In this document: piece by piece, positions 1-37,264 of the stretch
Layout of the letters: each line of letters starts with the position of its first letter
Position numbering within the stretch: position 1 is the first letter of the stretch
Origin: a virus
Lineage: Duplodnaviria; Heunggongvirae; Uroviricota; Caudoviricetes
Length of the DNA stretch: 37,264 nt
Direction: 5' to 3' (one strand)
IMG/VR virus record: IMGVR_UViG_2778261068_000007
Coordinates: 1-37,264 of that record
The notes under the pieces: model-generated
What the model saw: the letters and a program-made list of their open reading frames with translations, nothing else
Told to the model about the DNA's origin: nothing
Databases searched by the model: none
Made by a program: the position numbers and the translations under genes

Positions 1-62
1 AGTATCCGTTCAGCTGCAAAGTCATTATGTTGATTTTACGGTGACTATCCAGGAGTGAAAAG

Positions 63-83
63 AAAAAAGGCCGCGAAGCGGCC
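63..83 (-). terminator. Rho-independent terminator closing the leftward int-cargo transcript
   Basis: GGCCGC-gaa-GCGGCC stem at 69-83 preceded on the + strand by A6 (a T-run after the stem when read on the - strand); lies downstream of the 193..747 gene. Confidence 0.45.
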
Positions 84-192
84 ATAAACACAAACAAAAA
101 TCAATAAGTTAGATAATTATCAAAGACTTACAGACACACAAAAACACAGCCAACCACAACAAACAACAGAGATGTGGTCAATTTGTGGATCA

Positions 193-747
193 TCAGCCAA
201 CAAATTTAGCAACAAATACAGCAACCGCCGCCGTGAAAATGGTTGTGCATACTGGCACAATAATGCCACTCCAACGCCACTTCGTATTATCATCAACCTT
301 GTCAAACCGCCGATTCATCTCATCCATAATCTTGTCAAAGCGTTTATCCATCGCTTCGGTAAGCTCACCCTTCAGGCTGTTAATGTCTGATTTGAGCTGC
401 TCTTTCAGGTGAGCTGTATCAGATTTAAGCTCACCTTTCAGATTCGCAATATCGCATTTAAGATCACCTTTCAGATGAGCAATGTCTGCTTTGAGCTCAC
501 CTTTCACCTCACCAACATCAGCTTTGGTTGAGAGGTTTGTAGTGCGTTCAGTAAGCGTCGCAAGGTCGTTTCTTGTTAGCGATAAATCACCTTCGAGTCG
601 CTCAATTCGCCTTTCAAGTTTATCTGACATTCCGCCTCCACTACTGCCGCCATCGCCGCCATGATAAAGCACATCACGCTCAGAATGCGACATACTACCT
701 GCTGAATTACCGAAAAGGTTTCTTGCTGCATTACCCATTTTCACCAT
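193..747 (-). CDS. Coiled-coil protein with tandem 11-residue repeats and a C-terminal transmembrane anchor (possibly XhlA-like)
   Basis: 184-aa ORF: Gly-rich N-terminus, four 11-aa repeats (DIAHLKGDLKC / DIANLKGELKS / DTAHLKEQLKS / DINSLKGELTE), hydrophobic tail WRWSGIIVPVCTTIFTAAVAVFVAKFV. Start uncertain (ATGs at 747, 738, 693). XhlA resemblance is from memory only. Confidence 0.5.
   Translation of the reverse strand: MVKMGNAARNLFGNSAGSMSHSERDVLYHGGDGGSSGGGMSDKLERRIERLEGDLSLTRNDLATLTERTTNLSTKADVGEVKGELKADIAHLKGDLKCDIANLKGELKSDTAHLKEQLKSDINSLKGELTEAMDKRFDKIMDEMNRRFDKVDDNTKWRWSGIIVPVCTTIFTAAVAVFVAKFVG
355..519. repeat. Five 33-bp tandem direct repeats inside the 193..747 gene
   Basis: Units at 355-387, 388-420, 421-453, 454-486, 487-519 share the core aagctcacctttcag; they encode the 11-aa protein repeats on the - strand. 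Confidence 0.7.
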
Positions 748-1231
748 CCTGCGCTTTGTCTTTCTCCAACCACTTCAGCACCGCAGACGTACGGTAAAGG
801 CTCAGGTAACCACAATTCAGGCAATGCAGCGTGTAATAAGTTTTGCGCATATCAGGTATGCTCTTAACATCACCAAAAAAAGTATAAGATACATAATGCT
901 TTATGTTCTCTTTAATTAACTCACTCTGCTCCTCCAAGGGTAGATTGTTAAAATTTTCTGGTTTCTTATTTTTATCCCAACAAAGATCCATACTTTCAGG
1001 AACAGATAATCGCGACGATCCACATGAAGGGCAGACACTGGAGACCCCCTTCTCAGACAAGAAACGGAAGAAGATTTCTGGCGTAATCTCCATCAGCCGC
1101 TCTTTATGTTTTTTGACACGACTCATCGACTTCTTATTGATTTCATCAGCTTCTTCTTTGCATTTATCTTCTATATATTTTGATAGTAAATAGTCATATA
1201 ACTCTTTTTTTGTAGGTTTTTTTATTTCCAT
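731..1231 (-). CDS. Cys-rich putative zinc-ribbon protein, AT-rich cargo gene
   Basis: 166-aa ORF with CPSC ... CLNC pairs; markedly AT-rich versus the flanking phage genes; its start codon lies 2 nt after the int stop and it overlaps the next gene by 17 nt, implying co-transcription with int. Confidence 0.5.
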   Translation of the reverse strand: MEIKKPTKKELYDYLLSKYIEDKCKEEADEINKKSMSRVKKHKERLMEITPEIFFRFLSEKGVSSVCPSCGSSRLSVPESMDLCWDKNKKPENFNNLPLEEQSELIKENIKHYVSYTFFGDVKSIPDMRKTYYTLHCLNCGYLSLYRTSAVLKWLEKDKAQDGENG

Positions 1232-1233
1232 AG

Positions 1234-2211
1234 TTACATTCCTCCCAAGGGATTAAACCTCACCGCATCCTGCAAGTAATCCGGCGCAAGATGGGCATAA
1301 ATCATCGTTGTCTGAATCTTTGCGTGCCCCAGAATTTTCTGGAGCGTCAGAATATTGCCGCCGTTCATCATGAAATGACTGGCGAAGGTGTGGCGCAGCG
1401 CATGAACAGCCTGGCCGTCAGGAACATCAGGTGCGACCGTTTTGATGACATCGCGAACCAATGGATAATCCAGCGTCGGAAACACCAGTTTCCCGCCCCG
1501 TTTTTTGATCTTTTCAAACAAACCTTCGGAGATTGGGACAGTACGGTTTTTACTATTCTTTGTTTTTGAAAAAGTGATTCGACAATGCAGAACGCGACGC
1601 TGCTCCAACGCCACTACCTCGCCCCATCGCGCCCCGGTCGACAAAAGGATTTCGACAGCCAGCCGTTCATCGGGATTTTCAGCTAGTGCATCCAGCAACT
1701 GAATACACTCAGACTTACTCAGATATCCCATTTCGCGCTCGTTAACCTTCATTCCTTTCAGGCCTTGAACGGGATTATCGTTAAGAAAATGGCCGGATGA
1801 GATGAGCGCAGTAAACATCGCGCTTAACGCCCCAATCTCTCGATTAATGGTGCTGGGCTGTATCCCCTGCTCTATCCTGGACACACGTAGCTCGGTGAGC
1901 ATCGTTGTATTAAGTTTATGCACGCACGGGTCATCCATTGCCTCACTCAAGCGCAGCAATTTAAGGCGCGTGTTATGCCCTGACTTCATTAGCTGGCCGT
2001 GGTATTTCCACCACAAGTCAATAAGCACTGACAGCGGACGGCGATCAATGGAGTTTCCTTTCCACTCATTGTTATGCTGTTGCGCCAGCACCCACCGCTC
2101 ATATAAAACTGCATCCGATTTCGTTTTAAATTTTTTACGAATGCGTTTGCCTTTACGCCCCTCCGGGCGCATGTCAAGAAGATACCCTCCCGGAATTGAT
2201 TTTATGCTCAT
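1234..2211 (-). CDS. int: Tyrosine integrase, P2 Int-like
   Basis: C-terminal catalytic region HALRHTFASHFMMNGGNILTLQKILGHAKIQTTMIYAHL; N-terminus MSIKSIPGG..RPEGRKGKRIRKKF matches remembered P2 Int (MAIKKLDDG..RPTGRNGKRIRRKF). Start placed at the internal ATG (2209-2211), not the longer ORF start at 2361. Confidence 0.9.
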   Translation of the reverse strand: MSIKSIPGGYLLDMRPEGRKGKRIRKKFKTKSDAVLYERWVLAQQHNNEWKGNSIDRRPLSVLIDLWWKYHGQLMKSGHNTRLKLLRLSEAMDDPCVHKLNTTMLTELRVSRIEQGIQPSTINREIGALSAMFTALISSGHFLNDNPVQGLKGMKVNEREMGYLSKSECIQLLDALAENPDERLAVEILLSTGARWGEVVALEQRRVLHCRITFSKTKNSKNRTVPISEGLFEKIKKRGGKLVFPTLDYPLVRDVIKTVAPDVPDGQAVHALRHTFASHFMMNGGNILTLQKILGHAKIQTTMIYAHLAPDYLQDAVRFNPLGGM

Positions 2212-2260
2212 TCGTGAAACCCCAGCGTTACAAGACCACCATGCCCCCAGCGTTCCATGA

Positions 2261-2569
2261 TTAGCCGGGCTGTGTGCCAGTCTTGCGGGGTTTTTGAGAA
2301 GGCGATGTGCTTTTTGGCCCATCAGGGGAGAGAGAGGGACTGATCTGCCCAGCAGCCTCATTCGTTTTTCCTGTCATAAGCCAATTCATGTACTTAAAAA
2401 AGCGAGGGTGATTAACAATCTTGATAAGCACTTCCCCCCCTATGTTTTCAATCCGCCCCGTTTCATAACGGCGCAAAGTGCCGATAGGCACATCAATCAG
2501 GCCGCAAAATTCTTCGCGCGTTAAATCCTCTGATTCACGAATCACTCTAATTTTTTCACCGATAAGCAT
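2261..2569 (-). CDS. Immunity repressor, P2 C-like HTH protein
   Basis: About 100 aa with HTH-like LTREEFCGLIDVPIGTLRRYETGR; sits between int and a divergent Cox-like gene as in P2; start placed at ATG 2567-2569 (the track ORF begins at an upstream GTG). Confidence 0.7.
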   Translation of the reverse strand: MLIGEKIRVIRESEDLTREEFCGLIDVPIGTLRRYETGRIENIGGEVLIKIVNHPRFFKYMNWLMTGKTNEAAGQISPSLSPDGPKSTSPSQKPRKTGTQPG

Positions 2570-2581
2570 TGACAGTGTTCC

Positions 2582-2627
2582 TATAAGTACACTAAGCTTG
2601 CGCACAAGGTGTACTTATAAGTACACC
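2582..2627. promoter_or_regulatory. Immunity-switch operator and divergent promoter region
   Basis: Perfect 20-bp palindrome ggtgtacttataagtacacc (2608-2627) plus an upstream copy of the half-site tataagtacac (2582-2592); TTGACA at 2569-2574; lies between the divergent repressor and Cox-like genes. Confidence 0.5.
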
Positions 2628-2665
2628 AAGTCACAAACAACCACAGATAGCGCAGGTTATCACAC

Positions 2666-2944
2666 ATGGCAAAAGTCCTGAACACACACGAACAGGCAGA
2701 CTTTGAGCGTTTAGCAGCGTTCTATCCCTACCGCGATGAGCATGGGTTACCAGTTCTTGAAGAAAGCCTGAAAGATTACGCAAAGCGTACCAACCAAGCT
2801 GTTAACACAGTGAAAAGACAGGCTGACAGAGGTTCAATTCCCATCAACCAAGATGAAAAGAACTCAAGACGCACAGTAAATCTCTTCGCTCTTTTCCTGA
2901 AAACAATCAGGAGCGCAGAGAAATACGTGCAGATGACAAAATAA
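2666..2944 (+). CDS. Cox/Apl-like excisionase-regulator
   Basis: 92-aa protein in the P2 cox position; HTH-like segment YAKRTNQAVNTVKRQADRGSIP resembles the remembered Cox HTH; weak RBS. Confidence 0.5.
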   Translation: MAKVLNTHEQADFERLAAFYPYRDEHGLPVLEESLKDYAKRTNQAVNTVKRQADRGSIPINQDEKNSRRTVNLFALFLKTIRSAEKYVQMTK

Positions 2945-2958
2945 CGAGGTGTAATTTT

Positions 2959-3297
2959 ATGCTGAAGCAACGCCATAATTTTCGTACCGGAACGGAACGC
3001 CACGCTAACCGTTTCGCTACCAGTGCATCACGTAGTAACTCCCGCTACAGCCTGAGCGAGACACACGCAACACCGGATGGTCACCCCGTAAAACAAATTG
3101 GTGAACACACCTGGCTAATTGAGAAAGCTGGAATCGTGGTTCACAGATGCCAACGCAACCCATTTACCGGAAACCGCATTTTTGCTCTGAGCAACGGCGA
3201 CAATCAGTTTGGACAGGATTTCACGTTGTACGAAGCTCTGCGCACGGTTGATCGTCTACTGCGCGGACAGAATTTCATTAAACAGGCTGATTTATAA
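2959..3297 (+). CDS. Hypothetical early protein
   Basis: 112-aa ORF, RBS acgaggtg upstream of ATG 2959; early-operon position. Confidence 0.45.
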   Translation: MLKQRHNFRTGTERHANRFATSASRSNSRYSLSETHATPDGHPVKQIGEHTWLIEKAGIVVHRCQRNPFTGNRIFALSNGDNQFGQDFTLYEALRTVDRLLRGQNFIKQADL

Positions 3298-3307
3298 CAG
3301 GTGCTTT

Positions 3308-3586
3308 ATGACCAAAGACCATGCTCAGGGTGTATTTATCCGCTTTATTGATTTTCGCGGTGAGCTGTTGTTGCGCGCATCAGCTATTGATGGAGTGGTT
3401 CCAGTAGATAAAAGCACGGCCACTTACATTTATCTGAACGGCACACACCTGACCGTAGAGATTCCATATCAACACGTATGCGAAATTATTAGCGAAGCTG
3501 AAAAAGCACGTCAGGTTAATGGCAATAAACCCTATCTCGAAATTATCTGCATGGATTCAGAAGCTGAAATTCAGAAGGCAGATTAA
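3308..3586 (+). CDS. Hypothetical early protein
   Basis: Start placed at internal ATG 3308 (MTKDHAQGV...) just after the upstream stop; the track ORF 3209..3586 overlaps the preceding gene. Confidence 0.45.
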   Translation: MTKDHAQGVFIRFIDFRGELLLRASAIDGVVPVDKSTATYIYLNGTHLTVEIPYQHVCEIISEAEKARQVNGNKPYLEIICMDSEAEIQKAD

Positions 3587-3597
3587 AGGGCGTTGAG

Positions 3598-3840
3598 ATG
3601 GATAAAGAATATAAAACTCTCGTCAATAAAGCACTTGAGCGCTTTTATTTTCGCTTAAGCGCATCAGGCACTCATGCTGAGCTCGCAGCCCGGGAGTCAT
3701 TGACCAGGGCCATCAAGAGTATATACGACACAGCTTTTTACATTGACGACCCGGACGCGCTCGACGAGCTTTCCATACTCGTCTGCGCCGCAGAAAACGG
3801 GGACCATATTGAGCCATATAAACTGGGGAATATTGCATGA
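3598..3840 (+). CDS. Hypothetical early protein
   Basis: 80-aa ORF in the early operon, tightly spaced. Confidence 0.45.
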   Translation: MDKEYKTLVNKALERFYFRLSASGTHAELAARESLTRAIKSIYDTAFYIDDPDALDELSILVCAAENGDHIEPYKLGNIA

Positions 3841-3950
3841 GTATATTTATCTCATGGCTTGTTCTGATTATTTCGGTGGCCTGCGCTATTGGGGTTATGC
3901 GAATTATTAATTCAGTAAAAAAGATTGAACGCTTTTTCACTGAAGAATAA
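3837..3950 (+). CDS. Small hydrophobic peptide (37 aa), possible membrane protein
   Basis: ATG overlaps the upstream stop (ATGA); translation MSIFISWLVLIISVACAIGVMRIINSVKKIERFFTEE; too short for the ORF track. Confidence 0.3.
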   Translation: MSIFISWLVLIISVACAIGVMRIINSVKKIERFFTEE

Positions 3951-4036
3951 CTGCGCAAATAAGACTCCAGGTTAAATAAGAAAATGTGAAAACAATCCGC
4001 ATTCGCGGAGGTATTCGCACACACCAAGGAGGCGTA

Positions 4037-4240
4037 ATGGCAATTAAGCATTTTCCTGTCGTTCGTTTCACCTCCAGAGGACGTGAATACGAAGTTGACG
4101 AACGCCTGATTACCACAATCGACAAACACCGTTCAGAAAAGGATGCACATCACATCTATCTCACTGACGGCACTTACTTCTGCGCCACCAACGTGGTGCA
4201 GGTGAATCTTATCAGACAGGTACAGGAGTCACGCAGATGA
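4037..4240 (+). CDS. Hypothetical early protein
   Basis: RBS aaggagg 4026-4032 then ATG 4037 (MAIKHFPVVRF...); the track ORF begins upstream at 3986. Confidence 0.45.
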   Translation: MAIKHFPVVRFTSRGREYEVDERLITTIDKHRSEKDAHHIYLTDGTYFCATNVVQVNLIRQVQESRR

Positions 4241-4482
4241 CCATTCTGGACTATATCGCCGCCAATCCGGGGTGTAGCGGTGGAGAAATCGCCGCAGCAC
4301 TGAATACCCCAACCACAGCCATTAATGCGGAGCTACGCCGTCCCTGGCGCAGCGGTTCAGTCATAAGAAAAGAACGCAAAACAGGCGGTCGCTTTTCTTA
4401 TCAGGTAAACCCGCTGCCGTTTGGGTGTAGCAACCCACTAACCCAGATGTTCAACCAGCTATTGAGGGAAATCAGAGCATGA
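4237..4482 (+). CDS. Hypothetical small protein, possible DNA-binding
   Basis: 81-aa ORF overlapping the upstream stop (ATGA coupling). Confidence 0.4.
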   Translation: MTILDYIAANPGCSGGEIAAALNTPTTAINAELRRPWRSGSVIRKERKTGGRFSYQVNPLPFGCSNPLTQMFNQLLREIRA

Positions 4483-4623
4483 GCACCTCCTGCTGCCGGA
4501 AACCACGTCGGTCTTCAGCAGCTCATCCGGCAGCAAAACAAACTCCGTTAATTCCTGTTCCGGGCCTTTTCTGCACCTTGCGGCGGGAGGCCTTCGCACA
4601 TCTGCAACAAGAGGATTGCCGCA

Positions 4624-4989
4624 ATGATTCTCGCCGAAGACTTTTTTGATTACCTGCTGAAAACCGAGCGCGATTTTGGTATTCGCGTTCTCGACCGCTA
4701 TGCAATGTATCTGAAATCACTGCCGGAACAGCAGCTCCCGGACGGCCAGATTGTTATTGACGGGCGCTACATGGTTGGTAGCTGCCAGGAGGATTACACA
4801 CTTTTCCGCATCGAAAGCGGCACGCCTTCCGTACTGGGTATTTACCAGCGAACTTCATCTCTGATTGCTGATGTAATTGCTGACAGCATTCGCATAACAC
4901 ACCGCTATGCCAGCACAGAGAGCACCATGCAGGAAATCCAGCGGCTGGCTACCGTCTGCCACAATGTACTGAGCGGCAGGGCGGAGTAG
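4624..4989 (+). CDS. Hypothetical protein upstream of the replication gene
   Basis: 121-aa ORF ending 6 nt before the A start; inverted repeat ctgctgccgg ... ccggcagca lies in the upstream gap. Confidence 0.45.
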   Translation: MILAEDFFDYLLKTERDFGIRVLDRYAMYLKSLPEQQLPDGQIVIDGRYMVGSCQEDYTLFRIESGTPSVLGIYQRTSSLIADVIADSIRITHRYASTESTMQEIQRLATVCHNVLSGRAE

Positions 4990-4994
4990 TCAGC

Positions 4995-7817
4995 GTGGCA
5001 ACGGAGTACATCAGAGACTGGCAACAACCACGCCATGCAGTCGGTCGCGAGGGAACGGGGGAGCCTGTCCGCCCCTCCCTTCTTTCTTCCTGGCTGGATG
5101 CCTACCGGGCAGAGAACGAGCGCCGCCAGGAAATGGCTGATGCGGCGTTCTCCGCTGCACCACTGGGCAATCTGATTAATAAAAGCCTGGACGCACAGGA
5201 AAAACAGGACAAAGCCATCACACTGGCAAGAGAAGCCAGAAAGCAGGCACGCGGTGCGGTGGATGAAGCCATGGCCTCGCTGCGTCTGCTGCCGTCCTAT
5301 CTGCGTGATCCGCTTATCCGCCATCTCTCTTTCCTGCGCAAAAAACAGGAATCTGGCCGCCAGAAAGGCAAAAATAGCTGGCAGGCTGAACGCTACGCGC
5401 GCGGAAACCTGCGCAAAATATTCGAACGTCTGGACTGCACCGACCGTCGCTGGCTGACTCCGGGTTATCGCTCCCTTGCCGGACGTGAACGTCTGGACGA
5501 TTTGCTGTACTTGCCACAGCTCAACAAGCACCAGATACAGACGCTGGCCGTCATGACAGCGGCAATGTTCAGCAGCACCTTCGAAAAACTCTGCGATGAC
5601 TTTGGCGCGACCGACGGCGAGCTGACCATGGATATAACGCTGAAGGCGTATCAGATGCTGGCCCGCATGGCGTTACATCTGCACACGGTGCCGCCGCATT
5701 ATGACGCACTGACAACAGACAAAGACCGGAAGAACGAACCGGACACGGAACTGCTGCCGGGTGCAATCCTCCGCCTGACCTGTGCGGACTGGTGGAAACG
5801 CAAATTGTGGCTTTTACGTTGCGAATGGAGAGAGGAACAACTCCGCGCTGCCTGTCTGGTTTCCAGAAAAACATCGCCCTATCTGAGTCAGGACGCATTA
5901 AGTGAATTTCGCGCACAGCGCGAGAAAACACGCGATTTCCTGAAAAGTTTCATGCTGGAAAATGAAGACGGGTTCACGATTGATCTCGAGACGGTGTATT
6001 ACGCGGGAGTAAGTAACCCGGTCCACCGTAAGGCAGAAATGATGGCCACCATGAAAGGGCTGGAACTTCTGGCCGAAGCCCGTGGCGACAAAGCGGTGTT
6101 TCTGACTGTCACCTGCCCGTCAAAATACCACGCAACAACGGAGAACGGTCATCCGAACCCCAAATGGAACGGGGCCACCATGCGCGACTCCAGCGATTAC
6201 CTGGTTAACACGTTTTTTGCGGCGGTCCGCAAAAAACTGAACCGCGACGGTCTGCGCTGGTATGGCATCCGCACGGTGGAGCCTCACCATGACGGCACCG
6301 TGCACTGGCATATGATGGTCTTTGCACACCCGGACGAGATTGAAACCATCGTGTCCCACGTCTGCGATATTGCCATTCAGGAAGACCGCCACGAGCTGGG
6401 CGATGACATAACTCCGCGTTTTAAGGCGGAGTACGTAGACGGCTCAAAAGGCACGCCAACCAGCTACATCGCCACCTACATCGGAAAGAACCTGGACAGC
6501 CGCGCCGTGGATGGCATCGACCCGAAAACGGGCAAGCCACGCGTTGACCACGAAACCGGAAAATCAATGGCAGAGAGCGTGGAACGCGCCATCGGCTGGG
6601 CGCGCCTTCACCGGGTCCGCCAGTTCCAGTTCTTTGGTATCCCTTCCCGTCAGGTGTGGCGTGAACTGCGTCGCCTTGCCAGCCAGATGGCACGCAACCC
6701 GGAAGGCCCGCAACGGCTGAAGGATGACGCAATGGACGCGGTTCTTGCTGCCGCTGATGCCGGATGTTTTGCCACCTACATAGAGAAACAGGGTGGCGTA
6801 CTTGTTCCACGCAAGGATTACCTGATTCGCACCGCCTACGACCTCGCAGAAGAGCTGAACGATTACGGCGAGCAAAGCGTACAGATTTACGGGATCTGGT
6901 CGCCACAAATCGGGGAATCTTCCCGCGTGTGCACGCACCCGGATAACTGGAAGCTGGTAAGACGTAAACCGGAAGCGGAAGACAGCGCCCGCGAAAATGG
7001 TTTTGACCTTCAGGGCGGCCCTGCCGCCCCTTGGACTCGTGGCAATAACTGTCCCCGTGTACAGGAAACGGACAACAACGGGACAGAACAGCCGGAAGAA
7101 CGGCCAGCACCGTGGCCGCAGCTTCCTGACGGCGTTGAAGTGAATGAATGGATGCGCTCACTGAAACGGCACGAACGCCGGGCGCTGATGCGTTCGCTGC
7201 GTGACAAACAGGCAAAAAACAGCAGTGATGAAATGCAGAGCTGGACACAGAGCCGCAAACAGCAGCGGCCTTTGCCTGATAACCACGAATTACTCGCTAA
7301 AGAATGGCGGGAGTCTGCCGAATCTCTCGGCCTGCATATCGGTGAACAACAGATGCTGCACCTGTTACGGGGCGGCAGTCTGTACGTTGACGGCAGCATC
7401 ATTGCGCCGCAGGGATATGAAATTGTACGTAAACCGGATACCCGACCGGACAGCCGAATCACGCGACTTTGGCAGCGCCTGAGTCGTAATCACAGCGTAA
7501 ACAGCACGGAAATCCGCCATAACCCGGTTTCCAGCTATCTGAAACAGCTCGGGGCATCAGACCCCGAAGCCGCCGCACGCCTGGCATCCACAATTCAGCA
7601 GGACCAGAACACCATGAAAACTCCCGTTACCGTGCTTTCTGACATGCTGCGCGCCATCCGTGACGCAGAGCACGCACAAAGATTCAATGAAACCACTGAA
7701 CGCGTCCGCCGCAAAGCAGATCTGTTGCAGGGTGGACTAACCAGTGAAAACAAAAAACAGACAAAAACGGGATTCACAAATCCCGTAAATGAGCAAAAAA
7801 CGCGCCGCGATATATGA
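4995..7817 (+). CDS. A: Rolling-circle replication initiator, P2 gpA-like
   Basis: 940-aa ORF with HWHMMVFAHPDE (HUH-type motif) and YHATTENGHPNPKWNG...TFFAAVRKKL...GLRWYGIRTVEPHHDGTVHWH; GTG start at 4995 with RBS ggag 8 nt upstream (alternative ATG at 5133); longer than remembered P2 A (about 760 aa). Confidence 0.9.
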   Translation: MATEYIRDWQQPRHAVGREGTGEPVRPSLLSSWLDAYRAENERRQEMADAAFSAAPLGNLINKSLDAQEKQDKAITLAREARKQARGAVDEAMASLRLLPSYLRDPLIRHLSFLRKKQESGRQKGKNSWQAERYARGNLRKIFERLDCTDRRWLTPGYRSLAGRERLDDLLYLPQLNKHQIQTLAVMTAAMFSSTFEKLCDDFGATDGELTMDITLKAYQMLARMALHLHTVPPHYDALTTDKDRKNEPDTELLPGAILRLTCADWWKRKLWLLRCEWREEQLRAACLVSRKTSPYLSQDALSEFRAQREKTRDFLKSFMLENEDGFTIDLETVYYAGVSNPVHRKAEMMATMKGLELLAEARGDKAVFLTVTCPSKYHATTENGHPNPKWNGATMRDSSDYLVNTFFAAVRKKLNRDGLRWYGIRTVEPHHDGTVHWHMMVFAHPDEIETIVSHVCDIAIQEDRHELGDDITPRFKAEYVDGSKGTPTSYIATYIGKNLDSRAVDGIDPKTGKPRVDHETGKSMAESVERAIGWARLHRVRQFQFFGIPSRQVWRELRRLASQMARNPEGPQRLKDDAMDAVLAAADAGCFATYIEKQGGVLVPRKDYLIRTAYDLAEELNDYGEQSVQIYGIWSPQIGESSRVCTHPDNWKLVRRKPEAEDSARENGFDLQGGPAAPWTRGNNCPRVQETDNNGTEQPEERPAPWPQLPDGVEVNEWMRSLKRHERRALMRSLRDKQAKNSSDEMQSWTQSRKQQRPLPDNHELLAKEWRESAESLGLHIGEQQMLHLLRGGSLYVDGSIIAPQGYEIVRKPDTRPDSRITRLWQRLSRNHSVNSTEIRHNPVSSYLKQLGASDPEAAARLASTIQQDQNTMKTPVTVLSDMLRAIRDAEHAQRFNETTERVRRKADLLQGGLTSENKKQTKTGFTNPVNEQKTRRDI

Positions 7818-7865
7818 AGCGCGCACAAAACAGGCAAAAGCGGGATTTAAAAATCCCGTAAACGA
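7762..7865. repeat. Two 31-bp direct repeats, each holding a 7-bp-stem hairpin (cgggatt-N4-aatcccg)
   Basis: caaaaacgggattcacaaatcccgtaaatga (7762-7792) and caaaagcgggatttaaaaatcccgtaaacga (7835-7865) bracket the A stop codon (7815-7817) and a GC-rich near-palindrome cgcgccgcgatatatgaagcgcgc. Confidence 0.6.
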
Positions 7866-7893
7866 TTAATTAATCAACATAAGGAAAATCGAC

Positions 7894-8853
7894 ATGAAAA
7901 TTTGCATCGACGACGGCTCCACCAACATCAAGCTGGCATGGACTGAGAACGGCGAACGCCGCAACGCCATCAGCCCGAACAGCTTCAAGTCGGAATGGTC
8001 TGCGCCGTTCGGTGGCACACAGCCCGCGAACTACATGCTTGATGGCGTGCGCTATGGTTTTGATCCGGTCAGCGATCGCTTTGTCCAGACGACCGACACG
8101 CAATACCAGTACAGCGATGTGAATGTCATTGCCATTCATCACGCGCTGGTCAAATCAGGTATCACACCACAGGAAGTGGACGTGGTTGTCACTCTGCCAC
8201 TGAGCGAGTATTTCGATACAAACGCACAGCCGGACATGGCCAACATCAACCGCAAAAAAGCGAATGTCCTGCGCCCTGTGGAGTACCAGAACGGTGAAGC
8301 ATTCACTATCCGCAACGTGCGGGTTATGCCTGAATCCATTCCGGCTGGCTTTAAGGCACTGGCTGACATGAGTCCGTTTGAATCCCTGCTGATTGTGGAT
8401 TTAGGCGGAACAACGCTGGATGTGGCAAAGGTTCAGGGGCAACTGGCAGGCATCAGCCAGGTGTTTTGCGATCCACACGTAGGCGTTTCCCTGATGGCTG
8501 ATGCCGTGCTGTCGGTGATGGCCACTAACGGTATGCGTACCAGTCACCACATCGCCAATACCATTATTGAGCACCGTCACGATGAAGCCTGGCTACGCCA
8601 GCACATTCACAATGACGCGCATTACAACAGCCTGATGGCGGTTATTCGTGAAAAGGAGGAGACACTAAAACAACGCGTGATCCGCGCACTCGCGGGCTTT
8701 TCGGGTTACGGGCGGGTGCTGGTTGTCGGTGGAGGAGCGGAGATTGTGGCACCCGCAGTCCGTGAAATCTATGGAGTCAATGCGAATTTCATCACAGACG
8801 GGGTGCCACAGTTTGCTCTGGTTAACGGTCTGTACGCTATGGATAAGGAGTAA
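7894..8853 (+). CDS. parM: Actin-like segregation ATPase, ParM/StbA family
   Basis: N-terminus MKICIDDGSTNIKLAW closely matches remembered R1 ParM (MLVFIDDGSTNIKLQW); further shared blocks ISPNSFK.EW, YSDVNV.A.HHAL, LPL.E, VDLGGTT; RBS aaggaaaa upstream. Confidence 0.8.
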   Translation: MKICIDDGSTNIKLAWTENGERRNAISPNSFKSEWSAPFGGTQPANYMLDGVRYGFDPVSDRFVQTTDTQYQYSDVNVIAIHHALVKSGITPQEVDVVVTLPLSEYFDTNAQPDMANINRKKANVLRPVEYQNGEAFTIRNVRVMPESIPAGFKALADMSPFESLLIVDLGGTTLDVAKVQGQLAGISQVFCDPHVGVSLMADAVLSVMATNGMRTSHHIANTIIEHRHDEAWLRQHIHNDAHYNSLMAVIREKEETLKQRVIRALAGFSGYGRVLVVGGGAEIVAPAVREIYGVNANFITDGVPQFALVNGLYAMDKE

Positions 8854-8859
8854 CCCTCC

Positions 8860-9171
8860 ATGGCGACATTAACCAGAAGAATAAGTTTCTATCTGAAGCC
8901 AGCCGCCGTCAAGAACGAAGGCAAAGCATGCGCCTGGCTGGACAGCCTTACACCAGAAGCCCGCAAAAGCGGCCAACGCGTGGCTTTTCTGGCCGGGCTG
9001 GCACTTCTGAAAATGAATCCGGCAGAGGCTTACCGACTGGCTGCATGGGCTGATGATGAGGCGTTATCAGTGACACAAACCAGGGCAGAACGCCACATGT
9101 TACAGCCAGCGCCCACCGCACAGATAACCAGTCAGATAGCTGGAAATATCCGGGCGTTATTTCCCGAATAA
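8860..9171 (+). CDS. parR: ParR/StbB-like centromere-binding adaptor
   Basis: 103 aa immediately downstream of parM with RBS aaggag; RRISFYLKP...AWLDSLTPEARKSGQRVAFLAGLALL...IRALFPE parallels remembered ParR (RTIAFKLNP...DTLDSIPQGERSRLNRAALTAGLALY...LRSLFPKE). Confidence 0.65.
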   Translation: MATLTRRISFYLKPAAVKNEGKACAWLDSLTPEARKSGQRVAFLAGLALLKMNPAEAYRLAAWADDEALSVTQTRAERHMLQPAPTAQITSQIAGNIRALFPE

Positions 9172-9234
9172 CACAACATCAGGGCGCATCCGCCCTGATG
9201 ACTTTAATCCGGGAACATAAACAAGGGGGACACA

Positions 9235-9576
9235 ATGCAACACATTGACAGAGAAAAAGCGCAGCGACTGATTGAGCGGATGGAAGCGCTGGCGAAAGAA
9301 GAAAATGTCAACATCCAAAAAATAGCAGAATGTGGCCAGATAGTTCTTCGTCGTGAAAAAGACATCAAGCAACTGATGTCTGGCGAAACCAGCAAAACAC
9401 GGATTCCAGGCGAGAAAACGATTTATTGTAGCTTCTGCAATAAATCCCAGTACGAAGTCACAAAGGTGATTGCCGGACCGTCTGTTTACATCTGCAATGA
9501 GTGCGTGGATTTGTGCAATGAAATTATCAGGAGAGAAGCGACTGACCATGAAGAAGCGCGGAGATGCAACGATTAA
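9235..9576 (+). CDS. ClpX N-terminal zinc-binding-domain (ZBD)-only protein
   Basis: C-terminal half [40 protein letters not shown] is near-identical in pattern to the remembered ClpX N-domain ([40 protein letters not shown]), including the C4 zinc ligands; no AAA+ module follows. Confidence 0.7.
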
Positions 9577-9644
9577 GTCGGGTAATGATATTGAGCAGGC
9601 GACTCACTGGATGCCGATGCCAGAAGCGTTTCAGGAGGTTAACC

Positions 9645-9920
9645 GTGGCTAACCTGCAACTTGCCGTCAAAGGTGAATACTTCGATGCCATGATTCGCGG
9701 AGAGAAAACAGAAGAGTATCGCCTGGTTAATTCATACTGGTCTCGCCGTATATTGGATAAGAGCTATGATCGATTGATTATTACTAAGGGGTATCCGAAA
9801 CGCGACGATTTAAGCCGCAGAATTGATGTCCCATATGGGGGATATGAGATCAAGGTGATAACACATCCACATTTTGGACCAGAGCCAGTAAAAGTATTTG
9901 CTATTAAGTTGACTCAATGA
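9645..9920 (+). CDS. ASCH/PUA-like small protein
   Basis: GTG start at 9645 with strong RBS aggagg 6 nt upstream (track ORF starts at 9564); KGEYFDAMIRGEKTEEYR resembles ASCH-type motifs; family assignment tentative. Confidence 0.45.
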   Translation: MANLQLAVKGEYFDAMIRGEKTEEYRLVNSYWSRRILDKSYDRLIITKGYPKRDDLSRRIDVPYGGYEIKVITHPHFGPEPVKVFAIKLTQ

Positions 9921-10180
9921 CCGATACCACTAAGAAAAAGACGTTAAATAACATACATGAAAAGTATGATTATTTTACGGATACCGCTTGCTTGCTGACA
10001 TCTGAAGAACAAAAGATAGCCCAACTTTTAGGCGATGCATGGAACCTGTATTTAACATTGCCAGTTGAGCATCCAATGGGTAGAGATGAATTTTGCCGGG
10101 CAATTCATCATTGCCAAAATATGGTGTTGGCACGCCCTGCCATCAGGGCGCTGGCCAGTAAGGGGCAAGGCTATAAATAG
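9917..10180 (+). CDS. Hypothetical protein
   Basis: 87-aa ORF overlapping the upstream stop (ATGA), followed by a terminator. Confidence 0.4.
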   Translation: MTDTTKKKTLNNIHEKYDYFTDTACLLTSEEQKIAQLLGDAWNLYLTLPVEHPMGRDEFCRAIHHCQNMVLARPAIRALASKGQGYK

Positions 10181-10186
10181 ATGAGC

Positions 10187-10214
10187 AAAACGCCCTCCTC
10201 CAGGGCGTTTATTT
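10187..10214 (+). terminator. Rho-independent terminator ending the early/accessory operon
   Basis: aacgccct-cctcc-agggcgtt stem-loop followed by TTTATTT. Confidence 0.6.
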
Positions 10215-10494
10215 CAATGCACAATAGTGCACAAATTTGCACAATTTTTTTGAACAACTTTTTACCCTTCCGGCCCGCGTGGCGGCTGGATCCGTCAAGG
10301 ATCCGTGCATGCACAAAAAAACGCATTTTTTCTGCGCGCAGGTGACGGGGGAACAGCCCGCGTTTCAGGGGGTAAATAGCATTCCCTGAGCGATGTCGCA
10401 GCGACACAACAGAATGGCTGTATTTCTCACGCTGAGCGTGAAAAAGACGTAAGGGTTTTTGATTTGATGGGTTGAAAGGTAAGGCCGTCAAAAT

Positions 10495-10525
10495 CGCACT
10501 GAGGCGGCAGGAACATGCAGTCAAC
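10495..10525. other. Candidate cos (cohesive end) site
   Basis: gaggcggcaggaacatgc (10501-10518) resembles the remembered P2/186 cos core (GGCGAGGCGGGGAAAGCAC); lies in the 450-bp non-coding gap next to the portal gene, as in P2. Confidence 0.25.
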
Positions 10526-10668
10526 GCGGTGGGATTGCGTAAGAGCCTGACCGTCGATGATGGCAATAAGCTGGAAGGCGTCGTGAAATTATCTGACTGA
10601 TACAGGAGCTGGAGAGTCGGGGCATAAATTTTTTATGCCCCGGCGAAGCAGCAGACAAGCGAAGCGCG

Positions 10669-11715
10669 TCAGGCTGTGGGCTGGGTGTCTAACAGTGCGT
10701 AAGGGTTAAAGCGGATCACCTCTTCGCCAAGCCAGTCATTGATGTGCTTCATGGCCTCCATGACGGGCATCAGCTCGTTAATTGCGTAAACCCGCGCGGC
10801 CTTCTCCACATCACCGAACGCACTTTTTTCACCCGGCATCGCCCCCATCAGTTGCGGTGGAACGCGGTGCGCAGCCAGCACATCATCACGGGATGCAGCC
10901 TTAACATTCATGAACTCATCCTTTGCGGTGATCTGCTGGAACGGCAAAATTTGCACCCCCTCTTTGCCCCCGTTGGGCGCATGAATGAGCACGTTTTTAA
11001 ACGCACCACCACCACGTGCACCCTGTAGCGTTTCTTTCAGGGAGTCCATGCTTTCGCGGTTTACCTGCGCTGCACCGATGTAGATGATGCACCCGGCGTG
11101 GGATCCGTTGTCGTAATACAGTTTTCTGAACATGTCCGCCGAATGAGACAGGCTGGCCGAGAGTAATGCGCCGAGATATTCCGGCATGCCGTAGATTTCC
11201 TGGTTAATGTCAGGATTCATCAGGTGGCACACTTTGCCAGGGCGAAACTGAAACGCGTCCTTACCATCCTGCACATACCACCATGATTCAAGATCGCTTC
11301 CGCGTCGCATGTATTTCGCCAGGGCGTGCCGTAATTTAAGCGGTTCGCCGAGCATATTGCTTCGAAGCTCAAGGAATGCGTTACCGAACACAAACCAGTC
11401 CAGCGCCAGCGCCGAGAAATCCTGCCGGGAAAGCAGCGGGTGCGGAATATAGCAGCCGAGCAATACATTGCGCTTAAAGTAAAGCGCAGACTGATGCCAG
11501 GACGTTTGCCGGGCAGCTCTTGCCAGACCGTACCAGTCCACCGGGGTTTCATACCATCGCCCGTTATCGGCACAGTACATATTGTCCAGTAAATCATGCC
11601 CGGTCAGGCGGTAAGGGCCGTCAAATGTGAATGCACTGAGCGACGATTCTTTCCTGAGCGCATCAGCGAGATCAATGCGTGAACTCATGCGCACTTTTTT
11701 ATTTTTTCTGCTCAT
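10669..11715 (-). CDS. Q: Portal protein, P2 gpQ-like
   Basis: 348 aa (P2 Q about 344 aa), immediately downstream of the terminase gene on the - strand. Confidence 0.85.
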   Translation of the reverse strand: MSRKNKKVRMSSRIDLADALRKESSLSAFTFDGPYRLTGHDLLDNMYCADNGRWYETPVDWYGLARAARQTSWHQSALYFKRNVLLGCYIPHPLLSRQDFSALALDWFVFGNAFLELRSNMLGEPLKLRHALAKYMRRGSDLESWWYVQDGKDAFQFRPGKVCHLMNPDINQEIYGMPEYLGALLSASLSHSADMFRKLYYDNGSHAGCIIYIGAAQVNRESMDSLKETLQGARGGGAFKNVLIHAPNGGKEGVQILPFQQITAKDEFMNVKAASRDDVLAAHRVPPQLMGAMPGEKSAFGDVEKAARVYAINELMPVMEAMKHINDWLGEEVIRFNPYALLDTQPTA

Positions 11716-13466
11716 CAGAACTCCATAACCGTGAAACGCTCGTTTTCTCCTTCGCCGCCAATCGGTTCGTTAATGACAGCAAGCATGGTTGCCCACGCAA
11801 GGTCGCCGTGGCTGATCCCCCTCGCGCGGTCCGTTTCGTAAGTGATAAAGCCGCCCGGTGTTTTCACCTTACGCACGGCGTTAAAGGCCGCGACCAGCTC
11901 CCGTTCGGCGCGATCGTATTCCCAGCGCCCGGCACGCATTATTTGCAGCATTTTCAGTACCAGCGACCGTTTTGATGACAGCGTGAAGGTGTACGGAATA
12001 GCAGCAGGGAAAAACCGTTTCACTATCTGATAAACAGCCTCCCCGTTCCCGCCCGTCACATCAATGCCGATGTGTTCCACGTTGTAGCGATACGTAAACT
12101 CTTCAATGACTCTGGCCTGTTCTTCAAACTCCAGCCCCTGAACGCGTCGCGTCTCCACCGTTCGAAAACGGCCACCAGGAACAGCCGGAGGAACCACCAC
12201 GGACACTGCGCCGCTGTCGCCGTTTCCACTGCTGCCGTTTGCGTCATATCCAATCCATACCGGACGATTCCCCATCGGGCGGGGAGCAAAAGGTTTCCAG
12301 TCTTTCCAGTCGTCGTATCCGTCAACGCCGCAGCCAATCAGGATATTCAGGTTAAATGCCGATTCCCCTTCGCGGACAAATTCACACATATAGAGATTGA
12401 GGAACTCGTCTTCGGTGTTTTCATCACGAATTTCATCAATATCGGTGTGTTTCCAGCCGTGATTAACCACATCTTCCAGCGTGACAATCTGCCGCCACGT
12501 CCGGTCAGGGCAGATAAGCCCGTTATGCAGCGTTTTCCAGTCCACAGAAAAACGCTGGCGTTTATGCGTGGCCTTTTTCTCGTTCCAGCGGTCGCCGTTC
12601 CAGTAGGCGTATGCCTCGTGCGTTTCGGTGGATGGCGTGGAGAAGTAGGTGCGCCGCAGTCCGCTGAGGGTTGCCATAGCGCCAGCCACCTTGCGCAGTT
12701 CAGCAAAGCGACTGACCCAGAAAAATTCATCAAAATAAAAATTGCCCGTATAGGACTGTGCCGACGCAGCAGAAGTGCCGAGAAAATGCAGCTCTGCGCC
12801 GTTGGAGAGGATGATTTTATCGCCCCCTTTCAGCTCCACATCAACTTCAGCCGCGGCCTTCTGAATAATGCTTTTAAACTGGAACGCCTGACGACGCGAC
12901 GCAGACAAAAAAATCTGGTTACGCTGGTAAGGTTGCGCCACATCGTCACGCAGCGCCATCAGCAGCGCTTCCTGTGCAAAATACCAGGTCGCCCCAATCT
13001 GTCGGGATTTCAGGATCATCCTGTTACGTATCCCGGCTTCCCTGCAAAGGGTCAGGGAGTCAAACCAGCCCCGCTGATGCCACTCCAGCCTGCTGATGAT
13101 TTTTTCCCGCAGTGCGGCAATCTGTTCCGGCGTGAAATGATTTTTAATTTTTTTCGCCCGGCCTTTCTTTCCTGTGGCCGTCGCATCCGGCTGGCCATCA
13201 TGCAGTTTTTTAAGCTGCCGGGTCAGCAGGTCTATTTCCTTGAAGTCACCACCTGTTTTATTCTGTTTTTCAGTAAGCTGAATGAGGCGCGCATCGATGG
13301 ACTGCGTGACACGCTGCACGGGTGGCGTTTCATCCCACTGGTCGCGTTTTTTCCACGCATAAATCGTGTTCGGGTTTATTCCCATCAGACGTGATATTTC
13401 TGCGGGCGGGTAACCCTGCCAGTAAAGTTGCCGCGCACGCTGGCGCACAAAAGCGTCCTGAATCAT
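11715..13466 (-). CDS. P: Terminase large (ATPase) subunit, P2 gpP-like
   Basis: 583 aa (P2 P about 590 aa), divergent from the capsid operon as in P2. Confidence 0.85.
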   Translation of the reverse strand: MIQDAFVRQRARQLYWQGYPPAEISRLMGINPNTIYAWKKRDQWDETPPVQRVTQSIDARLIQLTEKQNKTGGDFKEIDLLTRQLKKLHDGQPDATATGKKGRAKKIKNHFTPEQIAALREKIISRLEWHQRGWFDSLTLCREAGIRNRMILKSRQIGATWYFAQEALLMALRDDVAQPYQRNQIFLSASRRQAFQFKSIIQKAAAEVDVELKGGDKIILSNGAELHFLGTSAASAQSYTGNFYFDEFFWVSRFAELRKVAGAMATLSGLRRTYFSTPSTETHEAYAYWNGDRWNEKKATHKRQRFSVDWKTLHNGLICPDRTWRQIVTLEDVVNHGWKHTDIDEIRDENTEDEFLNLYMCEFVREGESAFNLNILIGCGVDGYDDWKDWKPFAPRPMGNRPVWIGYDANGSSGNGDSGAVSVVVPPAVPGGRFRTVETRRVQGLEFEEQARVIEEFTYRYNVEHIGIDVTGGNGEAVYQIVKRFFPAAIPYTFTLSSKRSLVLKMLQIMRAGRWEYDRAERELVAAFNAVRKVKTPGGFITYETDRARGISHGDLAWATMLAVINEPIGGEGENERFTVMEF

Positions 13467-13620
13467 TGCTCCCCCTGAGTAATTACAGGAAGATTACCCG
13501 CGCGCGAAACTGTTCTCCTTAACCCCCTGTTCTGGCCGTTTTCTTACAACAAAAGCCCTTTGTATCAGCCTGTTACGCTTTGCCATCATGACTGAAGAAC
13601 CAGTCAGAGGGGCAAAAACT
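13467..13620. promoter_or_regulatory. Divergent late promoter region (P-Q leftward, O-N-M rightward)
   Basis: 154-bp gap between divergent late operons; TGT...ACA-like elements (tgttctggccgttttcttacaaca) could be Ogr sites, but no exact TGT-N12-ACA consensus was confirmed. Confidence 0.35.
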
Positions 13621-14457
13621 ATGGCTAATGAAAAAAAGACATCCCGCAAAAAGTTTCGCGTGGCTGTCTCCGGTGTAACGGCAGACGGGCGCGAAATCAA
13701 CGGCGACATGCTGAAAGCTGCCGCCACCAGTTATAACCCGTCCGTTTATGGTGCGCGTGTGAATATTGAGCACATCCTGTCACCACTCCCCGGTAGCGAG
13801 TTTTCCGCTATGGGCGATGTTGTGGGGTTGAGCACCGAAGACATAACCGATGGCCCGCTGGCAGGTCGCACGGCACTGTATGCCGAAATTGAGCCGACCG
13901 CTCGCATGATGTCCCTGCTTAACGATGGTAAAAAAATTTACTCCAGTATTGAGCTGGAACCTCAGTCAACCATCACGGGAGGCCCTTACCTGCGCGGGCT
14001 GGCAATGACCGACACCCCTGCCAGCCTGGGCACGGAACGTCTGGCCTTTGCGGCACAACAACGTATGCAACTGATGACATTCAACTGTCAGCAGGGAGAC
14101 GTGGCGATGTTTACCGCCGCTATGGAGTCAGAACTTATCGAACTCACCGAACAACGTCAGGAAGAAGGCACCCAGTGGTTTAACCGCGTTATGGGGATTA
14201 TTGGCCGTGGACGCAAAGCGGATGACGCCAGTTTCTCCCGTATTCAGGAAGCGGTGGAAGGTGTCGCAACGTCACAGGCCGACATTATCGACCGTTTTAA
14301 TGTGCTGGAAACCCGCCATCAGCAGGACAGCCAGAAAATCACTTTACTGACCACAGAGCTGGCAGCACTGAAGGAAAAACTGCGCACGCAGGACGGCGAT
14401 CCGCAGAACCGGTTCACCGCAACGGGCGCTGCCTCCGACCAGCTGGCTGACTTCTGA
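13621..14457 (+). CDS. O: Capsid scaffolding protein, P2 gpO-like
   Basis: SRKKFRVAVSGVTADGREINGDMLK...YGARVNIEHI parallels remembered gpO (SKFFRIGVEGDTCDGRVISAQDIQ...YGCRINLEHL); start at ATG 13621 with RBS gagggg. Confidence 0.9.
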   Translation: MANEKKTSRKKFRVAVSGVTADGREINGDMLKAAATSYNPSVYGARVNIEHILSPLPGSEFSAMGDVVGLSTEDITDGPLAGRTALYAEIEPTARMMSLLNDGKKIYSSIELEPQSTITGGPYLRGLAMTDTPASLGTERLAFAAQQRMQLMTFNCQQGDVAMFTAAMESELIELTEQRQEEGTQWFNRVMGIIGRGRKADDASFSRIQEAVEGVATSQADIIDRFNVLETRHQQDSQKITLLTTELAALKEKLRTQDGDPQNRFTATGAASDQLADF

Positions 14458-14480
14458 TAAGACAAAGGAGCAAATTTTTT

Positions 14481-15533
14481 ATGAATCTGGTGATGTCAGA
14501 TATTACCCGCAACAAGCTGGGTTGCTATATGGCGCAGCAGGCGTCGCTTAACAATATCCCGGTTTCCGCACTGGTATCGCGATTTACCGTGGAACCCTCG
14601 GTACAGCAGCGTTTTGAAAACGCCTCAAAGGAAAGCACCGAATTTACAAAAAGAATTAACGTGATCGGCGTGACCGACCAGAAAGGCGAAAAAATCCTCC
14701 TGGATACCACCGGGCCGATTGCGCGCACGAATACCAGTTATGACGGCACAAAACGCCGTAACCCGAATAACGTGGTTGATCTGAAAAACCGCAAATACCA
14801 GTGCGAACAGGTGAACTACGACACGTTTATTTCATATCCGCAGCTTGATGCCTGGGCGGCACACCCTGATTTTCAGTCCCGCATCAGCGCACAGATTGCC
14901 CGACAGGTGGCACTTGACCGCATCATGATCGGTTTCAACGGCACGTCTCACGCGGATGAGTCCAACTTCAGCACCAACAAGTTGCTTCAGGACGTTAACG
15001 TGGGGTGGCTGGAGCACATCAGAACCGACGCCAGCGAACGCGTTATGAATGACGTGACGCTGACCTCCCGTAACATGGACAACACCGTGGCGCACGCGGG
15101 TAAGTATGCGAACGCTGATGCTCTGGTACAGGACGCGCGCTCATCCCTGCTGGATGAATGGCACAAGGAAGCTGACGACCTCGTGGTGATTATGGGGCGC
15201 AACCTGTTTAACTCGCTGCGTCTGCCCGTGCTGAACAGCATCAGCGGCCAGAATCCCAATGCGGAATTACTCGCCGGGCAGCTCATTCTGTCATCGCGCA
15301 CCATTGGCGGGCTGGGCGTGTTCCTTGCGCCATTCTTCCCGGATTCAACGATGCTGATCACCTCGTTCAACAACCTGTCGATTTACTGGCAGAAAGGTTC
15401 AATGCGTCGTCTGATGAAAGACGAACCGGAATACAACCGCATCGCCACCTACCAGTCCATCAATGACGCTTATGTCGTTGAAGACTATGGCAAGTGCGCG
15501 ATGGTCACTGGCCTGAAGTTCGCCGACAGCTAA
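14481..15533 (+). CDS. N: Major capsid protein, P2 gpN-like
   Basis: Shared blocks FTVEPSV, GEKI, KYQCEQVNYDTFISY, IMIGFNGT, LQDVNVGWL, LVVIMGR, MLITSFNNLSIY, DYVVEDYG versus remembered gpN. Confidence 0.9.
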   Translation: MNLVMSDITRNKLGCYMAQQASLNNIPVSALVSRFTVEPSVQQRFENASKESTEFTKRINVIGVTDQKGEKILLDTTGPIARTNTSYDGTKRRNPNNVVDLKNRKYQCEQVNYDTFISYPQLDAWAAHPDFQSRISAQIARQVALDRIMIGFNGTSHADESNFSTNKLLQDVNVGWLEHIRTDASERVMNDVTLTSRNMDNTVAHAGKYANADALVQDARSSLLDEWHKEADDLVVIMGRNLFNSLRLPVLNSISGQNPNAELLAGQLILSSRTIGGLGVFLAPFFPDSTMLITSFNNLSIYWQKGSMRRLMKDEPEYNRIATYQSINDAYVVEDYGKCAMVTGLKFADS

Positions 15534-15550
15534 TCAACTCACGGCGGGCA

Positions 15551-15569
15551 TCATGCCCGCCTGTAACGG
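15551..15569 (+). terminator. Stem-loop after the capsid gene (possible attenuator)
   Basis: ggcgggcat-c-atgcccgcc perfect hairpin between N and M; no clear T-run. Confidence 0.4.
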
Positions 15570-15578
15570 AGAGAAAAA

Positions 15579-16379
15579 ATGATTACTCCTGCACAGCAAC
15601 ACTGGCAGAACGTGATGGCACAGCGCGCAGGCCGGGCGAATGAAGGCGTGGACCACGCCGCGCGTACCGCGCATGAAGAGGTGCTGTATCGTCTGCGTCT
15701 GGCACAGGCCCGGCTTAAGGGCGTACAGGCCAGAAGCGCGAAAGCCGCCATCAAAAAAGAGTTGTTGCCGGACTTTTCCGGCTGGATTGAGGGAACGCTG
15801 GAGGCTGACGGAGGGCAGCAGGACGAAGTGATTGCCACGCTGATGGTGTGGGCGATTGACTGCGGCGATCTTCCGCTGGCGCTGCATATTGGTGCGTATG
15901 TGGTCCGTCACAACCTCATCATGCCGGATAACTTTGGCCGTACTGCTGCCACGGTTCTGACCGAAGAAATCTGCAACCCGGTACTGACGCAGGCCGGGAC
16001 GGATGCCGACGCGGATTTATCCGCCTTTATCGAACCACTGGACACCCTCCGGGAGATTGTCACCGACCAGGACATGCCGGACGAAGTGCGCGCCAAATTA
16101 TGCAAGGCGTGCGCCTTTGCCCGTCGTGGTCTGACCGATGCAGACAACATGGCCTTATCACTGAAGCTGCTGCGCGAAGCGATGCACCTGAACCCGAACG
16201 CAGGTGTGAAACGCGAGATTGCAACCCTTTCCCGCGCCCTGAAAAAAGCCGATTCCGCAGCCGCCCCAGAAGACGCCAGCGCACAGCAGGCGCAGGACGA
16301 AAGCAGCAAAAGTAAAAAGACAACGCGGAAGCCTGCAACACGAAAAACCACCGCGACGCAGAAGGCGAAGCGCGGTTAA
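15579..16379 (+). CDS. M: Terminase small (endonuclease) subunit, P2 gpM-like
   Basis: MITPAQQHW..., KKELLP, DMPDEVRAKL and AGVKREI blocks match remembered gpM; basic C-terminal tail. Confidence 0.9.
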   Translation: MITPAQQHWQNVMAQRAGRANEGVDHAARTAHEEVLYRLRLAQARLKGVQARSAKAAIKKELLPDFSGWIEGTLEADGGQQDEVIATLMVWAIDCGDLPLALHIGAYVVRHNLIMPDNFGRTAATVLTEEICNPVLTQAGTDADADLSAFIEPLDTLREIVTDQDMPDEVRAKLCKACAFARRGLTDADNMALSLKLLREAMHLNPNAGVKREIATLSRALKKADSAAAPEDASAQQAQDESSKSKKTTRKPATRKTTATQKAKRG

Positions 16380-16480
16380 CGACTGACCCCGTCAGCGGGC
16401 GGCGTGCGCGGTGTTCCGGTTTGACTCCGTGACCGTTTACACCACGCACCCACCGCCCGATTTTTTCAGGAGTGAACCCC

Positions 16481-16975
16481 ATGAGTATGGTTGCCAGAAC
16501 CGAAACCCGCCCCGCAGAGGATGACATCACTGATACCGATGATGGCGACACCCGCATTTCTGCGGGGGCATTCTGGCCGGATATTGTGCTGCGTGAGCTG
16601 CGTCTGGCGGTACGACTGCCAGGCCGCGTGACCACCTCCCGCCTGCTGCATACCGCCACCGGGGCGGTGGCCCACGTTACCCGTGAGCTGGAAGCGTGGC
16701 AGCAGGAACAGCAGGCAGCCGGACACGAAACACTGGCCGATGTCCCGGCGCCATTAATTAACGGAGAAAGCGTCAATCTCTGGCACTGGCGCAATGCGGT
16801 TTATACCGCCACCCGTGCCCTGATTCTGGAGCGTTACCGCGATGCGGACACAACGGATAAGGGCGAGCGCCGGGCAGATGCACTGGACGCACAGGCTGCG
16901 GACCTGTGGCGCGATGTGAGCTGGGCCATCTCTGACATTCTGGGAAGGCCACGAATGTTTGCGGAGCTGTGCTGA
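16481..16975 (+). CDS. L: Head completion protein, P2 gpL-like
   Basis: Position after M; ATG 16481 with RBS aggag (track ORF starts at an upstream GTG); stop overlaps the X start. Confidence 0.8.
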   Translation: MSMVARTETRPAEDDITDTDDGDTRISAGAFWPDIVLRELRLAVRLPGRVTTSRLLHTATGAVAHVTRELEAWQQEQQAAGHETLADVPAPLINGESVNLWHWRNAVYTATRALILERYRDADTTDKGERRADALDAQAADLWRDVSWAISDILGRPRMFAELC

Positions 16976-17175
16976 TGAAAGTGAAGGCACTGGCAGGCGA
17001 CACCGTGGATTCGCTCTGTTTCCGGTACTACGGCACGACGCAGGGCGTCACCGAAAAGGTGCTGGATGCCAACCCAGGACTCTGTCAGCAGGTATTTCTG
17101 AACGCCGGGCAGGAAGTGGAGATGCCGGAGCCGGAGAAGAAGAAACGAGAAATGATTCAGTTGTGGGGAGAGTAG
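16975..17175 (+). CDS. X: Tail protein X (LysM-like), P2 gpX-like
   Basis: KALAGDTVDSLCFRYYGTTQGVTEKVLDANPGL parallels remembered gpX (FALQGDTLDAICVRYYGRTEGVVETVLAANPGL); ATG overlaps the L stop. Confidence 0.8.
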   Translation: MKVKALAGDTVDSLCFRYYGTTQGVTEKVLDANPGLCQQVFLNAGQEVEMPEPEKKKREMIQLWGE

Positions 17176-17177
17176 CG

Positions 17178-17501
17178 GTGAGCACCATTCAAACAGGGAT
17201 CACAGAGCAGGTTATTGCGTGGCTCTTTGACCACCTGCCAACGGTGTATGCAGTAGGCGCGGCGGTCAGCATTTCCGCGCTGATGAGTCTTTATGACGGA
17301 CGAACACTGGTTCAGACCGTAACGGGATCGCTGGCGTGCGGCGTTCTTGCCATGGCCGTGGCCGGGTCGTTGCGCTTCTTCGGGTTTCCTGAAGATGCCG
17401 TGACGTTTATCGGCGCATCAATCGGTTTTATGGGTGCAGAGAAAGCACGCGACAAGGTTATTGCGGCCTTTAATCGCAGGGTGAAGGAGAAGGACGAATG
17501 A
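17178..17501 (+). CDS. Putative holin
   Basis: GTG start after RBS ggggagag; hydrophobic segments WLFDHLPTVYAVGAAVSISALMSL and LACGVLAMAVAGSL; directly upstream of the endolysin with ATGA overlap. Confidence 0.55.
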   Translation: MSTIQTGITEQVIAWLFDHLPTVYAVGAAVSISALMSLYDGRTLVQTVTGSLACGVLAMAVAGSLRFFGFPEDAVTFIGASIGFMGAEKARDKVIAAFNRRVKEKDE

Positions 17502-17890
17502 GCAACACATTTAAATTCAGCAGCCGGAGCGAAAAGAATTTGCAGGGTGTAAATCCTGATCTGGTGAAAGTGACCCGACGGGCACTGGAAATCTCGGAAG
17601 TGGATTTTGGTATCACCGAAGGATTGCGCAGCCGTTACCGCCAGAAGCAACTTGTGGCCACGGGTAAGAGCCAGACCATGAACAGCCGCCACCTTACGGG
17701 GCATGCTGTGGATGTTGTGGCTTATATCGGCAGCCAGGTGTCATGGGAATGGCCGCTGTACGAAAAAATCGCAGCAGCATTCAGACAGGCCAGCCGGGAA
17801 CTGAATATTCCGGTGGAATGGGGCGGCGACTGGAAGACCCTGAAAGACGGACCGCATTTTCAGTTACCACACGGAGCCTATCCGGCATGA
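17498..17890 (+). CDS. Endolysin, zinc peptidase M15-type
   Basis: SRHLTGHAVDV ... DGPHFQL pattern typical of M15/VanY-like peptidases; occupies the position of the P2 K lysozyme. Confidence 0.7.
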   Translation: MSNTFKFSSRSEKNLQGVNPDLVKVTRRALEISEVDFGITEGLRSRYRQKQLVATGKSQTMNSRHLTGHAVDVVAYIGSQVSWEWPLYEKIAAAFRQASRELNIPVEWGGDWKTLKDGPHFQLPHGAYPA

Positions 17891-18294
17891 AGCTCTGGCC
17901 CACGCTGGGTGTCGCTTTCCTTCTGATTGCCGCATGGGGAGCATCCATGCGTCTGTCGTGGTCGCTGGGCCGGGAGAACGCCAGAAACGAAGCGCAGGCC
18001 AGCACCCTGAGAAGTACCGTCGACACCATGAATATCATCAGCGCCGGGGTACAGGATCTGCAGCAGGTGCTGGCACAACTCCGCGCGGAAAATCAGCAAC
18101 GCAATCAGGACGGAGAGGCCAGACGTGAACAACTACGCAACGATATTGCAAAAGACGCATGCGCCCACGCTTTGCCTGACGCTCGTTTTACTGACAGGTT
18201 GCGCAGACACGCAGAACGCGCCACTGCCAGCGCCGTCAGTCCGGCTTATACCGCAGACGCTGACCATACCGGTAACGCCTCCCCCCTTCCCTGA
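17887..18294 (+). CDS. Rz-like i-spanin (LysB-like)
   Basis: Start ATG 17887 overlaps the endolysin stop; N-terminal membrane anchor MKLWPTLGVAFLLIAAWGA then coiled-coil-like region. Confidence 0.55.
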   Translation: MKLWPTLGVAFLLIAAWGASMRLSWSLGRENARNEAQASTLRSTVDTMNIISAGVQDLQQVLAQLRAENQQRNQDGEARREQLRNDIAKDACAHALPDARFTDRLRRHAERATASAVSPAYTADADHTGNASPLP

Positions 18295-18445
18295 CACTCC
18301 CACATGGGGAAACCTCGGGATATGGGGCGACCGCCTTCTGGATGCACTGGAAACCTGTAACGCGGATAAACGGGCCATTGAATTACTGGAGCAGCGCAGA
18401 CTGCAACGACTGAACAATGAGGACAACAGCCATGCTGAAAACTGA
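18125..18445 (+). CDS. Rz1-like o-spanin lipoprotein (LysC-like)
   Basis: Embedded in and extending beyond the i-spanin gene in another frame; lipobox LLTGC then Pro-rich region; exact start unclear (GTG at 18125). Confidence 0.5.
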   Translation: MNNYATILQKTHAPTLCLTLVLLTGCADTQNAPLPAPSVRLIPQTLTIPVTPPPFPDTPTWGNLGIWGDRLLDALETCNADKRAIELLEQRRLQRLNNEDNSHAEN

Positions 18446-18899
18446 TTCCCTGCGTGAAGCCATGACCCGTTCATGTCGATGGTGTCACGCCAACCCGGAG
18501 AAATTCACCATTTTCGTGGAGAGCGGCAACATTGAAACGACCGGAGAAACTCCCTCGTTTGCTTACCGCTATCAGATGGTGATGTTTGTCATGGATTACG
18601 CCGGGGAGCTGGACGACCTGACGCTGCCGCTGCTGGCGTGGTTGTCGGAGAATCAGCCGCAGTTGTTGCTCAACCCTGAGCGTAATCAGGACATCAAATT
18701 TTCTGCCGTTATTAATGACGATGACAGCGCCGACATCCTGTTTACACTGCCCCTGCGGGAGCGCGTTCGCGTCACGCGCAGCAGTCAGGGGACACCGCAG
18801 GCAGAACACCTGCCGGAGCCAAAACCCCGTCTGCCCTCTTCCGAAGGCGACTGGTCGCATGTATTCCAGGATGTGACGTGGGGTGAAAGCGATGGATAA
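18432..18899 (+). CDS. R: Tail completion protein, P2 gpR-like
   Basis: MLKTDSLREAMT...IFVESGNI...PLLAWLSENQP parallels remembered gpR (MLKPDSLRRALT...IFVDNGSI...PVLAWLRENQP). Confidence 0.85.
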   Translation: MLKTDSLREAMTRSCRWCHANPEKFTIFVESGNIETTGETPSFAYRYQMVMFVMDYAGELDDLTLPLLAWLSENQPQLLLNPERNQDIKFSAVINDDDSADILFTLPLRERVRVTRSSQGTPQAEHLPEPKPRLPSSEGDWSHVFQDVTWGESDG

Positions 18900-19527
18900 G
18901 GCATTCACCCGCGTGGATGAAACCTTTGAGGCCATCCGCGACAGCCTGAATCAGCAGGCCATCAATAACATCGCCAGAAAGCTGGCACAGGATTTACGCC
19001 GCGCCCAGCAGGCGCGCATCCGGTCACAGAAAGCGCCGGACGGGACCGCATGGACACCACGCAGACGCCGCGTAACCCGGATACAGGAGCGCATTCGCTT
19101 TATCTGGAATAACGAAGTACGCACGCTGAAAAACTGGCATCACGACACGGGGAAATACGGGCGAACCATCACCGGGTGGGATGAGGATAAAAACAGCATC
19201 CGCACGTTTTACCGGGATGACATCGACCGTTTTCTGGAAATACGCACCCGGCGCATCAACCAGGACAGCACAAAGCGCGTCCCCATGTTCGTAAAACTGC
19301 GCACCGCCCGCTACCTGAAAGCCCGTGCAGATGCTTCCGGTGTGACGGTGGGTTACAGCGGCGTGGCCGCACGTATTGCACGCGTTCATCAGTTCGGTGA
19401 ACGCGATCAGGTTGCGCCGGGCATTTTCACCGATTACCCGGTACGTGAGCTGTTGGGTATCAGCCAGGCAGATGAGCGCCTGATTTATAACACGGTACTG
19501 GGCCGGATTGCGGAGGCTGTACGGTGA
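18892..19527 (+). CDS. S: Tail completion / virion morphogenesis protein, P2 gpS-like
   Basis: Positional homologue between R and V; ATG 18892 overlaps the R stop; longer than remembered P2 S. Confidence 0.7.
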   Translation: MDKAFTRVDETFEAIRDSLNQQAINNIARKLAQDLRRAQQARIRSQKAPDGTAWTPRRRRVTRIQERIRFIWNNEVRTLKNWHHDTGKYGRTITGWDEDKNSIRTFYRDDIDRFLEIRTRRINQDSTKRVPMFVKLRTARYLKARADASGVTVGYSGVAARIARVHQFGERDQVAPGIFTDYPVRELLGISQADERLIYNTVLGRIAEAVR

Positions 19528-20105
19528 GCGCAGAACTCATGCGGCTACTGAGCAACATCATCCGCACCGGGATCATCTCTGAAATTGATGAGGAATCCTG
19601 GCGCGTTCGCGTTCGCAGCGGCGAACTGGAAACAGGCTGGTTGCGCTGGAACACCACGCGCGCGGGAGCCTTCAATGTGTGGCTGCCGCCATCAGTGGGC
19701 GAACAGGTGGTAATTGCCTGCATCGGCGGCAACCCGGAAACCGCCATGATAATTGGCAGCCTGTGGAGTGATGCCAATCCGGCCCCCGGCAAAAGCCTGA
19801 AAGAAATCGTGGTCAGCGCGCCGGATGGCGCGGTGTTCCGCTACGACGCGGACGCAGGCGCACTGAGCGCCAGCGGCATGAAAACGGCCACCCTGCAGGC
19901 ATCCGTCAGCGTGAAACTGGACACGCCCGTCGTGGAGTGCACAAACCTTCTGAAAACAGCCGAGATTGACGTCACAAAAGGGGGAAAGATGAGCGGCAAT
20001 ATCACGCACAGCGGCGGCAATTTCACCTCAAACGGCATCACTGTGCATACGCATAAACACGGTGGCGTTAAAGGTGGCAGCGATTCAACAGGAGGCCCGC
20101 AGTGA
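19524..20105 (+). CDS. V: Baseplate spike protein, P2 gpV-like
   Basis: IRTGII, WLRW, APSVGEQV, FPDGAV, TPVVECTN, KGGKMSGNITHSGG and VHTHKH blocks match remembered gpV; GTG start overlapping the S stop. Confidence 0.85.
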   Translation: MSAELMRLLSNIIRTGIISEIDEESWRVRVRSGELETGWLRWNTTRAGAFNVWLPPSVGEQVVIACIGGNPETAMIIGSLWSDANPAPGKSLKEIVVSAPDGAVFRYDADAGALSASGMKTATLQASVSVKLDTPVVECTNLLKTAEIDVTKGGKMSGNITHSGGNFTSNGITVHTHKHGGVKGGSDSTGGPQ

Positions 20106-20452
20106 CAACCCGCTACACAGGAATGAACCCGGACGGGACGGGAAACCTGAACGATATGGAGCACCTGAAACAGTCAGTCAGGGACATCCTGACCACTCCG
20201 CTGGCAAGCCGGGTTATGCGACGAGAATATGGCAGTCTTGTCCCTGATTTGATTGACGAACCCATGAATAACACTACGCGTCTGCAATGCATGAGCGCTG
20301 CTGTGATTGCACTGACACGATGGGAGCCACGCATTGCCCTGAACGCCATTGATGTTGTCTGGAAGGCGGGAGGCCGCGCCGGGGTGACACTATCGGGTAC
20401 TGTCATTCAGACCATGCAGAATGTTGAATTAACCATCACGCTGAGGGAATAA
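20102..20452 (+). CDS. W: Baseplate wedge protein, P2 gpW-like
   Basis: MTTRYTGMN...SRVMRREYGSL...WEPR parallels remembered gpW (MTARYLGMN...SRVMRRDYGSL...WEPR). Confidence 0.85.
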   Translation: MTTRYTGMNPDGTGNLNDMEHLKQSVRDILTTPLASRVMRREYGSLVPDLIDEPMNNTTRLQCMSAAVIALTRWEPRIALNAIDVVWKAGGRAGVTLSGTVIQTMQNVELTITLRE

Positions 20453-20455
20453 ATC

Positions 20456-21352
20456 ATGCCTGCCGTTGACCTTTCACAGTTACCGGAACCCGCCATCATC
20501 GCGGAGCCTGATTTTGAGGCAATTCTGGCTGATACAAAGGGCATGATGATTGCGGCTTATCCGGCCGAACAGCGCGCCGCCGTCTCCGCAGCGCTGGAGC
20601 TGGAATCGGAACCCCTGAACGTTATCGCCCAGACAACAGCATTTCGTGAAATGCTGTTACGCCAGCGGGTCAACGAGGGCGCACGCGCCTGCATGTTAAG
20701 CCACAGCGCCGGGACAGACCTGGACAACCTCGCAGGTAATATGAACACAAAGCGCCTGGTTATCACTCCGGCAACGGATACCACCGACGCGGTGATGGAA
20801 AGCGACACCTCGCTGAGACTGCGGGCGCAGCGGGCGTACGACGGGCTGAGCGTTGCTGGCCCGTCAGGTGCATACGAGTATTTTGCCCGCAGTGCCAGCG
20901 GTCTGGTGCGTGATGCGCGGGCTATCAGTCCCTCTCCGGCAAATGTGACGGTTTCCATCCTGTCCACTGAAGGCGACGGCACAGCAACGGAGGCATTGCT
21001 CAATACCGTTCGCACTGCTCTGAACGCGGAGGACACTCGCCCGGTGGCCGACCGCCTGACCGTACAGAGCGCCAGAATCGTGACATGGCGGCTGAATGCA
21101 AAACTGTACTTTTACCCCGGCCCGGAATCCGAACCTATTCTGGCCGCGGCGGAATCGTCATTCAGGAAGTGGCTGGCTGAACAGGGGCTTATCGGTCAGG
21201 ACGTGGCGTTGTCCGCCATTGCTGCCGCACTGCATGTGCACGGTGTGCAACGCGTGGAGATAATCGAACCCACACAGAATCTGGCCATCAGCGACATACA
21301 GGCGGCGCGTTGTGAGTCATTCACCATCAGCGAAGGTGGGCGCAATGAGTAA
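20456..21352 (+). CDS. J: Baseplate protein, P2 gpJ-like
   Basis: 298 aa (P2 J about 302 aa), conserved W-J-I-H order. Confidence 0.85.
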   Translation: MPAVDLSQLPEPAIIAEPDFEAILADTKGMMIAAYPAEQRAAVSAALELESEPLNVIAQTTAFREMLLRQRVNEGARACMLSHSAGTDLDNLAGNMNTKRLVITPATDTTDAVMESDTSLRLRAQRAYDGLSVAGPSGAYEYFARSASGLVRDARAISPSPANVTVSILSTEGDGTATEALLNTVRTALNAEDTRPVADRLTVQSARIVTWRLNAKLYFYPGPESEPILAAAESSFRKWLAEQGLIGQDVALSAIAAALHVHGVQRVEIIEPTQNLAISDIQAARCESFTISEGGRNE

Positions 21353-21875
21353 TTCGTTGTTACCACCATCAGCCAGCAATTTCATGCGTTGTGCCGAAGC
21401 CGTCGGAACGCGCATTACAGACATTCCGGTAGACCTCAACACGCTGTGGTCGCCGGACACATGCCCGGTGCATCTGCTGCCTTATCTCGCCTGGGCGTTT
21501 TCCGTTGACCGCTGGGACCGCAACTGGCCGGAGGAAACAAAGCGCCAGGTGATTCGCGATGCGTGGCTGATACACCGACACAAGGGGACCATCAGCGCAC
21601 TGCGCCGGGCCATTGAGCCGCTGGGATACCTCATTCGCGTGTCTGAGTGGTGGGAGTTCGGCGGAGAACCGGGAACATTTACCGTTGAAGTCGGCACGCT
21701 GGACAGCGGTGTGACGGAGGAAATGTATCTGGAAATGGAGCGGTTGATTGCTGATGCCCGCCCGGTCAGCCGCCACATGACAGGGCTGAATATCATTCAG
21801 GAAATCCCGGGGGATATTTTCGCAGCGGCGGCAACTTATGACGGTGAAGTTATTACCATTTATCCAGGCGATTAA
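21345..21875 (+). CDS. I: Baseplate protein, P2 gpI-like
   Basis: Start ATG 21345 overlapping the J stop; about 176 aa. Confidence 0.8.
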   Translation: MSNSLLPPSASNFMRCAEAVGTRITDIPVDLNTLWSPDTCPVHLLPYLAWAFSVDRWDRNWPEETKRQVIRDAWLIHRHKGTISALRRAIEPLGYLIRVSEWWEFGGEPGTFTVEVGTLDSGVTEEMYLEMERLIADARPVSRHMTGLNIIQEIPGDIFAAAATYDGEVITIYPGD

Positions 21876-21877
21876 GC

Positions 21878-24103
21878 ATGAGCACCACAACACGAAAATT
21901 TAAAACCGTTATCACCGATACGGGTGCAAAAAAATTAGCACAGGCAGCCGCACCAGATGGCAAACCCGTCCGCCTGACACATATGGCCGTGGGTGACGGC
22001 GGCGGTACTTTACCCACGCCAGACAGTAAGCAGACCCGTCTCGTGCATGAGGTGTGGCGACATACCGTTAATCGCGTCTTCCTGGACGCAACACATCAGA
22101 ACCGCATTATTGCGGAGCTGGTTATTCCTCCAGAAACGGGCGGATTCTGGATCCGGGAAATTGGTGTGTTTGATGAGCACGGCGATTTAATCGCGGTGGG
22201 CAATACTGCCGAAAGTTACAAGCCAGCCGTTGCCGAAGGGTCCGGGCGTGCGCAAACATTTCGCACCATCCTGACCGTATCCAGCACGGCCACCGTGGCG
22301 CTTACCGTGGATAACACCATGGTGATGGCCACAGTGGATTACGTGGATGACAAACTAAAAGAGCATGAACAGTCACGACGTCACCCGGATGCCTCGCTGA
22401 CCGCAAAAGGCTTTACTCAGTTAAGCAGTGCGACCAACAGCACGTCTGAAGCACTGGCCGCAACGCCGAAAGCGGTAAAGGCTGCATATGACCTTGCTAA
22501 CAGGAAATATACCGCACAGGATGCCACCACAGAGCAAAAAGGCCTTGTCCAGCTCAGTAGCGCCACTAACAGCGTGTCTGAAACGATGGCGGCAACGCCG
22601 AAAGCGGTAAAGGCCGCCTATGACCTTGCTAACGGGAAATATACTGCACAGGACGCCACCACAGCGCGAAAAGGCCTTGTCCAGCTCAGTAGTGCAACCA
22701 ACAGCCCGTCTGAAACGCTGGCTGCGACGCCAAAAGCTGTTAAGACGGTAATGGATGAAACGAACAAGAAAGCGCCGCTGTCGAGTCCGGCACTCACCGG
22801 AACGCCAACCGCACCAACTGCGCCAAAGGGTACTAACAATACTCAGATAGCAAACACGGCGTTCGTTATGGCCGCGATTGCCGCACTTGTAGACTCATCA
22901 CCTGACGCACTGAATACGCTGAACGAGCTGGCTGCGGCACTGGGCAATGACCCGAACTTTGCGACCACTATGACCAACGCGCTTGCGGGCAAGCAGCCGA
23001 AAGACGCCACCCTGACGGCGCTGGCCGGGCTTGCTACTGCGGCAGACAGGTTTCCGTATTTTACAGGGAATGACACCGCCAGCCTGGCAACTCTGACAAA
23101 AGTCGGGCGGGATATTCTGGCTAAAGCGACCGTTGCCGCCGTTATCGAATACCTCGGTTTGCAGGAAACGGTAGAGTTAGCGGCAGGGGCGGTACCAGCA
23201 ACACGCAAAGTAAACGGGCGTGCGTTAACCAGTGATATAAATGTTACTTCGCAGGATATTTTTAATGGGCAGAGCATTTCTATTGGTGCTAATCAAAACT
23301 TAAATGATTATATGACTCCTGGTCTGTATCATCAGTCGCTCAACGTTAATACAAGCTCTGCATTAAACTACCCGGAGAATGGCGCCGGAAATTTAATTGT
23401 GTTAAAAAATGCTGGCGTAAAACAAATTTATCATGTGTATAACTCCTCAAGAGTGTGGTCACGTAGCAAATATTCATCAGAACCATGGACACCGTGGGCA
23501 CGAGAATATAATTCACAAAGCAAACCGACCCCGGCAGAGCTCGCAGTATTGGCATTAGCTGGCGGTAGCATGTCAGGGAGTATTAAATTTATAAATGATG
23601 CCTTCCTGATTTGGGAAAGGAACACCGACTGGGCGAAAATCGGATTTAAAAATGATTCAGATTCCGATACTGACTCATACCTGTGGTTTGAAACTGGTGA
23701 TAATGGCAATGAATATTTCAAATGGCGTATCAGGGCTGGAAGCGCAACAAAAGACTTGATGTTTTTGAAGTCTGATGCGCTCAGAGTCACTGGTCAGGTT
23801 ATACCATCTAATTACGGTAATTTTGATTCCCGTTATCAGGCTAAAAATACCGCGTCCAAAGCGGCGAATGGCTGGCATAAAGATGCCTCTACGGGAGTTA
23901 TTACACAGTGGGGATATATTTCTAACGCTGGAGCGGGATTAACATTTCCGGTGGCTTTTCCATCCGCCTGCGCAAGCATAACAATTACTAACGCACACGG
24001 GCGATTTGACTACAGTATTGCTGTTAACTCACTATCCAGAACCGGGGCAAAATTTAACAGTGAAGGTAATGGCAATATGTACTGGACAGCTATAGGTTAC
24101 TAA
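21878..24103 (+). CDS. H: Tail fibre protein, P2 gpH-like, with invertible C-terminal variable part
   Basis: 741 aa; conserved N-terminal region, internal 43-aa tandem repeats, AT-rich C-terminal third beginning at the gix-like crossover site (23142-23167). Confidence 0.9.
22409..22760 (+). repeat. About 2.7 tandem copies of a 129-bp repeat inside the tail fibre gene
   Basis: Encodes [44 protein letters not shown] three times; DNA copies nearly identical. Confidence 0.6.
23142..23167. repeat. Left gix/hix-like inversion crossover site
   Basis: ttatcgaatacctcggtttgcaggaa; inverted match to the 26020-26045 site and similar to remembered Mu gix (TTCCTGTAAACCGAGGTTTTGGATAA). Confidence 0.7.
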
Positions 24104-24104
24104 T

Positions 24105-24518
24105 ATGACGATTTATTACAGCCCATCAACGAAAGGTTTTTACGACGATAAATTAAAAAACGACTACCAGAATAATGACTCATGGCCAGAAGACCTTACT
24201 GAAATATCAGAGCGATGGTATAACTATCTTTTGCAAAAGCAGTCAGAAGGAAAAACCATCAATATCAATGAATATGGTCAGCCAGTAGTTACGGAACCAG
24301 AGCCGCCAACTCAGGAAGAGTTAACAGGACAAGCAGAGAGGCAAAAATCTAAACTTCTGGCGGAAGCGGAATCTTTTATATTACCACTGGAGCGAGCCGT
24401 AAAACTGGGGATGGCTACTGATGCTGAGCGAGAAATGCTGGAGTCGTGGGAGCGTTACAGCGTTCTGCTCAGCCGCGTGGATACGGCAAATCCAGAATGG
24501 CCACAAAAGCCTGAATAA
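24105..24518 (+). CDS. G: Tail fibre assembly chaperone, P2 gpG-like
   Basis: 137 aa directly downstream of H; inside the invertible segment. Confidence 0.8.
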
Positions 24519-24523
24519 AAAAT

Positions 24524-24541
24524 AAGGCCCGAACGGGCCTT
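24524..24541. terminator. Bidirectional terminator hairpin between the convergent chaperone genes
   Basis: aaggccc-gaac-gggcctt between the G stop (24518) and the opposite-strand stop (24545), flanked by A/T runs. Confidence 0.6.
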
Positions 24542-24544
24542 CTC

Positions 24545-25078
24545 TCATTCTGGTTGTTCGGGGAACGTGACTGGCAGGACGGAGGTATCCGTAGACTCTA
24601 CTTTCTGCGCGTAGAGCAGCCACTCGGTCAATTTTTGTTTATTCTCAGCAGAAATAATTCCAAGTCGTAGCTGAGAATCCCATAGCTGAGTTTTATCCCT
24701 GACGAGTTGTAACAGGTTTTGCTTCTCATTTTCCGCCTGTTGTCTCTGTTCTTCTTCGGTATATTCCCGCTTTATCACTGCGCCATCTTTGAACATCCAG
24801 TTACCAGAAATATCGACCCGCCTATTGGCTGTAATATCAGGAACCTCAACAACGCTTAAACCTTCGGGATTAATTGTTGATACATCCTTATCTACAGCCA
24901 CAATGATTCCATCGGCAGTGTAAGCAAATTTTATTGTATCTTCCTGAAAGTTTTTCTGTTCTTCATACCAGTTCTTACCGTCTTCCGACCACAACCAGAC
25001 AACACCGAACTGTCGTGTTAATTCATATTGTTCAACGGTTTTTGGATTTCCCGACTTGATGTTTTTTAAATGCATCAT
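24545..25078 (-). CDS. Alternative tail fibre assembly chaperone
   Basis: 177-aa ORF on the opposite strand inside the invertible segment, mirroring G. Confidence 0.75.
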   Translation of the reverse strand: MMHLKNIKSGNPKTVEQYELTRQFGVVWLWSEDGKNWYEEQKNFQEDTIKFAYTADGIIVAVDKDVSTINPEGLSVVEVPDITANRRVDISGNWMFKDGAVIKREYTEEEQRQQAENEKQNLLQLVRDKTQLWDSQLRLGIISAENKQKLTEWLLYAQKVESTDTSVLPVTFPEQPE

Positions 25079-25080
25079 AA

Positions 25081-26070
25081 TTAAATACTTCCCGCATTAT
25101 ACCAGGTGCCATTGATACAATATTGCACTGGCCTTGCCTGTGTTGTATCAATAATTTCATCTTTGTTTGAGTTAACGGAACCTGTAACAACGTAACCAGA
25201 TTTATCGCCCCAGCCAGGACCATTCCATGTTTGCGCTGATGATTTTGTACCTAATCGGATACCTGTAATAAACCGCGTATTACATTCCGCTTTAGTATAT
25301 GCCCCAACATCTGCCGCTGATGGTTTTCGGGTTGTGGTGTAAAACTCTGACCAGTCAGCCTCGAAGCCATAACCATCACGCGCTGAACGATAATAAATAC
25401 CGCCGTTCTTATAATTTACGCGGAACTGAACAGCAGGGCAGCTACCCGCGTTCATATTGAAATGAAGAATTAATGTTGATGCACCTTTTAGGTCTGCATC
25501 ATAAACACCGCTATTCCAGTTCCAGCCAACAGCTTTATCATTTGCAACCCTACTGCCTGTTATCCCTAAAGCAAAAGCAGCCTGCTGATTTTTCGTGTTG
25601 TAGTCACGTCGCCAGCCAGGTAAATACTCTGAACCGTGGTTAATATATATAAATTGTGCATTAGTGGTGCCACCACCGCTAGAGGTACTCGGTGTGGTTA
25701 TACGAATGGTCATGGCGCCTTTATTGCCCATAACTTCAATAACGCAACCCGCAAGGTGAATAAGTCCACATCCGGTGTCAGTAATAATTTTATTATTGCC
25801 GTATGACCAGGAGCATTTACACATCCAGTATGGATGATTGAAGGCCCATTGAGATTCCAGCCATTCAATAAATTGCGCCGTCGTCCAGTTTCCTGCACCT
25901 GTGCTAATAGAACCATGAAAAGAGCGGCAAGCACCTATTGTTTGCGTAAATTTATCTTTGTTTGGAATATCTGCGCCGTTCTGGTTTTTCTGCAACGCAC
26001 CAGAAGCCTGATTTACCGTTTCCTGCAAACCGAGGTTTTTGATAATGGTCGTTTCTGGCCCACATGGCAT
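25081..26070 (-). CDS. Alternative tail fibre C-terminal segment, currently promoterless
   Basis: ORF runs up to and across the right gix-like site; its crossover-encoded peptide NLGLQETV matches H (YLGLQETV); inversion would fuse it to the constant N-terminal part of H. The functional exon is probably 25081..about 26045. Confidence 0.7.
   Translation of the reverse strand: MPCGPETTIIKNLGLQETVNQASGALQKNQNGADIPNKDKFTQTIGACRSFHGSISTGAGNWTTAQFIEWLESQWAFNHPYWMCKCSWSYGNNKIITDTGCGLIHLAGCVIEVMGNKGAMTIRITTPSTSSGGGTTNAQFIYINHGSEYLPGWRRDYNTKNQQAAFALGITGSRVANDKAVGWNWNSGVYDADLKGASTLILHFNMNAGSCPAVQFRVNYKNGGIYYRSARDGYGFEADWSEFYTTTRKPSAADVGAYTKAECNTRFITGIRLGTKSSAQTWNGPGWGDKSGYVVTGSVNSNKDEIIDTTQARPVQYCINGTWYNAGSI
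26020..26045. repeat. Right gix/hix-like inversion crossover site
   Basis: ttcctgcaaaccgaggtttttgataa; its reverse complement differs from the left site at about 3 of 26 positions. Confidence 0.7.
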
Positions 26071-26099
26071 GATTTGTGCCTTTGAGCGGGAGATTCAAC

Positions 26100-26699
26100 G
26101 TGCTGATTGGCTATGTAAGGGTATCAACAAATGACCAGAACACGGATTTGCAACGCAATGCGCTCAATAGCGCAGGATGTGAACTGATTTTTGAAGATAA
26201 AATCAGCGGAACAAAGTCAGCCAGACCGGGATTGAAAAAACTGCTCAGAACACTGTCAGAAGGCGATACGCTGGTTGTCTGGAAACTGGACAGGCTGGGC
26301 AGAAGCATGAAACACCTGATCACACTGATTGAGGAATTACGGGAAAAAGGTGTCAATTTTCGTAGTCTGACGGACAGCATTGACACATCAACACCCATGG
26401 GGCGCTTCTTTTTTCACGTCATGGGGGCTTTAGCTGAAATGGAACGCGAACTGATAGTTGAACGTACCAGGGCAGGACTGGCAGCAGCCCGCGCACAGGG
26501 GCGCATTGGTGGGCGTCGCCCGAAACTGACAAAAGAGCAACATGAGCAAATAGCAAGGCTGATTAAAAACGGCCATGACAGAAAACAACTGGCCATAATT
26601 TACGGTATTGGTATATCGACGATTTATCGTTACCACCCCGCGGGAGAATCAACCGGAACAACAGAGAAGACCAGAGGAAACAAAAAACCGCTAATCTGA
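26100..26699 (+). CDS. Serine DNA invertase, Hin/Gin/Cin/Pin family
   Basis: LIGYVRVSTNDQNTDLQRNAL...LVVWKLDRLGRS...GRFFFHVMGALAEMERELIVERT...AAARAQGRIGGRRPKLT matches the remembered Hin sequence including the catalytic Ser region; GTG start 26100 with RBS gggag. Confidence 0.9.
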   Translation: MLIGYVRVSTNDQNTDLQRNALNSAGCELIFEDKISGTKSARPGLKKLLRTLSEGDTLVVWKLDRLGRSMKHLITLIEELREKGVNFRSLTDSIDTSTPMGRFFFHVMGALAEMERELIVERTRAGLAAARAQGRIGGRRPKLTKEQHEQIARLIKNGHDRKQLAIIYGIGISTIYRYHPAGESTGTTEKTRGNKKPLI

Positions 26700-26714
26700 T
26701 CATTAGCGGTTTTG
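26683..26714. terminator. Bidirectional terminator between invertase and gpU
   Basis: aaaccgctaat-ctgatc-attagcggttt perfect 11-bp stem with flanking A and T runs; invertase stop lies in the loop. Confidence 0.55.
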
Positions 26715-26721
26715 CATTAAA

Positions 26722-27210
26722 TCAGAACAACCCTTTAACTGAACTGGTCGCGCTGTTAAGGGATGCTGTCACCTTATCTTTAAGGCCGGACAGCATATCA
26801 CTGAACGCTGAGGATTGCAGGCGTTCCCGCAAATCCTCATCACAGCGTTCAAGGGTCAGGGAAAACTCTATCTTTTTCGCTTTCCCGTAGCGATCCAGTT
26901 CAGAGCGGGTCGTGCTCGTTTCGGTCAGAACATACATGCCGTAAATCTGCCCGACGCCATCAATCAGGGGCCACGGGCGCCCCATATACGCCTGCGTGGT
27001 CAGCAGCGACAGCGACACTTCGCCGCCTGTAATCTCAGGATAAAGCACGCCGGAAAGAACGATGCGATCATCACCTGCACCGATATACTGCCAGCTTGCT
27101 GAACGGTTAACGCGCTCGTTTTTCACATGTCGCCAGCTTTTGTTTTGCTGTAACTGCTGATGCGGTAATGTGCGCAACTCAAAAACAAACATGCCGTAGA
27201 TCATCATCAT
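26722..27210 (-). CDS. U: Tail protein, P2 gpU-like
   Basis: MMMIYGMFVFELRTLPHQ...VLYPEITGG...WPLIDGVGQIYGMYV parallels remembered gpU (MMLALGMFVFMRQTLPHQ...VLYPELTGG...WPLLDGTGMIYGMYV). Confidence 0.85.
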   Translation of the reverse strand: MMMIYGMFVFELRTLPHQQLQQNKSWRHVKNERVNRSASWQYIGAGDDRIVLSGVLYPEITGGEVSLSLLTTQAYMGRPWPLIDGVGQIYGMYVLTETSTTRSELDRYGKAKKIEFSLTLERCDEDLRERLQSSAFSDMLSGLKDKVTASLNSATSSVKGLF

Positions 27211-27221
27211 GGCACGACTCC

Positions 27222-30059
27222 TTACTCTTTATCATAAAAGCTGCCACGCCCGGCACGGGTACGCCGCTCCAGTTCTGCCCTGACCATTTCGCCGACCAGT
27301 TTCGCCAGTTCGCGGGGATTCTGCGTAACAACGTTATGCAGATGGACATGAATTTCACCACCAAATCCGGGGGTCGCAGCCTCCCGGCTGCGGGAAGATG
27401 CGGAAACGGGCGCAACTGGCGCACGTGCGGCCTCCACGACCGGACGGGAGCTTGCTGCAACAACAGGGGGCAGCGCCGGATATAACGGAGCCGGGGGCGC
27501 GGGAGTGATATTGATTGCAGGAAGAGCCTTGTTGCTCTGCGCAACCTTTCGCTCCTGCCACTCCCCACGAACAGCAAGCGCACGGGGCAAATTCTTAAAG
27601 ACAATATCACCGGGGCCGATACGCTTTTTCGTCTCATCAACCAGCTTGCCTGTGTTATCTGCAATTTTGCTGAGCCTGCGCAGCGTGCCAGTGTTGTTGT
27701 CCGTGAGCGGCTTGTTGTCTTTAGGCTTATCGCCTCCGGTCCCTGTTTCCGCAGACTTCGGTGGATTGATTTTTGCCAGGTCCCCCTGAAGCAAAGCAAC
27801 CTTGTCCTGAAGAATGGCCGCACGCTGCGCGTCTTCGATTTTCTTTCTCGCCCTTTCCGCTTCATCTGGAAGGACACCAAGTTTTTCCAGTATCCATGCC
27901 AGCGTATCCAGCAGCATTTTTGCAGGCGTCAGGACAAGCTGTAACGCACCGCCAAGAACGTTGCCGAATACCTCGCCAGCACTGGTGTATTTATCCAGCG
28001 TTTCCTTGCTGGATTCCATCGGTGACAGCAGCGATGTAAACCAGTTAAAGACCTGAATCACGCCATCACGAACCAGTTCGAAAACAGGGCCAAACCGTTC
28101 AAAGGTTTCGCGTAACGGGGCCAGCCGCTCCATAATCCCGCTGAACACCCCGGAAAAAAATGCCCTGATTGGGTCCCAGTATTTCCAGATGAGAACGGCA
28201 GCTCCGGCAAGCGCAGCTACGATAAGACCGACCGGGCTGAACAACGCCCCGATAGCGCCTCCCAGTAAAGAGACGGAACCCGACGCCATTCCCCACAACG
28301 CTGGCAGGACCCTGACAGCATTCATTGATCCGGTCAGGAGGGAAAAACCAAGACGCAGTTTTGCCAGCGGGCCAGCAAGCACCCCAAGAGCCAGTGACAA
28401 CGAGCCAACCGTTGCAGTCATTGCCAGCAACGCACCGCCTGCAATCAGTAGCTGGCGCGTCAGTACCGGATGGGCCTGCGCCAGCGAGGTGATTTTTTCA
28501 AGCACCCGCGTGAGCCACTGCGTGACAGAACGCAGCGGACCGTCAACCAGATCACTGATGCGAATACGAAGACCTTCCCATGCGCTGTCGAGATTTTTCA
28601 GGTCCCCATCAAGATTATCGGCCATTACTTTTGCGACGCGATCGGCCTCTCCCCTTGCCCCCTGCAATTCTCTGGTCAGTTTTTGCAGCTCTCCTGAACC
28701 AGCCGCCGCAACAAGCGTCTGCAAACCAACGAACGCCTCTTCTCCGGCGATGTCCTTGAAGAAGGAGACCTGGTCCACCTGTCCGTATTTTTGTGTCGCC
28801 TTATAGAGATCAAGCAGCACATCCTCCATCGGGCGCATTTTGCCTCTGGCGTCAGCAACTGACACCCCCAGCTCTTTCAGTGCATCAGCCGCAGCTTTTG
28901 GCGGTGATGCAAGGCGGGACAGACTTGCGCGCATGGCCGTACCAGCATCGCTTCCGCGAAGACCATTATTGGCAAGCATCCCGGCCATGGCCGCCGCTTC
29001 TTCAAGACTGATACCAAGTTTTGCGGCAACCGGACCGGTATACTTCATGGTTTCGCCCAGCGCGCGTAAATCAGTATTGGTCCGGGTGAATGCCGCTGTC
29101 AGCGTATCGCCAACCCGGTCCATTTGATCGGCTGTCAGGTTGAACTGTGTGAGGATATTGGAGCCTATATCAGCCGTCTCGCCGAGTTCGACGCCACCTG
29201 CCAGCGCCATATTAAGAACACCGGGCAATGCGGCCTGAATGGCCTGCGGAGTAAAACCAGCCATTGCCAGAAAGCTCTGCCCACTGGCGGCATCACTCGC
29301 AGTAAACTGTGTTTCAGAGCCAAGTTTTAACGCCTGCTCACGCAGCGCCTTAAACTGCGGGCTGTTTTTGTCGATTCGCGTCAGTGCCTGAACGCGGGAC
29401 ATCTCTTTCCCGAACCCGATCGCAGGCTGCAAAAAACGCCCGGCAGCATAGCCGCCAGCCGCTGCCGCACCAATTGCCAGCGCACCACCTGTTTTCAGTT
29501 TTCCCGCAGTTTCCTGCGCGCGCGAATACCGCTCACGCGCCCGCGTTACACGCGCAAGCGCCTGCCGCTCGCGTTCAAGCTGGTTGTTGTATTGTTCGGT
29601 GCGTCTGATGGCCTGCTGAATGGTGTTATCGCTGCCTGTCAGGGAAATGCCGTGGCGTTTCAGCTCTCCGCCAAGCTCCCGCATTTTCTGAATTTCCCGC
29701 GTGCGCGATTCATTCAGGCGTTCAAGCCGGGTGCTTAACTGCTGCATCAGCTTTTGTTGTTTTTCGCTGAGCACAGTACCCGTGCGTTGTAACTGATGAA
29801 GGGCGTTAAGCTGGCGTCGTGCTTTCACGATGCCAGCATCCGCTTTACTGACAGCATCGCGGGCGCGCTCAAATGAACGCGCCTGACGCTCGAGATTTTT
29901 GATTGCCCCCTGTGTTCGCTGGATGGAGTCACCAAGCTGTCCCATCAGGCGGCGGGCGTTTTCGGCTGGCCGGGTCAGCCTGTCAACAGCACTGAAGGCG
30001 ACCCGGATGTCAAGAGTCTTCATTGTCTGCATTCCCGCTGCGAAGTGCCGCCCGCTCAC
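27222..30059 (-). CDS. T: Tail tape measure protein, P2 gpT-like
   Basis: 945-aa Ala/Gly-rich protein with coiled-coil N-terminal region, between the E/E' chaperones and U. Confidence 0.85.
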   Translation of the reverse strand: MSGRHFAAGMQTMKTLDIRVAFSAVDRLTRPAENARRLMGQLGDSIQRTQGAIKNLERQARSFERARDAVSKADAGIVKARRQLNALHQLQRTGTVLSEKQQKLMQQLSTRLERLNESRTREIQKMRELGGELKRHGISLTGSDNTIQQAIRRTEQYNNQLERERQALARVTRARERYSRAQETAGKLKTGGALAIGAAAAGGYAAGRFLQPAIGFGKEMSRVQALTRIDKNSPQFKALREQALKLGSETQFTASDAASGQSFLAMAGFTPQAIQAALPGVLNMALAGGVELGETADIGSNILTQFNLTADQMDRVGDTLTAAFTRTNTDLRALGETMKYTGPVAAKLGISLEEAAAMAGMLANNGLRGSDAGTAMRASLSRLASPPKAAADALKELGVSVADARGKMRPMEDVLLDLYKATQKYGQVDQVSFFKDIAGEEAFVGLQTLVAAAGSGELQKLTRELQGARGEADRVAKVMADNLDGDLKNLDSAWEGLRIRISDLVDGPLRSVTQWLTRVLEKITSLAQAHPVLTRQLLIAGGALLAMTATVGSLSLALGVLAGPLAKLRLGFSLLTGSMNAVRVLPALWGMASGSVSLLGGAIGALFSPVGLIVAALAGAAVLIWKYWDPIRAFFSGVFSGIMERLAPLRETFERFGPVFELVRDGVIQVFNWFTSLLSPMESSKETLDKYTSAGEVFGNVLGGALQLVLTPAKMLLDTLAWILEKLGVLPDEAERARKKIEDAQRAAILQDKVALLQGDLAKINPPKSAETGTGGDKPKDNKPLTDNNTGTLRRLSKIADNTGKLVDETKKRIGPGDIVFKNLPRALAVRGEWQERKVAQSNKALPAINITPAPPAPLYPALPPVVAASSRPVVEAARAPVAPVSASSRSREAATPGFGGEIHVHLHNVVTQNPRELAKLVGEMVRAELERRTRAGRGSFYDKE

Positions 30060-30228
30060 GCCAGCTAACCACTTCGCCGGGCGTCATCATGAAGATTTCG
30101 GCGGGCGACCAGTTAAAAATAACGGCAATATCTGCCACAAAGTCTTCTATGTGCTCAAAGCACACAACCGTGATCAGGCTTCCGTCGCCTGTTCGTTCTT
30201 CCCGCCAGAGTCCGCACCGCTCAAAAAA
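30010..30228 (-). CDS. E' extension reached by programmed -1 frameshift from E
   Basis: In the E reading frame the - strand reads gta aat ttt ttg agc (heptamer T TTT TTG); a -1 slip continues as FERCGLWREER... in the overlapping ORF (track ORF 30010..30246), ending inside the start of T. Confidence 0.5.
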   Translation of the reverse strand, partial: FFERCGLWREERTGDGSLITVVCFEHIEDFVADIAVIFNWSPAEIFMMTPGEVVSWRERAALRSGNADNEDS

Positions 30229-30539
30229 TTTACGGCAACCACACATAACTGAATAAAGTCACGGGATGCCATTTTTTTGATCGTCACTTCATCCAGTCGC
30301 GGTGATGTCACGCGTGACAACAGCGTAAACATGGCTTCCGCTTTCAGATTCAGCACATCAGACAGCGACAAATCTCGCAGAGATCCAGCCTGCTCAATAG
30401 CCCCGGTGATCTCCACATACGTGATTTTTTCGCCGCCTCGCTCAATTGGCTGGGTAAGTTTTACGCCACGCTCGCTGGTTTCTTTCACAGTGTCAGTAAC
30501 TACCGTGTTTTCGGTATCGATGTTTTTCGTCTCTTTCAT
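30174..30539 (-). CDS. E: Tail assembly chaperone, P2 gpE-like
   Basis: Immediately upstream of T; ends shortly after a TTTTTTG slippery heptamer. Confidence 0.65.
   Translation of the reverse strand: MKETKNIDTENTVVTDTVKETSERGVKLTQPIERGGEKITYVEITGAIEQAGSLRDLSLSDVLNLKAEAMFTLLSRVTSPRLDEVTIKKMASRDFIQLCVVAVNFLSGADSGGKNEQATEA
30222..30228 (-). other. Slippery heptamer TTTTTTG for the E/E' frameshift
   Basis: + strand caaaaaa at 30222-30228; the same heptamer I recall for P2 E/E'. Confidence 0.6.
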
Positions 30540-30593
30540 CAGAAAACTCCTTTCAGTCAGAGGCGACGCACTGCGCCGCCTGCATATTACTTA

Positions 30594-31106
30594 TCAGCCG
30601 AGCCCAAGCGCGGAGCGGATGCGGTCGGGTACAATGTCCTTGCCATCCTTCCGGTAGATGTGGTTCGCCAGGTCAATTTCCCACACCGGACGATCGTTAA
30701 TACTCAGCTTGTAGTAGGTGTTTTTGACAGCGTAAGTGTGTGACGTGGCTTCGCCCTGTTTGGCCTCCCCCATATCAATTTCCGTCACACGCCCGCGCAT
30801 CTCGATTTCATACAGGTCGCTTTCTGCATCGGTGTAGTATTCACCCGCAAAACGCAGCAGCGTGCCGTCCATTGTTCCGCCATATTTAAGGAACAGCGCA
30901 CGAACGGCGCCACCCATGACAAAACTCGCATCAAGCGCGGAATCGTCCAGGCCGAGGTCGATACTCACCGCTCCCAGCATGCCACCACCACGATAGCTGT
31001 CGGTTTTACGCGTCAGTTTAGGCGGGGTGACAGACGTCACCTTACCCACTTCATTTTCACCATCCACAAACAGCGTAAAAAAACGAAGATGTTTTGGTAC
31101 GGCCAT
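30594..31106 (-). CDS. FII: Tail tube protein, P2 gpFII-like
   Basis: 170 aa (P2 FII about 172 aa), downstream of the sheath gene. Confidence 0.85.
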   Translation of the reverse strand: MAVPKHLRFFTLFVDGENEVGKVTSVTPPKLTRKTDSYRGGGMLGAVSIDLGLDDSALDASFVMGGAVRALFLKYGGTMDGTLLRFAGEYYTDAESDLYEIEMRGRVTEIDMGEAKQGEATSHTYAVKNTYYKLSINDRPVWEIDLANHIYRKDGKDIVPDRIRSALGLG

Positions 31107-32290
31107 TAAGCACCTCCAAGCACTGCAAATGCAGGACCAAAGAACTCATCAGTGAACGCCTGGTAAAGCTCCGCATCTTCCAGCGGAGGAATGGGCGTAT
31201 ATTTATAGCGAATACGCACGCGCCCCTGTCGTAATTCTGTGGTGCTGTTATCCACGATGTCATACCAGCACGATGCGCCAATCAGTTTCCCGGCAGTAAC
31301 CAGCGAATCCAGTTTTGCCCTGATGCCACTGATGACGTCCTTCACGTTCGCGGGCGTCAGTGGACTGTCGATGGTTTCAAACTGCGCTTCCGCAATTGAA
31401 TCAGCCAGCACCTGTGCGGTTCGGGTATACACCTCAAAGATGTAGGCGTTCGTTTCCGGTGTGCGGTTGCCCCAGAAGCGGAACCCGTTGCGGCGAATGA
31501 TGGTTGTGATTTCTTTGTTGTTGAGGCTGTTGGCGTCGCTGTCATCAGCCTGCAACGACCAGAACACATGCCTGGACATCCCCAGCACATTTTTGACCGG
31601 AACGTTGGACAGCGATTTGTGCCAGCCCTGCTCATGGTCAATGTACGCACGAAGGCCGCACGCATAGGCTGGCGCGGGGAAAACCTCATTCTCGCCACTT
31701 TTCGGGTTGTAAGCGATGAAGTCCGGCCACAGGAGCATCAGCTCGCGTTCGTTGAATTTTTCACGGTATGCAATGGCTTCAGCCATCGTGTTACAGCCAT
31801 GACAGGAGGCATACACAAACGCGCGCAGTTTACCTGCAATCACGCACAGGGATTTTGTCACCGCCTCCGTGTCCAGCCCCGGCGCGGCCAGAATACGCGG
31901 ACGGTATCCGATGCTTTCATCCTGCTCTGCAACAAGCAGCGCATACATCCCCGTATAGCTGCCGTCGGATTCAGAACCACCAATAACCAGTTGATCCTGT
32001 GTTTTTCCGTCTTCTTCTTTGTGTTCAGCCACGCGAACGACGATCACCTTTGTGCTCACCTGGTCTGCAATGGGTTTCAGCGCACGGTACAGCGTCCCCG
32101 TTGTCCCGCATTTTCCCAGCACGTCATTGACGCGGGTCACTAATGCAGGCTTGTTCAGCGGGAACAGCTTCGCGTCCGCATCGTCCGCCGTTGCCACGAT
32201 ACCGATAACGCTGGAATCAACGTCGTTAATTGCTGTTACCAGGTCGGTACTTTCCGTAACGCGGGCGCCATGAAAGCGAGTTTCACTCAT
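31106..32290 (-). CDS. FI: Tail sheath protein, P2 gpFI-like
   Basis: FPLNKP, PRIL..PGLDT, KLRAF, RELM..WPDF, DHEQGWHKSLSNV, RRNGFRFWGNRT and YTRTAQV blocks match remembered gpFI. Confidence 0.9.
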   Translation of the reverse strand: MSETRFHGARVTESTDLVTAINDVDSSVIGIVATADDADAKLFPLNKPALVTRVNDVLGKCGTTGTLYRALKPIADQVSTKVIVVRVAEHKEEDGKTQDQLVIGGSESDGSYTGMYALLVAEQDESIGYRPRILAAPGLDTEAVTKSLCVIAGKLRAFVYASCHGCNTMAEAIAYREKFNERELMLLWPDFIAYNPKSGENEVFPAPAYACGLRAYIDHEQGWHKSLSNVPVKNVLGMSRHVFWSLQADDSDANSLNNKEITTIIRRNGFRFWGNRTPETNAYIFEVYTRTAQVLADSIAEAQFETIDSPLTPANVKDVISGIRAKLDSLVTAGKLIGASCWYDIVDNSTTELRQGRVRIRYKYTPIPPLEDAELYQAFTDEFFGPAFAVLGGA

Positions 32291-32447
32291 AGTTCCAGCC
32301 CCTTGTATCCGTTAAATGATTCGGCAACAATCATCACCCACCACGCGCGCAATCTCATCCCTGCGCCGTTCTTGCCGCCCGGCGACAACAAAAAGCAGTA
32401 ACCCCGCCCGCACACACATGCGACCATGCTGCACAGGGAGGGAGCCG

Positions 32448-33548
32448 ATGATTGACACCACCATGCAACTGTTCAACCAGAGTACTGACCCCGTGAAGAT
32501 GCCTGATTTTGATATTCTCGCGGAGGGGAAAACGCTGTCCGGTGTGGCAGAACGCCTGATGAGCCTGTCACTGACCGACAACCGGGGATTTGAAGCAGAC
32601 CAGCTCACCATCACGCTGGATGATGCTGATGGTCAGTTGCAGTTGCCGCCACGGGGCGCTCGCCTGACGGTTCTCATTGGCTGGAAAGGCGAACCGCTGA
32701 CAGAAAAAGGCACTTACATTGTTGATGAAATTGCTCATGAAGGACCGCCCGACAGACTGACCATTTCAGCCAGAAGCGCAGATTTTCGGGATGAATTTAA
32801 CGTCAAGCGCGAAGTATCCTGGCATGATGTGACCGTTGAACGCGTGGTGTCTGCAATTGCTCACCGATACGGCCTGAAACCGCAAATCAGCGAAATGCTG
32901 ATGGATATCGAAATCGACCACGCAGACCAGACCGAAGAAAGCGACATGTCCTTCCTTACACGCATGGCGGAAATGTTGGGCGCAATCACCACGGTAAAAA
33001 GCGGTAATCTGTTATTCATTATGCCAGGTGGTGGCGTGAACGCGCAGGGAAAACCATTGCCATCGTTTGCCATCACACGCAGCAGCGGCGATCGCCATCA
33101 GTTTCGCATTGCTGACCGCGAGGCGTATACAGGTGTACGCGCCTACTGGCTTGATCTTAATTACGGGAAAAAGAAAAAAGTCAGCGTGAAACGCCGCAAA
33201 CCGAAAAAGGAGAAAAGCAGCAGCCGGGAAGGCGACTATATGGCAGGCGCGGAAGGCAACGTGTTTGTGTTACGCAAGACTTATCAGAACGAGCAGGCAG
33301 CAAGACGCGCAGCGGCGGCAAAGTGGCAGCAGCTACAACGCGGAGCCGCATTATTCTCCATCACGCTGGCGCGTGGACGTGCAGAACTCTATCCCGAAAT
33401 GCATGGCACAGTGGCAGGCTTCAAAAGCGACATCGACAATCAGGACTGGATTATCGCAAAAGCCGAGCACACCATTGATGGCAGTGGTTTTATCACGCAG
33501 CTTGAGCTTGAAGCAAAAATCCCGGAATGGATAGCAGAAACAGAGTGA
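32448..33548 (+). CDS. D: Tail protein D, P2 gpD-like
   Basis: Start placed at ATG 32448 after RBS gggagggag (track ORF begins upstream at 32316); about 366 aa. Confidence 0.8.
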   Translation: MIDTTMQLFNQSTDPVKMPDFDILAEGKTLSGVAERLMSLSLTDNRGFEADQLTITLDDADGQLQLPPRGARLTVLIGWKGEPLTEKGTYIVDEIAHEGPPDRLTISARSADFRDEFNVKREVSWHDVTVERVVSAIAHRYGLKPQISEMLMDIEIDHADQTEESDMSFLTRMAEMLGAITTVKSGNLLFIMPGGGVNAQGKPLPSFAITRSSGDRHQFRIADREAYTGVRAYWLDLNYGKKKKVSVKRRKPKKEKSSSREGDYMAGAEGNVFVLRKTYQNEQAARRAAAAKWQQLQRGAALFSITLARGRAELYPEMHGTVAGFKSDIDNQDWIIAKAEHTIDGSGFITQLELEAKIPEWIAETE

Positions 33549-33710
33549 GCAACTTAAATGTATTAACTCAGAACGGATCAACACACTCACAACATAGAGT
33601 CAATATAGCTGCTCGCTTTGTTCCAGCAAGGATGCCTATTTCTAAGGAAAAACAGAGCAGAAACATATGGTGTTTTTCTACCTGACATCAGGGGTGGTAA
33701 GAATCATGCT

Positions 33711-33740
33711 TTGATAACCAATTGATAACTATTATTATAT
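33711..33740 (+). promoter_or_regulatory. Candidate sigma70-type promoter for the PIN-domain gene
   Basis: TTGATA (33711-33716), about 17-18 bp spacer, then ATTATA/TTATAT; AT-rich intergenic region; RBS gagg before ATG 33774. Confidence 0.25.
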
Positions 33741-33773
33741 TAATCTAACACCATTGACATAGTTGAGGTTTGA

Positions 33774-35276
33774 ATGAACAAAAAGCTGTATTTATTCCCA
33801 GACTCAAACATTTTTCTACAATGCAAGGCCTTGACGCAGGTAAATTTTTCCGAGATTACTGCTTGTGATGAAGTATGTATCATTATTACAAGGCCCATTC
33901 AGCAAGAGATTGACCGCCAGAAAGGGCAAGGTAATTCCCGCCTATCCAAAAAAGCAAGGAAGGCTGCTAGCCTATTTAATCAAGTAGTTGATTCAACTGA
34001 CATGACTCTTGTTATTCGTGAACGCTCGCCGCGAGTTTTTCTTACCATGGATCTAAGCCTGAAACCATGTGAACAGTTATCTGAACAATTGGATTATCAG
34101 GAGGCCGACGATCGTTTTGTTGGTATTGCGGCAGGGTATTGCGCTGACGATCCAGATTCGGAGGTGGCAATCATTACCAATGATAGCGGTCCACGTTTTT
34201 CAGCAATAAAACATAATATAATCTGCTATAAAGTGCCTTCTTCATGGTTGCTTCCTGCTGAGCCAGATGAAAAGGATAAACAAATTAAATTGCTGGAAGC
34301 TAAGCTGAAGCAATTCACTCAGTCTATGCCCGATTTCAGCATTAAAGCAGCCGATGACGAGCAATTAAATATTGTACTTCCTTATTATACAGCTTTATCT
34401 GAATATGAAGTTGATAATTTGCTTTGTCAACTAACGGATGCATTCCCATTGGTTACAAACTTTGACAATGAACAAACTACCCCACAATCACTAGAAAAAA
34501 TCATCAAGTCATTTAGTCAACAGGAGTATTTCCCTGTATCAGCAGATGATATTTCTCTTTATAAAGAAAAACATTATCCACTTTGGAAAAAGCAGTGTGA
34601 AGAAATACTGAAAAACTGTCATACTCATATTAATCCGAAGGCAATAAAATACCCGCTGTCGTTTTTATTACAAAACACAGGTTATACTATCGCTGAACGT
34701 GCTGTGGTAACATTTACAGCAAAAGGAGATTTTCGTCTGTGTGGATTTAATTGGGAGATAATGGAAGAGCTGACTGAAAGCAAAAGGATTGACCTACCTT
34801 CAGCCCCTACCGCACCCAAAGGAAAATGGCGTAGTGTATGTGGCGTAACAGAAAGAATGCCTTACGCTTGGGGAGCTTTGGAAACACCGCTATCCAGTAT
34901 AATTTCAAAAGAAATTGGTCCTTTGTTATCTCTTACTCCAACAGAAAGGGATAAAAACGATTTTTATTATAAAGAAAAGAGAAATGTGCCAGTTCAAGTT
35001 GTATCGCTGGAATGCGAAGAGTGGCGTCATCAAGTCAAAGAAGAAATATTCCCGTTGTTCGTATATACAGCCAACAAACCAAAGAAAGTGAATGGTGCAA
35101 TTGAGGTGAGAGTTGATGCAAATAACCTTACCAATCCGGTCATTAAAACATTTAAATTAAAAATAACTATAGAAGAACATAGTGCATTTTCAACCATAAC
35201 AGAAATGGTGCAGACATACATTCAAGAGCAGAAGAAAAGACAGAAAAGTTCTATTAGCGCACAAATCAAAACATGA
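33774..35276 (+). CDS. PIN-domain protein with a roughly 350-aa uncharacterised C-terminal region
   Basis: N-terminal 150 aa carries the PIN acidic residues in order (LFPDSNIF, QQEID, EADDRF, IITNDSG); gene and flanks are AT-rich unlike the phage backbone; inserted between D and ogr. Confidence 0.6.
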   Translation: MNKKLYLFPDSNIFLQCKALTQVNFSEITACDEVCIIITRPIQQEIDRQKGQGNSRLSKKARKAASLFNQVVDSTDMTLVIRERSPRVFLTMDLSLKPCEQLSEQLDYQEADDRFVGIAAGYCADDPDSEVAIITNDSGPRFSAIKHNIICYKVPSSWLLPAEPDEKDKQIKLLEAKLKQFTQSMPDFSIKAADDEQLNIVLPYYTALSEYEVDNLLCQLTDAFPLVTNFDNEQTTPQSLEKIIKSFSQQEYFPVSADDISLYKEKHYPLWKKQCEEILKNCHTHINPKAIKYPLSFLLQNTGYTIAERAVVTFTAKGDFRLCGFNWEIMEELTESKRIDLPSAPTAPKGKWRSVCGVTERMPYAWGALETPLSSIISKEIGPLLSLTPTERDKNDFYYKEKRNVPVQVVSLECEEWRHQVKEEIFPLFVYTANKPKKVNGAIEVRVDANNLTNPVIKTFKLKITIEEHSAFSTITEMVQTYIQEQKKRQKSSISAQIKT

Positions 35277-35519
35277 GGGTGTACTCAAATAATACAATGC
35301 TATAGTAAATCTATAAGTGCATAACTATTTCCTGATCTTTTCCCAAAATAGATGACAGGATAAAAAACATTCCAATCATTTACAGGCTTTGGATAAATCT
35401 TATCAAAGCCTATTTCTTCAAGAGTTAAATCACCGCTTTTCGCTCGAAACGGACTGGCTGTTGGAGTATGAGCCAGAACAACTTAGAATAGCCCCTGCAC
35501 TACGTTAAGGGAGGTCGCT

Positions 35520-35780
35520 ATGTTCCGTTGTCCGCTTTGCCGCGCATCTGCCCGTATCCGCACCAGTCGTCCTGAAAATGATTCAAACACCGTGCGGCAA
35601 AAGTATTACCAGTGTAACAATCTAGAATGCGGCGTATGCTTCTCAACACTGGAAGCTTTCCATAAATTCACATCGAAACACGCCTCCGGCGTTCACTCTT
35701 CAGAAGGTATCCCGTGGCATGAGCTGCCAGCTTCACACAGGGGAAACAATCAGATGAGTTTGCCTTTGCCTCAAAATTAA
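35520..35780 (+). CDS. ogr: Late transcription activator, Ogr-like zinc finger
   Basis: MFRCPLCRASARIRTSRP...YYQCNNLECGVCFSTLEAF parallels remembered Ogr (MFHCPLCQHAAHARTSRY...YHQCQNVNCSATFITYESV); RBS aagggagg. Confidence 0.85.
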   Translation: MFRCPLCRASARIRTSRPENDSNTVRQKYYQCNNLECGVCFSTLEAFHKFTSKHASGVHSSEGIPWHELPASHRGNNQMSLPLPQN

Positions 35781-35840
35781 CAGGCAGAATTGCCGGAGTA
35801 ACAAAAAAGCGATAGATTACGCGCGGGTGCCTTTCGGCTA

Positions 35841-36053
35841 ATGGCTGGAGGGAATACCCAAAGGCCGGATGTGGAAAGGCCCCGGAAAACATCTCTGTTT
35901 AACCGAGGCCCTGACCATCTAACCTTAGCAAGTGATAGGTTAGCGCCTCCACAAAAAAGGAGCAAGCGCTATGTCGCAAAAATCGCTGATAGCCATCACG
36001 TTCTGCGTGACGGTAATCCTCATCATCTGGATGCTGCACGGTTCGCTGTGTGA
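35841..36053 (+). CDS. mok-like overlapping reading frame of the hok-type locus
   Basis: 70-aa ORF in another frame overlapping the start and most of the hok-like ORF, the same arrangement and size as mok. Confidence 0.35.
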   Translation: MAGGNTQRPDVERPRKTSLFNRGPDHLTLASDRLAPPQKRSKRYVAKIADSHHVLRDGNPHHLDAARFAV

Positions 36054-36111
36054 AATACGGATGAGCTTCTGGGGAGCGGAGTTTGCGGCGTTCTTACAGT
36101 GTAAGCAGTAA
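35971..36111 (+). CDS. hok: Hok/Gef-family type I toxin (46 aa)
   Basis: MSQKSLIAITFCVTVILIIWMLHGSLCEIRMSFWGAEFAAFLQCKQ: N-terminal TM helix then SLCEIR and AAF, as in remembered Hok (..[25 protein letters not shown]..); RBS aaggag 8 nt upstream; absent from the ORF track because under 60 aa. Confidence 0.7.
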   Translation: MSQKSLIAITFCVTVILIIWMLHGSLCEIRMSFWGAEFAAFLQCKQ

Positions 36112-36196
36112 GGAAACCGCGACGGGGGAGCAATCCCCCGTCAATCGGTTGCTAAGGCTGGCCGAAGTGGCACCCTATCCCATGGACACAAACAAG

Positions 36197-36232
36197 AAAA
36201 CCCGCAGCGTAAATACTGCGGGTTTTCTTTTT
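36197..36232 (+). terminator. Rho-independent terminator of the hok-like transcript
   Basis: aaaacccgcag-cgtaaata-ctgcgggtttt followed by CTTTTT. Confidence 0.6.
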
Positions 36233-36273
36233 GGTACCCTCACAAATGAGGGCACCATCCGTAAGCAATAGGC

Positions 36274-36293
36274 ATAACAAATCAATTTGTTAT
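36274..36293. promoter_or_regulatory. Perfect 20-bp palindrome upstream of the com-like gene (candidate operator)
   Basis: ataacaaat-ca-atttgttat, 37 bp upstream of the Com-like start. Confidence 0.4.
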
Positions 36294-36330
36294 CATATCG
36301 GCAGCAGTAACCACATAAGAGGTGCCGCAG

Positions 36331-36528
36331 ATGATGCAAAATATACGATGCAAAAATTGCTATAAATTACTTGCCCGCGCCTCATTTCACCACATTGAAA
36401 TAAAATGTCCGCGTTGCAAAACCCTTAACCAGGTAACGAGAGCCATCGAGCCCCCCACACACATGAGGAGCTATGACCGTGGGGATCGCAATCCAGCACA
36501 AAACAGCCCATACCCCGGAATACACTAA
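36331..36528 (+). CDS. com: Mu Com-like zinc-finger protein (candidate translational activator)
   Basis: MMQNIRCKNCYKLLARASFHHIEIKCPRCKTLNQV parallels remembered Mu Com (MKSIRCKNCNKLLFKADSFDHIEIRCPRCKRHIIM); RBS aagagg 8 nt upstream; 3' end overlaps the methyltransferase start by 56 nt. Confidence 0.7.
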   Translation: MMQNIRCKNCYKLLARASFHHIEIKCPRCKTLNQVTRAIEPPTHMRSYDRGDRNPAQNSPYPGIH

Positions 36529-37264
36529 GATTTACCAGACTGACAATGCCACGCTCTGCTGTGGGAATGCACTGGAAATATTGCCGCTGATTGAGCCAGA
36601 AAGCATTGATGCCTTAATCACTGATCCGCCTTACAGCTCAGGGGCAACACACAAGGCCGGACGCACCAACCAGGGCAGCCACGCAAAATATCTGAACGGC
36701 GAGAGCCTTCACCGCTTTGATGGATTTGCGGGTGAAAATATGGATGCCCGTTCGTGGGCTTACTGGACACAATTATGGATGGCACAGGCATACCGCGCAG
36801 TCAGGCCGGGCGGTTATGCCCTGGTGTTTACTGACTGGCGGCAACTGCCTGCTTTAACCGATGCGTTTCAGGCCAGCGGCTTTACATGGCGTGGAATCAT
36901 TGCGTGGAACAAAGGGAGGGGGTCACGAACACCCCATACCGGGTATTTCCGGCATCAGTGCGAATACATCGTCTGGGGCAGTAAAGGCCATTTAGGTAAA
37001 TCGCCTTCGGGACCGTTCGACGGCTGCATGACGTTCCCGGTTATCCCGTCAAAGAAACTGCATCCGACCGGAAAACCAGAAGAGTTAATGGCGGAGCTGG
37101 TCAGGACTGCGAATAGAGGCGGAACAGTCCTTGATCCTTTTATGGGGTCAGGGACAACGGGTATTGCAGCACTGAAAGCAGGACGCAAATTTATTGGTAT
37201 AGAAACCAGTGATCATTATTTTGATGTAGCAACACAACGGCTCAAAACGGCGATCGAACCATAA
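36473..37264 (+). CDS. DNA methyltransferase, N6-adenine or N4-cytosine, beta-class
   Basis: Catalytic motif ITDPPYSS precedes the AdoMet-binding motif DPFMGSGTT (beta-class order); start overlaps the end of the Com-like gene; alternative GTG start at 36479. Confidence 0.85.
   Translation: MTVGIAIQHKTAHTPEYTKIYQTDNATLCCGNALEILPLIEPESIDALITDPPYSSGATHKAGRTNQGSHAKYLNGESLHRFDGFAGENMDARSWAYWTQLWMAQAYRAVRPGGYALVFTDWRQLPALTDAFQASGFTWRGIIAWNKGRGSRTPHTGYFRHQCEYIVWGSKGHLGKSPSGPFDGCMTFPVIPSKKLHPTGKPEELMAELVRTANRGGTVLDPFMGSGTTGIAALKAGRKFIGIETSDHYFDVATQRLKTAIEP

What the first reader, a model, noticed from the sequence alone, without database searches (positions are those of the whole stretch)
193..1231. 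AT-rich two-gene cargo fused to the int transcript: zinc-ribbon protein plus repeat-rich membrane-anchored coiled-coil protein
Two genes lie immediately 3' of int on the same strand with no gap: a Cys-rich (CPSC...CLNC) 166-aa protein and a 184-aa protein with 11-residue tandem repeats and a C-terminal TM helix. Both are strongly AT-rich relative to the prophage backbone and are followed by a terminator. Genes co-transcribed with int and the repressor are expressed in lysogens, the usual place for superinfection exclusion or defence cargo. A membrane-targeted coiled-coil effector paired with a zinc-ribbon partner is suggestive but unassigned.
Basis: partly seen in the sequence, partly recalled or inferred. 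Interest (0 to 1): 0.6.

Follow-up and report, generated by a model that had tools for sequence, protein, structure and literature searches.

The report
Prophage zinc-ribbon plus membrane-anchor gene pair
Two small genes tucked between the integrase and the end of a P2-like prophage form a conserved, mobile pair (a zinc-binding cytoplasmic protein and a membrane-anchored coiled-coil protein) that always sits where prophages keep genes switched on in the dormant state, so it is probably a new phage-exclusion module, but nobody has tested it.

Summary
Two translationally coupled genes follow int on the minus strand. One encodes a 166-aa Cys4 zinc-ribbon protein (731..1231). The other encodes a 181/184-aa tail-anchored protein (193..738/747) with a disordered N-tail, a Gly/Asp linker, a DUF1640-type "STKAD" beta-layer motif, 11-residue repeats (33-bp DNA repeats) and a C-terminal TM helix. 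attL (about 59..83, a copy of the ihfA terminator) lies beyond both genes, so they are prophage cargo.

The pair is a mobile unit. In all 12 pairs examined the zinc-ribbon gene abuts a tail-anchored partner. It lies after int in P2-like prophages of E. coli, Salmonella and Klebsiella and in two P2-likes of unidentified host, beside ogr in Providencia, directly after a cI-type repressor in Rac/lambdoid prophages, and as stand-alone inserts in myovirus tail clusters. The zinc-ribbon gene is a hypervariable cassette between >93% identical flanks.

No Pfam, PADLOC, PDB or literature assignment exists. The closest relatives of the anchor are phage/plasmid DUF1640 proteins and Borrelia Bdr, all of unknown function.

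Best guess, at about 0.4: a lysogen-expressed exclusion or abortive-infection module acting at the inner membrane.

The parts
59..83 (-). attL core, a copy of the ihfA intrinsic terminator. Hairpin GGCCGCTTCGCGGCC at 83..69, T-run at 68..59. It ends the C-int-cargo operon and insulates btuC downstream.
   Evidence: Empty site in K-12 compared with the attL/attR junctions of E. coli O103:H2 12009. Terminator scan.
84..192 (-). Phage-side att arm and 3' untranslated region of the operon. A/C-rich, with short direct repeats (141..169).
   Evidence: Junction mapping. TRF rows. A role as Int arm sites is inference only.
193..747 (-). Tail-anchored DUF1640/Bdr-like coiled-coil protein: 184 aa from ATG 747, or 181 aa from ATG 738 (more likely).
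208..264 (-). C-terminal transmembrane helix (residues 162-180), followed by only 4 residues.
   Evidence: Hydropathy. AF2 helix 153-183. TM at the C-terminal end (at most 8 residues follow it) in 11 of 12 partner proteins; the lambdoid partner has 47 residues after the TM.
402..525 (-). 33-bp tandem repeats encoding 11-residue (hendecad) units. Copy number varies between homologues.
   Evidence: TRF. Homologue lengths 192/181/170/159/148 aa. One extra repeat in Salmonella s1.
517..534 (-). L-S-T-K-A-D beta-layer motif (residues 72-77) at the start of the stalk.
   Evidence: The motif is defined for DUF1640 in PMC4786415. AF2 helix break at 72-74. Present in 9 of 12 partners.
631..660 (-). Gly/Asp/Ser-rich flexible linker GGDGGSSGGG (residues 30-39). 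It separates a variable N-terminal tail from the coiled coil.
   Evidence: pLDDT <50 for residues 1-38.
731..1231 (-). 166-aa cytoplasmic Cys4 zinc-ribbon protein, the hypervariable cassette. Knuckles CPSC at 1022..1033 and CLNC at 812..823.
1234..2211 (-). P2-type tyrosine integrase. The ORF is open up to 2361; 325 aa as annotated in RefSeq relatives.
   Evidence: Pfam Int_N plus Phage_integrase. RefSeq annotation.
2261..2605 (-). [quoted passage not shown]
   Evidence: Pfam HTH_3. Annotation. Operon logic from PMC1904263.

Best explanation
What is shown:
- A self-contained two-gene accessory module (a 'moron') lies between int and attL of a P2-like prophage inserted in the ihfA terminator.
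- The first product is a soluble, usually acidic Cys4 zinc-ribbon protein.
- The second is an inner-membrane tail-anchored protein whose cytoplasmic part consists of a short variable tail, a Gly/Asp linker and a DUF1640-type beta-layer coiled coil of variable length.
- The two genes are translationally coupled and travel together between unrelated prophage backbones.

What is inferred:
- In this prophage the pair is transcribed from Pc with C and int, so it is made in the lysogen.
- The coiled coil is probably trimeric.
- The two proteins form a complex at the cytoplasmic face of the inner membrane, with the zinc-ribbon protein docked on the anchor.
- The complex acts against superinfecting phage. 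The fast-evolving zinc-ribbon subunit would be the specificity or sensor part. The anchor would be the membrane scaffold or effector, either blocking genome entry or establishment at the membrane or, once released, perturbing the membrane (abortive infection).
For: Location inside the prophage and coupling to int.

The pair is conserved as a unit in 12 of 12 contexts examined:
- After int in E. coli, Salmonella and Klebsiella P2-likes and in two further P2-likes at other att sites, host not identified.
- Convergent with ogr and away from int in Providencia.
- At a prophage edge.
- As a separate insert in tail or baseplate clusters. One of these has a roughly 140-bp AT-rich upstream spacer and its own terminator.
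- Directly downstream of a cI-type repressor in Rac/lambdoid prophages.

Shared features across the pairs: two CxxC motifs; TM at the C-terminal end (at most 8 residues follow it) in 11 of 12 partners; Gly/Asp run in 11 of 12 partners; acidic zinc proteins.

Mosaic signature: int is mostly 95-100% identical to another E. coli prophage at the same site (two 60-nt windows at 83-88%), and the anchor gene from window position ~660 to its 3' end is mostly 93-98% identical. The zinc gene plus the first roughly 25 codons of the anchor are only 52-83% identical. Several alleles with 52-63% amino-acid identity exist at this one locus.

The slot is variable. E2348/69 and O104:H4 prophages carry an unrelated ORF there. 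The literature reports that the slot holds about 3% of P2 defence systems.

[quoted passage not shown] That int follows C in that operon is from my own knowledge of P2.
Against: - No expression data.
- No physical evidence that the two proteins bind each other or that the anchor trimerises.
- In P2-likes the pair stays glued to int while other cargo comes and goes beyond it. That could mean a phage life-cycle role instead.
- Homologous DUF1640 anchors in Liberibacter phages, APSE-1, a Vibrio plasmid and Borrelia lack the zinc partner, and their function is unknown.
- A single C-terminal TM helix in a trimer is not an obvious pore.
Confidence: 0.4

Rival explanations
1. Lysogenic-conversion or host-physiology module unrelated to phage defence. 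The tail-anchored coiled coil would be an inner-membrane scaffold, as proposed for MCUR1/CCDC90B and suspected for Borrelia Bdr. It would recruit or sequester a host factor through the zinc-ribbon adaptor and change envelope or stress physiology of the lysogen.
For: The closest relatives of the anchor are DUF1640 proteins and Bdr, which are inner-membrane proteins of prophage plasmids produced during infection, with no defence role known. The zinc proteins are acidic, which suits protein-protein adaptors. Repeat-length variation of the stalk resembles Bdr.
Against: Hypervariability of the zinc gene within one species at one locus fits an arms race better than a host-directed function. There is no link to any virulence or metabolic locus in the 12 contexts, and neighbours are always phage genes.
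Confidence: 0.2
2. Phage life-cycle accessory acting in cis for the carrier phage, for example helping establishment of lysogeny, modulating Int or excision, or timing events at the membrane such as DNA entry or lysis.
For: In P2-likes at four different att sites the pair is always the gene pair immediately after int, with little or no intergenic gap (-23 to +47 nt). Additional cargo lies distal to it.
Against: About a third of sampled E. coli prophages with the same int and att lack the pair and carry an unrelated ORF. The pair also occurs without int: next to ogr, after cI, and inside tail operons with its own terminator. The window has a complete P2 late region, so no lysis function appears to be missing. 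This last point was not examined in detail.
Confidence: 0.15
3. Addiction or toxin-antitoxin-like cassette. The membrane protein would be toxic when free, and the upstream zinc-ribbon protein would neutralise it by binding its N-terminal tail. Its main effect would be to stabilise the prophage rather than to exclude other phages.
For: Two small overlapping genes with the soluble partner upstream and the membrane protein downstream. The sequences diverge together over the zinc gene and the N-tail of the anchor. Zinc-ribbon antitoxins exist (MqsA, from my own knowledge); Foldseek gave only a chance-level MqsA hit.
Against: No match to any TA family. N-tail type does not track the zinc allele strictly: the window and L009 share the tail type although their zinc proteins are only 54% identical. 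Many TA modules of this design also act as abortive-infection systems, so this partly overlaps the best explanation.
Confidence: 0.12
4. Not functional genes: chance ORFs or decaying remnants next to attL.
For: RefSeq annotations disagree on the start of the second gene (145 aa versus 181 aa) and name both products hypothetical.
Against: Both frames are conserved from 98% down to below 30% identity across genera, with invariant Cys and motif columns, in-frame indels, and only 2 synonymous changes against strain 12009.
Confidence: 0.02

Closest known systems
DUF1640 / CCDC90-like family (Pfam PF07798; MCUR1, CCDC90B and prokaryotic homologues)
   Same: C-terminal single TM anchor. Long coiled-coil stalk that begins with the [aliphatic]-A/S-T-K-x-D/E beta-layer motif (LSTKAD here). 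NCBI names homologues DUF1640/CCDC90. Phage and plasmid members (Liberibacter SC1 gp26, APSE-1 P47, Aliivibrio plasmid) share the same 'ELKxDIA' hendecads.
   Different: The window protein scores 26.5 bits, below Pfam's 33.5-bit cut-off. It has no folded head domain; residues 1-40 are disordered and Gly-rich. It has an obligatory zinc-ribbon partner that other DUF1640 genes examined lack. Trimerisation was not tested.
Borrelia Bdr (Borrelia direct repeat) proteins of cp32 prophage plasmids
   Same: Prophage-borne and inner-membrane associated (PMC10016077). tblastn similarity of 35-37%, E about 4e-6, over the repeat region. From my own knowledge: Bdr also has a C-terminal hydrophobic anchor and a central array of 11-residue repeats whose copy number varies.
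   Different: The similarity is confined to the repetitive coiled coil and may be partly compositional. Bdr N-terminal domains and the KID-type repeat consensus are not shared. No zinc-ribbon partner is known for Bdr. Bdr function is itself unknown.
Lambda RexA/RexB (cI-rexA-rexB operon)
   Same: A two-gene set, one soluble and one membrane protein, co-transcribed with the immunity repressor in the lysogen. In Rac/lambdoid prophages a relative of this pair sits directly after a cI-type repressor. Rex biology is from my own knowledge.
   Different: No homology. RexB is polytopic and RexA is not a zinc ribbon. The analogy is positional and architectural only.
P2 lysogenic-conversion and defence cargo (old, tin, fun/Z; hotspots of Rousset 2022 and the 2026 NAR survey)
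   Same: AT-rich accessory genes in a P2-like prophage, in a slot whose content differs between close relatives. The int-att interval is reported as a minor defence hotspot.
   Different: The pair matches none of the catalogued systems. It is tightly coupled to int rather than being a free-standing cassette.

Membership tests
DUF1640 / CCDC90-like (PF07798) | Pfam profile match above the gathering score | tested here: not met
   26.5 bits against a cut-off of 33.5, E 6.7e-6. Several close homologues carry precomputed PF07798 hits and NCBI names them DUF1640/CCDC90, so this is a borderline or divergent member.
DUF1640 / CCDC90-like (PF07798) | Beta-layer motif [aliphatic]-A-T-K-[polar]-[D/E] at the start of the C-terminal stalk | tested here: met
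   LSTKAD at residues 72-77. FATKSD, YATKAD and similar in 9 of 12 partners. AF2 helix break exactly at 72-74.
DUF1640 / CCDC90-like (PF07798) | Single C-terminal transmembrane anchor | tested here: met
   Residues 162-180, Kyte-Doolittle mean 2.43, 4 residues after it. At most 8 residues follow the TM in 11 of 12 partners; 47 follow it in the lambdoid partner.
DUF1640 / CCDC90-like (PF07798) | Homotrimeric coiled coil with N-terminal head domain (MCUR1/CCDC90B structures) | tested here: inconclusive
   Only weak matches to the prokaryotic DUF1640 structure 6h9l (E 0.15-0.2) and to beta-layer constructs 7o92 and 5apz. No head domain is predicted. Oligomeric state cannot be tested with these tools.
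Borrelia Bdr family | Central 11-residue repeat array of variable copy number plus C-terminal membrane anchor | tested here: met
   33-bp repeats, 3.8 copies. Homologue lengths differ by 11 aa. TM.
Borrelia Bdr family | Sequence homology across the conserved Bdr N-terminal domain and repeat consensus | tested here: not met
   tblastn matches cover only residues about 54-156, the coiled coil, at 35-37% identity and E 1e-5 to 4e-6. No Bdr Pfam family appears among the best 25 of 30 hits shown.
Known anti-phage defence systems (PADLOC-DB v2, including RexAB-like, Zorya, Lamassu and the PD-/PDC- candidates) | Profile match of either protein to a system component | tested here: not met
   Only weak coiled-coil matches to ZorA tail, LmuB and LeoBC (E 2e-5 or higher, 21 bits or less). 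Nothing for the zinc protein. The same holds for diverged pairs.
Zinc-ribbon superfamily (generic Cys4 ribbon) | Two CxxC knuckles on beta-hairpins, conserved | tested here: met
Prophage 'moron' (autonomous accessory transcription unit) | Own promoter and terminator, inserted between conserved phage genes, deviant composition | tested here: inconclusive
   In relatives L019 and L033 the pair lies inside tail operons, and in L019 it has an AT-rich spacer, a terminator and low GC. In this window it has low GC and a terminator but no promoter of its own; it rides on the int transcript. No transcription was measured.

The most novel reading that the evidence does not exclude
The pair defines an undescribed, horizontally mobile two-component prophage immunity system. 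A hypervariable zinc-ribbon sensor would be docked on a trimeric beta-layer coiled-coil protein tail-anchored in the inner membrane, and the complex would exclude or abort superinfecting phages at the cytoplasmic membrane face. If so, it would also give the first functional handle on bacterial and phage DUF1640/Bdr-type proteins. The role of Bdr in Borrelia prophage plasmids has been unknown for over 25 years.
Probability: 0.3. Interest if true: 0.75.

Novelty: new variant of a known kind. Interest (0 to 1): 0.58.

Why it matters
Defence and exclusion genes of temperate phages are a main source of new immune mechanisms, and the int-att interval of P2-like phages has only recently been recognised as a minor hotspot.

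This pair is absent from defence catalogues and from the literature searched. It recurs in lysogen-expressed positions of at least three unrelated prophage architectures, and it shows the allele turnover typical of conflict genes.

It is small (about 1 kb), easy to clone and easy to test against phage panels. A positive result would add a membrane-proximal system with unusual parts. Those parts are a beta-layer coiled coil whose length varies in 11-residue steps and a Cys4 ribbon subunit. Such a result would also suggest experiments for the enigmatic DUF1640/Bdr family. A negative result would point to a host-directed membrane scaffold, which would also be new for E. coli prophages.

Tried and rejected
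- Pfam, NCBIfam, PHROGs and PADLOC scans of both proteins gave only unknown-function PHROGs (phrog_4293, phrog_9415) and coiled-coil noise.
- PDB sequence searches with profiles gave only weak beta-layer and apolipoprotein-like hits.
- tblastn of the zinc protein against phage and plasmid collections found nothing.
- The genome-contig scan found only two species representatives, because the patterns used were narrow.
- I considered that attL might separate the genes from int. The junction mapping rejected this.
- I considered that the alternative two-gene cargo in APEC E956 and T28R was different cargo. It is a strongly diverged version of the same pair.
- I considered strict co-variation between the zinc allele and the anchor N-tail as evidence of binding. 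The window and L009 share the tail type despite 54% identical zinc proteins, so this is only suggestive.
- dN/dS could not be estimated. Close alleles differ by 2 nt and distant ones are saturated.
- I considered nucleic-acid binding by the ribbon unlikely, because most family members are acidic.
- Rfam found only a sub-threshold host sRNA hit.
- Literature searches for DUF1640/CCDC90 with phage defence, for the RefSeq accessions, and for tail-anchored plus zinc-ribbon exclusion found nothing relevant.

Full report
**1. What is in the window**

The window is a P2-like prophage.
- It has a replication endonuclease (4995..7817), a capsid/terminase block, tail sheath and tube, gpD and an ogr-type zinc finger.
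- The left 1.3 kb is 98.8% identical to a prophage of E. coli O103:H2 12009. There RefSeq annotates [quoted passage not shown] next to btuC.
- The other end of that prophage abuts ihfA.

**2. Where the prophage ends**

I compared the empty K-12 ihfA-btuC spacer with both junctions of strain 12009 and with the window.
- The att core is AAAGAAAAAAGGCCGC(A/G)(G/A)AGCGGCC, which is the ihfA intrinsic terminator.
- In the window the core lies at about 59..83 and phage DNA starts at 84.
- Both genes of the finding (193..1231) therefore lie inside the prophage, between attL and int.
The phage's attP copy ends the leftward operon and insulates btuC. attR regenerates the ihfA terminator.

**3. Gene anatomy**

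- The int stop codon is at 1236..1234. The ATG of the 166-aa gene is at 1231, with GGAGG upstream.
- The 166-aa gene stops at 733..731. The next gene starts at ATG 747 or, more likely, 738. At 738 an AGGA lies 8 nt upstream, and homologues start MGNAA.
- No promoter-like site occurs on the minus strand between the C repressor gene and the att core.
- C-int-zinc-anchor therefore reads as one operon. [quoted passage not shown] That int follows C in that operon is from my own knowledge.
- GC content is 0.379 (zinc gene), 0.452 (anchor gene), 0.503 (int) and 0.527 (prophage).

**4. The zinc protein**

- Four cysteines are invariant in 15 homologues: CPSC at 67-70 and CLNC at 137-140.
- AlphaFold2 gives a confident model (pLDDT 83). 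It has a long N-terminal helix, a short helix, then a beta-rich domain carrying both knuckles and a C-terminal helix.
- Pfam, NCBIfam and PADLOC give nothing. PHROGs gives phrog_4293, of unknown function.
- A profile search of 1.84 billion representatives finds only 90 clusters with E up to 1e-3, of 57-180 aa (most 100-180 aa). They share the core [quoted passage not shown].
- Most members are acidic, pI 4.6-6.8. That argues for protein binding rather than nucleic-acid binding.

**5. The anchor protein**

- Residues 1-40 are predicted disordered. They contain a variable tail, a conserved "RDV" and a GGDGGSSGGG linker.
- Helix 41-71 (LERRIERLEGD...) is interrupted at S73-T74-K75. Helix 75-150 carries the hendecads VKGELKADIAH / LKGDLKCDIAN / LKGELKSDTAH / LKEQLKSDINS / LKGELTEAMDK. 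Helix 153-183 contains the TM segment 162-180.
- The DNA shows 33-bp repeats at 402..525.
- Homologues differ in length by multiples of 11 residues: 192, 181, 170, 159 and 148 aa. A Salmonella copy has exactly one extra 33-bp unit.
- LSTKAD fits the beta-layer motif that Lupas and colleagues found "prominently at the beginning of the C-terminal stalk" of DUF1640 membrane proteins (PMC4786415).
- The Pfam CCDC90-like match is below threshold, 26.5 against 33.5 bits.
- tblastn finds DUF1640 proteins of Liberibacter phages SC1/SC2, APSE-1 P47 and an Aliivibrio plasmid. These share "ATKAD" plus "ELKQDIA" hendecads and a C-terminal TM. It also finds Borrelia Bdr proteins at 35-37% identity.
- Bdr proteins are inner-membrane proteins of cp32 prophage plasmids whose function "has yet to be discovered" (PMC10016077).
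- RefSeq's 145-aa annotation starts at Met40. The region upstream of it is conserved at protein level in Salmonella, Providencia and Klebsiella, so the long form is the real product.

**6. The pair is a unit**

Every zinc-family member whose context I examined has an abutting or overlapping downstream gene for a tail-anchored protein of this design. The one exception is a weak outlier, P0117, which lies next to type I-F Csy genes.

| Context | Source |
|---|---|
| After int, same att site | Salmonella |
| After int, same att site, diverged zinc allele | E. coli L009 |
| After int, very diverged 110/120-aa plus 145-aa pair | APEC E956, T28R |
| After int | Klebsiella |
| After int, at other att sites | two further P2-likes |
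| Convergent with ogr, not next to int | Providencia stuartii |
| At a prophage edge | HP1/P2-like element |
| Inside tail or baseplate clusters | two other myoviruses |
| Directly downstream of a cI-type repressor | Rac/lambdoid prophages |

- One of the tail-cluster copies has a roughly 140-bp AT-rich upstream spacer, its own terminator and GC 0.39 against 0.51 for the locus.
- In the lambdoid case the anchor carries a (PA)n extension after the TM. This is consistent with an N-in/C-out topology.
- Feature table for all 12 pairs: two CxxC motifs in 12 of 12; TM at the C-terminal end (at most 8 residues after it) in 11 of 12, the lambdoid partner being the exception; Gly/Asp run at residues 18-31 in 11 of 12.

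**7. Variability**

- Against another E. coli prophage at the same site, int is mostly 95-100% identical (two windows at 83-88%). The anchor gene from window position ~660 to its 3' end is mostly 93-98% identical. The zinc gene plus the first roughly 25 codons of the anchor are 52-83% identical.
- 302 of 5,426 complete E. coli genomes carry this int/att type, and 23 carry the window's allele pair.
- In an evenly spaced sample of 45 hits, about 20 have some version of the pair. About 15 have a single unrelated AT-rich 131-aa ORF instead, for example E2348/69 and O104:H4. One example per class was verified and the proportions are extrapolated.
- The interval is therefore a variable cargo slot. 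The 2026 NAR survey of P2-like prophages reports that the int-att interval holds 3% of P2 defence systems (PMC13586616).

**8. Interpretation**

Shown:
- The anatomy, the position inside the prophage and the coupling to int.
- Mobility as a pair.
- Recurrent placement in positions that are transcribed with the repressor or autonomously.
- Allele turnover of the zinc gene.

Inferred:
- Expression in the lysogen.
- Trimerisation of the anchor.
- Docking of the zinc protein on the anchor.
- An anti-phage role.

I rate exclusion or abortive infection at the inner membrane as the most likely function, at about 0.4. The main rivals are a host-directed membrane scaffold (0.2), a phage life-cycle accessory tied to int (0.15) and an addiction cassette (0.12). 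No paper in the library describes the pair.

**9. Verdict**

The function remains open. The pair is an undescribed family combination built from a known but unexplained anchor family (DUF1640/Bdr) and a new zinc-ribbon family. It is worth a simple wet-lab test.

Noticed in passing
window 33774..35276 (+): A 500-aa ORF with an N-terminal PIN_4 domain (E 6e-8) sits between gpD and ogr. E. coli O103:H2 12009 has a GmrSD restriction endonuclease in the same slot, so this is a second variable cargo slot. There is no PADLOC match.
   Followed up: partly
window 36322..37264 (+): After ogr there is a small CxxC...CxxC ORF (36322..36528) and a DNA methyltransferase-like ORF (36473..) that runs off the window end. 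Strain 12009 has hok/gef here. attR is not inside the window.
   Followed up: no
window 59..83; L002 (K-12) 1208..1240: The phage integrates into the intrinsic terminator of ihfA, which encodes a subunit of IHF. IHF is the host factor P2-type integrases need (from my own knowledge). Both junctions keep a functional-looking terminator.
   Followed up: partly
window 1..124 (-): Sub-threshold Rfam hit to the enterobacterial sRNA STnc540 (23 bits against a gathering score of 38) spanning the btuC upstream region, the att core and the first phage bases. It is probably a host-locus feature disrupted by the insertion.
   Followed up: no
window 141..169 and 198..225: Short A/C-rich direct repeats (periods 10 and 12) between the att core and the end of the anchor gene. 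They could be Int arm-type sites, but this is pure speculation.
   Followed up: no
L013 1607..2002 (E. coli E2348/69; also O104:H4 2011C-3493): Prophages with the same int and att carry a single unrelated AT-rich (GC 0.39) 131-aa ORF in place of the pair. It has no Pfam or PADLOC match.
   Followed up: partly
L027 versus L028 (5377..5931); L019 versus L020 (5381..5749): Other low-complexity repeats in partner proteins also vary in copy number between near-identical loci: (PA)n after the TM helix in the lambdoid version and (GGD)n in the linker of a myovirus version.
   Followed up: no
window 2400..2640 versus L009: The C repressor/operator region is only 42-57% identical between prophages whose int genes are mostly 95-100% identical. 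They are therefore heteroimmune relatives, with mosaic boundaries at both ends of int.
   Followed up: no
L025 6056..7840; L026 5886..7075: In other P2-likes, additional unknown cargo lies between the pair and the att site: a 594-aa ORF, or 160- and 210-aa ORFs, one of which has a weak PDC-S64 hit.
   Followed up: partly
L031 2537..2980: A weak zinc-family relative (P0117) lies next to type I-F csy1-4 genes. It is followed by a 55-aa two-TM ORF rather than a tail-anchored coiled coil.
   Followed up: no
window 1..58: The host flank upstream of btuC is only about 75% identical to E. coli K-12 and 12009, and it does not match the Salmonella s1 flank. The window's host is therefore probably another enterobacterial lineage. 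The same module (96-99% identical) occurs in both E. coli and Salmonella.
   Followed up: partly

Follow-up and report, generated by a model that had tools for sequence, protein, structure and literature searches.

The window analysed here, a stretch of viral DNA of 37,264 nucleotides, is a prophage of the P88 type (P2-like; Xuanwuvirus). Its DNA was 93-94% identical to that of Escherichia phage P88 (93.8% over positions 7600-9300), and gpA, ParM, Q, and P were 95%, 97%, 100%, and 98% identical to the P88 proteins. The gene order was the same as that of the P88 annotation, collinear and of the P2 type, which places the element among the P88-like Peduoviridae. The genes parM and parR follow the replication gene gpA directly, in the part of the A-Q interval that is nearest to gpA and is conserved (Table 1). 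The cargo-swapping part of this interval begins only 3' of parR. The parMR unit is closed by a GC-rich hairpin; past it lies variable cargo, and the homology among relatives collapses 3' of parR. The gene gpA is probably the operon partner of parMR. No plasmid-type (Rep) replication initiator was found among the early-region ORFs of the window, and gpA is the sole initiator. In E. albertii, the A-parMR block was 95-97% identical, and the head module attached to it was a different one (Q 30%, P 35%).

Table 1. Genes and sequence features of the partition cassette and its surroundings (positions in the window)
Feature	Position	Strand	Evidence or description
Integrase	1234-2361		Pfam Int_N and Phage_integrase
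gpA, replication endonuclease, rolling-circle initiator, 940 aa	4995-7817	+	Pfam Phage_GPA (E 3e-128); PHROG "nicking at origin of replication"
Repeat 1, distal candidate parC site, 42 nt	7751-7792		Palindrome CGGGATT-CACA-AATCCCG at 7768-7785, 125 nt 5' of the parM ATG
Repeat 2, proximal candidate parC site, 42 nt	7824-7865		Palindrome CGGGATT-TAAA-AATCCCG at 7841-7858, 52 nt 5' of the parM ATG
TTAATCAA motif	7870-7877	+	Also present in Hafnia L011 and Plesiomonas L013, whose intergenic DNA has otherwise diverged
parM ribosome-binding site	7881-7885	+	AAGGA
parM, actin-fold ATPase, 319 aa	7894-8853	+	Pfam StbA_N (E 7e-82); ParM C-terminal domain (E 1e-66)
parR/stbB, adaptor, 103 aa	8860-9171	+	Pfam Plasmid_stab_B PF10784 (E 2e-24); PHROG "partition protein" phrog_2515 (E 5e-55)
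Hairpin closing the parMR unit, 10 bp, GC-rich	9177-9200		-18.4 kcal/mol (+ strand), -22.5 kcal/mol (- strand)
Portal	10669-11715
Terminase	11715-13466

The translated parM ORF opens with MKICIDDGSTNIKLAW, which an earlier sequence-only reading of this DNA had taken for the N-terminus of a ParM/StbA protein. The results agreed with this and extended it to the whole product. Both Pfam domains were matched over their full lengths, and it aligned end to end with the structure of R1 ParM (1mwk) at approximately 52% identity (E 4e-92). The motifs IDDGSTNIKL, PESIPAG (E147), DLGGTTLD (D169), and GGGAE aligned with those of R1, and the columns of the nucleotide-binding motifs were invariant in all eight phage-type ParMs that were aligned. 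Judged from this alignment, the phosphate-1, phosphate-2, catalytic glutamate, and adenosine motifs are intact, as in the ParM of a type II system. The conservation of the ATP-binding residues, which the earlier reading had left to be checked, thus holds against R1. The gene is under strong purifying selection, with a dN/dS of 0.056 against P88 (range 0.056-0.08), which is tighter than that of gpA (0.13).

The gene directly 3' of parM had been called ParR-like, and its PF10784 and phrog_2515 matches confirmed this assignment. It starts 6 nt after the parM stop codon, in the order parM-parR. The PF10784 match covers residues 6-75 of the product. ParR has a conserved N-terminal domain (residues 1-67, with the strand TRRISFYLKP), a variable linker (residues 68-90), and a conserved C-terminal NIRALFPE. 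The N-terminal domain is a putative DNA-binding domain of the ribbon-helix-helix type. The C-termini of R1-type, IncI, and IncL/M ParRs can be aligned with the final 10-15 residues, SQIAGNIRALFPE, with an invariant Asn, and this C-terminal motif is kept across alleles that have a hypervariable linker. A helix was predicted at residues 86-100. This suggests that the tail is the counterpart of the plasmid-ParR tail that binds ParM. The AlphaFold model of the ParR monomer was of low confidence (pLDDT 54.6), and no strand was modelled in residues 1-16; such a poor monomer model may be expected for an obligate dimer. ParR had no match among the PDB sequences, and tblastn found nothing similar to the phage ParR among the true plasmid ParRs in 72,556 plasmids. 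The dN/dS of parR was 0.23-0.44.

Paired hairpin repeats had been reported upstream of parM. The analysis showed two direct repeats just 5' of the gene, 86% identical and 73 bp apart, each of which holds a perfect 18-bp palindrome, CGGGATT-N4-AATCCCG. Their upstream placement needs one correction: the first repeat is inside the coding end of gpA, within its final 20 codons or so. In the window, the motif matched only at these two places (chance expectation 0.07), and none of 100 shuffles reached two matches. In five relatives, the Repeat 2 palindrome was unchanged except for the central 4 nt, and GGG-N10-CCC at the distance of Repeat 1 was kept in the P88-like, Hafnia, and Plesiomonas lineages. 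Both sites were retained in 54 of 74 IMG/VR P88-like loci. Pairs of GGG-N10-CCC spaced 71-73 bp apart occurred in 11 of 15 phage-type loci and in none of 47 plasmid-type loci. The phage subclade without the pair carries NRKIS, not TRRIS, as the N-terminal strand of ParR. These comparisons indicate that the paired sites are confined to phage-type loci and change in step with the N-terminal strand of ParR.

We consider that parMR is probably co-expressed with the early/replication operon, because it begins 76 bp 3' of gpA on the same strand and no plus-strand terminator-like site was found between gpA and parM. A consensus scan near parM found no sigma-70 promoter. The TTAATCAA motif is possibly a weak -10 element. 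It could serve parMR as a private promoter in lysogens, which counts against expression from the replication operon.

The cassette itself is not new; it is common and has been annotated and remarked on before. In RefSeq, 1353 of 5426 complete E. coli genomes, approximately a quarter, carry it as an annotated feature. Rousset et al. (2022, PMC9122126) described a putative partition system in approximately 1/4 of P2-like phages and suggested plasmid maintenance as a possible role. Literature searches found no paper that tested this cassette experimentally. The present study adds the phage clade with its linkage to gpA, the selection on parM, the paired sites, the cargo boundary, and the chromosomal count. 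Regarding the last, 1517 of the 1519 places occupied in complete E. coli genomes were chromosomal, a distribution that speaks against plasmid carriage as a routine lifestyle. All ParMs at least 53% identical to that of the window have gpA as a neighbour, an arrangement seen in none of the 47 plasmid-type loci. Prophages of Hafnia, Plesiomonas, Serratia, and Enterobacter share the order A-parM-parR-cargo-Q. The phage-borne ParMs formed one neighbour-joining clade with moderate support (63 of 100 bootstraps), and in the sequences from E. coli, Salmonella, Hafnia, Plesiomonas, Serratia, and Enterobacter this putative clade was always gpA-linked. Every full element examined has an integrase.

The domains, motifs, gene order, ParR tail, and lineage-specific upstream repeats are consistent with a complete module of the parC-parM-parR type, as the sequence-only reading had held. 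The locus is, on this comparative evidence, a predicted type II (ParMRC-type) partition cassette of a phage-specific clade, which forms part of the replication module in temperate P2-like phages, the P88-like ones among them. Like ParMRC of R1 (StbA/StbB/parC; also in related IncF, IncI, and IncL-M plasmids), it has a ParM homologous over its full length, a PF10784 ParR encoded directly 3' with the C-terminal N-x-x-x-L-F/I motif, and repeated DNA directly 5' of parM. The host replicon differs, being an integrating P2-like phage rather than a low-copy plasmid. The phage ParR, at 103 aa, is shorter than plasmid ParRs (116-147 aa); the segment that separates the N-terminal domain from the tail in those proteins is missing. 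The parC of R1 consists of ten tandem 11-bp iterons, and plasmid parM loci carry arrays of tandem direct iterons of approximately 11 bp, whereas the candidate centromere of the phage cassette is two palindromes of 16-18 bp, the first of them inside the gpA coding end.

That the cassette partitions or positions circular replicating phage genomes, acting on their transient form with no permanent plasmid prophage, seems to us about evenly balanced between right and wrong. This reading of a partition function within the replication module fits better than plasmid maintenance or anti-phage cargo. There are two precedents for it. In the first, SrpMRC stabilises SXT/R391 ICEs in their excised, rolling-circle-replicating form, and it is expressed only when the element is activated (Carraro et al. 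2015, PMC4489591). It is likewise a ParM-type locus on a normally chromosome-integrated element that replicates as a circle with rolling-circle initiation by an HUH-type nickase, it is strictly conserved in its family and linked to excision/replication genes, and its action was shown to be confined to the excised, transient stage. Unlike the phage proteins, which are close to R1 ParM and PF10784, SrpM is distant from R1 ParM and SrpR has no recognisable ParR domain; SXT/R391 elements are conjugative, not viral. The function of srpMRC rests on stability assays and EMSA, while the phage cassette is known from sequence. The second precedent, AlpAC of the Corynebacterium glutamicum prophage CGP3, is induced early, and phage DNA does not replicate efficiently without it (Donovan et al. 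2015, PMC4446434). AlpA/AlpC/alpS also combines a prophage actin-like filament protein with a DNA-binding adaptor on repeats 5' of the operon (PMC4446434; Forde et al. 2017, PMC5539076); it is induced early after prophage activation and is required for normal phage DNA copy number. It differs in having no close homology, the adaptor gene first, and a Gram-positive host with a large cryptic prophage, and AlpC lacks ParM-like dynamic instability. Expression of parMR with the replication operon would parallel SrpMRC and AlpAC.

Another explanation is a facultative plasmid prophage, which would be either integrated or kept as a low-copy circle over many generations, for instance where the host offers no free attachment site. 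The sequence-only reading had proposed such maintenance, and it has been suggested in print (PMC9122126). The module is homologous to plasmid stabilisation systems, and phage-plasmid D6, also a tailed temperate phage with a plasmid-type partition locus, has a StbA-type ParM of the same family (46.5% identity). ParAB of P1 and SopAB of N15 are partition systems of phage-plasmids. However, phage-plasmids have a dedicated plasmid replicon and no integrase-based lysogeny, whereas P88-like phages integrate and have gpA alone. In P2, gpA belongs to the repressed early operon. A whole P88-like genome has been deposited as a circular plasmid only once (pZ1323PEC0009-2, NZ_CP148288.1, 34,461 bp), and this lone free circle in an assembly is explicable as induced phage DNA; the other small "plasmid" record is a piece of prophage, linear and riddled with IS elements. 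The chromosomal count, the integrase in every full element examined, and the failure to find a plasmid replicon in the window argue against plasmid maintenance, and we consider this explanation unlikely.

The pair might instead be expressed in lysogens as an exclusion or competition device, in which incompatibility of centromeres or filaments would let ParR and/or ParM interfere with incoming related phages or with plasmids that use related ParMRC systems. Its interval is the one that holds old and tin in P2 and is a known defence hotspot (PMC9122126), and ParR specificity has been reported to set plasmid incompatibility in other ParMRC families (PMC9426499). The possible private promoter motif would also suit this explanation. 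However, PADLOC gave no match for ParM or ParR, and the pair is conserved, gpA-syntenic, and monophyletic across genera, unlike the swapping cargo that starts 3' of parR. Its own cis sites are kept beside the cassette, as expected for action on its own DNA. Cross-reaction with plasmid centromeres is unlikely, because tblastn detected no similarity of the phage ParR to any true plasmid ParR among 72,556 plasmids. The suggestion of anti-phage hotspot cargo was thus not borne out, and an exclusion device has only a slim chance of being correct.

It is similarly improbable that the hairpins are terminators or insulators that block minus-strand transcription (antisense or late-operon read-through) into gpA, with the true ParR site elsewhere or lost. 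Both palindromes are followed by minus-strand T-runs and score like intrinsic terminators, with stems of approximately -11 kcal/mol and z-scores of -4 to -6 on the plus strand. However, the folding z-scores on the minus strand are weak (-2.5 and -1.2), and the Hafnia and Plesiomonas phage sites lack T-runs yet keep GGG-N10-CCC and the spacing of 72-73 bp. The motif has no further copies in the window, and its presence covaries with the ParR N-terminal strand. Common variants disrupt inner stem pairs, and these mismatches without compensatory changes point to protein binding rather than a selected hairpin. Finally, a functionless, decaying relic of an old plasmid-phage recombination is hardly credible: some copies are frameshifted or fused (e.g., phage 503458, with four tblastn pieces) and several clusters are truncated, but the selection on parM, the full-length ORFs in thousands of sequences, and the same position kept in at least six genera already contradict it.

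Several points count against the partition of transient circular phage DNA. The paired palindromes are unlike the iteron arrays of plasmid loci, two sites may be too few for a ring- or helix-like ParR-DNA complex, and the benefit of genome separation is not obvious when cells do not divide during SOS-induced lytic growth. In the proposed mechanism, ParR dimers would bind the two palindromic GGG-N10-CCC sites, which straddle the gpA stop codon at a distance of seven helical turns. ParR probably autoregulates parMR, since the proximal site adjoins the translation start of parM. The genes would probably be expressed alongside the early/replication operon after infection or induction. P2-type replication produces monomeric circles, and rolling-circle replication driven by gpA would then yield monomeric circular phage genomes. 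ParM filaments capped by ParR would push these circles apart. Their separation would spread or position the genomes for efficient replication, expression, and packaging, and it would also guard against their loss when the cell divides during the extrachromosomal phase.

Comparative sequence analysis established that the ParM-ParR pair is intact and under selection, that its paired upstream sites are lineage-specific, and that it is tied physically and evolutionarily to gpA, the rolling-circle initiator of an integrating phage. The cassette stretch (7762-9171) sits within a P2-type prophage with the gene order of Escherichia phage P88 (Peduoviridae, Xuanwuvirus), to which positions 7600-9300 of the window were 93.8% identical in nucleotide sequence. 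Beyond the terminase lie P2-type head, lysis and tail genes. gpA is 940 aa long, and the Pfam GPA core covers residues 179-503 only. Its C-terminal third is a lineage-variable extension, and gpA measures 785-907 aa in other parMR-bearing phages.

Position of the parM-parR cassette among the genes of the prophage
Feature	Coordinates	Strand	Evidence	Location
Tyrosine integrase	1234-2361			Left of gpA, beyond small early genes
C-type repressor	2261-2605			Left of gpA, with small early genes
gpA replication endonuclease	4995-7817	+	Pfam Phage_GPA, E 3e-128	Left of the cassette
parM	7894-8853	+		Cassette
parR	8860-9171	+		Cassette
Portal	10669-11715			Right of the cassette, opposite strand
Large terminase	11715-13466			Right of the cassette, opposite strand

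ParM has 319 aa and the N-terminus MKICIDDGSTNIKLAW. Both Pfam ParM domains were matched full-length (7e-82 and 1e-66), residues 2-316 aligned with the R1 ParM crystal structures (E 4e-92), and identity to plasmid ParMs was ~52%. The phosphate-1 (DDGSTNIK), catalytic-Glu (PESIPAG), phosphate-2 (DLGGTTLD) and adenosine (GGGAE) segments were all identical or conservatively replaced relative to R1. Conservation of the ATP-binding residues, which the sequence-only reading had named as a check, thus held against R1 and also among eight phage-borne homologues, in which the nucleotide-binding motif columns were invariant. The dN/dS of parM was 0.056-0.08, indicating strong purifying selection, tighter than on gpA (0.13); selection on parR was looser (0.23-0.44).

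ParR (103 aa) matched Pfam Plasmid_stab_B (E 2e-24) and a PHROG family named "partition protein". Alignments of 16 close homologues and of distant ones showed the classic ParR layout: a conserved N-terminal domain (residues 1-67) with the strand TRRISFYLKP, a hypervariable Pro/Ala/Gln-rich linker (68-90) in which the parR changes are concentrated, and a conserved C-terminal motif, ..NIRALFPE. Because its ..LFPE end resembles an internal motif of R1 ParR, the phage protein was suspected of having lost the ParM-binding tail. This was rejected because the C-terminus aligns with the C-termini of real plasmid ParRs of the R1, IncI and IncL/M types. For the predicted ribbon-helix-helix fold, a PDB sequence search with ParR gave no match, and the AlphaFold monomer was of low confidence (pLDDT 54.6). 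No true plasmid in PLSDB gave a tblastn match to the phage ParR.

Two 42-nt direct repeats (7751-7792 and 7824-7865), 86% identical, precede parM. Each carries one perfect palindrome, CGGGATT-N4-AATCCCG, found nowhere else in the window (0.07 expected by chance). Site 1 lies within the last ~20 codons of gpA, and site 2 lies in the 76-bp gap before parM; the two are 73 bp apart, or approximately seven helical turns. A GGG-N10-CCC pair with 71-73 bp spacing, at about -125 and -52 from the parM ATG, was present in 11 of 15 phage-type loci, including diverged Hafnia and Plesiomonas prophages, and in none of 47 plasmid-type loci. Plasmid relatives have tandem direct iterons upstream instead. The Hafnia distal site falls within a different upstream ORF, which shows that the site arrangement is independent of gpA coding. 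Both sites were kept in 54 of 74 P88-like IMG/VR loci, a scan that returned near-identical P88-like loci only and no new lineages. Variation fell in the centre and inner stem, with no compensatory changes (GGGACT...AATCCC is a common example). Such a pattern speaks for a palindrome that binds protein and keeps its outer half-sites, and against selection for a hairpin.

A Serratia/Enterobacter subclade is without GGG-N10-CCC sites and has another inverted-repeat layout; its ParR N-terminal strand reads NRKIS instead of TRRIS. Because the presence of the sites covaries with the ParR strand, we infer that the two palindromes are likely the ParR binding sites and would form a minimal centromere of unusual architecture. 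The proteins place the cassette in the type II ParMRC family; the candidate centromere and the host replicon depart from the plasmid paradigm. The Pfam and PHROG matches, the motifs, the ParR layout and the upstream sites bear out the parM/parR module of the sequence-only reading, and its paired hairpin repeats correspond to the two palindrome-bearing direct repeats.

Several further features were observed in the upstream DNA. The prophages of Serratia sp. BIGb0163 and Enterobacter ludwigii carry at 7870-7975 a second type of upstream element within the phage ParMR clade, a long inverted repeat consisting of GAAATAGAAAAATG, 26-28 nt and then CATTTTTCTATTTC. In Enterobacter it is flanked by GGGAAC/GTTCCC half-sites ~60 bp apart, and the left-hand CAAAAA(C/T)GGGAAC of both loci is common to the sites of the window. 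The A-tracts in 7745-7865 are roughly helically phased; a reading of them as ~11-bp iterons was dropped, as no repeated iteron could be defined beyond the two 42-nt units. The element TTAATCAA at 7870-7877, ~17 nt upstream of the parM ATG, is kept in the P88-like, Hafnia and Plesiomonas lineages despite divergence of the surrounding intergenic DNA, and could serve as a weak -10 element or as some other binding site.

The 1.7-kb stretch occurred at 1519 places, spread over 1353 of 5426 complete E. coli genomes. RefSeq labels the products "plasmid segregation protein ParM" and "plasmid partitioning/stability family protein". Among 50,697 phage records, this ParM family was restricted to P88-like phages and the phage-plasmid D6. 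Protein and genome collections yielded further phage-borne pairs, more distant (ParM 53-62% identical), from Hafnia, Plesiomonas, Serratia and Enterobacter; each occupies the slot gpA-parM-parR-[variable genes]-portal. When 63 loci were surveyed by tblastn, ParMs at least 53% identical to that of the window were always gpA-linked, and those at 52% or below never were. The neighbour-joining tree placed all gpA-linked ParMs in one clade inside the enterobacterial plasmid radiation, with moderate support (63 of 100 bootstraps, computed with a fast distance method). In Escherichia albertii NBRC 107761 (NZ_BBMY01000003.1), gpA and ParM were 95% and 97% identical to those of the window, whereas portal and terminase were only 30-35% identical. 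By this comparison, the early region including parMR has been recombined onto a different P2-like head module, indicating that the block travels with the replication module. A frameshifted parM (63% identity match) at 5990-7270 of the Apirhabdus apintestini plasmid CP138907.1 was considered as a possible phage-plasmid case and rejected: this is a true plasmid with a Rep3-type initiator, ParA, umuDC-like genes and ordinary tandem iterons. These iterons (AGTTCTCAAAT, three exact copies plus variants) lie upstream of parM and offer a helpful comparison, against which the phage layout stands out.

P2-type replication yields monomeric circles, and we believe that the cassette would act while circular phage genomes are being made. 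It is probably transcribed with the early replication operon, because no plus-strand terminator-like site was found between gpA and parM and no consensus promoter was found upstream of parM, TTAATCAA included, at the threshold of the tool. ParR would bind the two palindromes and couple phage DNA to ParM filaments. A plausible benefit would be that replicating circles are separated or positioned, or that a transient extrachromosomal form is not lost at division; we give such a role an even chance. Tested precedents argue for it. SrpMRC of SXT/R391 ICEs, a ParM-type system expressed on activation only, keeps an otherwise integrated element stable while it is excised and replicates by rolling circle (PMC4489591). 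In prophage CGP3, AlpAC is induced early and binds repeats that precede its own operon; without it, phage DNA does not reach its normal copy number (PMC4446434). Tentatively, and somewhat short of calling it probable, we propose a phage-specific ParMRC branch whose minimal two-palindrome centromere straddles the end of gpA and which co-diversified with the P2-like rolling-circle module, as a viral segregation apparatus for monomeric circular products or the briefly excised prophage.

Long-term maintenance as a plasmid, put forward in the sequence-only reading and by Rousset et al. 2022 (PMC9122126), is an unlikely explanation. In its favour is E. coli pZ1323PEC0009-2 (NZ_CP148288.1), a 34,461-bp entry filed as a circular plasmid that is a complete P88-like genome with integrase, gpA, parM, parR and structural genes; this circle could be induced or excised phage or a true episome. 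Among seven PLSDB records with the cassette, it was the only circular whole phage. Another was a linear contig of a degraded prophage, and the remainder were prophage-carrying records of 0.2-1.4 Mb. Against a plasmid lifestyle as the routine state, 1517 of the 1519 copies were chromosomal, every full element examined had an integrase and no plasmid replicon was found in the window. Should the cassette support a plasmid state, P2-like phages would count as dual-mode lysogens.

For lysogens, a role in exclusion or incompatibility is improbable: PADLOC finds nothing for the pair, and the pair is conserved rather than variable. On the same two grounds, the suggestion that the actin-like pair was co-opted for anti-phage defence finds no support. 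Relatives differ downstream of parR, with a ClpX zinc-finger protein in the window and P88 and other genes in phiSM and 569R5. The defence/cargo hotspot proper starts beyond the hairpin at 9177-9200.

The first variable cargo gene after parR (9235-9576, plus strand), also present in P88 and many E. coli copies, encodes 113 aa: an N-terminal part of ~60 aa and the ClpX C4 zinc-finger domain only (Pfam PF06689, E 9e-18). It could mimic or titrate ClpX adaptor or substrate binding. Next come two short cargo ORFs that overlap each other (9564-10180, plus strand). The first (9564-9920) matched phrog_625, of unknown function, and the second (9917-10180), only 87 aa, matched phrog_13916, labelled "DNA ligase"; neither had a Pfam or PADLOC match.

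That the upstream hairpins are mere terminators is equally improbable. With the T-runs that follow them on the minus strand, both palindromes (7767-7786 and 7841-7858) do score as intrinsic terminators for leftward transcription, and this property is absent at the equivalent Hafnia and Plesiomonas sites, so the comparative data disfavour termination as the primary function. No Rfam family was matched anywhere in the window, hairpins included. The selection data contradict any reading of the cassette as a remnant in decay: with parM so strongly selected in an integrating phage, the cassette must do something.

Other regions of the window were also annotated. Left of the integrase, two minus-strand genes (193-1231) encode a DUF1640-like coiled-coil protein (193-747) and an unknown 166-aa protein (731-1231); with the integrase they make up a trio that chromosomes of E. 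coli O145 and O103 share at 98.7% identity. A serine DNA invertase gene (26076-26699, plus strand; Pfam Resolvase and HTH_7) adjoins oppositely oriented ORFs at the position of the tail-fibre and tail-fibre-assembly genes in P88, which points to an invertible host-range segment of the P2/Mu type. At the right end of the prophage (33560-36243) lie ogr/delta, the gene of a 500-aa PIN-domain protein (33774-35276) and a toxin locus of the hok/gef type, named from the RefSeq annotation of 97.9%-identical E. coli DNA. Likeness to E. coli prophages stops near 36243. A type II DNA methyltransferase gene (36473-37264, plus strand; Pfam N6_N4_Mtase; PADLOC MTase_II, E 8e-63) reaches the window end.

The cassette finding itself is already known: RefSeq names the genes correctly, and Rousset et al. 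published in 2022 the observation, a putative partition system in about a fourth of P2-like phages, together with the plasmid idea. The phiSM paper listed the gene only as a "fitness" factor (PMC6456863), and our literature search found no functional study of the phage parMR cassette. As far as we found, the single gpA-linked phage clade, the pair of palindromic sites and the way it covaries with ParR, the line between conserved cassette and variable cargo, and the strength of selection are undescribed. The cassette occurs in roughly a quarter of complete E. coli genomes, kept by a very common family of integrating phages as an actin-like, putative segregation machine. A need of integrating elements for active partition has so far been known from SXT/R391 ICEs and one corynebacterial prophage. 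If phage circles are partitioned or positioned here, active partition during a short extrachromosomal phase would extend to a tractable E. coli/P2-type system. On the tentative reading of a phage-specific ParMRC branch, P2-like phages would be the first small temperate phages of E. coli in which genome handling is known to depend on a cytoskeletal filament of their own, and would offer a natural two-site minimal centromere for the study of ParR capping of ParM filaments.

Follow-up and report, generated by a model that had tools for sequence, protein, structure and literature searches.

The 115-bp segment at positions 7751-7865 is likely to be the cis-acting parC site of a type II ParMRC cassette that is carried as cargo by a P88-like prophage of the P2 family. 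Its best reading is that of a palindromic, two-part parC variant which would be bound by the ribbon-helix-helix protein ParR. This centromere/operator function is supported by the position of the segment, its co-inheritance with parMR, the conservation of its motif and spacing, and the iteron array of a relative. The window, by which we mean the entire 37,264-nt stretch of DNA that was analyzed, is a prophage of the P88-like type (Xuanwuvirus, P2-like) in which gpA is followed by parM and then by parR. The features of the locus are as follows.

4995-7817: gpA, an ORF with its stop codon TGA at 7815-7817 (Pfam Phage_GPA, E = 3e-128).
7751-7792: repeat unit 1, 42 nt, consisting of an A-tract leader, CAAAAAACAGACAAAAA, and then H1; overlaps the last gpA codons.
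7768-7785: palindrome H1, CGGGATTCACAAATCCCG (CGGGATT-CACA-AATCCCG); putative ParR site of two inverted half-sites.
7801-7823: central GC inverted repeat, CGCGC-N13-GCGCG (arms CGCGC at 7801-7805 and GCGCG at 7819-7823), enclosing the gpA TGA; proposed unbound core or spacer.
7824-7865: repeat unit 2, 42 nt, intergenic, consisting of an A-tract leader, CACAAAACAGGCAAAAG, and then H2.
7841-7858: palindrome H2, CGGGATTTAAAAATCCCG (CGGGATT-TAAA-AATCCCG); putative ParR site, possibly overlapping the -35 element of a parMR promoter.
7864-7875: perfect 12-bp palindrome, GATTAATTAATC, which includes the conserved ATTAATCAA; candidate -10 region or operator.
7894-8853, plus strand: parM, actin-like segregation ATPase (Pfam StbA_N, E = 7e-82, plus the ParM C-terminal domain; R1 ParM structure 1mwk, E = 4e-92).
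8860-9171, plus strand: parR (StbB family), ribbon-helix-helix adaptor and proposed binder of H1 and H2 (PF10784, E = 2e-24).

These Pfam and PDB matches confirm the gene identities proposed in the first-pass annotation (gpA, parM and a ParR-like gene). ParR used alone in a phmmer search gave no match in the PDB, and a family profile made from it and seven relatives was required to reach the pB171 ParR structure 2JD3 (E = 4e-16). ParM is ~46% identical to the R1-type plasmid ParM; it is intact and 95-100% conserved across hundreds of loci, and a ParM search of a genome contig collection returned only three near-identical loci. Two allelic types of ParR, ~50% identical overall, adjoin identical palindromes, and both conserve the beta-strand TRRISFYLKP and the C-terminal tail. 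These two types were considered as a natural specificity experiment, but they are uninformative in this respect as the DNA-contacting strand is identical in both. From 7866 to ~10180, all ORFs taken as genes are on the plus strand (parM, parR, the gene for a zf-ClpX protein and two further ORFs).

A repeat search of the window aligned the two units as a direct repeat with 36 of 42 positions identical (86%) and a start-to-start distance of 73 nt. The best match in 200 first-order Markov resamples of region 7400-8300 did not exceed 30 (mean 23.7), so the repeat is beyond chance. It had been claimed earlier that two near-identical 31-bp hairpin units flank the gpA stop codon and a GC-rich near-palindrome, and both parts of this description hold: the 31-bp cores (7762-7792 and 7835-7865) are identical at 27 of 31 positions when counted by hand, each 42-nt unit contains one 18-bp palindrome of the form CGGGATT-N4-AATCCCG, and the TGA codon lies between the units. 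The center of the GC inverted repeat, at 7812, is no more than 1 bp from the midpoint between H1 and H2 at 7813. The repeats stop 29 bp short of the parM ATG, with H2 located 35-53 bp upstream of this codon. No further close copy of the repeat unit was found in the 37-kb window, and only one other place in it, at ~22.4-22.5 kb inside the tail-fibre ORF 21878-24103, reaches at least 34/42.

The surroundings of the repeats in other prophages tell with which genes they are inherited. In L074 and L174, the repeats are located behind a 159-aa ORF and a gpA that is only 31% identical to the window gpA, and in L112 they are located behind a 145-aa ORF terminating inside H1 in another frame; in all three, homology to the window starts at repeat unit 1 and runs on through parMR. 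The Hafnia equivalent of H1 falls within a 167-aa ORF that is unrelated. In E. coli prophages that have a 93-97% identical gpA 3' part and carry other cargo, homology ends around positions 7714-7732, and both the repeats and parMR are absent. Thus, the repeats accompany parMR in at least three different upstream contexts. These alignments put the left edge of the parMR cassette at the repeat pair, and the gpA reading frame merely enters this edge and terminates within the cassette. As expected of a parC, the repeats are positioned in cis directly upstream of parM-parR and are inherited as a unit with parMR.

The arrangement persists in distant relatives. Prophages of Hafnia and Plesiomonas, whose ParM proteins are 62% identical to that of the window, carry two GGG-N10-CCC motifs upstream of the parM ATG (at -128/-55 and -131/-59, respectively, with -125/-52 in the window), and the spacing between the motifs is 73 bp in the window, 73 bp in Hafnia and 72 bp in Plesiomonas. 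The ParR beta-strand TRR(I/V)SFYL is common to all three. Other prophage parMR upstream regions (Serratia, Enterobacter and metagenomic; uncharacterised) are found at the corresponding place, downstream of gpA, in P2-like prophages, and they have in common with the window the left element CAAAAACGGGA, units of the GGGA type and, at the center, a GC-rich inverted repeat. However, they differ in that their units are GGGAACGAAAT and their ParR strand reads NRKISFYL or LRKVSFYL instead of TRRISFYL. Their layout is different as well, with one large 20-30-nt inverted repeat of such units in L136, L217 and L220, the layout seen in lineages with the NRKISFYL strand, and with a direct array of nine 11-bp units in L226, in which 9.2 tandem copies of ATGGGAACGAA are found at the same position. 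Tandem Repeats Finder detected no iteron array in the window itself, where the two 42-nt repeats, 73 bp apart and with apparently phased A-tracts, are present.

When folded as single-stranded DNA, H1 and H2 reach -8.1 and -6.7 kcal/mol (z scores of -4.9 and -4.5), and the central GC repeat folds no better than shuffled sequence (z = -0.2). The earlier label "hairpin" fits the window, but the hairpin is probably incidental because its stability is lost in relatives while the outer GGG/CCC triplets stay: the stems of the Hafnia and Plesiomonas equivalents amount to only -1 to -3.2 kcal/mol, close to shuffles, with the triplets retained. Among 106 distinct P88-like sequences, the inner stem pairs of H1 and H2 are often broken, and a covariation test of these sequences detected no compensatory pairs in either palindrome; the only compensatory change occurs in the central GC repeat of a single lineage. 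As stem stability is lost in Hafnia and Plesiomonas with the triplets kept, and as broken pairs are never compensated, what is conserved appears to be a site rather than a structure. The central GC repeat itself varies among relatives, reading CGTGC..GCACG in one lineage and carrying a left-arm change only in many others. The palindrome GATTAATTAATC is replaced by the symmetric variant GGTTAATTAACC in several relatives, and ATTAATCAA is kept in Hafnia and Plesiomonas.

These folds bear on two explanations in which a structure, and not a protein binding site, would be the working part. It is highly improbable that the dyads act in the plus-strand RNA of a gpA-parM read-through transcript, for instance in processing, stability or translation control. 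The RNA of 7740-7900 (161 nt) folds more stably than its shuffles do (z = -4.2), the common variants C7857T and C7803T would yield G-U pairs in plus-strand RNA, a C-G pair of the GC repeat is fully swapped for U-A in the compensated lineage, and the change from GATTAATTAATC to GGTTAATTAACC is symmetric. However, that swap is a lone event next to zero compensatory changes in H1 and H2, the frequent variant T7773C disrupts a plus-strand pair, and the stems are not kept in Hafnia or Plesiomonas; a search of Rfam gave no family match. Also very unlikely is the possibility that the three inverted repeats serve the minus strand as rho-independent terminators in tandem, shielding gene A from antisense transcripts of the cargo region. 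A consensus scan did mark H1 and H2 as resembling terminators of the minus strand, which reads ACGGGATTTGTGAATCCCGT-TTTTGTCTGT and CGGGATTTTTAAATCCCG-CTTTTGCCTG, and direct reading of this strand shows the central GC repeat followed by TTTTTTGCTC, so that T-runs come after all three inverted repeats; this counts against parC. Yet terminator-like sites are about as frequent in shuffles (1.8 vs 2), no identified minus-strand gene ends at the repeats, a terminator placed here would not protect parMR, and the Hafnia and Plesiomonas motifs persist with their spacing without a stable stem or a minus-strand T-run. On the plus strand, the consensus scan found no rho-independent terminator, and the repeats do not qualify as one.

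A different question was raised by the first-pass annotation, which offered a replication origin and parC as alternatives and held that the sequence alone cannot separate them. Comparative sequence does separate them, in favor of the centromere/operator and against the origin. The repeats overlap the gpA 3' end, and they resemble the P2 origin, itself located within gene A, in occupying the 3' part of this gene in a phage of the P2 family. However, they share no sequence with the P2 nick site. The experimentally mapped P2 nick sequence, GCGCCTCG/GAGTCCTGTCAATAAC, is not found in 7751-7865; its best match in the window is a homologue inside gpA at 7022-7051, ~730-750 bp upstream of the repeats, in which 24 of 30 bases are matched (6 mismatches, against 9 for the best match in 50 whole-window shuffles). 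This motif is conserved in five gpA lineages, including those of L074, Hafnia, Plesiomonas and Serratia. Moreover, inheritance with the cognate gene A, which is expected of a P2-type origin, is not observed for the repeats: the same gpA is found without repeats, and repeats are found behind unrelated genes or together with a gpA only 31-36% identical, with other ORFs in between. On the basis of the nick-site homology and these inheritance patterns, a P2-type origin at the repeats was rejected, and there is next to no probability that they are part of such an origin or an accessory gpA binding site.

The parC of plasmid R1 comprises a 39-bp promoter core with a set of five 11-bp iterons on each side, and these iterons are the sites from which ParR represses transcription (PMC2241845); among type II centromeres, both continuous and split forms occur (PMC5016525). 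Like R1 parC, the prophage site is located directly upstream of parM-parR, has two-part repeats around a central core, and is made up of A-rich units with G/C triplets that appear to be phased by about one helical turn. The proteins are alike as well, with homologous ParM proteins (the match to 1mwk given above) and ParR proteins that belong to the same Pfam family and have a similar N-terminal strand. However, R1 parC has ten direct 11-bp iterons (5 + 5) over 159 bp whereas the prophage site spans 115 bp and has two units of 42 nt, and these are centered on 18-bp palindromes, i.e., on inverted half-sites. Unlike in R1, the left unit is part of the final coding stretch of a phage replication gene, and an integrating prophage is the carrier. 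A recognisable promoter is present in the 39-bp core of R1 parC, but a consensus scan of 7400-8100 found no sigma-70 consensus match, which leaves the analogy with iterons flanking a promoter tentative. Direct reading gives weak promoter candidates, namely TTTAAA or TTCAGA within the loop of H2, and, at 7869-7874, ATTAAT.

The repeats, the gene identities, the inheritance of the repeats with parMR, the conserved motif and spacing, and the location of the origin elsewhere are established by the analysis, whereas ParR binding, the definition of the half-sites, autoregulation, the promoter position and partition activity are inferred. The mechanism that we propose is that: ParR dimers (encoded at 8860-9171) bind H1 and H2 as duplex palindromes, each with a pair of WWWWACGGGATT-type half-sites in inverted orientation, and possibly the A-tract leaders too; the two sites, 73 bp or about seven helical turns apart and hence on the same side of the DNA, flank a core which ParR would not recognize; the ParR-DNA complex captures the ends of ParM filaments via the conserved ParR C-terminal tail; and, by analogy with R1, the same complex represses parMR transcription. 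The A-tracts in 7745-7870 are phased at ~10.5 bp, which is significant against mononucleotide shuffles, a weak control that destroys A-runs, and additional power appears at period 8; it is thus only suggestive that this phasing is a real feature of the site.

Two further observations count against a parC. There are only two strong units, compared with ten in R1, and of the 1534 places at which the element occurs in E. coli, 1532 are chromosomal, a setting that offers a plasmid centromere no evident task. Both would be accounted for if the palindromes were solely an operator through which ParR or another regulator autoregulates parMR, with no centromere role, as in a cassette that is decaying or has been repurposed in an integrating prophage; the place of H2, 35-53 bp upstream of the parM ATG, is also typical of an operator. 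We regard this as unlikely. ParM is intact and highly conserved and ParR keeps its ParM-contacting C-terminal tail, which points to a working machine, and such a machine requires an anchor on the DNA; the sites of R1 parC act as operator and centromere alike (PMC2241845); and one complete P88-like genome has been deposited as a 34.5-kb circular replicon.

No functional study of a P88, Xuanwuvirus or P2-like ParM system was found in the literature that was searched, and the proposed parC is ordinary in kind but undescribed in detail. If it is real, it would: define the centromere of the ParMRC system in an integrating P2-like prophage that is present in ~25% of complete E. coli genomes; offer, with two units of inverted half-sites and no long direct iteron arrays, a minimal natural substrate for ParR ring assembly; and, for annotation purposes, separate the origin (7022-7051) from the partition site and mark the gpA 3' end as the cargo junction. 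A further question that it would pose is why a phage integrated in the chromosome retains an intact plasmid-segregation machine. A more far-reaching but unlikely reading is that P88-like prophages have a facultative episomal (phage-plasmid) state, in which a compact parC of palindromic design, joined to the 3' end of the initiator gene, would couple gpA replication to ParMR segregation, and in which ParR bound at H1, in the last gpA codons, could modulate gpA expression. The bare palindrome also turned up as ~40 unrelated single matches in viral contigs, a number in line with a rough estimate of chance matches when 14 bases are specified and the collection is of that size.

The two palindromes at the 3' end of the gpA gene, upstream of parM, probably constitute the centromere/operator of parMR, a predicted variant of parC. 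The first-pass annotation had offered either a replication origin or a parC centromere at these repeats, and the centromere option was supported, as the repeats form the left edge of the parMR cassette and the motif and its spacing are conserved in distant relatives. The window represents a temperate P2-family phage of P88 type (Xuanwuvirus); across 7600-9200 it shares 91-94% identity with relatives that include phage P88 and Citrobacter phage Shae_phiSM. The relevant features are as follows; a repressor-like gene is also present.

Features of the window
1234-2361, integrase gene
4995-7817, gpA, replication initiator (Pfam Phage_GPA, E = 3e-128)
7768-7785, H1, 18-bp palindrome in repeat unit 1
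7801-7805 and 7819-7823, GC inverted repeat (CGCGC and GCGCG) between the repeat units
7841-7858, H2, 18-bp palindrome in repeat unit 2
7864-7875, perfect palindrome of 12 bp, GATTAATTAATC, located after H2 and before the parM ribosome-binding site
7894-8853, ParM (StbA_N, E = 7e-82; R1 ParM structures matched at E = 4e-92)
8860-9171, ParR/StbB protein (PF10784)

The paired repeats flanking the gpA stop codon, as described earlier, were confirmed in the form of two 42-nt direct repeats (7751-7792 and 7824-7865; 73 bp apart) carrying the 18-bp palindromes. They are identical at 36/42 positions, whereas 200 Markov resamples reached no more than 30/42. The stop codon (7815-7817) falls between the two units, and the centre of the GC inverted repeat lies no more than 1 bp from the H1-H2 midpoint. 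The palindrome at 7864-7875, which occurs as a symmetric variant (GGTTAATTAACC) in several relatives and whose core ATTAATCAA is kept in Hafnia and Plesiomonas, could serve as an operator or a -10 region, or form a small stem. The sole other short-range direct repeat of at least 34/42 in the window (about 22400-22500, offset about 130 nt) is inside an ORF (21878-24103) taken as a tail-fibre gene.

The repeats were rejected as the replication origin, because a homologue of the P2 nick site is found elsewhere and the same gpA occurs without the repeats. The GenBank record of P2 annotates a nick site in gene A (nt 29892, within GCGCCTCGGAGTCCTGTCAATAAC); when the two gpA proteins are aligned, this segment corresponds to residues 671-688 of the window gpA. 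The DNA at 7022-7051, TGCCGCCCCTTGGACTCGTGGCAATAACTG, matches the experimentally mapped P2 nick sequence at 24/30 positions, far exceeding the 31% identity of the two proteins, while the best of 50 whole-window shuffles had 9 mismatches. The equivalent nick position is around 7033. Five gpA lineages retain the motif CCTYGGA..TG.CAATAACTG, among them the related locus L074 (gpA 31% identical), Hafnia, Plesiomonas and Serratia. Judged from this homologue, kept inside gpA across lineages, the predicted origin is about 730 bp upstream of the repeats. Prophages of the E. coli strains ETEC4085 and AR_0013 share the 3' part of gpA (93-97% identity) and carry different cargo (AAA ATPase plus S8 peptidase; Dam methylase plus AAA ATPase). 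Neither the repeats nor parMR are found in them, homology to the window ending at about 7714-7732; gpA function would be independent of the repeats, given these prophages.

In Hafnia and Plesiomonas prophages, ParM (62% identity) occupies the same slot after gpA, and two GGG-N10-CCC motifs precede it, as in the window.

Positions of the GGG-N10-CCC motifs relative to the parM ATG
Window, -125 and -52, spacing 73 bp
Hafnia, -128 and -55, spacing 73 bp
Plesiomonas, -131 and -59, spacing 72 bp

The conserved elements are the outer triplets, paired at fixed spacing, and the presence of two such pairs with about seven helical turns between them. In the distant relatives, the inner stem bases are lost (e.g., Plesiomonas GGGACAACAAAAACCC) and predicted hairpin energies drop to -1 to -3.2 kcal/mol, near those of shuffled sequence. 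Since the outer triplets and spacing are kept and the inner stems are not, the palindromes resemble a dyad-symmetric duplex protein site rather than a structural hairpin. Plus-strand RNA structure would be in line with a fold z-score of -4.2, with variants that allow G-U pairs and with a compensatory swap in the GC repeat of one lineage. However, among 106 distinct P88-clade sequences, single-sided breaks of inner stem pairs are frequent (e.g., T7773C), no compensatory change was seen in H1 or H2, and there was no Rfam match. Similarly, a scan flags both palindromes as minus-strand terminators, and T-runs follow all three dyads on that strand, but no gene ends there, shuffled sequences contain as many such sites, and the feature is missing from distant relatives. 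The main residual alternative to a centromere is that the site serves as an operator only.

The left context differs in 4 of about 160 related loci. In two of them (L074 and L174), the A-tract of unit 1 marks the precise start of window homology, behind a 159-aa ORF that itself follows a distant gpA; in L112 homology begins about 10 bp later, and in L038 the different context extends to H2. As the 145-aa ORF of L112 terminates inside H1 in another reading frame, conservation across H1 is not that of the gpA-encoded peptide. An unrelated 167-aa ORF contains the H1 equivalent in Hafnia. With homology starting at or near unit 1 behind such different upstream genes, the repeat pair is the left edge of the parMR cargo cassette, into which the gpA frame merely runs. 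The gpA 3' end (about 7714-7750) is a cargo junction, where same-gpA E. coli prophages carry other genes instead of parMR; these also differ in the gpA C-terminal tail.

R1 parC spans 159 bp, in which ten 11-bp iterons, five on each side, flank a 39-bp core containing the promoter; ParR binds at about one dimer per iteron and also represses that promoter (PMC2241845). Among type II centromeres, both continuous and split forms occur (PMC5016525). A-rich, CCC-containing iterons were directly visible in an R1-type plasmid locus. The phage site resembles R1 parC in position, two-part layout, A-tract plus G/C-triplet composition and A-tract phasing of roughly 10.5 bp (against a weak control), but differs from it in having just two strong units, in the inverted instead of direct orientation of its half-sites, in the lack of a promoter recognised by the consensus scan and in its overlap with a replication gene. 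A profile including the window ParR matched the pB171 ParR structure 2JD3 (E = 4e-16). In the metagenomic locus L226 (ParM 55% identical), 9.2 tandem 11-bp units, ATGGGAACGAA, lie upstream of parM (positions 172-272 of that locus), the final two forming one arm of a 20-nt inverted repeat. By its sequence, this array, at the position homologous to the window repeats, is a textbook iteron centromere, and the element CAAAAACGGGA connects it to the window units.

The ParR N-terminal strand TRR(I/V)SFYL is common to the window, Hafnia and Plesiomonas, while other arrangements, built of GGGAACGAAAT units, are seen in lineages whose strand reads NRKISFYL or LRKVSFYL: a single 20-30-nt inverted repeat enclosing a GC hairpin in three loci (L136, L217 and L220), and the 11-bp tandem array in L226. 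Two allelic ParR types, about 50% identical overall, occur among the window (8860-9171) and related loci (e.g., L021, L035 and L045), with a hypervariable linker and a conserved N-terminal strand (TRRISFYLKP) and C-terminal tail (NI..FPE); ParM is 95-100% identical across loci with both types.

P88 itself is an integrating phage (PMC5285337). Of 5426 complete E. coli genomes, 1372 contain the 7300-8100 region, at 1532 chromosomal and 2 plasmid places. One complete P88-like genome with an integrase (NZ_CP148288.1) was deposited as a 34.5-kb circular "plasmid", which hints at an episomal state. Directly downstream of parR, a small ORF (9235-9576) has a ClpX-type C4 zinc finger and is inconsistently annotated in the P88 record, as carboxylate-amine ligase and ClpX. 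Beyond the gpD-like tail gene, a 500-aa PIN-domain protein (33774-35276) and a DNA methylase running off the window end (36473-37264) may represent additional cargo or adjacent host DNA.

Follow-up and report, generated by a model that had tools for sequence, protein, structure and literature searches.

Genetic Organization of the Locus

The window, which is the whole stretch of 37,264 nucleotides of viral DNA that was analysed, represents a P88-like (Xuanwuvirus) prophage. In the list of its open reading frames (ORFs), gene A, encoding the rolling-circle replication initiator, occupies positions 4995-7817 of the plus strand; the ORF of 2823 nt begins with GTG, ends with a TGA stop codon at 7815-7817, encodes 940 amino acids, and is intact in independent genomes. 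An A protein of 940 residues is also annotated in phages P88, P884B11, and phiSM, and the window protein is 94.7% identical to the equally long replication protein of P88. An earlier, sequence-only reading of this DNA had extended the feature to position 7865; the ORF of 940 codons stands, whereas the second of two repeats (7751-7792 and 7824-7865) ends at 7865. Immediately beyond these, also on the plus strand, are genes for an actin-like partition ATPase of 319 residues (parM, 7894-8853; phrog_691 partition protein, E 2.7e-89) and a parR/stbB-like partition adaptor of 103 residues (parR, 8860-9171; phrog_2515, E 4.9e-55).

The start of gene A is well defined. No start codon lies between the upstream in-frame stop and GTG 4995, and direct reading of the sequence revealed a Shine-Dalgarno element, GGAG, at 4983-4986 on the plus strand, 8 nt 5' of it. 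The corresponding position is occupied by ATG in P88, P884B11, and phiSM. Eight codons 3' of the GTG lies a W-x-x-P-x-x-A motif (W9, P12, and A15 in the window protein) that is invariant in P2, 186, Fels-2, and P88, and because this N-terminal motif is common to P2, 186, and Fels-2, the start is not considered mis-called; the earlier suggestion of a different true start is consequently rejected. The upstream ORF (4624-4989) and the start of A are separated by 5 nt, an arrangement that would suit translational coupling of the two genes, and the record of phage 186 carries the annotation that translation of A depends on that of the upstream orf84.

The Pfam family Phage_GPA (PF05840) matches residues 179-503 (5529-6503, plus strand) over profile positions 1-321 of 321, with an E value of 3.2e-128 and a score of 427.7 bits (cut-off 31.4). 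This catalytic core contains the HUH motif H437-W-H439 (6303-6311), matched to H399/H401 of P2, and a tyrosine pair, Y491/Y495 (6465-6479), matched to Y450/Y454 of P2; the segments that hold them, HHDGTVHWH and YIATYIGKN, align with P2 and are invariant in 14 homologues. In P2 gpA, Y450 and Y454 are the catalytic tyrosines. Judged by its sequence, gene A is a real but fairly ordinary HUH rolling-circle initiator of the P2 family.

Length and Modular Structure of the Initiator

The 940 residues of A had been set against a length of about 760 for its P2 counterpart, and the difference is borne out: P2 gpA (AAD03306.1) is encoded by 2286 nt and has 761 residues, while the A proteins of 186 and Fels-2 have 694 and 809, respectively. 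Given the 761 residues of P2 A and the absence of the extension from P2, 186, and Fels-2, the extension is real, rather than a feature of the whole family. It does not form a single block, however. The excess of 179 residues over P2 is made up of 113 C-terminal residues (828-940), approximately 59 N-terminal residues, and small indels, and is offset by 60 P2 residues absent from the window protein. The gap map places the N-terminal additions at residues 22-42, 43-63, and 76-92, and most of them fall within a variable N-terminal module of about 100 residues (4995-5294, plus strand). The description of the extra sequence as low-complexity was not upheld (Shannon entropy of 4.03 bits for residues 797-940 versus 4.15 for the whole protein), and that of it as basic holds only mildly (pI 10.05, net charge +7).

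The origin of replication appears to lie within the gene. A 30-nt core, GCCCCTTGGACTCGTGGCAATAACTGTCCC, at 7026-7055 on the plus strand (residues ~678-687, APWTRGNNCP) aligns with the annotated nick site of P2 (AF063097 position 29892) and with the origin of 186, and is identical in 10 loci with diverged flanks. The core of P2 differs from it (TTGGACTCGTGGCAATAACTGT in the window versus TCGGAGTCCTGTCAATAACTGT in P2). By this homology, A is predicted to nick an origin within its own coding sequence, at approximately 7026-7055, probably at or next to G7033. The proposal that the hairpins downstream couple termination of A translation to origin function is hence rejected, as the origin homologue is situated 700 nt upstream, inside the gene.

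The DNA directly after this core encodes a C-terminal module (7056-7817, plus strand; residues 688-940). With 254 residues following the NNC motif, compared to 135 in P2, 123 in Fels-2, and 77 in 186, this P88-type module is the longest seen here. It includes a small helix-helix-beta-sheet domain (7275-7439, plus strand; residues 761-815), modeled by AlphaFold2 on the tail sequence with pLDDT values of 81-88, that aligns with 'LARGATVNYDGKKFTYP' of P2 and 'LLRGGSI' of Fels-2 and is thus present in both of those proteins. The lineage-specific extension proper follows (7476-7750, plus strand; residues 828-918), lying opposite gaps in P2, 186, and Fels-2 and confined to this narrow lineage. In the same tail model, residues 820-913 are predicted to be helical, including a long helix at 877-913, with pLDDT values of 57-74 for residues 828-918. 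The ratio dN/dS rises from 0.04-0.12 in the core of the protein to ~0.17 for residues 797-860 and 0.22-0.52 for residues 861-922, and a tail motif, VTxLSDMLxAxRDxEH...KAxLL, is kept down to 42% identity. The extension is translated and under moderate purifying selection; a dN/dS below 1 across residues 828-918 implies that the segment matters for something, yet it is presumably dispensable for catalytic chemistry, since P2 and 186 do without it. Residues 828-918 may have a non-catalytic accessory role.

Exchange Junctions at the Origin Core and at the Cargo Hotspot

Approximately one quarter of the P2-like phages of E. coli carry a putative partition system in the hotspot between gpA and gpQ (Rousset et al., 2022, PMC9122126). 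A comparison of related loci, most of them close E. coli relatives and so representing few independent events, located the points at which the A gene itself has been exchanged. DNA identity of the window to loci L011, L016, and L015 is 0.42-0.53 before ~5295 and 0.75-1.0 after it. Another junction was found at ~7035: L009 has an identity of 0.38-0.52 to the window up to this point and of 1.00 beyond it, and L011 and L016 go from 1.00 to 0.68-0.72 there, becoming lower still downstream. L009 thus consists of a 186/Fels-2-like core and a P88 tail that meet precisely at the origin core, and L011 and L016 of a P88-like core that diverges right after it. With junctions on both sides of an invariant 30-nt core, all DNA downstream of it, the A tail included, moves together with the cargo of the gpA-gpQ hotspot. 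The length of the tail goes with the kind of cargo next to it: the parM-parR pair is located downstream of A proteins of 940, 925, and 913 residues and is absent after those of 879, 835, 830, and 761 residues.

The coincidence of the junction with the origin core admits a more elaborate reading, namely that the core serves as a joint at which the A tail and cargo are swapped through strand transfer catalysed by the initiator, the tail having co-evolved with parM-parR; we consider this unlikely. It would have A start at the nick site of one genome and terminate at that of another during co-replication, as opposed to ordinary homologous recombination. If true, it would amount to a link between replication and segregation through which these prophages are able to persist in plasmid form.

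A related, and similarly doubtful, explanation holds that the P88-type tail (residues ~828-918) links the origin-bound initiator to ParR or ParM and that the overlap of the A stop with the first ParR site is regulatory. Of 80 loci that were chosen by the tail alone and had sequence downstream, 79 also have parM-parR, and the pairing persists in a divergent Hafnia phage and in a 186-like recombinant; the purifying selection on the tail and its conserved motif point the same way. However, tail and cassette are adjacent DNA, for which linkage alone predicts co-occurrence, and each is found without the other: L125 has the tail without parM-parR, while in L046 and L058 the cassette follows unrelated ORFs and the tail is absent. 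Moreover, where A and the repeat share DNA, the encoded residues are not conserved. The co-occurrence in 79 of 80 loci could reflect function and not mere adjacency. A functional connection of this kind would tie replication to segregation or to plasmid-like maintenance.

The left border of the cassette was located as well. L046 and L058 become similar to the window at 7750-7752, in two independent contexts, so that the same cassette edge stands behind unrelated ORFs, and in L125 the tail is kept up to ~7701 with other cargo after it. Repeat 1 begins at codon 919 of A; the last 22 codons of the gene (919-940; 7751-7814, plus strand) are hence par-cassette DNA, namely its left end, read through in the A frame. 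The sequence-only reading had noticed this overlap, which is real, although it had counted about 25 codons. Residues 915-940 have pLDDT values below 50 and are predicted to be disordered. The frame or position of the A stop differs in L009 and in the Hafnia phage, and the last 18 codons have a dN/dS of ~1.2, with no purifying selection seen among what are very few substitutions. Because the edge stands behind unrelated ORFs, the frame and stop vary, and selection on the last 18 codons is not seen, the overlap of the end of A with repeat 1 is most likely an incidental by-product of the site at which the cassette landed.

The parM-parR Cassette and Its Repeats

The window has an actin-like ParM ATPase gene followed by that of a small ParR adaptor, as is expected of a type II partition locus (ParM-ParR-parC). 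Homologues of the window parM carry the Pfam domain StbA_N/ParM_N and those of parR carry Plasmid_stab_B; window ParM is 46-52% identical to ParM of plasmids, while it scores 21.8 bits with the NCBIfam ParM model, far under its cut-off of 417. The minimal cassette ends on the right at 9172, where the similarity of L058 stops.

Each of the two 42-nt repeats contains a hairpin-forming palindrome (7767-7786 and 7840-7859) with an 8-bp stem and a 4-nt loop, calculated at -10.7 kcal/mol for repeat 1 and -11.0 kcal/mol for repeat 2. They are direct repeats 73 nt apart, start to start, and their exact core, GGGATTNNNNAATCCC, occurs in the window only at these two places. Both repeats and their spacing are conserved in the Hafnia locus L010, and in general the palindrome core and the 73-nt spacing are conserved while the loop and outer stem vary. 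Among 47 distinct but very similar sequences, stem changes such as GGGACT and AATCCT were uncompensated, which lends selection for an RNA structure no support among sequences this close. The repeats belong to the par cassette and not to A or the origin. Since no other repeats occur in the 143 bp of non-coding DNA at the left end of the cassette, a role of the hairpins as the centromere is likely, and on position and by elimination they are regarded as a putative ParR-bound centromere/operator (parC). The repeats share no sequence similarity with the parC regions of IncI-gamma/K1 and IncK2/Z plasmids; with the ParM loci of plasmids preceded by unrelated repeats, the comparison did not corroborate the putative parC by sequence. 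In a covariation test, ParR variants that are only 50% identical retained both their N-terminal residues and the repeats unchanged. Of the claim that the hairpins couple termination of A to centromere function, the centromere thus survives as likely, whereas the overlap with the A stop looks incidental.

On the plus strand, from which A and parM are read, UAAAUGAG and UAAACGAU come after the stems, and neither of them provides the U-run of an intrinsic terminator. The minus strand does present the terminator pattern, and both hairpins were listed in a scan for terminators. It is nevertheless quite unlikely that they are, instead of a centromere, two tandem intrinsic terminators of minus-strand transcription that shield A from antisense RNA. 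On that strand, stems of 7-8 bp precede a T-run and fold with -10.8 and -11.6 kcal/mol, and the A-rich 5' flank, corresponding to the minus-strand U-tract, is conserved in Hafnia. Against this, no minus-strand gene reads into the hairpins, and a stronger minus-strand terminator-like hairpin is present at 9200-9177, past parR. Furthermore, a type II par system needs a centromere in cis, and the cassette of L058, corresponding to 7750-9172, has these as its only non-coding repeats; the retention of the palindrome core and spacing with a variable loop and outer stem also speaks against terminators. The two roles are not mutually exclusive.

Provenance of the C-Terminal Extension

The earlier proposal of a fused domain is unsupported. 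Neither Pfam nor NCBIfam has a family covering the A tail, and NCBIfam had no match to A as a whole. The PHROGs found with the tail were only replication-protein families, phrog_6857 (E 4e-76) and phrog_91 (E 2.3e-10); as both span the full-length replication protein, they indicate no independent function for it. An exhaustive HMMER search with residues 797-940 against 1.84 billion representative sequences returned 13 matches at E <= 0.001, seven of which were pieces, or an incomplete copy, of this type of protein; the remaining six were weak and partial, covering 34-60 residues at 29-71% identity. Two of the six lay in repetitive proteins, and none had a named function. A word-indexed protein search with the tail recovered only near-identical fragments. 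An AlphaFold2 model of the whole protein, computed from 14 sequences, had a mean pLDDT of 54, too poor for a fold search, and the model of the tail only, of low to moderate confidence (mean pLDDT 67.6), gave no structural match in the PDB with Foldseek at E <= 0.001. The literature search on the P88 A tail found nothing.

A specific form of fusion, in which the extension would be the remnant of an ORF of ~145 residues that lies 3' of A in relatives and was joined to it by a deletion, is very improbable. The C-terminal helices of this ORF in L011, L018, and L046 loosely share the pattern '...Y.....K......[RH]KA.L' with 'RRKADLL' of the tail, and BLASTP aligned the tail with the downstream ORF at 42% identity over 19 residues (E 0.17). 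The profile-profile comparison by hhalign, however, was not significant (probability 3.3%, P 0.013), the helix is register-shifted by one residue, and the exhaustive HMMER search located no stand-alone homologue clearly matching the last 70 residues. Least credible of all is an annotation artefact, by which the true A would be shorter through a downstream start (e.g., M47) or its ORF extended by a sequencing frameshift: the GTG start, the annotation of some database relatives at 910-916 residues, and the splitting of A into pieces in two related phage records might suggest it, but the conserved W9/P12/A15 motif upstream of any alternative start, the ATG of P88-type phages at the same position, the good Shine-Dalgarno element, the unbroken 2823-nt ORF in independent genomes, and a dN/dS below 1 up to residue 922 all speak against it.

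A Mosaic Initiator Read into a Partition Cassette

What was established above, comprising the ORF with its start codon, the conserved motifs, the homology to the P2 and 186 origins, the junctions of the mosaic, and the borders of the cassette, is probably best explained by an ordinary HUH initiator that is a three-part mosaic with a P88-type tail and a 22-codon read-through, the repeats being those of the cassette and likely its centromere. Gene A would comprise a variable N-terminal module (residues ~1-100), a conserved catalytic core (~100-687), and a variable C-terminal module beginning directly after the origin core. Following the domain shared with P2 (761-815), the P88-type module would add approximately 90 residues of lineage-specific helices (828-918). 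The A frame would then cross the left border of the gpA-gpQ hotspot and run 22 codons into the parM-parR cassette to the first in-frame stop, leaving a disordered end as a by-product.

This mosaic interpretation tidies the annotation, in that it confirms the length of 940 residues and the start codon and places the origin inside the gene, away from the hairpins. The partition cassette of the gpA-gpQ hotspot is already known, and the hairpins belong to a cassette of that kind. With the left border of the hotspot within the A frame, each swap of cargo rewrites the C-terminus of the initiator, and the deeper exchange junction matches the invariant origin core with single-nucleotide precision. Were the tail to contact ParR or ParM, a segregation machine would be directly connected to a rolling-circle initiator, which is rare.

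Comparison with Known Systems

The closest counterpart is gp16 of phage P88, a 'replication endonuclease' (YP_009113059.1), which together with the A proteins of other Xuanwuvirus phages shares the length of 940 residues and 94.7% identity over its full length. Its locus likewise has a DUF5405-like ORF upstream, parM and parR downstream, and both repeats; it differs by an ATG in place of the GTG start and by a few substitutions, with nothing structural. The 809-residue A of the Fels-2/PsP3 type is 42% identical to that of the window over residues 9-796; it also has the N-terminal insert missing from P2, and the 30 nt of its origin core are the same as in the window, but it lacks window residues ~832-932 and no parM-parR follows it. 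P2 gpA and 186 A have in common with the window protein the Phage_GPA domain, HUH motif, tyrosine pair, small C-terminal domain, N-terminal W-x-x-P-x-x-A, and an intragenic origin just 5' of the NNC codons, whereas their identity to it is only ~31%, and P2 has orf91, tin, and old 3' of A in place of parM-parR.

As in the gpA-gpQ hotspot described previously (PMC9122126), the cargo is situated between A and the portal gene; here, however, the left border falls inside the A ORF near its 3' end, at 7701-7751, and a second, deeper exchange junction exists at the origin core.

With regard to partition, parC of plasmid R1 lies immediately upstream of parM. The type II systems parMRC of R1 and stbAB of R100 agree with the window in the order repeats-parM-parR and in having the repeats directly 5' of parM, but theirs are many short tandem iterons, in contrast to the two 42-nt repeats with palindromic cores found here. 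Unlike the par loci of plasmids, that of the window resides in a hotspot of an integrative prophage, with its first repeat overlapped by coding sequence.

Gene A and Its Product

The window is a P88-like prophage of the genus Xuanwuvirus, family Peduoviridae, and its DNA between 4000 and 9500 is 92-95% identical to that of phages P88, 520873, P884B11, and phiSM. Gene A (4995..7817, plus strand) begins with GTG, ends with TGA at 7815-7817, and encodes 940 aa; a 2823-nt gene is annotated at the same position in P88, P884B11, and phiSM, the P88 replication protein matches it at 94.7% identity along the entire length, and public data hold clusters of 940-946-aa proteins with thousands of member sequences. 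The Phage_GPA domain of Pfam spans residues 179-503 (E 3.2e-128), while the HUH motif H437-W-H439 and the tyrosine pair Y491 and Y495, which align with H399/H401 and Y450/Y454 of P2, are unchanged across 14 homologues. The gene A product belongs to the P88-type gpA lineage, which is already catalogued, and is a normal representative of it. With phages 520873 (NC_049344.1) and 503458 (NC_049341.1), A is annotated as two to four fragments, labeled for instance 'DNA replication domain protein' or 'nicking at origin of replication'; the splits probably reflect frameshift errors or pseudogenes rather than distinct architectures.

The sequence-only reading had set this ORF against about 760 aa for P2 A, and both that figure (761 aa; 694 aa for 186 A and 809 aa for Fels-2 A) and the excess in length are correct. 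The excess is not a single block, as had been supposed. A gap map against P2 from a five-way alignment placed 113 residues at the C-terminus (828-940) and about 59 toward the N-terminus (22-42, 43-63, and 76-92, common to Fels-2), with the remainder in an 8-residue loop (508-515) and small indels; the absence of 60 P2 residues partially offsets the total. A different true start, the other explanation offered, is rejected: no possible start lies between the upstream in-frame stop and GTG 4995, GGAG lies 8 nt upstream of this codon, the stop of the preceding ORF is 5 nt before it, the homologous position is ATG in P88-type phages, and W9-x-x-P12-x-x-A15 is invariant in P2, 186, Fels-2, and P88, such that a downstream start would delete a conserved part of the protein.

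The Predicted Origin and the Mosaic Structure of Gene A

The annotated nick site of P2 (GCGCCTC/GGAGTCCTGTCAATAACTGT) and the ori of 186 align with window 7026-7055, GCCCCTTGGACTCGTGGCAATAACTGTCCC, which codes for APWTRGNNCP. The homologue of the P2-family origin thus lies within the gene and not at the hairpin repeats, for which a link to origin function had been suggested; by this alignment, the nick would fall at or next to G7033. The 30-nt core is identical in the window, P88, Fels-2, the Hafnia phage (L010), the 186-like recombinant L009, and loci L011 and L015-L018, with differing flanks. Among the phages that share it, A-protein identity is as low as about 42-60%, and lineage recombination junctions directly flank it on both sides.

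L009 is a 186/Fels-2-like phage with CI, CII, Fil, and Dam genes. Within A, its identity to the window is 35-78% (60-nt bins) to about 7034 and 100% beyond, from 7035; to the left of the origin core it matches Fels-2. Conversely, over the last 600 nt before 7034, identity to the window is 90% or more in L011 (CP-933T type, whose A has 830 aa) and L016 (whose A has 879 aa), and both part from it immediately past ...AACTGTCCC. Given these junctions at the origin core, the A tail is genetically linked to the downstream region and not to the catalytic core. Either homologous recombination within the invariant core or initiator-mediated strand transfer at the nick would give this pattern. A second junction lies near 5295, at about residue 100. 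The first 100 or so codons (4995-5294) form a separate mosaic module, in which identity to L011, L016, and L015 is 0.42-0.53; from 5295 it climbs to 0.75-0.93 and later to 0.9-1.0. Two N-terminal types of A exist, MATEYIRDWQQPRHAVGRE and MSEFAWSWNEPRPAIDP. Among P88-type phages, synonymous divergence is about 0.06 at 7056-7382 (residues 688-796), compared with 0.17-0.26 for the catalytic core and 0.23-0.29 immediately downstream; the origin-proximal segment may have undergone a recent sweep or recombination, or may be under an additional cis constraint next to the origin.

The C-terminal Tail

Counted from the conserved NNC codons, the post-origin tail comprises 254 residues in the window, 135 in P2, 123 in Fels-2, and 77 in 186. 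The extra sequence had been described as low-complexity and basic. Residues 797-940 are indeed basic, though only mildly so (pI 10.05, net charge +7), but they are not of low complexity (entropy of 4.03 bits, the full protein having 4.15). AlphaFold2 gave a poor model of the whole protein (mean pLDDT 54), while that of the tail only (701-940) had a mean pLDDT of 67.6. In the latter, a small helix-helix-three-strand domain, predicted at 761-815 (pLDDT 81-88), aligns with the C-terminal ends of A from P2 and Fels-2; beyond it come helices as far as residue 913 (pLDDT 57-74), one of them long (877-913), and a disordered end (915-940).

A search of the PDB with Foldseek gave no match at E <= 0.001, NCBIfam yielded no family, and the tail matched only two PHROGs families, both of full-length replication proteins. 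An exhaustive HMMER search of residues 797-940 against 1.84 billion representatives returned 13 matches at E <= 0.001; seven of these represent the same protein type, as fragments or a partial copy, and the other six are weak and partial (34-60 residues), two being in repetitive proteins and none having a named function. When one genome per species was scanned, the segment turned up in four records, from Escherichia albertii, Salmonella enterica, and two contigs labeled Vagococcus and Planococcaceae. The last two (L123, Vagococcus sp.; L125, a Planococcaceae MAG) bear Gram-positive labels, yet they carry copies of this enterobacterial phage tail at 84-91% identity, very likely through contamination or mis-binning. 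No literature on the P88 A tail was found. A loose '[RH]KA.L' helix resemblance prompted the idea of fusion with the ~145-aa ORF located downstream of A in relatives; the profile-profile test failed (probability 3.3%, P 0.013), leaving the fused domain of the sequence-only reading without support.

Selection was assessed by Nei-Gojobori dN/dS between the window and five P88-type tails (L001, L007, L008, L015, and L009). Values were 0.04-0.12 in the core (residues 179-687; L001, L007, L008, and L015 only), about 0.17 at 797-860, 0.22-0.52 at 861-922 (0.41 against Hafnia), and about 1.2, from few sites, in the last 18 codons. By this gradient, residues 828-918 genuinely belong to the protein, being translated and under constraint, which does not hold for the final stretch.

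The parM-parR Cassette

The pair of hairpin repeats (7751-7792 and 7824-7865) precedes parM (7894..8853) and parR (8860..9171). Its pattern was found in 103 viral contigs, with a P88-type tail ahead of the pair in 99 and ParM in 102. Two exceptional contigs place the border of the cassette: L046 has a P2-type A (773 aa) and a 159-aa ORF ahead of the repeats, in L058 a 145-aa zinc-ribbon ORF runs into repeat 1, and in both similarity to the window starts at 7750-7752, ending at 9172 (L058) or 9555 (L046). The last 22 codons of A (7751-7814) are thus cassette DNA; an overlap of about 25 codons with the first repeat had been claimed, and the overlap stands with this smaller count. The minimal mobile parM-parR cassette, 7751-9171, has sharp borders at 7750-7752 and 9172, and occurs behind three upstream contexts: the P88-type A tail, the 159-aa ORF, and the zinc-ribbon ORF.

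An A-run, AACAAAAAACAGACAAAAAC, immediately precedes hairpin 1 (window 7750-7767; about 6744 in L009). That of L009 is 1 nt shorter, shifting the frame such that the protein ends ...NKNRQKRDSQIP at a TAA after hairpin 1, 15 residues earlier; the Hafnia A stop lies within the hairpin loop, and the L058 ORF shares the read-through ending ...QKRDSQIP.

The genes parM-parR follow A proteins with the terminal segment (window, L009, and Hafnia L010) and are not found after those of 879, 835, 830, and 761 aa. ParM is present in 79 of 80 loci picked by the tail alone that have downstream sequence, the exception being L125. Since tail and cassette adjoin and most of the loci are closely related, linkage explains this pairing no less well than function; from L125, L046, and L058 it is evident that tail and cassette can each occur without the other. 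Some cassettes (L032, L126) encode a ParM about 97% identical to that of the window with a ParR only about 50% identical, the differences being confined to its middle and C-terminal parts; the N-terminal 'PTRRISFYLKPA' and the repeats are the same.

The Hairpin Repeats

Each 42-nt repeat forms an 8-bp stem with a 4-nt loop (-10.7 and -11.0 kcal/mol). The GGGATT-N4-AATCCC core and the 73-nt spacing are kept in the Hafnia phage (A 61% identical), with variation in loop and outer stem. A role as plus-strand terminators of A is ruled out since the stems lack a U-run after them; read on the minus strand, they do resemble terminators. Stem changes among 47 distinct sequences go uncompensated, which is more consistent with a palindrome bound by protein than with selection on RNA structure.

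A type II partition locus requires a cis centromere, and the two repeats are the sole repeats in the 143-bp non-coding part of the minimal cassette of L058 (7750-9172). Hence, they are most likely a putative centromere/operator. The centromere role proposed earlier is accordingly plausible, and the overlap of repeat 1 with A is most likely incidental. With plasmid ParM homologues (46-52% identity), the upstream repeats are unrelated to those of the window.

Relation to the Known P2-like Hotspot

L125 keeps the P88-type tail, loses similarity to the window at about 7701, and continues into unrelated minus-strand genes; in L046, L058, and L125, conserved DNA returns at 10216-10218. These borders delimit a cargo region from about 7701/7751 to 10217. 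In L125, where the hotspot lacks parM-parR, it holds three minus-strand ORFs (463-3086; 269, 114, and 491 aa) that may be a defence system. Adjoining parR in the window is a 113-aa ORF (9235-9576) with a ClpX-type zinc-finger-like motif (CSFCNK...CNECV); its equivalent is annotated as ClpX-like in P88, and a zf-C4_ClpX ORF occupies the same place in L016.

One P88-like genome with A and parM-parR, complete at 34,461 bp and circular (L015, NZ_CP148288.1), has been deposited as an E. coli 'plasmid' classed as non-mobilizable. The molecule may be a prophage that was excised or exists in a plasmid state, or an artefact of assembly, and it bears on the suggestion that the partition system permits plasmid maintenance.

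The cargo region is the gpA-gpQ hotspot of Rousset et al. (PMC9122126), who reported that about one in four E. coli P2-like phages carries a putative partition system there. To that description, two modest points are added: the border of the hotspot lies within the A reading frame, and an exchange junction coincides with the origin core.

Follow-up and report, generated by a model that had tools for sequence, protein, structure and literature searches.

The locus analysed here is very probably a switch for programmed DNA inversion of the Gin type, carried by a P88-like prophage (Xuanwuvirus, a P2 relative) of Escherichia albertii. By its sequence it is an intact tail-fibre switch of the textbook phage Mu type, which swaps the receptor-binding tip of the fibre. 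This reading is grounded directly in the two crossover sites, an intact enzyme, an in-frame fusion, the natural occurrence of both orientations and a crossover located where it was predicted. The kind of system is an ordinary one that has already been described, since P2 relatives of the P88 type have this module annotated in their records and inversion has been shown experimentally in the P2-like prophages of strain E2348/69 (PMC4272514), which bears out the assignment to a known mechanism class in an earlier note on this DNA.

In the window, i.e. the whole stretch of 37,264 nucleotides that was analysed, the structural genes are of the P2 type, the fibre switch and the invertase occupy the Z/fun position and FI-FII-E-T-U is on the opposite strand, as judged from gene order in comparison with P88 and Shae_phiSM. 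The DNA identity to the P88-like relatives was 82-88% in the parts that were covered. No tRNA gene was found in the window, and searches of the literature on Xuanwuvirus and on E. albertii in combination with P2-like prophages turned up nothing specific to this prophage. The gene order in P2 is H, G, fun(Z) and then FI, without an invertase, and the switch is thus, as previously noted, not part of canonical P2. Every element of the switch layout was found where the earlier note had placed it, and the features are as follows:

21878..23153, + strand: constant N-terminal part of H (codons 1-425), outside the invertible segment; Pfam Phage_tail_fib and three Phage_fiber_2 repeats
23142..23167, + strand: left crossover site (gixL-like), TTATCGAATACC-TC-GGTTTGCAGGAA; 3 mismatches to Mu gix; inside the inverted-repeat arm 23139-23173
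23154..24103, + strand: currently expressed variable tip Sv (H residues 426-741); Pfam Gp53-like_C; mosaic with a distal R-pyocin-like / Gp53-like_C knob
24105..24518, + strand: tail-fibre assembly chaperone of the + tip, 137 aa; Pfam Caudo_TAP, E 7.7e-30
24524..24541, no strand assigned: central GC-rich hairpin between the convergent sets; terminator-like on the - strand only
24545..25078, - strand: silent chaperone, 177 aa, Mu U' homologue; Pfam Caudo_TAP, E 2.6e-34
25081..26033, - strand: silent alternative tip Sv', Mu S' homologue; 81% amino acid identity to Mu S' over 322 aa
26020..26045, - strand: right crossover site (gixR-like), reverse complement TTATCAAAAACC-TC-GGTTTGCAGGAA; 2 mismatches to Mu gix; inside the inverted-repeat arm 26014-26048
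26100..26699, + strand: serine DNA invertase, 199 aa; starts with GTG, like Mu gin; Pfam Resolvase and HTH_7
26118..26189, + strand: candidate recombinational enhancer of the Fis-dependent kind (invertase nt 19-90); P1 cin has an annotated enhancer in the homologous stretch
26684..26713, no strand assigned: terminator hairpin where the invertase gene and the gpU/tail operon converge; 12-pair stem with a - strand T-run; overlaps the invertase stop codon

The two arms of the inverted repeat are 35 nt long and 91% complementary (23139-23173 and 26014-26048). Each of the 26-bp crossover sites within them consists of two half-sites of 12 bp on either side of a 2-bp core, and the two sites share the identical core dinucleotide TC, located at 23154-23155 in the left site, and are inverted relative to each other. 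With the Mu gix sequence TTATCCAAAACC-TC-GGTTTACAGGAA (taken from NC_000929) as the reference, we scanned the entire window on both strands and identified exactly these two gix-type sites, with 2 and 3 mismatches, whereas the next-best 26-mers had at least 9 mismatches, which corresponds to the chance level (shuffled sequences gave a mean of 5.6 hits at <=10 mismatches). A shufflon- or Min-like multi-site system was rejected because no further site better than 9 mismatches was present on either strand of the window. The left site falls within codons 422-430 of the fibre gene (21878-24103; 741 aa), exactly where the GC content drops from 0.587 (22850-23149) to 0.413 (23150-23449), and 54 nt separate the end of the right site from the GTG start of the invertase gene at 26100. 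These observations agree with what had been read from the sequence previously, namely inverted 26-bp sites of the gix/hix family, one of which coincides with the GC drop inside H while the other is located about 55 bp upstream of the invertase start.

The FI-FII-E-T-U block is located on the minus strand and adjoins the invertase gene. We considered the possibility that this block represents a large invertase-mediated inversion in itself, and rejected it because no flanking inverted repeats or gix-like sites above chance were found near 26700 and 32300. In P88 and Shae_phiSM, gpU and the tape-measure gene are also placed on the opposite strand beside the invertase, and the orientation of the block therefore looks like a shared trait.

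Located between the sites are, as proposed, two convergent sets of a fibre C-terminus plus a chaperone, with Sv and the 137-aa chaperone on the + strand and the 177-aa chaperone and Sv' on the - strand. The first 420 amino acids of H, upstream of these sets, are 94% identical to H of P88, and the GC content of the constant part is 0.55-0.59. Among PDB sequences, Sv matched Mu S (5YVQ) over residues 186-267 only, as well as R-pyocin fibres (6CT8, 6CL5, 6CL6), and its distal 104 aa showed less than 45% identity to anything among 50,697 phage records. The 137-aa chaperone resembles Mu U / P2 G only in its C-terminal half (aa 69-137), at 68-75%. The silent 177-aa chaperone has 81% amino acid identity to U' of both Mu and P1, and the silent tip Sv' matched PDB 8JU3 with an E-value of 8e-181. 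When the segment is inverted in silico, the 425 constant codons of H continue in frame into Sv', which yields an open fibre gene of 742 aa followed by its own chaperone gene, just as expected if inversion swaps the tip of the fibre. The chaperone genes start 2 nt past the fibre stop in both orientations, and the 741-aa product and the 742-aa product of the in silico flip are both open.

The claim of a bidirectional terminator at the centre of the segment was only partly upheld. The hairpin is there, and with its - strand tail, ATTTTTTATT, it scores as an intrinsic terminator, whereas the + strand tail, CTCTCATTCTGG, contains no T-run. Homologous central hairpins with the same strand asymmetry were found in Mu, P1 and P88. 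The hairpin at the end of the invertase gene (26684-26713) has an A-run 5' of the stem and a T-run 3' of the stem.

The protein encoded past the right site has the features of a small serine recombinase of the Gin/Cin/Hin family (Din family), to which we assign it. Members of this family have the nucleophilic serine (Ser9 in Gin) in an N-terminal catalytic domain and end in a helix-turn-helix domain. The protein matches the Pfam domains Resolvase (E 2.9e-52) and HTH_7 (E 2.6e-13), shares 76% identity with Gin, 77% with Cin and 86% with the invertase of P88, and aligns with the Gin structure 4M6F over residues 1-182 (E 2e-89). The residues Ser9 (in YVRVSTNDQ), His106 and Met114 (in ALAEMERELI) are all wild type, and the catalytic serine region, which the earlier note had singled out for careful alignment, is intact. 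Ser9 is the residue that links Gin to DNA, and the mutation M114V removes the need for Fis in Gin (PMC3575834); with Met114 in its wild-type form here, the enzyme should require Fis. NCBI contains exactly this 199-aa protein, which matches the Gin start, whereas a longer form of 207 aa, starting at the GTG at 26076, is absent from the protein collection and was rejected.

An enhancer function for the segment 26118-26189 is something that we infer from the homologous position in P1. In the Din family, the cis-acting enhancer with its Fis sites is normally found within the 5' end of the invertase gene, at about 100 bp from one of the sites. The stretch in the window begins at a distance of 86 bp from the middle of the right site and is identical to both P1 and Mu at 57 of its 72 positions, a conservation that is confounded by coding constraint. 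Likewise, a Fis-like core centred at invertase nt 78 is common to all four genes compared, which coding constraint could explain, and the Mu Fis-like core centred at gin nt 41 has lost its terminal C in the window gene and is also absent from P1. A scan for Fis motifs gave no decisive pair of sites.

Both orientations of the segment occur in public assemblies, and not a single one only. Among 10 related E. albertii loci, three are oriented as in the window and seven are flipped, with the orientation break points inside the inverted repeat. The predicted flipped fibre of 742 aa is identical, residue for residue, to EJZ4185251.1 in NCBI, which comes from another assembly. Furthermore, when one of the related loci (L007) was flipped in silico at the central dinucleotides, it became 100.000% identical to another (L012) over 11,850 nt, with 0 mismatches; because these two loci differ by the flip alone in 11.85 kb, the inversion there must be very recent. 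Polymorphisms in the half-sites showed that the outer halves stay with the flanks while the inner halves move with the tips, which confines the crossover to an interval of about 10 bp at the core. In several draft assemblies, the segment was present as a separate contig of 2.85-3.0 kb, and partial tip proteins start inside LGLQETV, within the repeat; such segment-sized stand-alone contigs are suggestive of mixed cultures. The assemblies of the relatives indicate that the segment actually inverts, with the exchange at the core dinucleotide.

We also considered other explanations for these patterns. It is improbable, in our view, that the switch is inoperative in this prophage despite sites and an invertase that look intact, and that the orientations in other strains represent old, fixed events. 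The invertase could for example be unexpressed or the enhancer defective, and a simple consensus scan identified no sigma-70-like promoter 5' of the invertase gene. The reading frame of the invertase is frameshifted or interrupted in two of the 10 relatives (L005 and L013), which indicates that such switches do decay, and the evidence for inversion comes from assemblies of other strains. However, the invertase reading frame is intact in the window and its catalytic residues are conserved, the flipped fibre predicted from the window exists exactly in another assembly, the very recent flip between L007 and L012 occurred next to an invertase that is 99.5% identical to that of the window, and the stand-alone contigs point to mixed cultures.

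Less probable still, and very unlikely, is that the orientation differences arose by RecA-dependent homologous recombination between the 35-nt inverted repeats rather than by the invertase. Any inverted repeat can recombine in principle, and the data are end-states that do not in themselves identify the enzyme. However, 35 nt at a 91% match is near the lower limit for efficient RecA recombination, the crossover maps to an interval of about 10 bp that holds the core dinucleotide, a dedicated and intact Gin homologue is located 54 nt away, and the homologous systems in Mu, P1 and e14 are invertase-dependent. Finally, it is hardly credible that short-read assemblers placed the segment arbitrarily, even if many assemblies break at the repeat and the region is hard to assemble, because the locus is crossed, in one orientation or the other, by cleanly collinear contigs of 90-950 kb, the repeat is so much shorter than Illumina reads that the junctions are read directly, and breaks at so short a repeat are best explained by the presence of both junction types among the reads.

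We favor the hypothesis of an invertase-driven switch, which could work as follows. Dimers of the 199-aa invertase would bind to the two inverted 26-bp sites, and host Fis bound to the enhancer within the 5' end of the invertase gene would promote the formation of a synaptic tetramer on supercoiled DNA. Ser9 would then cleave at the central TC of both sites, one pair of subunits would rotate by 180 degrees, and religation would leave the 2,880-bp segment (23154-26033) inverted. Since the promoter and the first 425 codons of H are located outside the segment, inversion would swap the expressed C-terminal tip together with the downstream chaperone. In the orientation of the window, the product would be the 741-aa fibre with the R-pyocin-like knob, assisted by the 137-aa chaperone, and in the other orientation the 742-aa fibre with the Mu S'-type tip, assisted by the U'-type chaperone. 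With two forms of the fibre, a population of lysogens would release two kinds of virions that differ in receptor specificity. In this scheme, the need for Fis and the enhancer, the rate of inversion and the identity of the receptors are what we infer.

The value of these findings is practical, and the understanding of DNA inversion systems is unchanged. The switch accounts for the breaks and disagreements among draft E. albertii assemblies at this prophage, and for the spurious "tail protein" of 328/329 aa that annotation pipelines call beside the invertase. It also predicts that the phages induced from a single lysogen should be mixed, with two different host ranges. Biological interest centres on the receptor of the knob-type tip, which could matter for the typing or engineering of E. 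albertii phages. One unlikely extension is that the switch has a role beyond the host range of the virion, in that the knob tip, paired with its truncated 137-aa chaperone, may recognise an uncharacterised receptor, or that the invertase or fibre chimeras might cross-flip other Din-type segments in E. albertii or block phage adsorption in the lysogen. PinQ and the e14 chimera StfE2 have been reported to block the adsorption of other phages (PMC12529663).

The closest known mechanism is the G segment of Mu with its invertase Gin. In both systems, the constant part of the fibre is located outside the segment, two convergent sets of tip and chaperone genes flank a central hairpin, and the invertase gene begins with GTG just past the right site. 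Compared with Mu gix, the sites have 2-3 changes in 26 positions and the TC core in common, and the U'-S'-gin block (24438-26535 in the window) has 78% DNA identity to Mu. However, Mu is a transposable phage, whereas the phage that hosts the switch in the window is a P2 relative. The crossover in Mu (position 31966 of the record, in which S starts at 31458) is about 170 codons into S, whereas the constant part in the window is P2 H-like and 425 codons long. Furthermore, the tip expressed in the window is not Mu S but a mosaic that carries an R-pyocin-like knob and is paired with a short chaperone of 137 aa.

The C segment of P1 with Cin, the P segment of e14 with Pin, Min of p15B, Hin of Salmonella and Fin of Fels-2 all belong to the Din family and depend on an enhancer and Fis. 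In the P1 record, an enhancer is annotated at the homologous position in cin, and the cix sites are further from the sites in the window than are the gix sites. Hin differs in that a promoter is flipped rather than coding ends, and Min in that it has six sites.

Among the members of Xuanwuvirus compared (Escherichia phages P88, 503458 and 520873, and Citrobacter phage Shae_phiSM), the P88-like phages have the same order of I, H, tfa, tfa', Sv' and DNA invertase, followed on the other strand by gpU and the tape-measure gene, and the invertase and the duplicate fibre genes are already annotated in their records. The set of Mu S/U- or P2 H/G-type at the + tip and chaperone in P88 is replaced in the window by a knob-type tip, which has no close match (<45% in amino acids) in deposited phage genomes. 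The loci in the P2-like prophages of E. coli O127:H6 E2348/69 are, by their description, of the same kind, with a Hin-family invertase and inverted repeats that swap the C-termini of the fibre (PMC4272514), and both orientations were found by sequencing and PCR to coexist in clonal cultures (Goldberg et al. 2014, PMC4272514). Of the two loci in this EPEC strain, one contains three repeats and produces four variants (PMC4272514), whereas the switch in the window has two sites and two variants.

A comparison of sequences shows that the tail-fibre gene of this P2-type prophage contains an inversion switch that is real, intact and very probably active. The earlier note had proposed a Gin/Hin-type segment at 23142-26699 that inverts to exchange the fibre tip, and this interpretation is borne out by the crossover sites, the in-frame product of the flipped segment, the occurrence of both orientations and a pair of loci that differ by the flip. 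The interval given there is also correct: it opens with the left site's first base and closes with the invertase stop codon. The V, W, J and I baseplate genes, then H, then a chaperone gene surround the segment, the parts of which are:

Features of the invertible segment (coordinates, strand, description)
21878-24103, + strand: fibre gene H, 741 aa, variable tip at residues 426-741
23142-23167: left crossover site, TTATCGAATACC-TC-GGTTTGCAGGAA, inside repeat arm 23139-23173
24105-24518, + strand: chaperone of the + tip, 137 aa, Caudo_TAP
24524-24541: GC-rich central hairpin, T-run on the - strand only
24545-25078, - strand: chaperone of the silent set, 177 aa, Caudo_TAP
25081-26033, - strand: second, silent tip, between the sites
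26020-26045: right crossover site, reverse complement TTATCAAAAACC-TC-GGTTTGCAGGAA, inside repeat arm 26014-26048

The two arms form the longest inverted repeat within 21000-28500 (35 nt, 91% complementary). Compared with the Mu gix site, TTATCCAAAACC-TC-GGTTTACAGGAA, as taken from the annotated G-segment boundaries (NC_000929), the left site has three mismatches in 26 and the right site two, and both carry the identical core dinucleotide TC in inverted orientation. No further gix-like sites were found, every other 26-mer in the window having at least nine mismatches, which is the level of shuffled sequence. The left site coincides exactly with a fall in GC content from 0.587 to 0.413; values of 0.38-0.51 then persist until about 26900, against 0.54-0.61 in the flanks.

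Inversion in silico of 23154-26033 (2,880 bp) lets H read in frame through the site into a 742-aa protein, followed 2 nt past its stop by the 177-aa chaperone gene, and exactly this product is present in NCBI (EJZ4185251.1, on a 161-kb contig). Ten related Escherichia albertii loci were found via contigs encoding the 137-aa chaperone. Three have the orientation of the window (L007, L011, L014) and seven the opposite one (L005, L006, L008, L009, L010, L012, L013), with the 742-aa form of the fibre expressed and a silent 328-aa knob tip adjoining the invertase. Four of the latter (L009, L010, L012, L013) are collinear with the flipped window over 9 kb at about 96% identity; against the native window they align in three pieces, with breaks at 23173/23139 and 26045/26014. 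Furthermore, a flip of locus L007 (ENA ERZ27238212) at its central dinucleotides makes it 100.000% identical over 11,850 nt to L012 (ENA ERZ27238103), and thus the same prophage occurs in both states. The outer half-sites always remain with their flank (TTATCGAATACC on the H side, TTATCAAAAACC on the invertase side) and the inner half-sites (GGTTTACAGGAA or GGTTTGCAGGAA) move with their tip, a pattern which places the crossover within about 10 bp holding the core.

The longest contig carrying the chaperone is only 2-5 kb in 42 of 92 chaperone index blocks, and contigs of 2,848-2,992 bp in several draft assemblies encode incomplete tip proteins (310-316 aa) that start at LGLQETV, QETV or VEL, that is, inside the repeat. 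Such breaks at a 35-nt repeat, shorter than a read, are suggestive of both junction types in the sequenced cultures, although a small-k assembler could produce the same. The 329-aa ORF at 25081-26070 (- strand), a ‘phage tail protein’ in NCBI (WP_105211291.1), is the silent tip extended to an ATG that occurs by chance in the spacer (MPCGPETTIIKN…) separating the right site from the invertase gene. The same flank in flipped relatives yields a 328-aa ‘pyocin knob domain-containing protein’. Neither is a separate gene; both are artefacts of annotation produced by the switch.

The central hairpin at 24524-24541 is the homologue of the U/U' intergenic hairpin in Mu, P1 and P88. It had been described as a bidirectional terminator, which is just half supported because the T-run is on the - strand alone; the + strand tail, CTCTCATTCTGG, lacks one. 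After a flip, the presently silent set would precede the better terminator. The invertase and gpU genes converge on a second hairpin (26684-26713) of 12 pairs, which is preceded by an A-run and followed by a T-run and was scored as a terminator for the minus strand alone. The stop codon of the invertase overlaps this hairpin, the stem of which therefore encodes the last residues of the enzyme (…KKPLI).

The invertase starts at GTG 26100, 54 nt past the right site, with GGGAGA 7 nt upstream. A 207-aa reading from 26076 was rejected, having no NCBI entry, where the exact 199-aa protein is present. The protein combines a Resolvase with an HTH_7 domain; its sequence identity is 76% with Gin, 77% with Cin and 86% with the invertase of P88, and over residues 1-182 it matches the Gin crystal structure 4M6F (E 2e-89). 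It has Ser9, which in Gin forms the covalent DNA link, and wild-type Met114, the change of which to Val makes Gin independent of Fis (PMC3575834). The counterparts of Hin Lys47, Arg48 and Lys51, the roles of which have been described (PMC3798978), are all basic (Lys46, Lys47, Arg50). In two of the ten loci, both flipped, the gene is interrupted, by a frame change near codon 101 in L005 (4262-4857) and by stops or a frame change in L013 (4388-4983); the interruptions may reflect true decay, with the switch frozen as a result, or errors of assembly.

The P1 record annotates an enhancer at cin nt 19-90. The homologous candidate at 26118-26189 is identical to P1 at 57 of 72 positions and to Mu at 57 of 72, begins 86 bp away from the right-site centre and shares with both a Fis-like core centred at nt 78. 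Since it lies in a strongly conserved coding region, we can only infer a Fis/enhancer step there. If inversion follows the known Gin/Hin steps, in which invertase dimers occupy two sites and Fis a 65-bp enhancer about 100 bp from one of them (PMC3575834, PMC3798978), dimers would bind the two crossover sites and Fis such an enhancer, and a tetramer would assemble at a branch of supercoiled DNA. Ser9 would then cleave at the core, one subunit pair would turn 180 degrees and the ends would be religated.

The two tips differ in origin. The stretch 24438-26535, which covers U', S', the 3' end of the + chaperone and the greater part of the invertase gene, is 78% identical to Mu DNA; the silent tip is 81% identical to Mu S' at the protein level and matches PDB 8JU3 (E 8e-181), and its chaperone likewise shows 81% identity to U'. 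The expressed tip has a mosaic structure: the variable part resembles Mu S, P2 H and P88 H (70-76%) at its residues 142-217, while the distal part matches only the R-type pyocin fibre knobs 6CT8, 6CL5 and 6CL6 and Pfam Gp53-like_C. For its last 104 residues (23789-24100), no relative above 45% identity was found in 50,697 phage records; the closest are fibres from Klebsiella jumbo phages and pyocin-like elements of pseudomonads. Similarity of the 137-aa chaperone to Mu U and P2 G is confined to its C-terminal half. P88 has a Mu S/U-type set where the window has the knob-type tip and chaperone, and the window thus differs from its described relatives by cassette replacement. The constant part of H contains three tandem 132-nt repeats (22405-22771; 72-83% identical) that match Pfam Phage_fiber_2 repeats. 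The flipped fibre of L006 has 654 aa, 88 aa (two repeat units) fewer than the 742-aa form, so the repeat number differs between prophages.

Among the other genes, gpU, tape measure, E, FII and FI are on the - strand at 26722-32290 and gpD is on the + strand at 32316-33548, divergent from FI, whereas FI to D form one rightward operon in P2. P88 and Shae_phiSM have the same reversed run, in a comparison that covers gpU to gpE; neither inverted repeats nor gix-like sites were found flanking the gpU-to-FI block. Directly after the gpA replication gene, 7894-8853 (+ strand) encodes a 319-aa ParM/StbA-type actin-like segregation protein, with matches to Pfam StbA_N (E 7e-82) and to the family named ParM_N (in Pfam, the ParM C-terminal domain), and represents cargo of the plasmid-partition type carried by an integrated P2-like prophage. 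Beyond gpD, 33774-35276 (+ strand) encodes a 500-aa protein with PIN_4 at its N-terminus, and 36473-37264 (+ strand) a DNA methylase (N6_N4_Mtase) that continues past the window end; the two may be host genes flanking the prophage or cargo of the hotspot near its end.

Positions 20000-28999 are 100% identical to E. albertii GCA_002965665.1 (contig PTRR01000008.1, locus L011), and our literature search found no paper on this particular prophage. Parts of the query have matches in over 3,400 of the 5,426 complete E. coli genomes, the best of which, at about 84-86% identity, have the same gene series. The nearest deposited phages are P88, 503458, 520873 and Citrobacter phage Shae_phiSM (82-88% DNA identity over the parts in common), P88-like P2 relatives of the genus Xuanwuvirus. 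The earlier note rightly placed the switch outside canonical P2, which has the order H, G, fun(Z), FI and, unlike the window, no invertase. DNA invertases with inverted neighbouring genes have been noted in the Z/fun hotspot of P2-like phages (preprint, 10.1101/2024.10.15.618418), and in clonal cultures of E. coli E2348/69 the fibre segments of two P2-like prophages flip, as Goldberg et al. demonstrated by sequencing and PCR (PMC4272514). The knob-type tip is the only part not yet characterised; the system itself is of an already known kind in a known phage group, and P88 and Shae_phiSM have the same, already annotated layout.

Follow-up and report, generated by a model that had tools for sequence, protein, structure and literature searches.

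The genome record of phage P2 (NC_001895) has the genes V-W-J-I-H-G and FI-FII-E-T-U-D-ogr all running in the same direction. In the prophage analyzed here, U, T, E/E', FII, and FI occupy the minus strand (26722-32290), and H, G, an invertase gene, and D occupy the plus strand. Because the P2 genes are all co-directional, a 5.6-kb block extending from FI to U is inverted in this DNA relative to P2. A preliminary description of the sequence raised the question of whether this order is a lineage-specific rearrangement, possibly promoted by the adjacent invertase acting on secondary sites, or an inversion introduced during assembly. Its assignment of strands is confirmed by the list of open reading frames (ORFs) together with PHROG and Pfam assignments, and its statement that the P2 F operon is co-directional with V-W-J-I-H-G agrees with the P2 record.

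The window (the whole stretch of DNA that was analyzed, 37,264 nucleotides) is of the P2-like prophage type, according to its ORF list and to PHROG and Pfam scans. Its main genes are arranged as follows.

1234-2361, minus strand: integrase
4995-7817: replication gene A
minus strand: Q and P
plus strand: O through G
21312-21875, plus strand: I
21878-24103, plus strand: tail fibre H (PHROG tail fibre families, E=1e-190)
24105-24518, plus strand: fibre assembly protein, G/U type (phrog_188, E=2e-43)
26722-27210, minus strand: tail gene U (phrog_76, 3e-72)
27222-30059, minus strand: tape measure T (phrog_28, 5e-219)
30010-30246, minus strand: tail chaperone E' (E and E' together match phrog_103, 8.5e-36, and phrog_1756, 9e-44)
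30174-30539, minus strand: tail chaperone E (matches as for E')
30594-31106, minus strand: tail tube FII (phrog_55, 8e-58)
31106-32290, minus strand: tail sheath FI (phrog_23, 2e-123)
32448-33548, plus strand: tail/baseplate hub D (phrog_52, 2e-163; Pfam Phage_GPD)
35520-35780, plus strand: ogr/delta-type zinc-finger late-gene activator (Pfam Ogr_Delta, 4e-13)

The gene identities are not down to chance, because the profile matches are very strong (E-values 1e-36 to 1e-233). The set of contractile-tail homologues of Peduoviridae is complete, with gpFI, gpFII, gpE/E' and its -1 frameshift signal, gpT, gpU, and gpD. The signal is a slippery TTTTTTG at about 30220-30226 in the overlap of E and E', comparable to the P2-type -1 frameshift. 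RefSeq labels the FII homologue "phage major tail tube protein." The amino-acid identity of U is 95% to its P88 counterpart versus 46% to P2 gpU, and that of D to P88 gpD is 97%. A 500-amino-acid PIN-domain cargo gene resides between D and ogr. An ORF at 36083-36271 was suspected from its position to encode a hok/gef protein, a candidate that was dropped when a Pfam scan of the ORF returned no matches. The best E. coli matches to the window range from 93% to 99.5% identity, varying region by region.

The longest ORF for D begins at 32316, and the conserved start, which is preceded by a Shine-Dalgarno sequence, is at 32448. FI and D therefore diverge across a gap of 157 bp (32291-32447), exactly the distance given in the preliminary description. 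D is consequently not the last gene of an F operon, and it does require a promoter of its own, as had been proposed.

Close relatives carry exactly the order of the window. A 10.5-kb query across the region aligns by megablast with phage P88 as a single collinear piece at 87% nucleotide identity, and also matches phiSM, 500465-2, P884B11, other phages, and E. coli chromosomes. The strands agree gene for gene with the P88 annotation and with two RefSeq chromosome annotations. P88 has been induced and can lyse E. coli, and phiSM is temperate and active (PMC5285337, PMC6456863); thus, the inverted order is functional. The window has the gene order of the P88-like, or Xuanwuvirus, type, in which FI-U lie opposite V-G and D and the FI-D gap is ~150 bp. 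In nucleotide sequence, P88-type phages match the tail region at 87-92% identity, and the early region, compared with E. coli prophages only, is ~93% identical over a mosaic.

When a 1.3-kb stretch reaching from the 5' part of FI across the gap into the 5' part of D was used as the query, 1109 of 5426 complete E. coli genomes contained the FI/D junction intact. A synthetic query in which the U 3' end runs straight into the beginning of D, mimicking the P2-style U-to-D junction, is intact in none of the 1389 E. coli genomes that carry these U/D sequences. Therefore, the orientation is fixed, and it reflects neither an assembly error nor a switch. Divergent FI/D junctions are also detected, at 67-73% nucleotide identity, in Enterobacter phage phiT5282H (Novemvirus), Klebsiella phages ST16-OXA48phi5.4 (Reipivirus) and Kp4861-1, and Serratia phage KSP20.

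A search built from an alignment of six D proteins was used for a survey in which 80 loci were fetched from one-genome-per-species contigs, and FI, FII, U, D, the invertase, and ogr were placed by tblastn. The 80 are the best of 433 relatives and hence biased to close relatives; with loci collected earlier they make a set of 87, in which the inverted order occurs at 69 loci (D identity to the window of 60-100%) and the P2 order, with U directly upstream of D, at 18 (D identity of 48-53%). The inverted order accounts for 62 of the 80 fetched loci, and the survey spans ~25 genera of Enterobacterales; the 69 inverted loci come from genera including Salmonella, Citrobacter, Klebsiella, Enterobacter, Kosakonia, Erwinia, Pantoea, Brenneria, Pectobacterium, Serratia, Edwardsiella, Hafnia, Yersinia, Providencia, Morganella, Xenorhabdus, and Photorhabdus. 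The lineage-specific order envisaged in the preliminary description thus reaches much wider than was supposed there.

In an unrooted neighbor-joining tree of D, the two orders form a single split in 30 of 30 bootstraps. FI is 68-75% identical inside the inverted group, versus 45-48% against P2 and Fels-2. The flipped block from the sheath gene to the gpU gene is real and represents the gene order that P88-like phages normally inherit. The arrangement is an ordinary, known lineage trait that has been visible in public records since those of KSP20 and P88.

How D is transcribed at such loci can be approached from the two junctions of the block, where the following features were located.

26684-26713: left junction, hairpin with a 12-bp stem flanked by an A-run and a T-run (terminator scan and sequence)
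32291-32447: right junction, divergent FI/D control region
32330-32335, minus strand: -10-like hexamer GATGAT of the predicted pF, starting 43.5 nt from the dyad center
32370-32387: dyad TCT-N12-ACA, TCTTGCCGCCCGGCGACA, putative Ogr/Delta-type activator site
32422-32427, plus strand: -10-like hexamer GACCAT of the predicted pD, starting 43.5 nt from the dyad center

The invertase and U genes converge on this hairpin, which probably acts as an intrinsic terminator in both directions. The FI-D gap contains no sigma-70 consensus promoter, as expected for activator-dependent late promoters. In a gap alignment of five phages from four host genera, GACAACAA is invariant and the rest of the gap is poorly conserved. 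The window's dyad has TCT in place of TGT and so matches at five of six arm positions; the KSP20 gap carries a perfect TGT-N12-ACA. Among 52 distinct FI-D gaps from inverted-order loci, T(G/C)T-N12-ACA is present at the same position in 49, and perfect TGT-N12-ACA in 24, with the arms of the dyad kept and its 12-nt spacer variable.

The position of the dyad is also constrained. In nearly all gaps, its distance from the FI start is 78.5-88.5 nt (mode 82.5), and its distance from the D start is 67.5-79.5 nt. In P2, the annotated activator site of pF is likewise centered 82.5 nt from the FI ATG, and in Fels-2 and nine other canonical relatives TGT-N12-ACA is found 79.5-83.5 nt from the FI ATG. 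This equality of distance suggests that the pF promoter traveled with the block. The -10-like hexamer of pF is conserved as GAnnAT in the five-phage alignment and in the survey, and that of pD as nAnnAT at the same offset in relatives (AACTAT, AACCAT, AATCAT). The symmetric spacing of the hexamers puts the dyad near -55 in both directions. The gap therefore has the features of Ogr/Delta late promoters, namely a dyad near -55, no -35 element, and a -10-like hexamer.

In the window as a whole, exact TGT-N12-ACA occurs four times, which is below chance expectation, and never at late promoters. A relaxed motif search of the window picked out the FI-D and P-O gaps, the latter carrying TCT-N12-ACAACAA at 13531. 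No convincing dyad was seen by eye in the pV region upstream of V. The motif in the P-O gap lies only ~48 nt from the annotated O start, a position that misfits -55 for pO unless O starts further downstream.

In the P2 record, the divergent promoters pO and pP are annotated with a single activator site. This parallel, the conserved dyad, and the symmetric hexamers lead us to propose that one Ogr site is shared by pF and a new promoter, pD. We infer that Ogr binds the FI-D dyad and that pF and pD both fire, with predicted starts near 32323 (minus strand) and 32434 (plus strand). The existence of pD and the sharing of the site are predictions made from sequence conservation.

The reading that we consider very likely is a prophage of P88-like (Xuanwuvirus-type, Peduoviridae) affiliation, with a block fixed by one ancient inversion and a single site predicted to serve both pF and pD. 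Most parsimoniously, the inversion would have happened once, at the base of a deep enterobacterial clade of P2-like phages and tail-like clusters, with breakpoints immediately upstream of the activator site of pF and at the U/D boundary. A single origin is the simplest reading of the neighbor-joining tree of one protein, D. The inversion would have carried pF along and set a dyad-symmetric Ogr-binding site beside the start of D. The single site at 32370-32387 could then serve two divergent, Ogr-dependent late promoters without a -35 element, the presumed dyad-binding factor being the ogr product (35520-35780). Under this arrangement, pF would read leftward from FI to U and end at the hairpin at 26684-26713, and pD would read rightward into D as a single divergent gene, a design like that at P2 pP/pO. 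The more specific proposition, that the inversion made a one-way pF two-way and that the Ogr site was thereby co-opted for D, now a separately transcribed late gene, is one that we favor by a slight degree.

The same split in the D tree could be read in the other direction, with the divergent order ancestral and the co-directional order of P2, 186, and Fels-2 derived. The two orders are the two sides of one unrooted split, and the tree alone does not polarize the change. However, D, U, and T still share one direction in distant P2-like phages from outside Enterobacterales. These three genes are co-directional in phiCTX and in the R-type pyocins, too. The gene table of the Burkholderia P2-like phage KS5 also has D, U, and T co-directional (PMC3091744). 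Moreover, the canonical group is the more diverse of the two, with a maximum within-group distance in the D tree of 0.70 versus 0.56 for the inverted group, and canonically ordered U and D overlap within one operon, as the coordinates of Fels-2 and P2 indicate. An ancestral divergent order is thus improbable, and a derived inversion remains the preferred reading.

The invertase that neighbors the block belongs to a Mu-G/P1-C-like module with the following parts.

23142-23167, inside H: left gix/cix-like crossover site, TTATCGAATACCTCGGTTTGCAGGAA (inverted repeat and dyad score)
24545-25078, minus strand: alternative fibre assembly gene (phrog_136, 2e-72)
25081-26070, minus strand: alternative fibre C-terminal cassette (tail fibre PHROGs)
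26020-26045: right gix/cix-like crossover site (inverted-repeat search and dyad scoring)
26076/26100-26699, plus strand: Gin/Cin/Hin-type serine DNA invertase (phrog_125, 4e-99; Pfam Resolvase, 3e-52, and HTH_7)

H consists of a constant part up to the left gix-like site and a variable C-terminal part beyond it. At this site, a 35-nt inverted repeat is 91% complementary with 26014-26048. When every 26-mer of the window was compared with the half-site consensus, the gix-like pair gave the highest dyad score, 19/24. The segment at 23142-26045 therefore has all three hallmarks of such systems: inverted sites, alternative cassettes, and an adjacent serine invertase.

The invertase might have inverted the FI-U block as well by acting on secondary gix-like sites, whether in an active switch or at the origin of the rearrangement. 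Serine invertases are able to act at secondary sites, the end of the invertase gene at 26699 abuts the left junction (U ends the block at 26722), and a gix-like match of 16/24 is located at 32572-32597, inside D. However, this match lies 125 bp into D and lacks a partner near 26700. The degenerate gix-like sites that the preliminary description suggested looking for at the two junctions score at best 12/24 and 13/24, which is the background frequency, in contrast to the 19/24 of the real pair. A search for inverted repeats flanking the block (26700/32300) found none, returning only the fibre gix pair and short chance-level matches, such as one of 19 nt and 84% within U and D. Absence of the alternative orientation from all 1389 E. 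coli genomes bearing U/D sequences speaks against switching.

The distribution of the gene also separates it from the inversion. The invertase is present in the fetched flank of only 11 of the 69 inverted-type loci and absent from that of the other 58; phiT5282H and ST16-OXA48phi5.4 are inverted without an invertase. Fels-2 has an invertase and yet keeps the canonical order, so the invertase and the block inversion are independent. The module itself is a Mu/P1-like mosaic of 78-81% nucleotide identity and is missing from most of the clade, suggesting its acquisition after the block was inverted. A causal role for the invertase, as raised in the preliminary description, is therefore very improbable. 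The neighboring enzyme would flip only the Mu-G-like fibre segment at 23142-26045 and would have had no part in the inversion of the block.

That an assembler inverted the 5.6-kb block of a genome that is really in the P2 order is a generic possibility for any inversion in one assembly, with nothing specific to recommend it here, and it is hardly credible, because identical order and junction sequences occur in the independently sequenced P88, phiSM, Chuche, PhiR44_2, 500465-2, and P884B11, because the order recurs without counter-example in the 1109 complete E. coli genomes and again in most of the fetched survey loci, because there are no flanking inverted repeats able to mislead an assembler, and because the junctions bear purpose-built signals in the form of a probable bidirectional terminator and a conserved divergent control region.

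We found no comment on the orientation of the FI-U block in the literature on P88, phiSM, Burkholderia P2-like phages, dickeyocin, or xenorhabdicin; it is displayed by deposited annotations only. Of all this, just the predicted two-way late promoter is mildly new, and we found no paper describing it in this clade. A very common group of prophages, found in approximately one in five complete E. coli genomes, has this arrangement as its standard map, and annotators should not flag such an order as a misassembly. Within the P88-like clade, D would form a transcription unit of its own. The FI-D gap appears to be a compact, conserved, and bidirectional late promoter that could easily be tested in P88 or phiSM. 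If the prediction is true, the gap would show in nature how a symmetric activator site can create a new promoter after a rearrangement.

Among known systems, P2 resembles the window in its homologous FI, FII, E/E' (with a T6G frameshift site), T, U, D, and ogr genes, in a pF dyad at the same 82.5 nt from the FI ATG, and in the use of one activator site for two divergent late promoters, which P2 has at pP/pO and the window would have at FI/D. In contrast, P2 FI to D form one co-directional operon, P2 is without an invertase, and the tail-module proteins of the window are only 32-49% identical to their P2 counterparts by tblastn. The block inversion is what distinguishes P2, 186, and Fels-2 from the window locus.

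Fels-2 (Felsduovirus, NC_010463) is also P2-like and has a Gin/Cin-type invertase and invertible fibre cassettes between its fibre and sheath genes; unlike in the window, its H, invertase, FI-U, and D genes all point the same way. The G segment and Gin of Mu, D108, and the C segment and Cin of P1 match positions 24438-26535 of the window at 78-81% nucleotide identity, and their 26-bp crossover sites match in form. However, the Mu/P1-like system here spans only the ~2.9-kb fibre segment, and the 5.6-kb FI-U block lies outside it, without such sites.

The closest counterpart is P88 (Xuanwuvirus P88, NC_026014), which has H, G, inverted fibre cassettes, and the invertase (plus strand), followed by U-T-E'-E-FII-FI on the minus strand and D and ogr on the plus strand. 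P88-type phages differ from the window in their fibre C-terminal cassettes, P88 is without the PIN-domain cargo gene between D and ogr, and the early region of the window is a mosaic that is ~93% identical to other E. coli prophages. Nevertheless, P88, phiSM, 500465-2, P884B11, Chuche, and PhiR44_2 each form one collinear alignment with the window at 87-92% nucleotide identity, and the FI-D gap of the P88 type is 157 bp, as it is in the window.

The slot between the tail/baseplate hub gene D and the late-gene activator gene ogr is variable among relatives. The features found there and elsewhere in the window are as follows.

7894-8853, + strand: ParM-type actin for plasmid segregation, full length (StbA_N and ParM_N, E=7e-82)
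23142-26045: invertible tail-fibre segment, Mu-G/P1-C-like, with 26-bp gix-like sites
33774-35276, + strand: 500-aa ORF with a PIN_4 domain, between D and ogr
36322-37264, + strand: Com-type zinc ribbon ORF and overlapping N6/N4 DNA methyltransferase gene

The 500-aa ORF carries its PIN_4 domain at the N-terminal end and has a low G+C content (~39%, compared with ~54% in its neighbours). Searches for PHROG and PADLOC matches to this ORF returned none. The same slot holds a 356-aa PIN protein in the related locus L002 and a DUF2971 gene in L005, and it is empty in P88. The ORF may represent cargo or serve in defence or as a toxin.

The longest ORF for D begins at 32316, just 25 bp from the sheath gene FI. 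A Shine-Dalgarno sequence accompanies the conserved start, which lies at 32448. Annotations of the D start in RefSeq differ among relatives, and some (L002, L005) include an additional partial "hypothetical protein" inside D on the opposite strand, which is spurious. Another relative, L009 (NZ_JBQPOM010000071.1), has a P88-type tail region with a D protein 96% identical to that of the window. Its genome carries a Firmicute label ("Vagococcus sp. WN89Y"). The presence of such a tail in a genome so labelled probably reflects contamination or a mislabelled assembly.

The late-promoter-like motif TCT-N12-ACAACAA has two further exact matches, one within gene O (14040-14061) and one in the divergent P-O gap (13531-13552), where just ~48 nt separate it from the start annotated for O. 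Either this start is misplaced or the geometry of pO is unlike that of P2.

The ParM-type actin gene lies directly after replication gene A, and such a gene is also annotated in related E. coli prophages.

At the right end, the Com-type ORF overlaps the start of the methyltransferase gene, which is incomplete because the window end (37264) cuts it; in L002, the host gene flk comes next. The arrangement at this end of the prophage resembles that of Mu com.

The left gix-like site of the fibre segment lies within the tail fibre gene H, at approximately codon 421. The fibre cassettes and adjoining invertase are 78-81% identical to those of Mu, D108 and P1, a similarity that marks the segment and invertase as a mosaic module inside a P2-like phage.

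Follow-up and report, generated by a model that had tools for sequence, protein, structure and literature searches.

A candidate single-gene PIN-nuclease defence protein carried as cargo at the gpD–ogr junction of a P88-like Escherichia coli prophage

Two conserved genes of a P88-like Escherichia coli prophage, gpD and ogr, are separated by a low-GC island whose sole gene encodes a 500-aa protein with an N-terminal PIN nuclease domain and a novel C-terminal module. On balance, we favour the interpretation that this island arrived by horizontal transfer as cargo of a variable slot not described before, and that the one gene in it specifies a defence protein acting against phages on its own. Genomic context supports well the view that the protein represents a new single-gene PIN-effector family acting in defence or abortive infection, for which we use the word candidate.

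The gpD–ogr junction as a variable cargo slot

The window analysed here, the whole 37,264-nucleotide stretch of IMG/VR record IMGVR_UViG_2778261068_000007, belongs to a P88-like (Xuanwuvirus, Peduoviridae) E. coli prophage; the initial annotation had framed it by reference to P2, which holds insofar as the element is P2-like, but it is not P2 itself. The sheath, tube and tape-measure genes of this prophage are on the strand opposite to D. The 2-kb low-GC island recognized initially occupies the interval from the gpD stop (33548) to the ogr ATG (35520), that is, 33549..35519 (1,971 bp, GC 0.381), and forms the GC minimum of the whole window, at 0.31–0.42 versus 0.51–0.57 in its flanks in 300-bp windows (flank GC about 0.53–0.55). 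The corresponding spacer is 42 bp in the close relatives Chuche and P88, which serve as empty sites. On the left the island is bounded by gpD (late control/tail protein D; 32316..33548, + strand; Phage_GPD, E=1.7e-16), the true start of which is probably internal, at ~32440; D genes annotated in relatives are 1,101–1,110 nt long. On the right it is bounded by ogr (Ogr/Delta zinc-finger late activator; 35520..35780, + strand; Ogr_Delta, E=4e-13). An Rfam scan gave no match within the island, and a search for hidden partner open reading frames (ORFs) found only short, unconserved ones. A Com and DNA methyltransferase pair lies near the island, and a hok/sok-like module lies two genes from the PIN gene.

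The gpD–ogr junction of P88-like prophages is a variable hotspot, a possibility that the initial annotation had raised for checking, with both empty sites and different cargos among related prophages. Unrelated, low-GC cargos occupy it in other E. coli (a HEPN-like protein, a 132-aa ORF, and DUF3800, DUF2971, YecA-family and ParA-family proteins), and their flanks are 90–97% identical throughout. Alignment A4, which sets seven junctions with different cargos beside two empty sites, defines a conserved left end, GCAACTTAAATGTATTAACTCAGAAC (33549..33575), that is common to unrelated cargos, while the conserved right end, …GCTGTTGGAGTATGAGCCAGAACAACTTAGAATAGCC…AAGGGAGGTCGCT (35455..35519; alignment A5), runs into ogr, its final ~33 nt being found in empty sites too. 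These conserved ends and flanking CAACTTAGA copies hinted at a mobile cassette with terminal inverted repeats and a target-site duplication, an idea that we rejected; end-to-end direct or inverted matches within single loci were not above shuffled controls, so we claim only conserved flanks for the island ends.

Among the alternative cargos, the DUF2971 protein matches PDC-S31 (5e-27), a system still at the candidate stage and not validated, the HEPN-like protein matches HEPN_RiboL-PSP at 22.5 bits, below the Pfam cutoff of 28.4, and PADLOC matches of the remainder are weak or absent. The gpD–ogr cargo of phage 500465-2 was considered as a possible DS-3 (a PIN defence protein discussed below), both being 340 aa, but it is a different, HEPN-like protein. 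The P2-like defence hotspots (tin/old GpA-portal and Z/fun; Rousset et al. 2022, PMC9122126) likewise carry low-GC, rapidly swapped cargo between core genes, whereas the slot described here is gpD–ogr of P88-like phages; in the searched text of the P2-hotspot papers, ogr and gpD are unmentioned and 'within the late genes' is named generically.

The initial annotation had reasoned that a gene conserved as a structural component of all related phages, with typical GC, would count against a cargo interpretation. The gene does not belong to the conserved structural repertoire of the phage: its GC is low, and of the 5,426 complete E. coli genomes 59 carry it, sharing the island at 99.6% identity, as opposed to about 1,650 that carry the prophage backbone. 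The PIN gene is under purifying selection (dN/dS = 0.23 versus the Rahnella orthologue).

A PIN_4 domain fused to a C-terminal beta-sandwich module

The 500-aa ORF predicted initially spans 33774..35276 (+ strand). Its proposed expression signals fared unequally: a Shine-Dalgarno-like GAGG, read from the sequence, is present 5 nt 5' of the ATG (33765..33768, + strand), but the promoter, a sigma-70-like TTGATA-16-TATTAT (33711-33738, + strand; 10/12 positions), is a consensus match only because the eight promoter-like matches in the region are not above the shuffle expectation of 5.9 +/- 2.2. Expression in the lysogen is consequently unproven.

Separate profile and predicted-fold searches agree on the N-terminal PIN domain (aa 1–154; 33774..34235, + strand). 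Residues 10–151 are a PIN_4 domain, matching positions 4–128 of the 132-position Pfam profile PF13638 (33.5 bits versus a gathering cutoff of 21.9, E=6e-8), and precomputed PF13638 matches exist on most homologues. An AlphaFold2 (AF2) model of the whole protein (pLDDT 84.5; about 90 over aa 1–160) has an N-terminal three-layer alpha/beta/alpha fold with a parallel sheet like that of solved PIN domains, and Foldseek matched this domain at probability 1.00 to SMG6 (2hww), Nmd4 (8rdd), Dis3 (6h25_J) and the archaeal AF0591 (1o4w), with TM scores normalized to the target of 0.59 for 2hww, 0.71 for 1o4w and 0.60 for 8rdd. Fold searches against BFVD viral structures matched the PIN part alone, and sequence searches of the PDB, using either the family profile or the PIN domain alone, returned nothing meaningful and no match to solved PINs. 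The four acidic PIN motifs were correctly placed at the outset and follow canonical order (FPDSN, aa 8–12; QQEID, 43–47; EADDRF, 110–115; IITNDSG, 133–139). Their putative catalytic residues, D10, E45/D47, D112 and D137, sit at canonical strand-end and helix-start positions in the model and are nearly invariant across 166 diverse homologues (E45, 163/166; D47, 162/166; D112, 166/166; D137, 165/166; D10, 156/156 where aligned). By position they match D1251/E1282/D1353/D1392, the acidic residues of SMG6 (PMC5499597). By analogy with the PIN_4 members SMG6 and Dis3, the protein is predicted to be a metal-dependent endoribonuclease acting on RNA. SMG6, Nmd4, Dis3/Rrp44 and AF0591 share its alpha/beta fold, with the PIN_4 profile match above cutoff, but they lack the 350-aa C-terminal module and function in RNA decay, whereas the protein studied here is bacterial cargo borne on mobile elements.

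The remaining ~350 residues, in which the initial annotation could place no motif, match no known family: Pfam has no match in aa 151–500, and none of the PADLOC v2.0.0 models matches the whole protein at E<=1. In the AF2 model, the C-terminal module (aa 155–500; 34236..35273, + strand) comprises a coiled linker helix, a small alpha/beta subdomain, a helical pair, an Ig-like beta-sandwich and a terminal helix, and the homologue alignment adds invariant Cys, His, Arg and Asn residues to this helix-linked sandwich. Among them is the invariant LECEEWRH motif (35007..35030, + strand), in which C414, R418 and H419 are conserved in 166/166 homologues and W417 in 163/166; C275, H283, C414 and H419 possibly form a Zn or ligand site. 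The sandwich also carries a hypervariable loop (aa 353–391; 34830..34946, + strand), defined by homologue variability and low pLDDT (<50), with a top-residue frequency of 0.17 versus about 0.5 in its flanks and a length that varies among family members from 17 to 68 aa. The module may act as a regulator or sensor; its fold is a generic beta-sandwich, for which fold searches found neither an immune-sensor precedent nor a nucleic-acid-binding fold.

The C-terminal module defines a family of about 1,800 (1,773) clusters at 50% identity, ranging from Enterobacterales to Agrobacterium and including many metagenomic lineages, with members typically of 480–530 aa. Among the best 150 of the 1,773 clusters, ~155 aa scoring as PIN_4 precede it in essentially every case, the exceptions being truncated gene calls that begin at the internal Met of GPMxSA, and no effector swapping was seen in this set; such swapping is common in many sensor-effector defence families. 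One homologue (P0072) looks like a chimera. Older NCBI entries name the protein 'DNA-binding protein', and such names are not evidence. A literature search found no paper naming the protein or describing its architecture.

Genomic contexts and relation to known systems

Homologues occupy four different cargo slots of P2-like phages. A 68%-identical homologue is found in the canonical P2 GpA-portal defence hotspot, another lies at the S–V junction of a Rahnella P2-like prophage and another at the integrase edge of a 186-like prophage. Beyond phages, the family occurs in an ICE, in chromosomal islands and in three type I restriction–modification (R-M) loci, where the gene directly follows hsdS, between hsdS and hsdR; one homologue adjoins Gabija (GajA 3e-208, GajB 6e-169) and one adjoins PDC-M24, while two contexts (P0027 and P0042) show no mobile-element or defence markers. 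By guilt-by-association, these contexts strongly suggest a role in defence. No conserved neighbour or partner gene was found across the 12 contexts sampled.

The initial annotation could match the protein to no named system, and this held in comparisons with PADLOC, DS-3 and DS-5. DS-3 (DefensePredictor, WP_022645725.1) is a validated single-protein PIN defence of E. coli that requires its PIN catalytic residues and, according to the model proposed for it, stays auto-inhibited until a phage infects (PMC13092281). It resembles our protein in being one protein with a PIN nuclease and no antitoxin gene, and is probably its closest analogue in working mode, but the two show no detectable homology (best BLASTP E=4.2), and the DS-3 PIN is split between the N- and C-termini, whereas here it is contiguous (aa 10–151) and followed by the beta-sandwich module. 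DS-5 (WP_021513009.1), a PIN protein that acts with a DUF5830/AcrIF4-like protein, both being required (PMC13092281), and HEC-03, a PIN protein and an ABC ATPase that are both needed and were discovered embedded in another defence system (10.1101/2024.01.29.577857), likewise use a PIN effector in phage defence. We rejected identity with DS-5 (hhalign probability 0.2%; no second gene in the island) and with HEC-03 (no ATPase in the island; no PADLOC HEC match). The accession of our protein, WP_001035742.1, and its N-terminal sequence were not found in the portion of the DefensePredictor supplement text that was searched. PhoH2, a PIN_4 domain joined to a PhoH ATPase, was also rejected, given the absence of Pfam matches in aa 151–500 and the beta-sandwich fold.

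VapBC toxin–antitoxin (TA) systems share the toxic activity of a PIN ribonuclease, but VapC is ~130–150 aa with an adjacent, usually overlapping VapB antitoxin gene, whereas the protein here is 500 aa; no partner gene occurs in the 12 contexts and only short, unconserved ORFs in the island, and we rejected this assignment.

Proposed mechanism and alternative interpretations

In the mechanism that we propose, the N-terminal SMG6-type PIN domain would be a metal-dependent endoribonuclease effector whose activity or targeting the C-terminal beta-sandwich module holds back until recognition of an infection cue. Most likely, the hypervariable loop together with the surface of invariant Cys, His, Arg and Asn residues would read a protein or a nucleic-acid feature of the phage as this cue, and the ensuing RNA cleavage would arrest translation and abort the infection. 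Activation by infection and the abortive outcome are steps that we infer. A conceptual parallel is CapRel-SJ46, a prophage-borne, fused sensor-effector defence protein that is triggered by a phage protein and, as may be the case here, joins a toxic enzyme to a domain for regulation or sensing within a single chain; it differs in folds and chemistry, and phage-protein binding by our beta-sandwich is conjecture. That a single-protein PIN defence works in E. coli has precedent in DS-3 (PMC13092281). A broader version of this interpretation, which we advance tentatively, holds that the family is a widespread single-protein immune system (at least 1,200 clusters at 50% identity), that the beta-sandwich is a bona fide infection sensor unleashing the SMG6-type PIN RNase through its loop and an invariant site that possibly binds a metal or ligand, and that about 30% of complete E. 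coli genomes possess, in gpD–ogr, one more defence hotspot that has so far gone unlisted.

An alternative interpretation is that the protein is a selfish addiction or stabilization module, a fused toxin and cis-antitoxin. The PIN toxin would then be held in check by the C-terminal module, cells in which the element is lost or perturbed would die, and no specialized function against phages would be involved. The classic VapC toxins consist of PIN domains, TA toxins are predicted to make up 20% of the PIN-like proteins of prokaryotes (PMC5499597), and the gene is carried on prophages, an ICE and R-M loci and lies two genes from the hok/sok-like module; but we consider this interpretation unlikely because a single stable polypeptide offers no obvious differential-decay route to post-segregational killing, no antitoxin gene occurs in the contexts sampled and no conserved small ORF in the island, and the hypervariable loop suits diversifying recognition better than self-inhibition. 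Moreover, TA-like modules in such loci have repeatedly proved to act in defence, so this alternative partly overlaps the explanation that we favour.

The position between hsdS and hsdR in three loci, the cleavage of DNA structures by some PIN-like nucleases (PMC5499597) and the older 'DNA-binding protein' label, for what a name is worth, are consistent with direct, non-abortive defence, in which the C-terminal module would constitutively target the PIN domain to phage RNA or DNA features in a restriction-like manner without cell suicide. Such a mode seems improbable since SMG6 and Dis3, the PIN_4 relatives whose activity is known, cut ssRNA endonucleolytically, fold searches with the C-terminal module revealed none that binds nucleic acid, and a modification or self/non-self partner is absent. 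Finally, although the gene closes the block of late tail genes, just upstream of ogr, and lies near the Com and DNA methyltransferase pair, a typical anti-restriction function, a role in serving the phage and not in protecting the lysogen, for example as an RNase that shuts off the host or processes RNA during the lytic cycle, or as a factor countering defences, is very unlikely because the gene is dispensable and rare among close relatives, the family also occurs in an ICE, R-M operons and chromosomal islands, and other P2-like phages carry it in the GpA-portal defence hotspot.

If validated, the defence function favoured here would enlarge the set of single-gene defence systems by a big family of wide taxonomic range, provide a compact model for control of a PIN ribonuclease without an antitoxin and give a role to a conserved domain that is now without a Pfam family. 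The gpD–ogr slot, with its many different cargos and a backbone that about 1,650 of the 5,426 complete E. coli genomes carry, is seemingly a rich source of further candidates. The gene is carried by prophages of the STEC lineages O157, O111 and O26, and it could therefore alter how susceptible these pathogens are to other phages, those encoding Stx and those used in therapy among them.

Low-GC cargo at the gpD–ogr junction

The DNA around the island belongs to a P88-like prophage (Xuanwuvirus, Peduoviridae) of Escherichia that shares 92–93% identity with Chuche, P88 and related phages. Between the gpD stop (33548; Phage_GPD, E = 1.7e-16) and the ogr start (35520; Ogr_Delta, E = 4e-13) lie 1,971 bp with a GC content of 0.381, the lowest-GC stretch across the whole 37-kb window (0.31–0.42 in 300-bp windows within the island versus 0.51–0.57 in the flanks). 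Since Chuche and P88 have 42 bp at this position, the island is an insertion relative to close relatives. It encodes a 500-aa PIN protein on the plus strand (33774–35276), which, with the flanking genes identified by HMM, confirms the low-GC island and open reading frame described in the initial annotation. The expression signals claimed for it hold in part: a promoter-like TTGATA-16-TATTAT (33711–33738) lies upstream of the gene and GAGG lies 5 nt ahead of its ATG, but promoter-like matches are no more frequent in the region than shuffling would predict, which leaves the former as a consensus match only. The P2 frame used there is approximate only, as 27222–33548 has a P88-like arrangement unlike P2, with tape measure, gpE-like, tube and sheath genes on the minus strand, diverging from plus-strand gpD.

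Of 5,426 complete E. coli genomes, 59 carry the island at 99.6% identity, and many of these are from STEC O157, O111 or O26; the product is annotated there as 'PIN domain-containing protein' and nothing further; the exact protein is also on record from E. albertii. The sheath–D–ogr–hok backbone occurs in about 1,650 of the 5,426 genomes. Many O157:H7 genomes (for example, EDL933, NZ_CP124740.1) have a homologous gpD region broken by IS30 and IS1203, and their prophage backbone is decaying.

Related phages carry other cargo at the same site: a minus-strand gene for a 340-aa protein that has an R-x4-H motif and matches HEPN_RiboL-PSP below threshold in phage 500465-2, a 132-aa open reading frame in phage 520873 and, elsewhere in this phage group, DUF3800, DUF2971, YecA-family and ParA-family proteins and various hypotheticals. 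These inserts span 989–1,971 bp, all of low GC (0.33–0.43), and for the DUF2971 protein there is a match to PDC-S31 (E = 5e-27), a single-gene candidate in PADLOC. With unrelated cargos at exactly this site and an empty site in Chuche and P88, the junction is a hotspot, and the variability among P2-like prophages that the initial annotation had raised is evident. Conserved ends are common to all the unrelated cargos (junctions of the window and of loci L004, L005 and L013–L016), about 25 nt on the left (33549–33575, approximately GCAACTTAGATGTATTAGCTCAGA) and about 50 nt on the right (35455–35519, approximately TCAGTTGGAGTCTGAGCTATTACAACTTAGAATAGC), and 'CAACTTAGA' stands on both sides of cargos and as a single copy in empty sites. 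A cassette with TIR and target-site duplication was not demonstrated; end-to-end matches within single loci do not exceed shuffles, so we limit ourselves to the defensible description of putative conserved recombination flanks, as in other P2 hotspots. The right end also holds a weak sigma-70-like GTTGGA-17-TAGAAT (8/12) facing ogr. One P2-hotspot paper gives the positions GpA–portal, int–att, int–primase, downstream of GpL and, generically, 'within the late genes'; ogr, gpD and PIN are not mentioned in the text of the P2-hotspot papers searched.

In this prophage, the canonical P2 GpA–portal hotspot (7894–10668) holds a ParM/StbA-type actin-like segregation protein (7894–8853; StbA_N, 7e-82) followed by a low-GC stretch (~0.46) with minus-strand open reading frames of ~130 aa (9157–9549 and 10171–10566) that have no Pfam or PADLOC match. 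Beyond the minus-strand integrase (1234–2361), at the low-GC prophage edge (region 193–2361), a 184-aa coiled-coil protein (193–747; weak, coiled-coil-type PADLOC matches to ZorA/LmuB segments) and a 166-aa open reading frame (731–1231) occupy the int–att cargo position described for P2-like phages. Directly downstream of ogr is a hok/sok-like module (35825–36111) with a 46-aa Hok/Gef-type open reading frame (35971–36111) and an Rfam sok match whose 38.8 bits fall short of the gathering score (59); the same stretch, ~370 bp, shares ~83% identity with a segment found in many Stx-converting phages. Between hok and com (36154–36269), sub-threshold Rfam matches on both strands (Thr_leader, assorted sRNAs) fall on one ~60–90 nt segment, suggesting a strong hairpin from a palindrome that may serve as a bidirectional terminator. 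A Com-like zinc-finger open reading frame (36322–36528) overlaps the start of an N6/N4 DNA methyltransferase (36473 to 37264, running off the window end; PF01555, E = 2e-33), and the two resemble an anti-restriction pair coupled in translation, in the style of Mu com/mom; because some relatives have other genes there (a TM2-domain protein; zinc-ribbon plus TagO-like), the position may itself be a further variable slot. A second extended low-GC region (23000–26500; 0.43–0.46), comprising the 3′ part of a 741-aa open reading frame (21878–24103) and following frames on both strands, is probably the tail-fibre tip/chaperone region.

A PIN domain fused to a conserved C-terminal module

All four PIN motifs listed in the initial annotation are present in the order stated, and its assignment of an N-terminal PIN domain is upheld by sequence and predicted structure. 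Residues 10–151 match Pfam PIN_4 (33.5 bits versus a gathering score of 21.9), and in an AlphaFold2 model built on 42 homologues (mean pLDDT 84.5, confident) the N-domain matches the PINs of SMG6 (2hww), Nmd4 (8rdd, 8rd3), Dis3/Rrp44 (6h25_J, 5k36_K) and AF0591 (1o4w) with a Foldseek probability of 1.00. Acidic residues occupy the PIN catalytic positions in the model: strand 1 ends with D10, the helix that follows strand 2 holds E45 and D47, D112 opens a helix, and D137 comes after strand 130–135. Across 166 family members of near-full length, whose median identity to the query is 31%, they are kept in 156/156 aligned (D10), 163 (E45), 162 (D47), 166 (D112) and 165 (D137), and comparison with the Rahnella orthologue gives a dN/dS of 0.23 at dS 0.66; the predicted active site is intact and selectively maintained. 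The substrate would be RNA, since PIN_4 members with known activity (SMG6) are endonucleases that prefer Mn2+ and cut single-stranded RNA (PMC5499597).

The remaining ~350 residues proved as unplaceable as first reported: for residues 155–500, Pfam, NCBIfam and PADLOC gave no match, and PHROG gave just a weak one. Modelled alone (pLDDT 85.3, pTM 0.73), they are predicted to form a long helix (166–183), a small alpha/beta subdomain, a helical pair, a beta-sandwich and a terminal helix. A polar set of residues is strikingly invariant: N301, G303, P345, C414, R418, H419 and N451 are kept in all 166 homologues, and W271 (165), W417 (163), C275 (162) and H283 (154) nearly so. The loop at residues 353–391 is hypervariable (top-residue frequency 0.17 versus about 0.5 in its flanks), is 17–68 aa long across the family and has a model pLDDT below 50. 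A recognition module would be expected to combine a constrained scaffold with a loop that diversifies, and we infer that role here.

A profile of the C-terminal module alone, searched against 1.84 billion representatives, recovered 1,773 clusters at 50% identity, of which 1,215 reach E ≤ 1e-10 and 763 reach E ≤ 1e-30. Among the best 150 of these, nearly all have the module beginning near residue 155, longer proteins keep PIN_4, no alternative effectors were seen, and the shorter proteins start from the Met inside the PIN 'GPMxSA' motif and so are truncated gene calls; the two-module architecture is therefore fixed.

Genomic contexts and relation to known systems

The PIN gene is solitary in every sampled context, and the fusion has no partner gene. 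Besides the gpD–ogr site, it lies between gpS and gpV in a Rahnella P2-like prophage, between integrase and host junction in a 186-like prophage, between GpA and portal/terminase (the canonical tin/old defence hotspot) in an IMG/VR P2-like contig, in a Pectobacterium ICE that also has a type IV secretion system, in a Raoultella phage remnant, directly after hsdS in three type I R-M loci (one with the PADLOC candidate PDC-M24A/B), in an integrase-bounded island abutting bona fide Gabija (GajA, 3e-208; GajB, 6e-169) and at two chromosomal sites with no obvious markers; it is horizontally mobile cargo in defence-rich locations. A published criterion for discovering defence genes is that they are embedded in R-M or other immune operons (10.1101/2024.01.29.577857), and PIN-like genes without antitoxins have been linked to type I R-M operons (PMC5499597). 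In the three R-M loci, which belong to distant homologues (gene at L010, 8001–9356; L017, 9001–10497; L021, 9001–10494), the operon is shared with other small genes of toxin–antitoxin type (MNT/HEPN, PhD/PIN, DUF433, HigB), so that each serves as a defence island with several cargos.

None of the models in PADLOC v2.0.0 covers the PIN protein. VapBC requires an antitoxin gene and a small PIN, and PhoH2 requires a PhoH ATPase. HEC-03 requires an ABC ATPase (10.1101/2024.01.29.577857), DS-5 is a two-gene system with an unrelated PIN protein (PMC13092281), and DS-3, a validated single-protein system, has a split PIN and is likewise unrelated in sequence (PMC13092281). In its working the protein is probably nearest to DS-3, a PIN nuclease without antitoxin that is presumed auto-inhibited. 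On these comparisons it falls outside the DS-3 family and every other named family, in agreement with the lack of a named match in the initial annotation.

Proposed mode of action

The reading we lean towards, as somewhat probable, is that the protein would be made in the lysogen from its own promoter, that the C-terminal module would hold back the activity or the targeting of the RNase until the module recognizes some component of the phage that infects, and that RNA cleavage would then stop gene expression of the phage and probably of the host. A selfish fused toxin–antitoxin with no immune role strikes us as unlikely, and a nuclease acting directly and non-abortively would be a similarly improbable account. 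That the RNase instead benefits the phage, in lytic growth or counter-defence, is very unlikely because the gene is rare among sibling phages and the family is present in non-phage loci.

As kinds, prophage hotspot cargo and single-gene nuclease defence are both well known; this family, its C-terminal module and the gpD–ogr slot are absent from the databases and literature searched (PADLOC models of v2.0.0) and to that extent appear new. We regard the PIN protein as a strong, cheaply testable defence candidate rather than a surprise.
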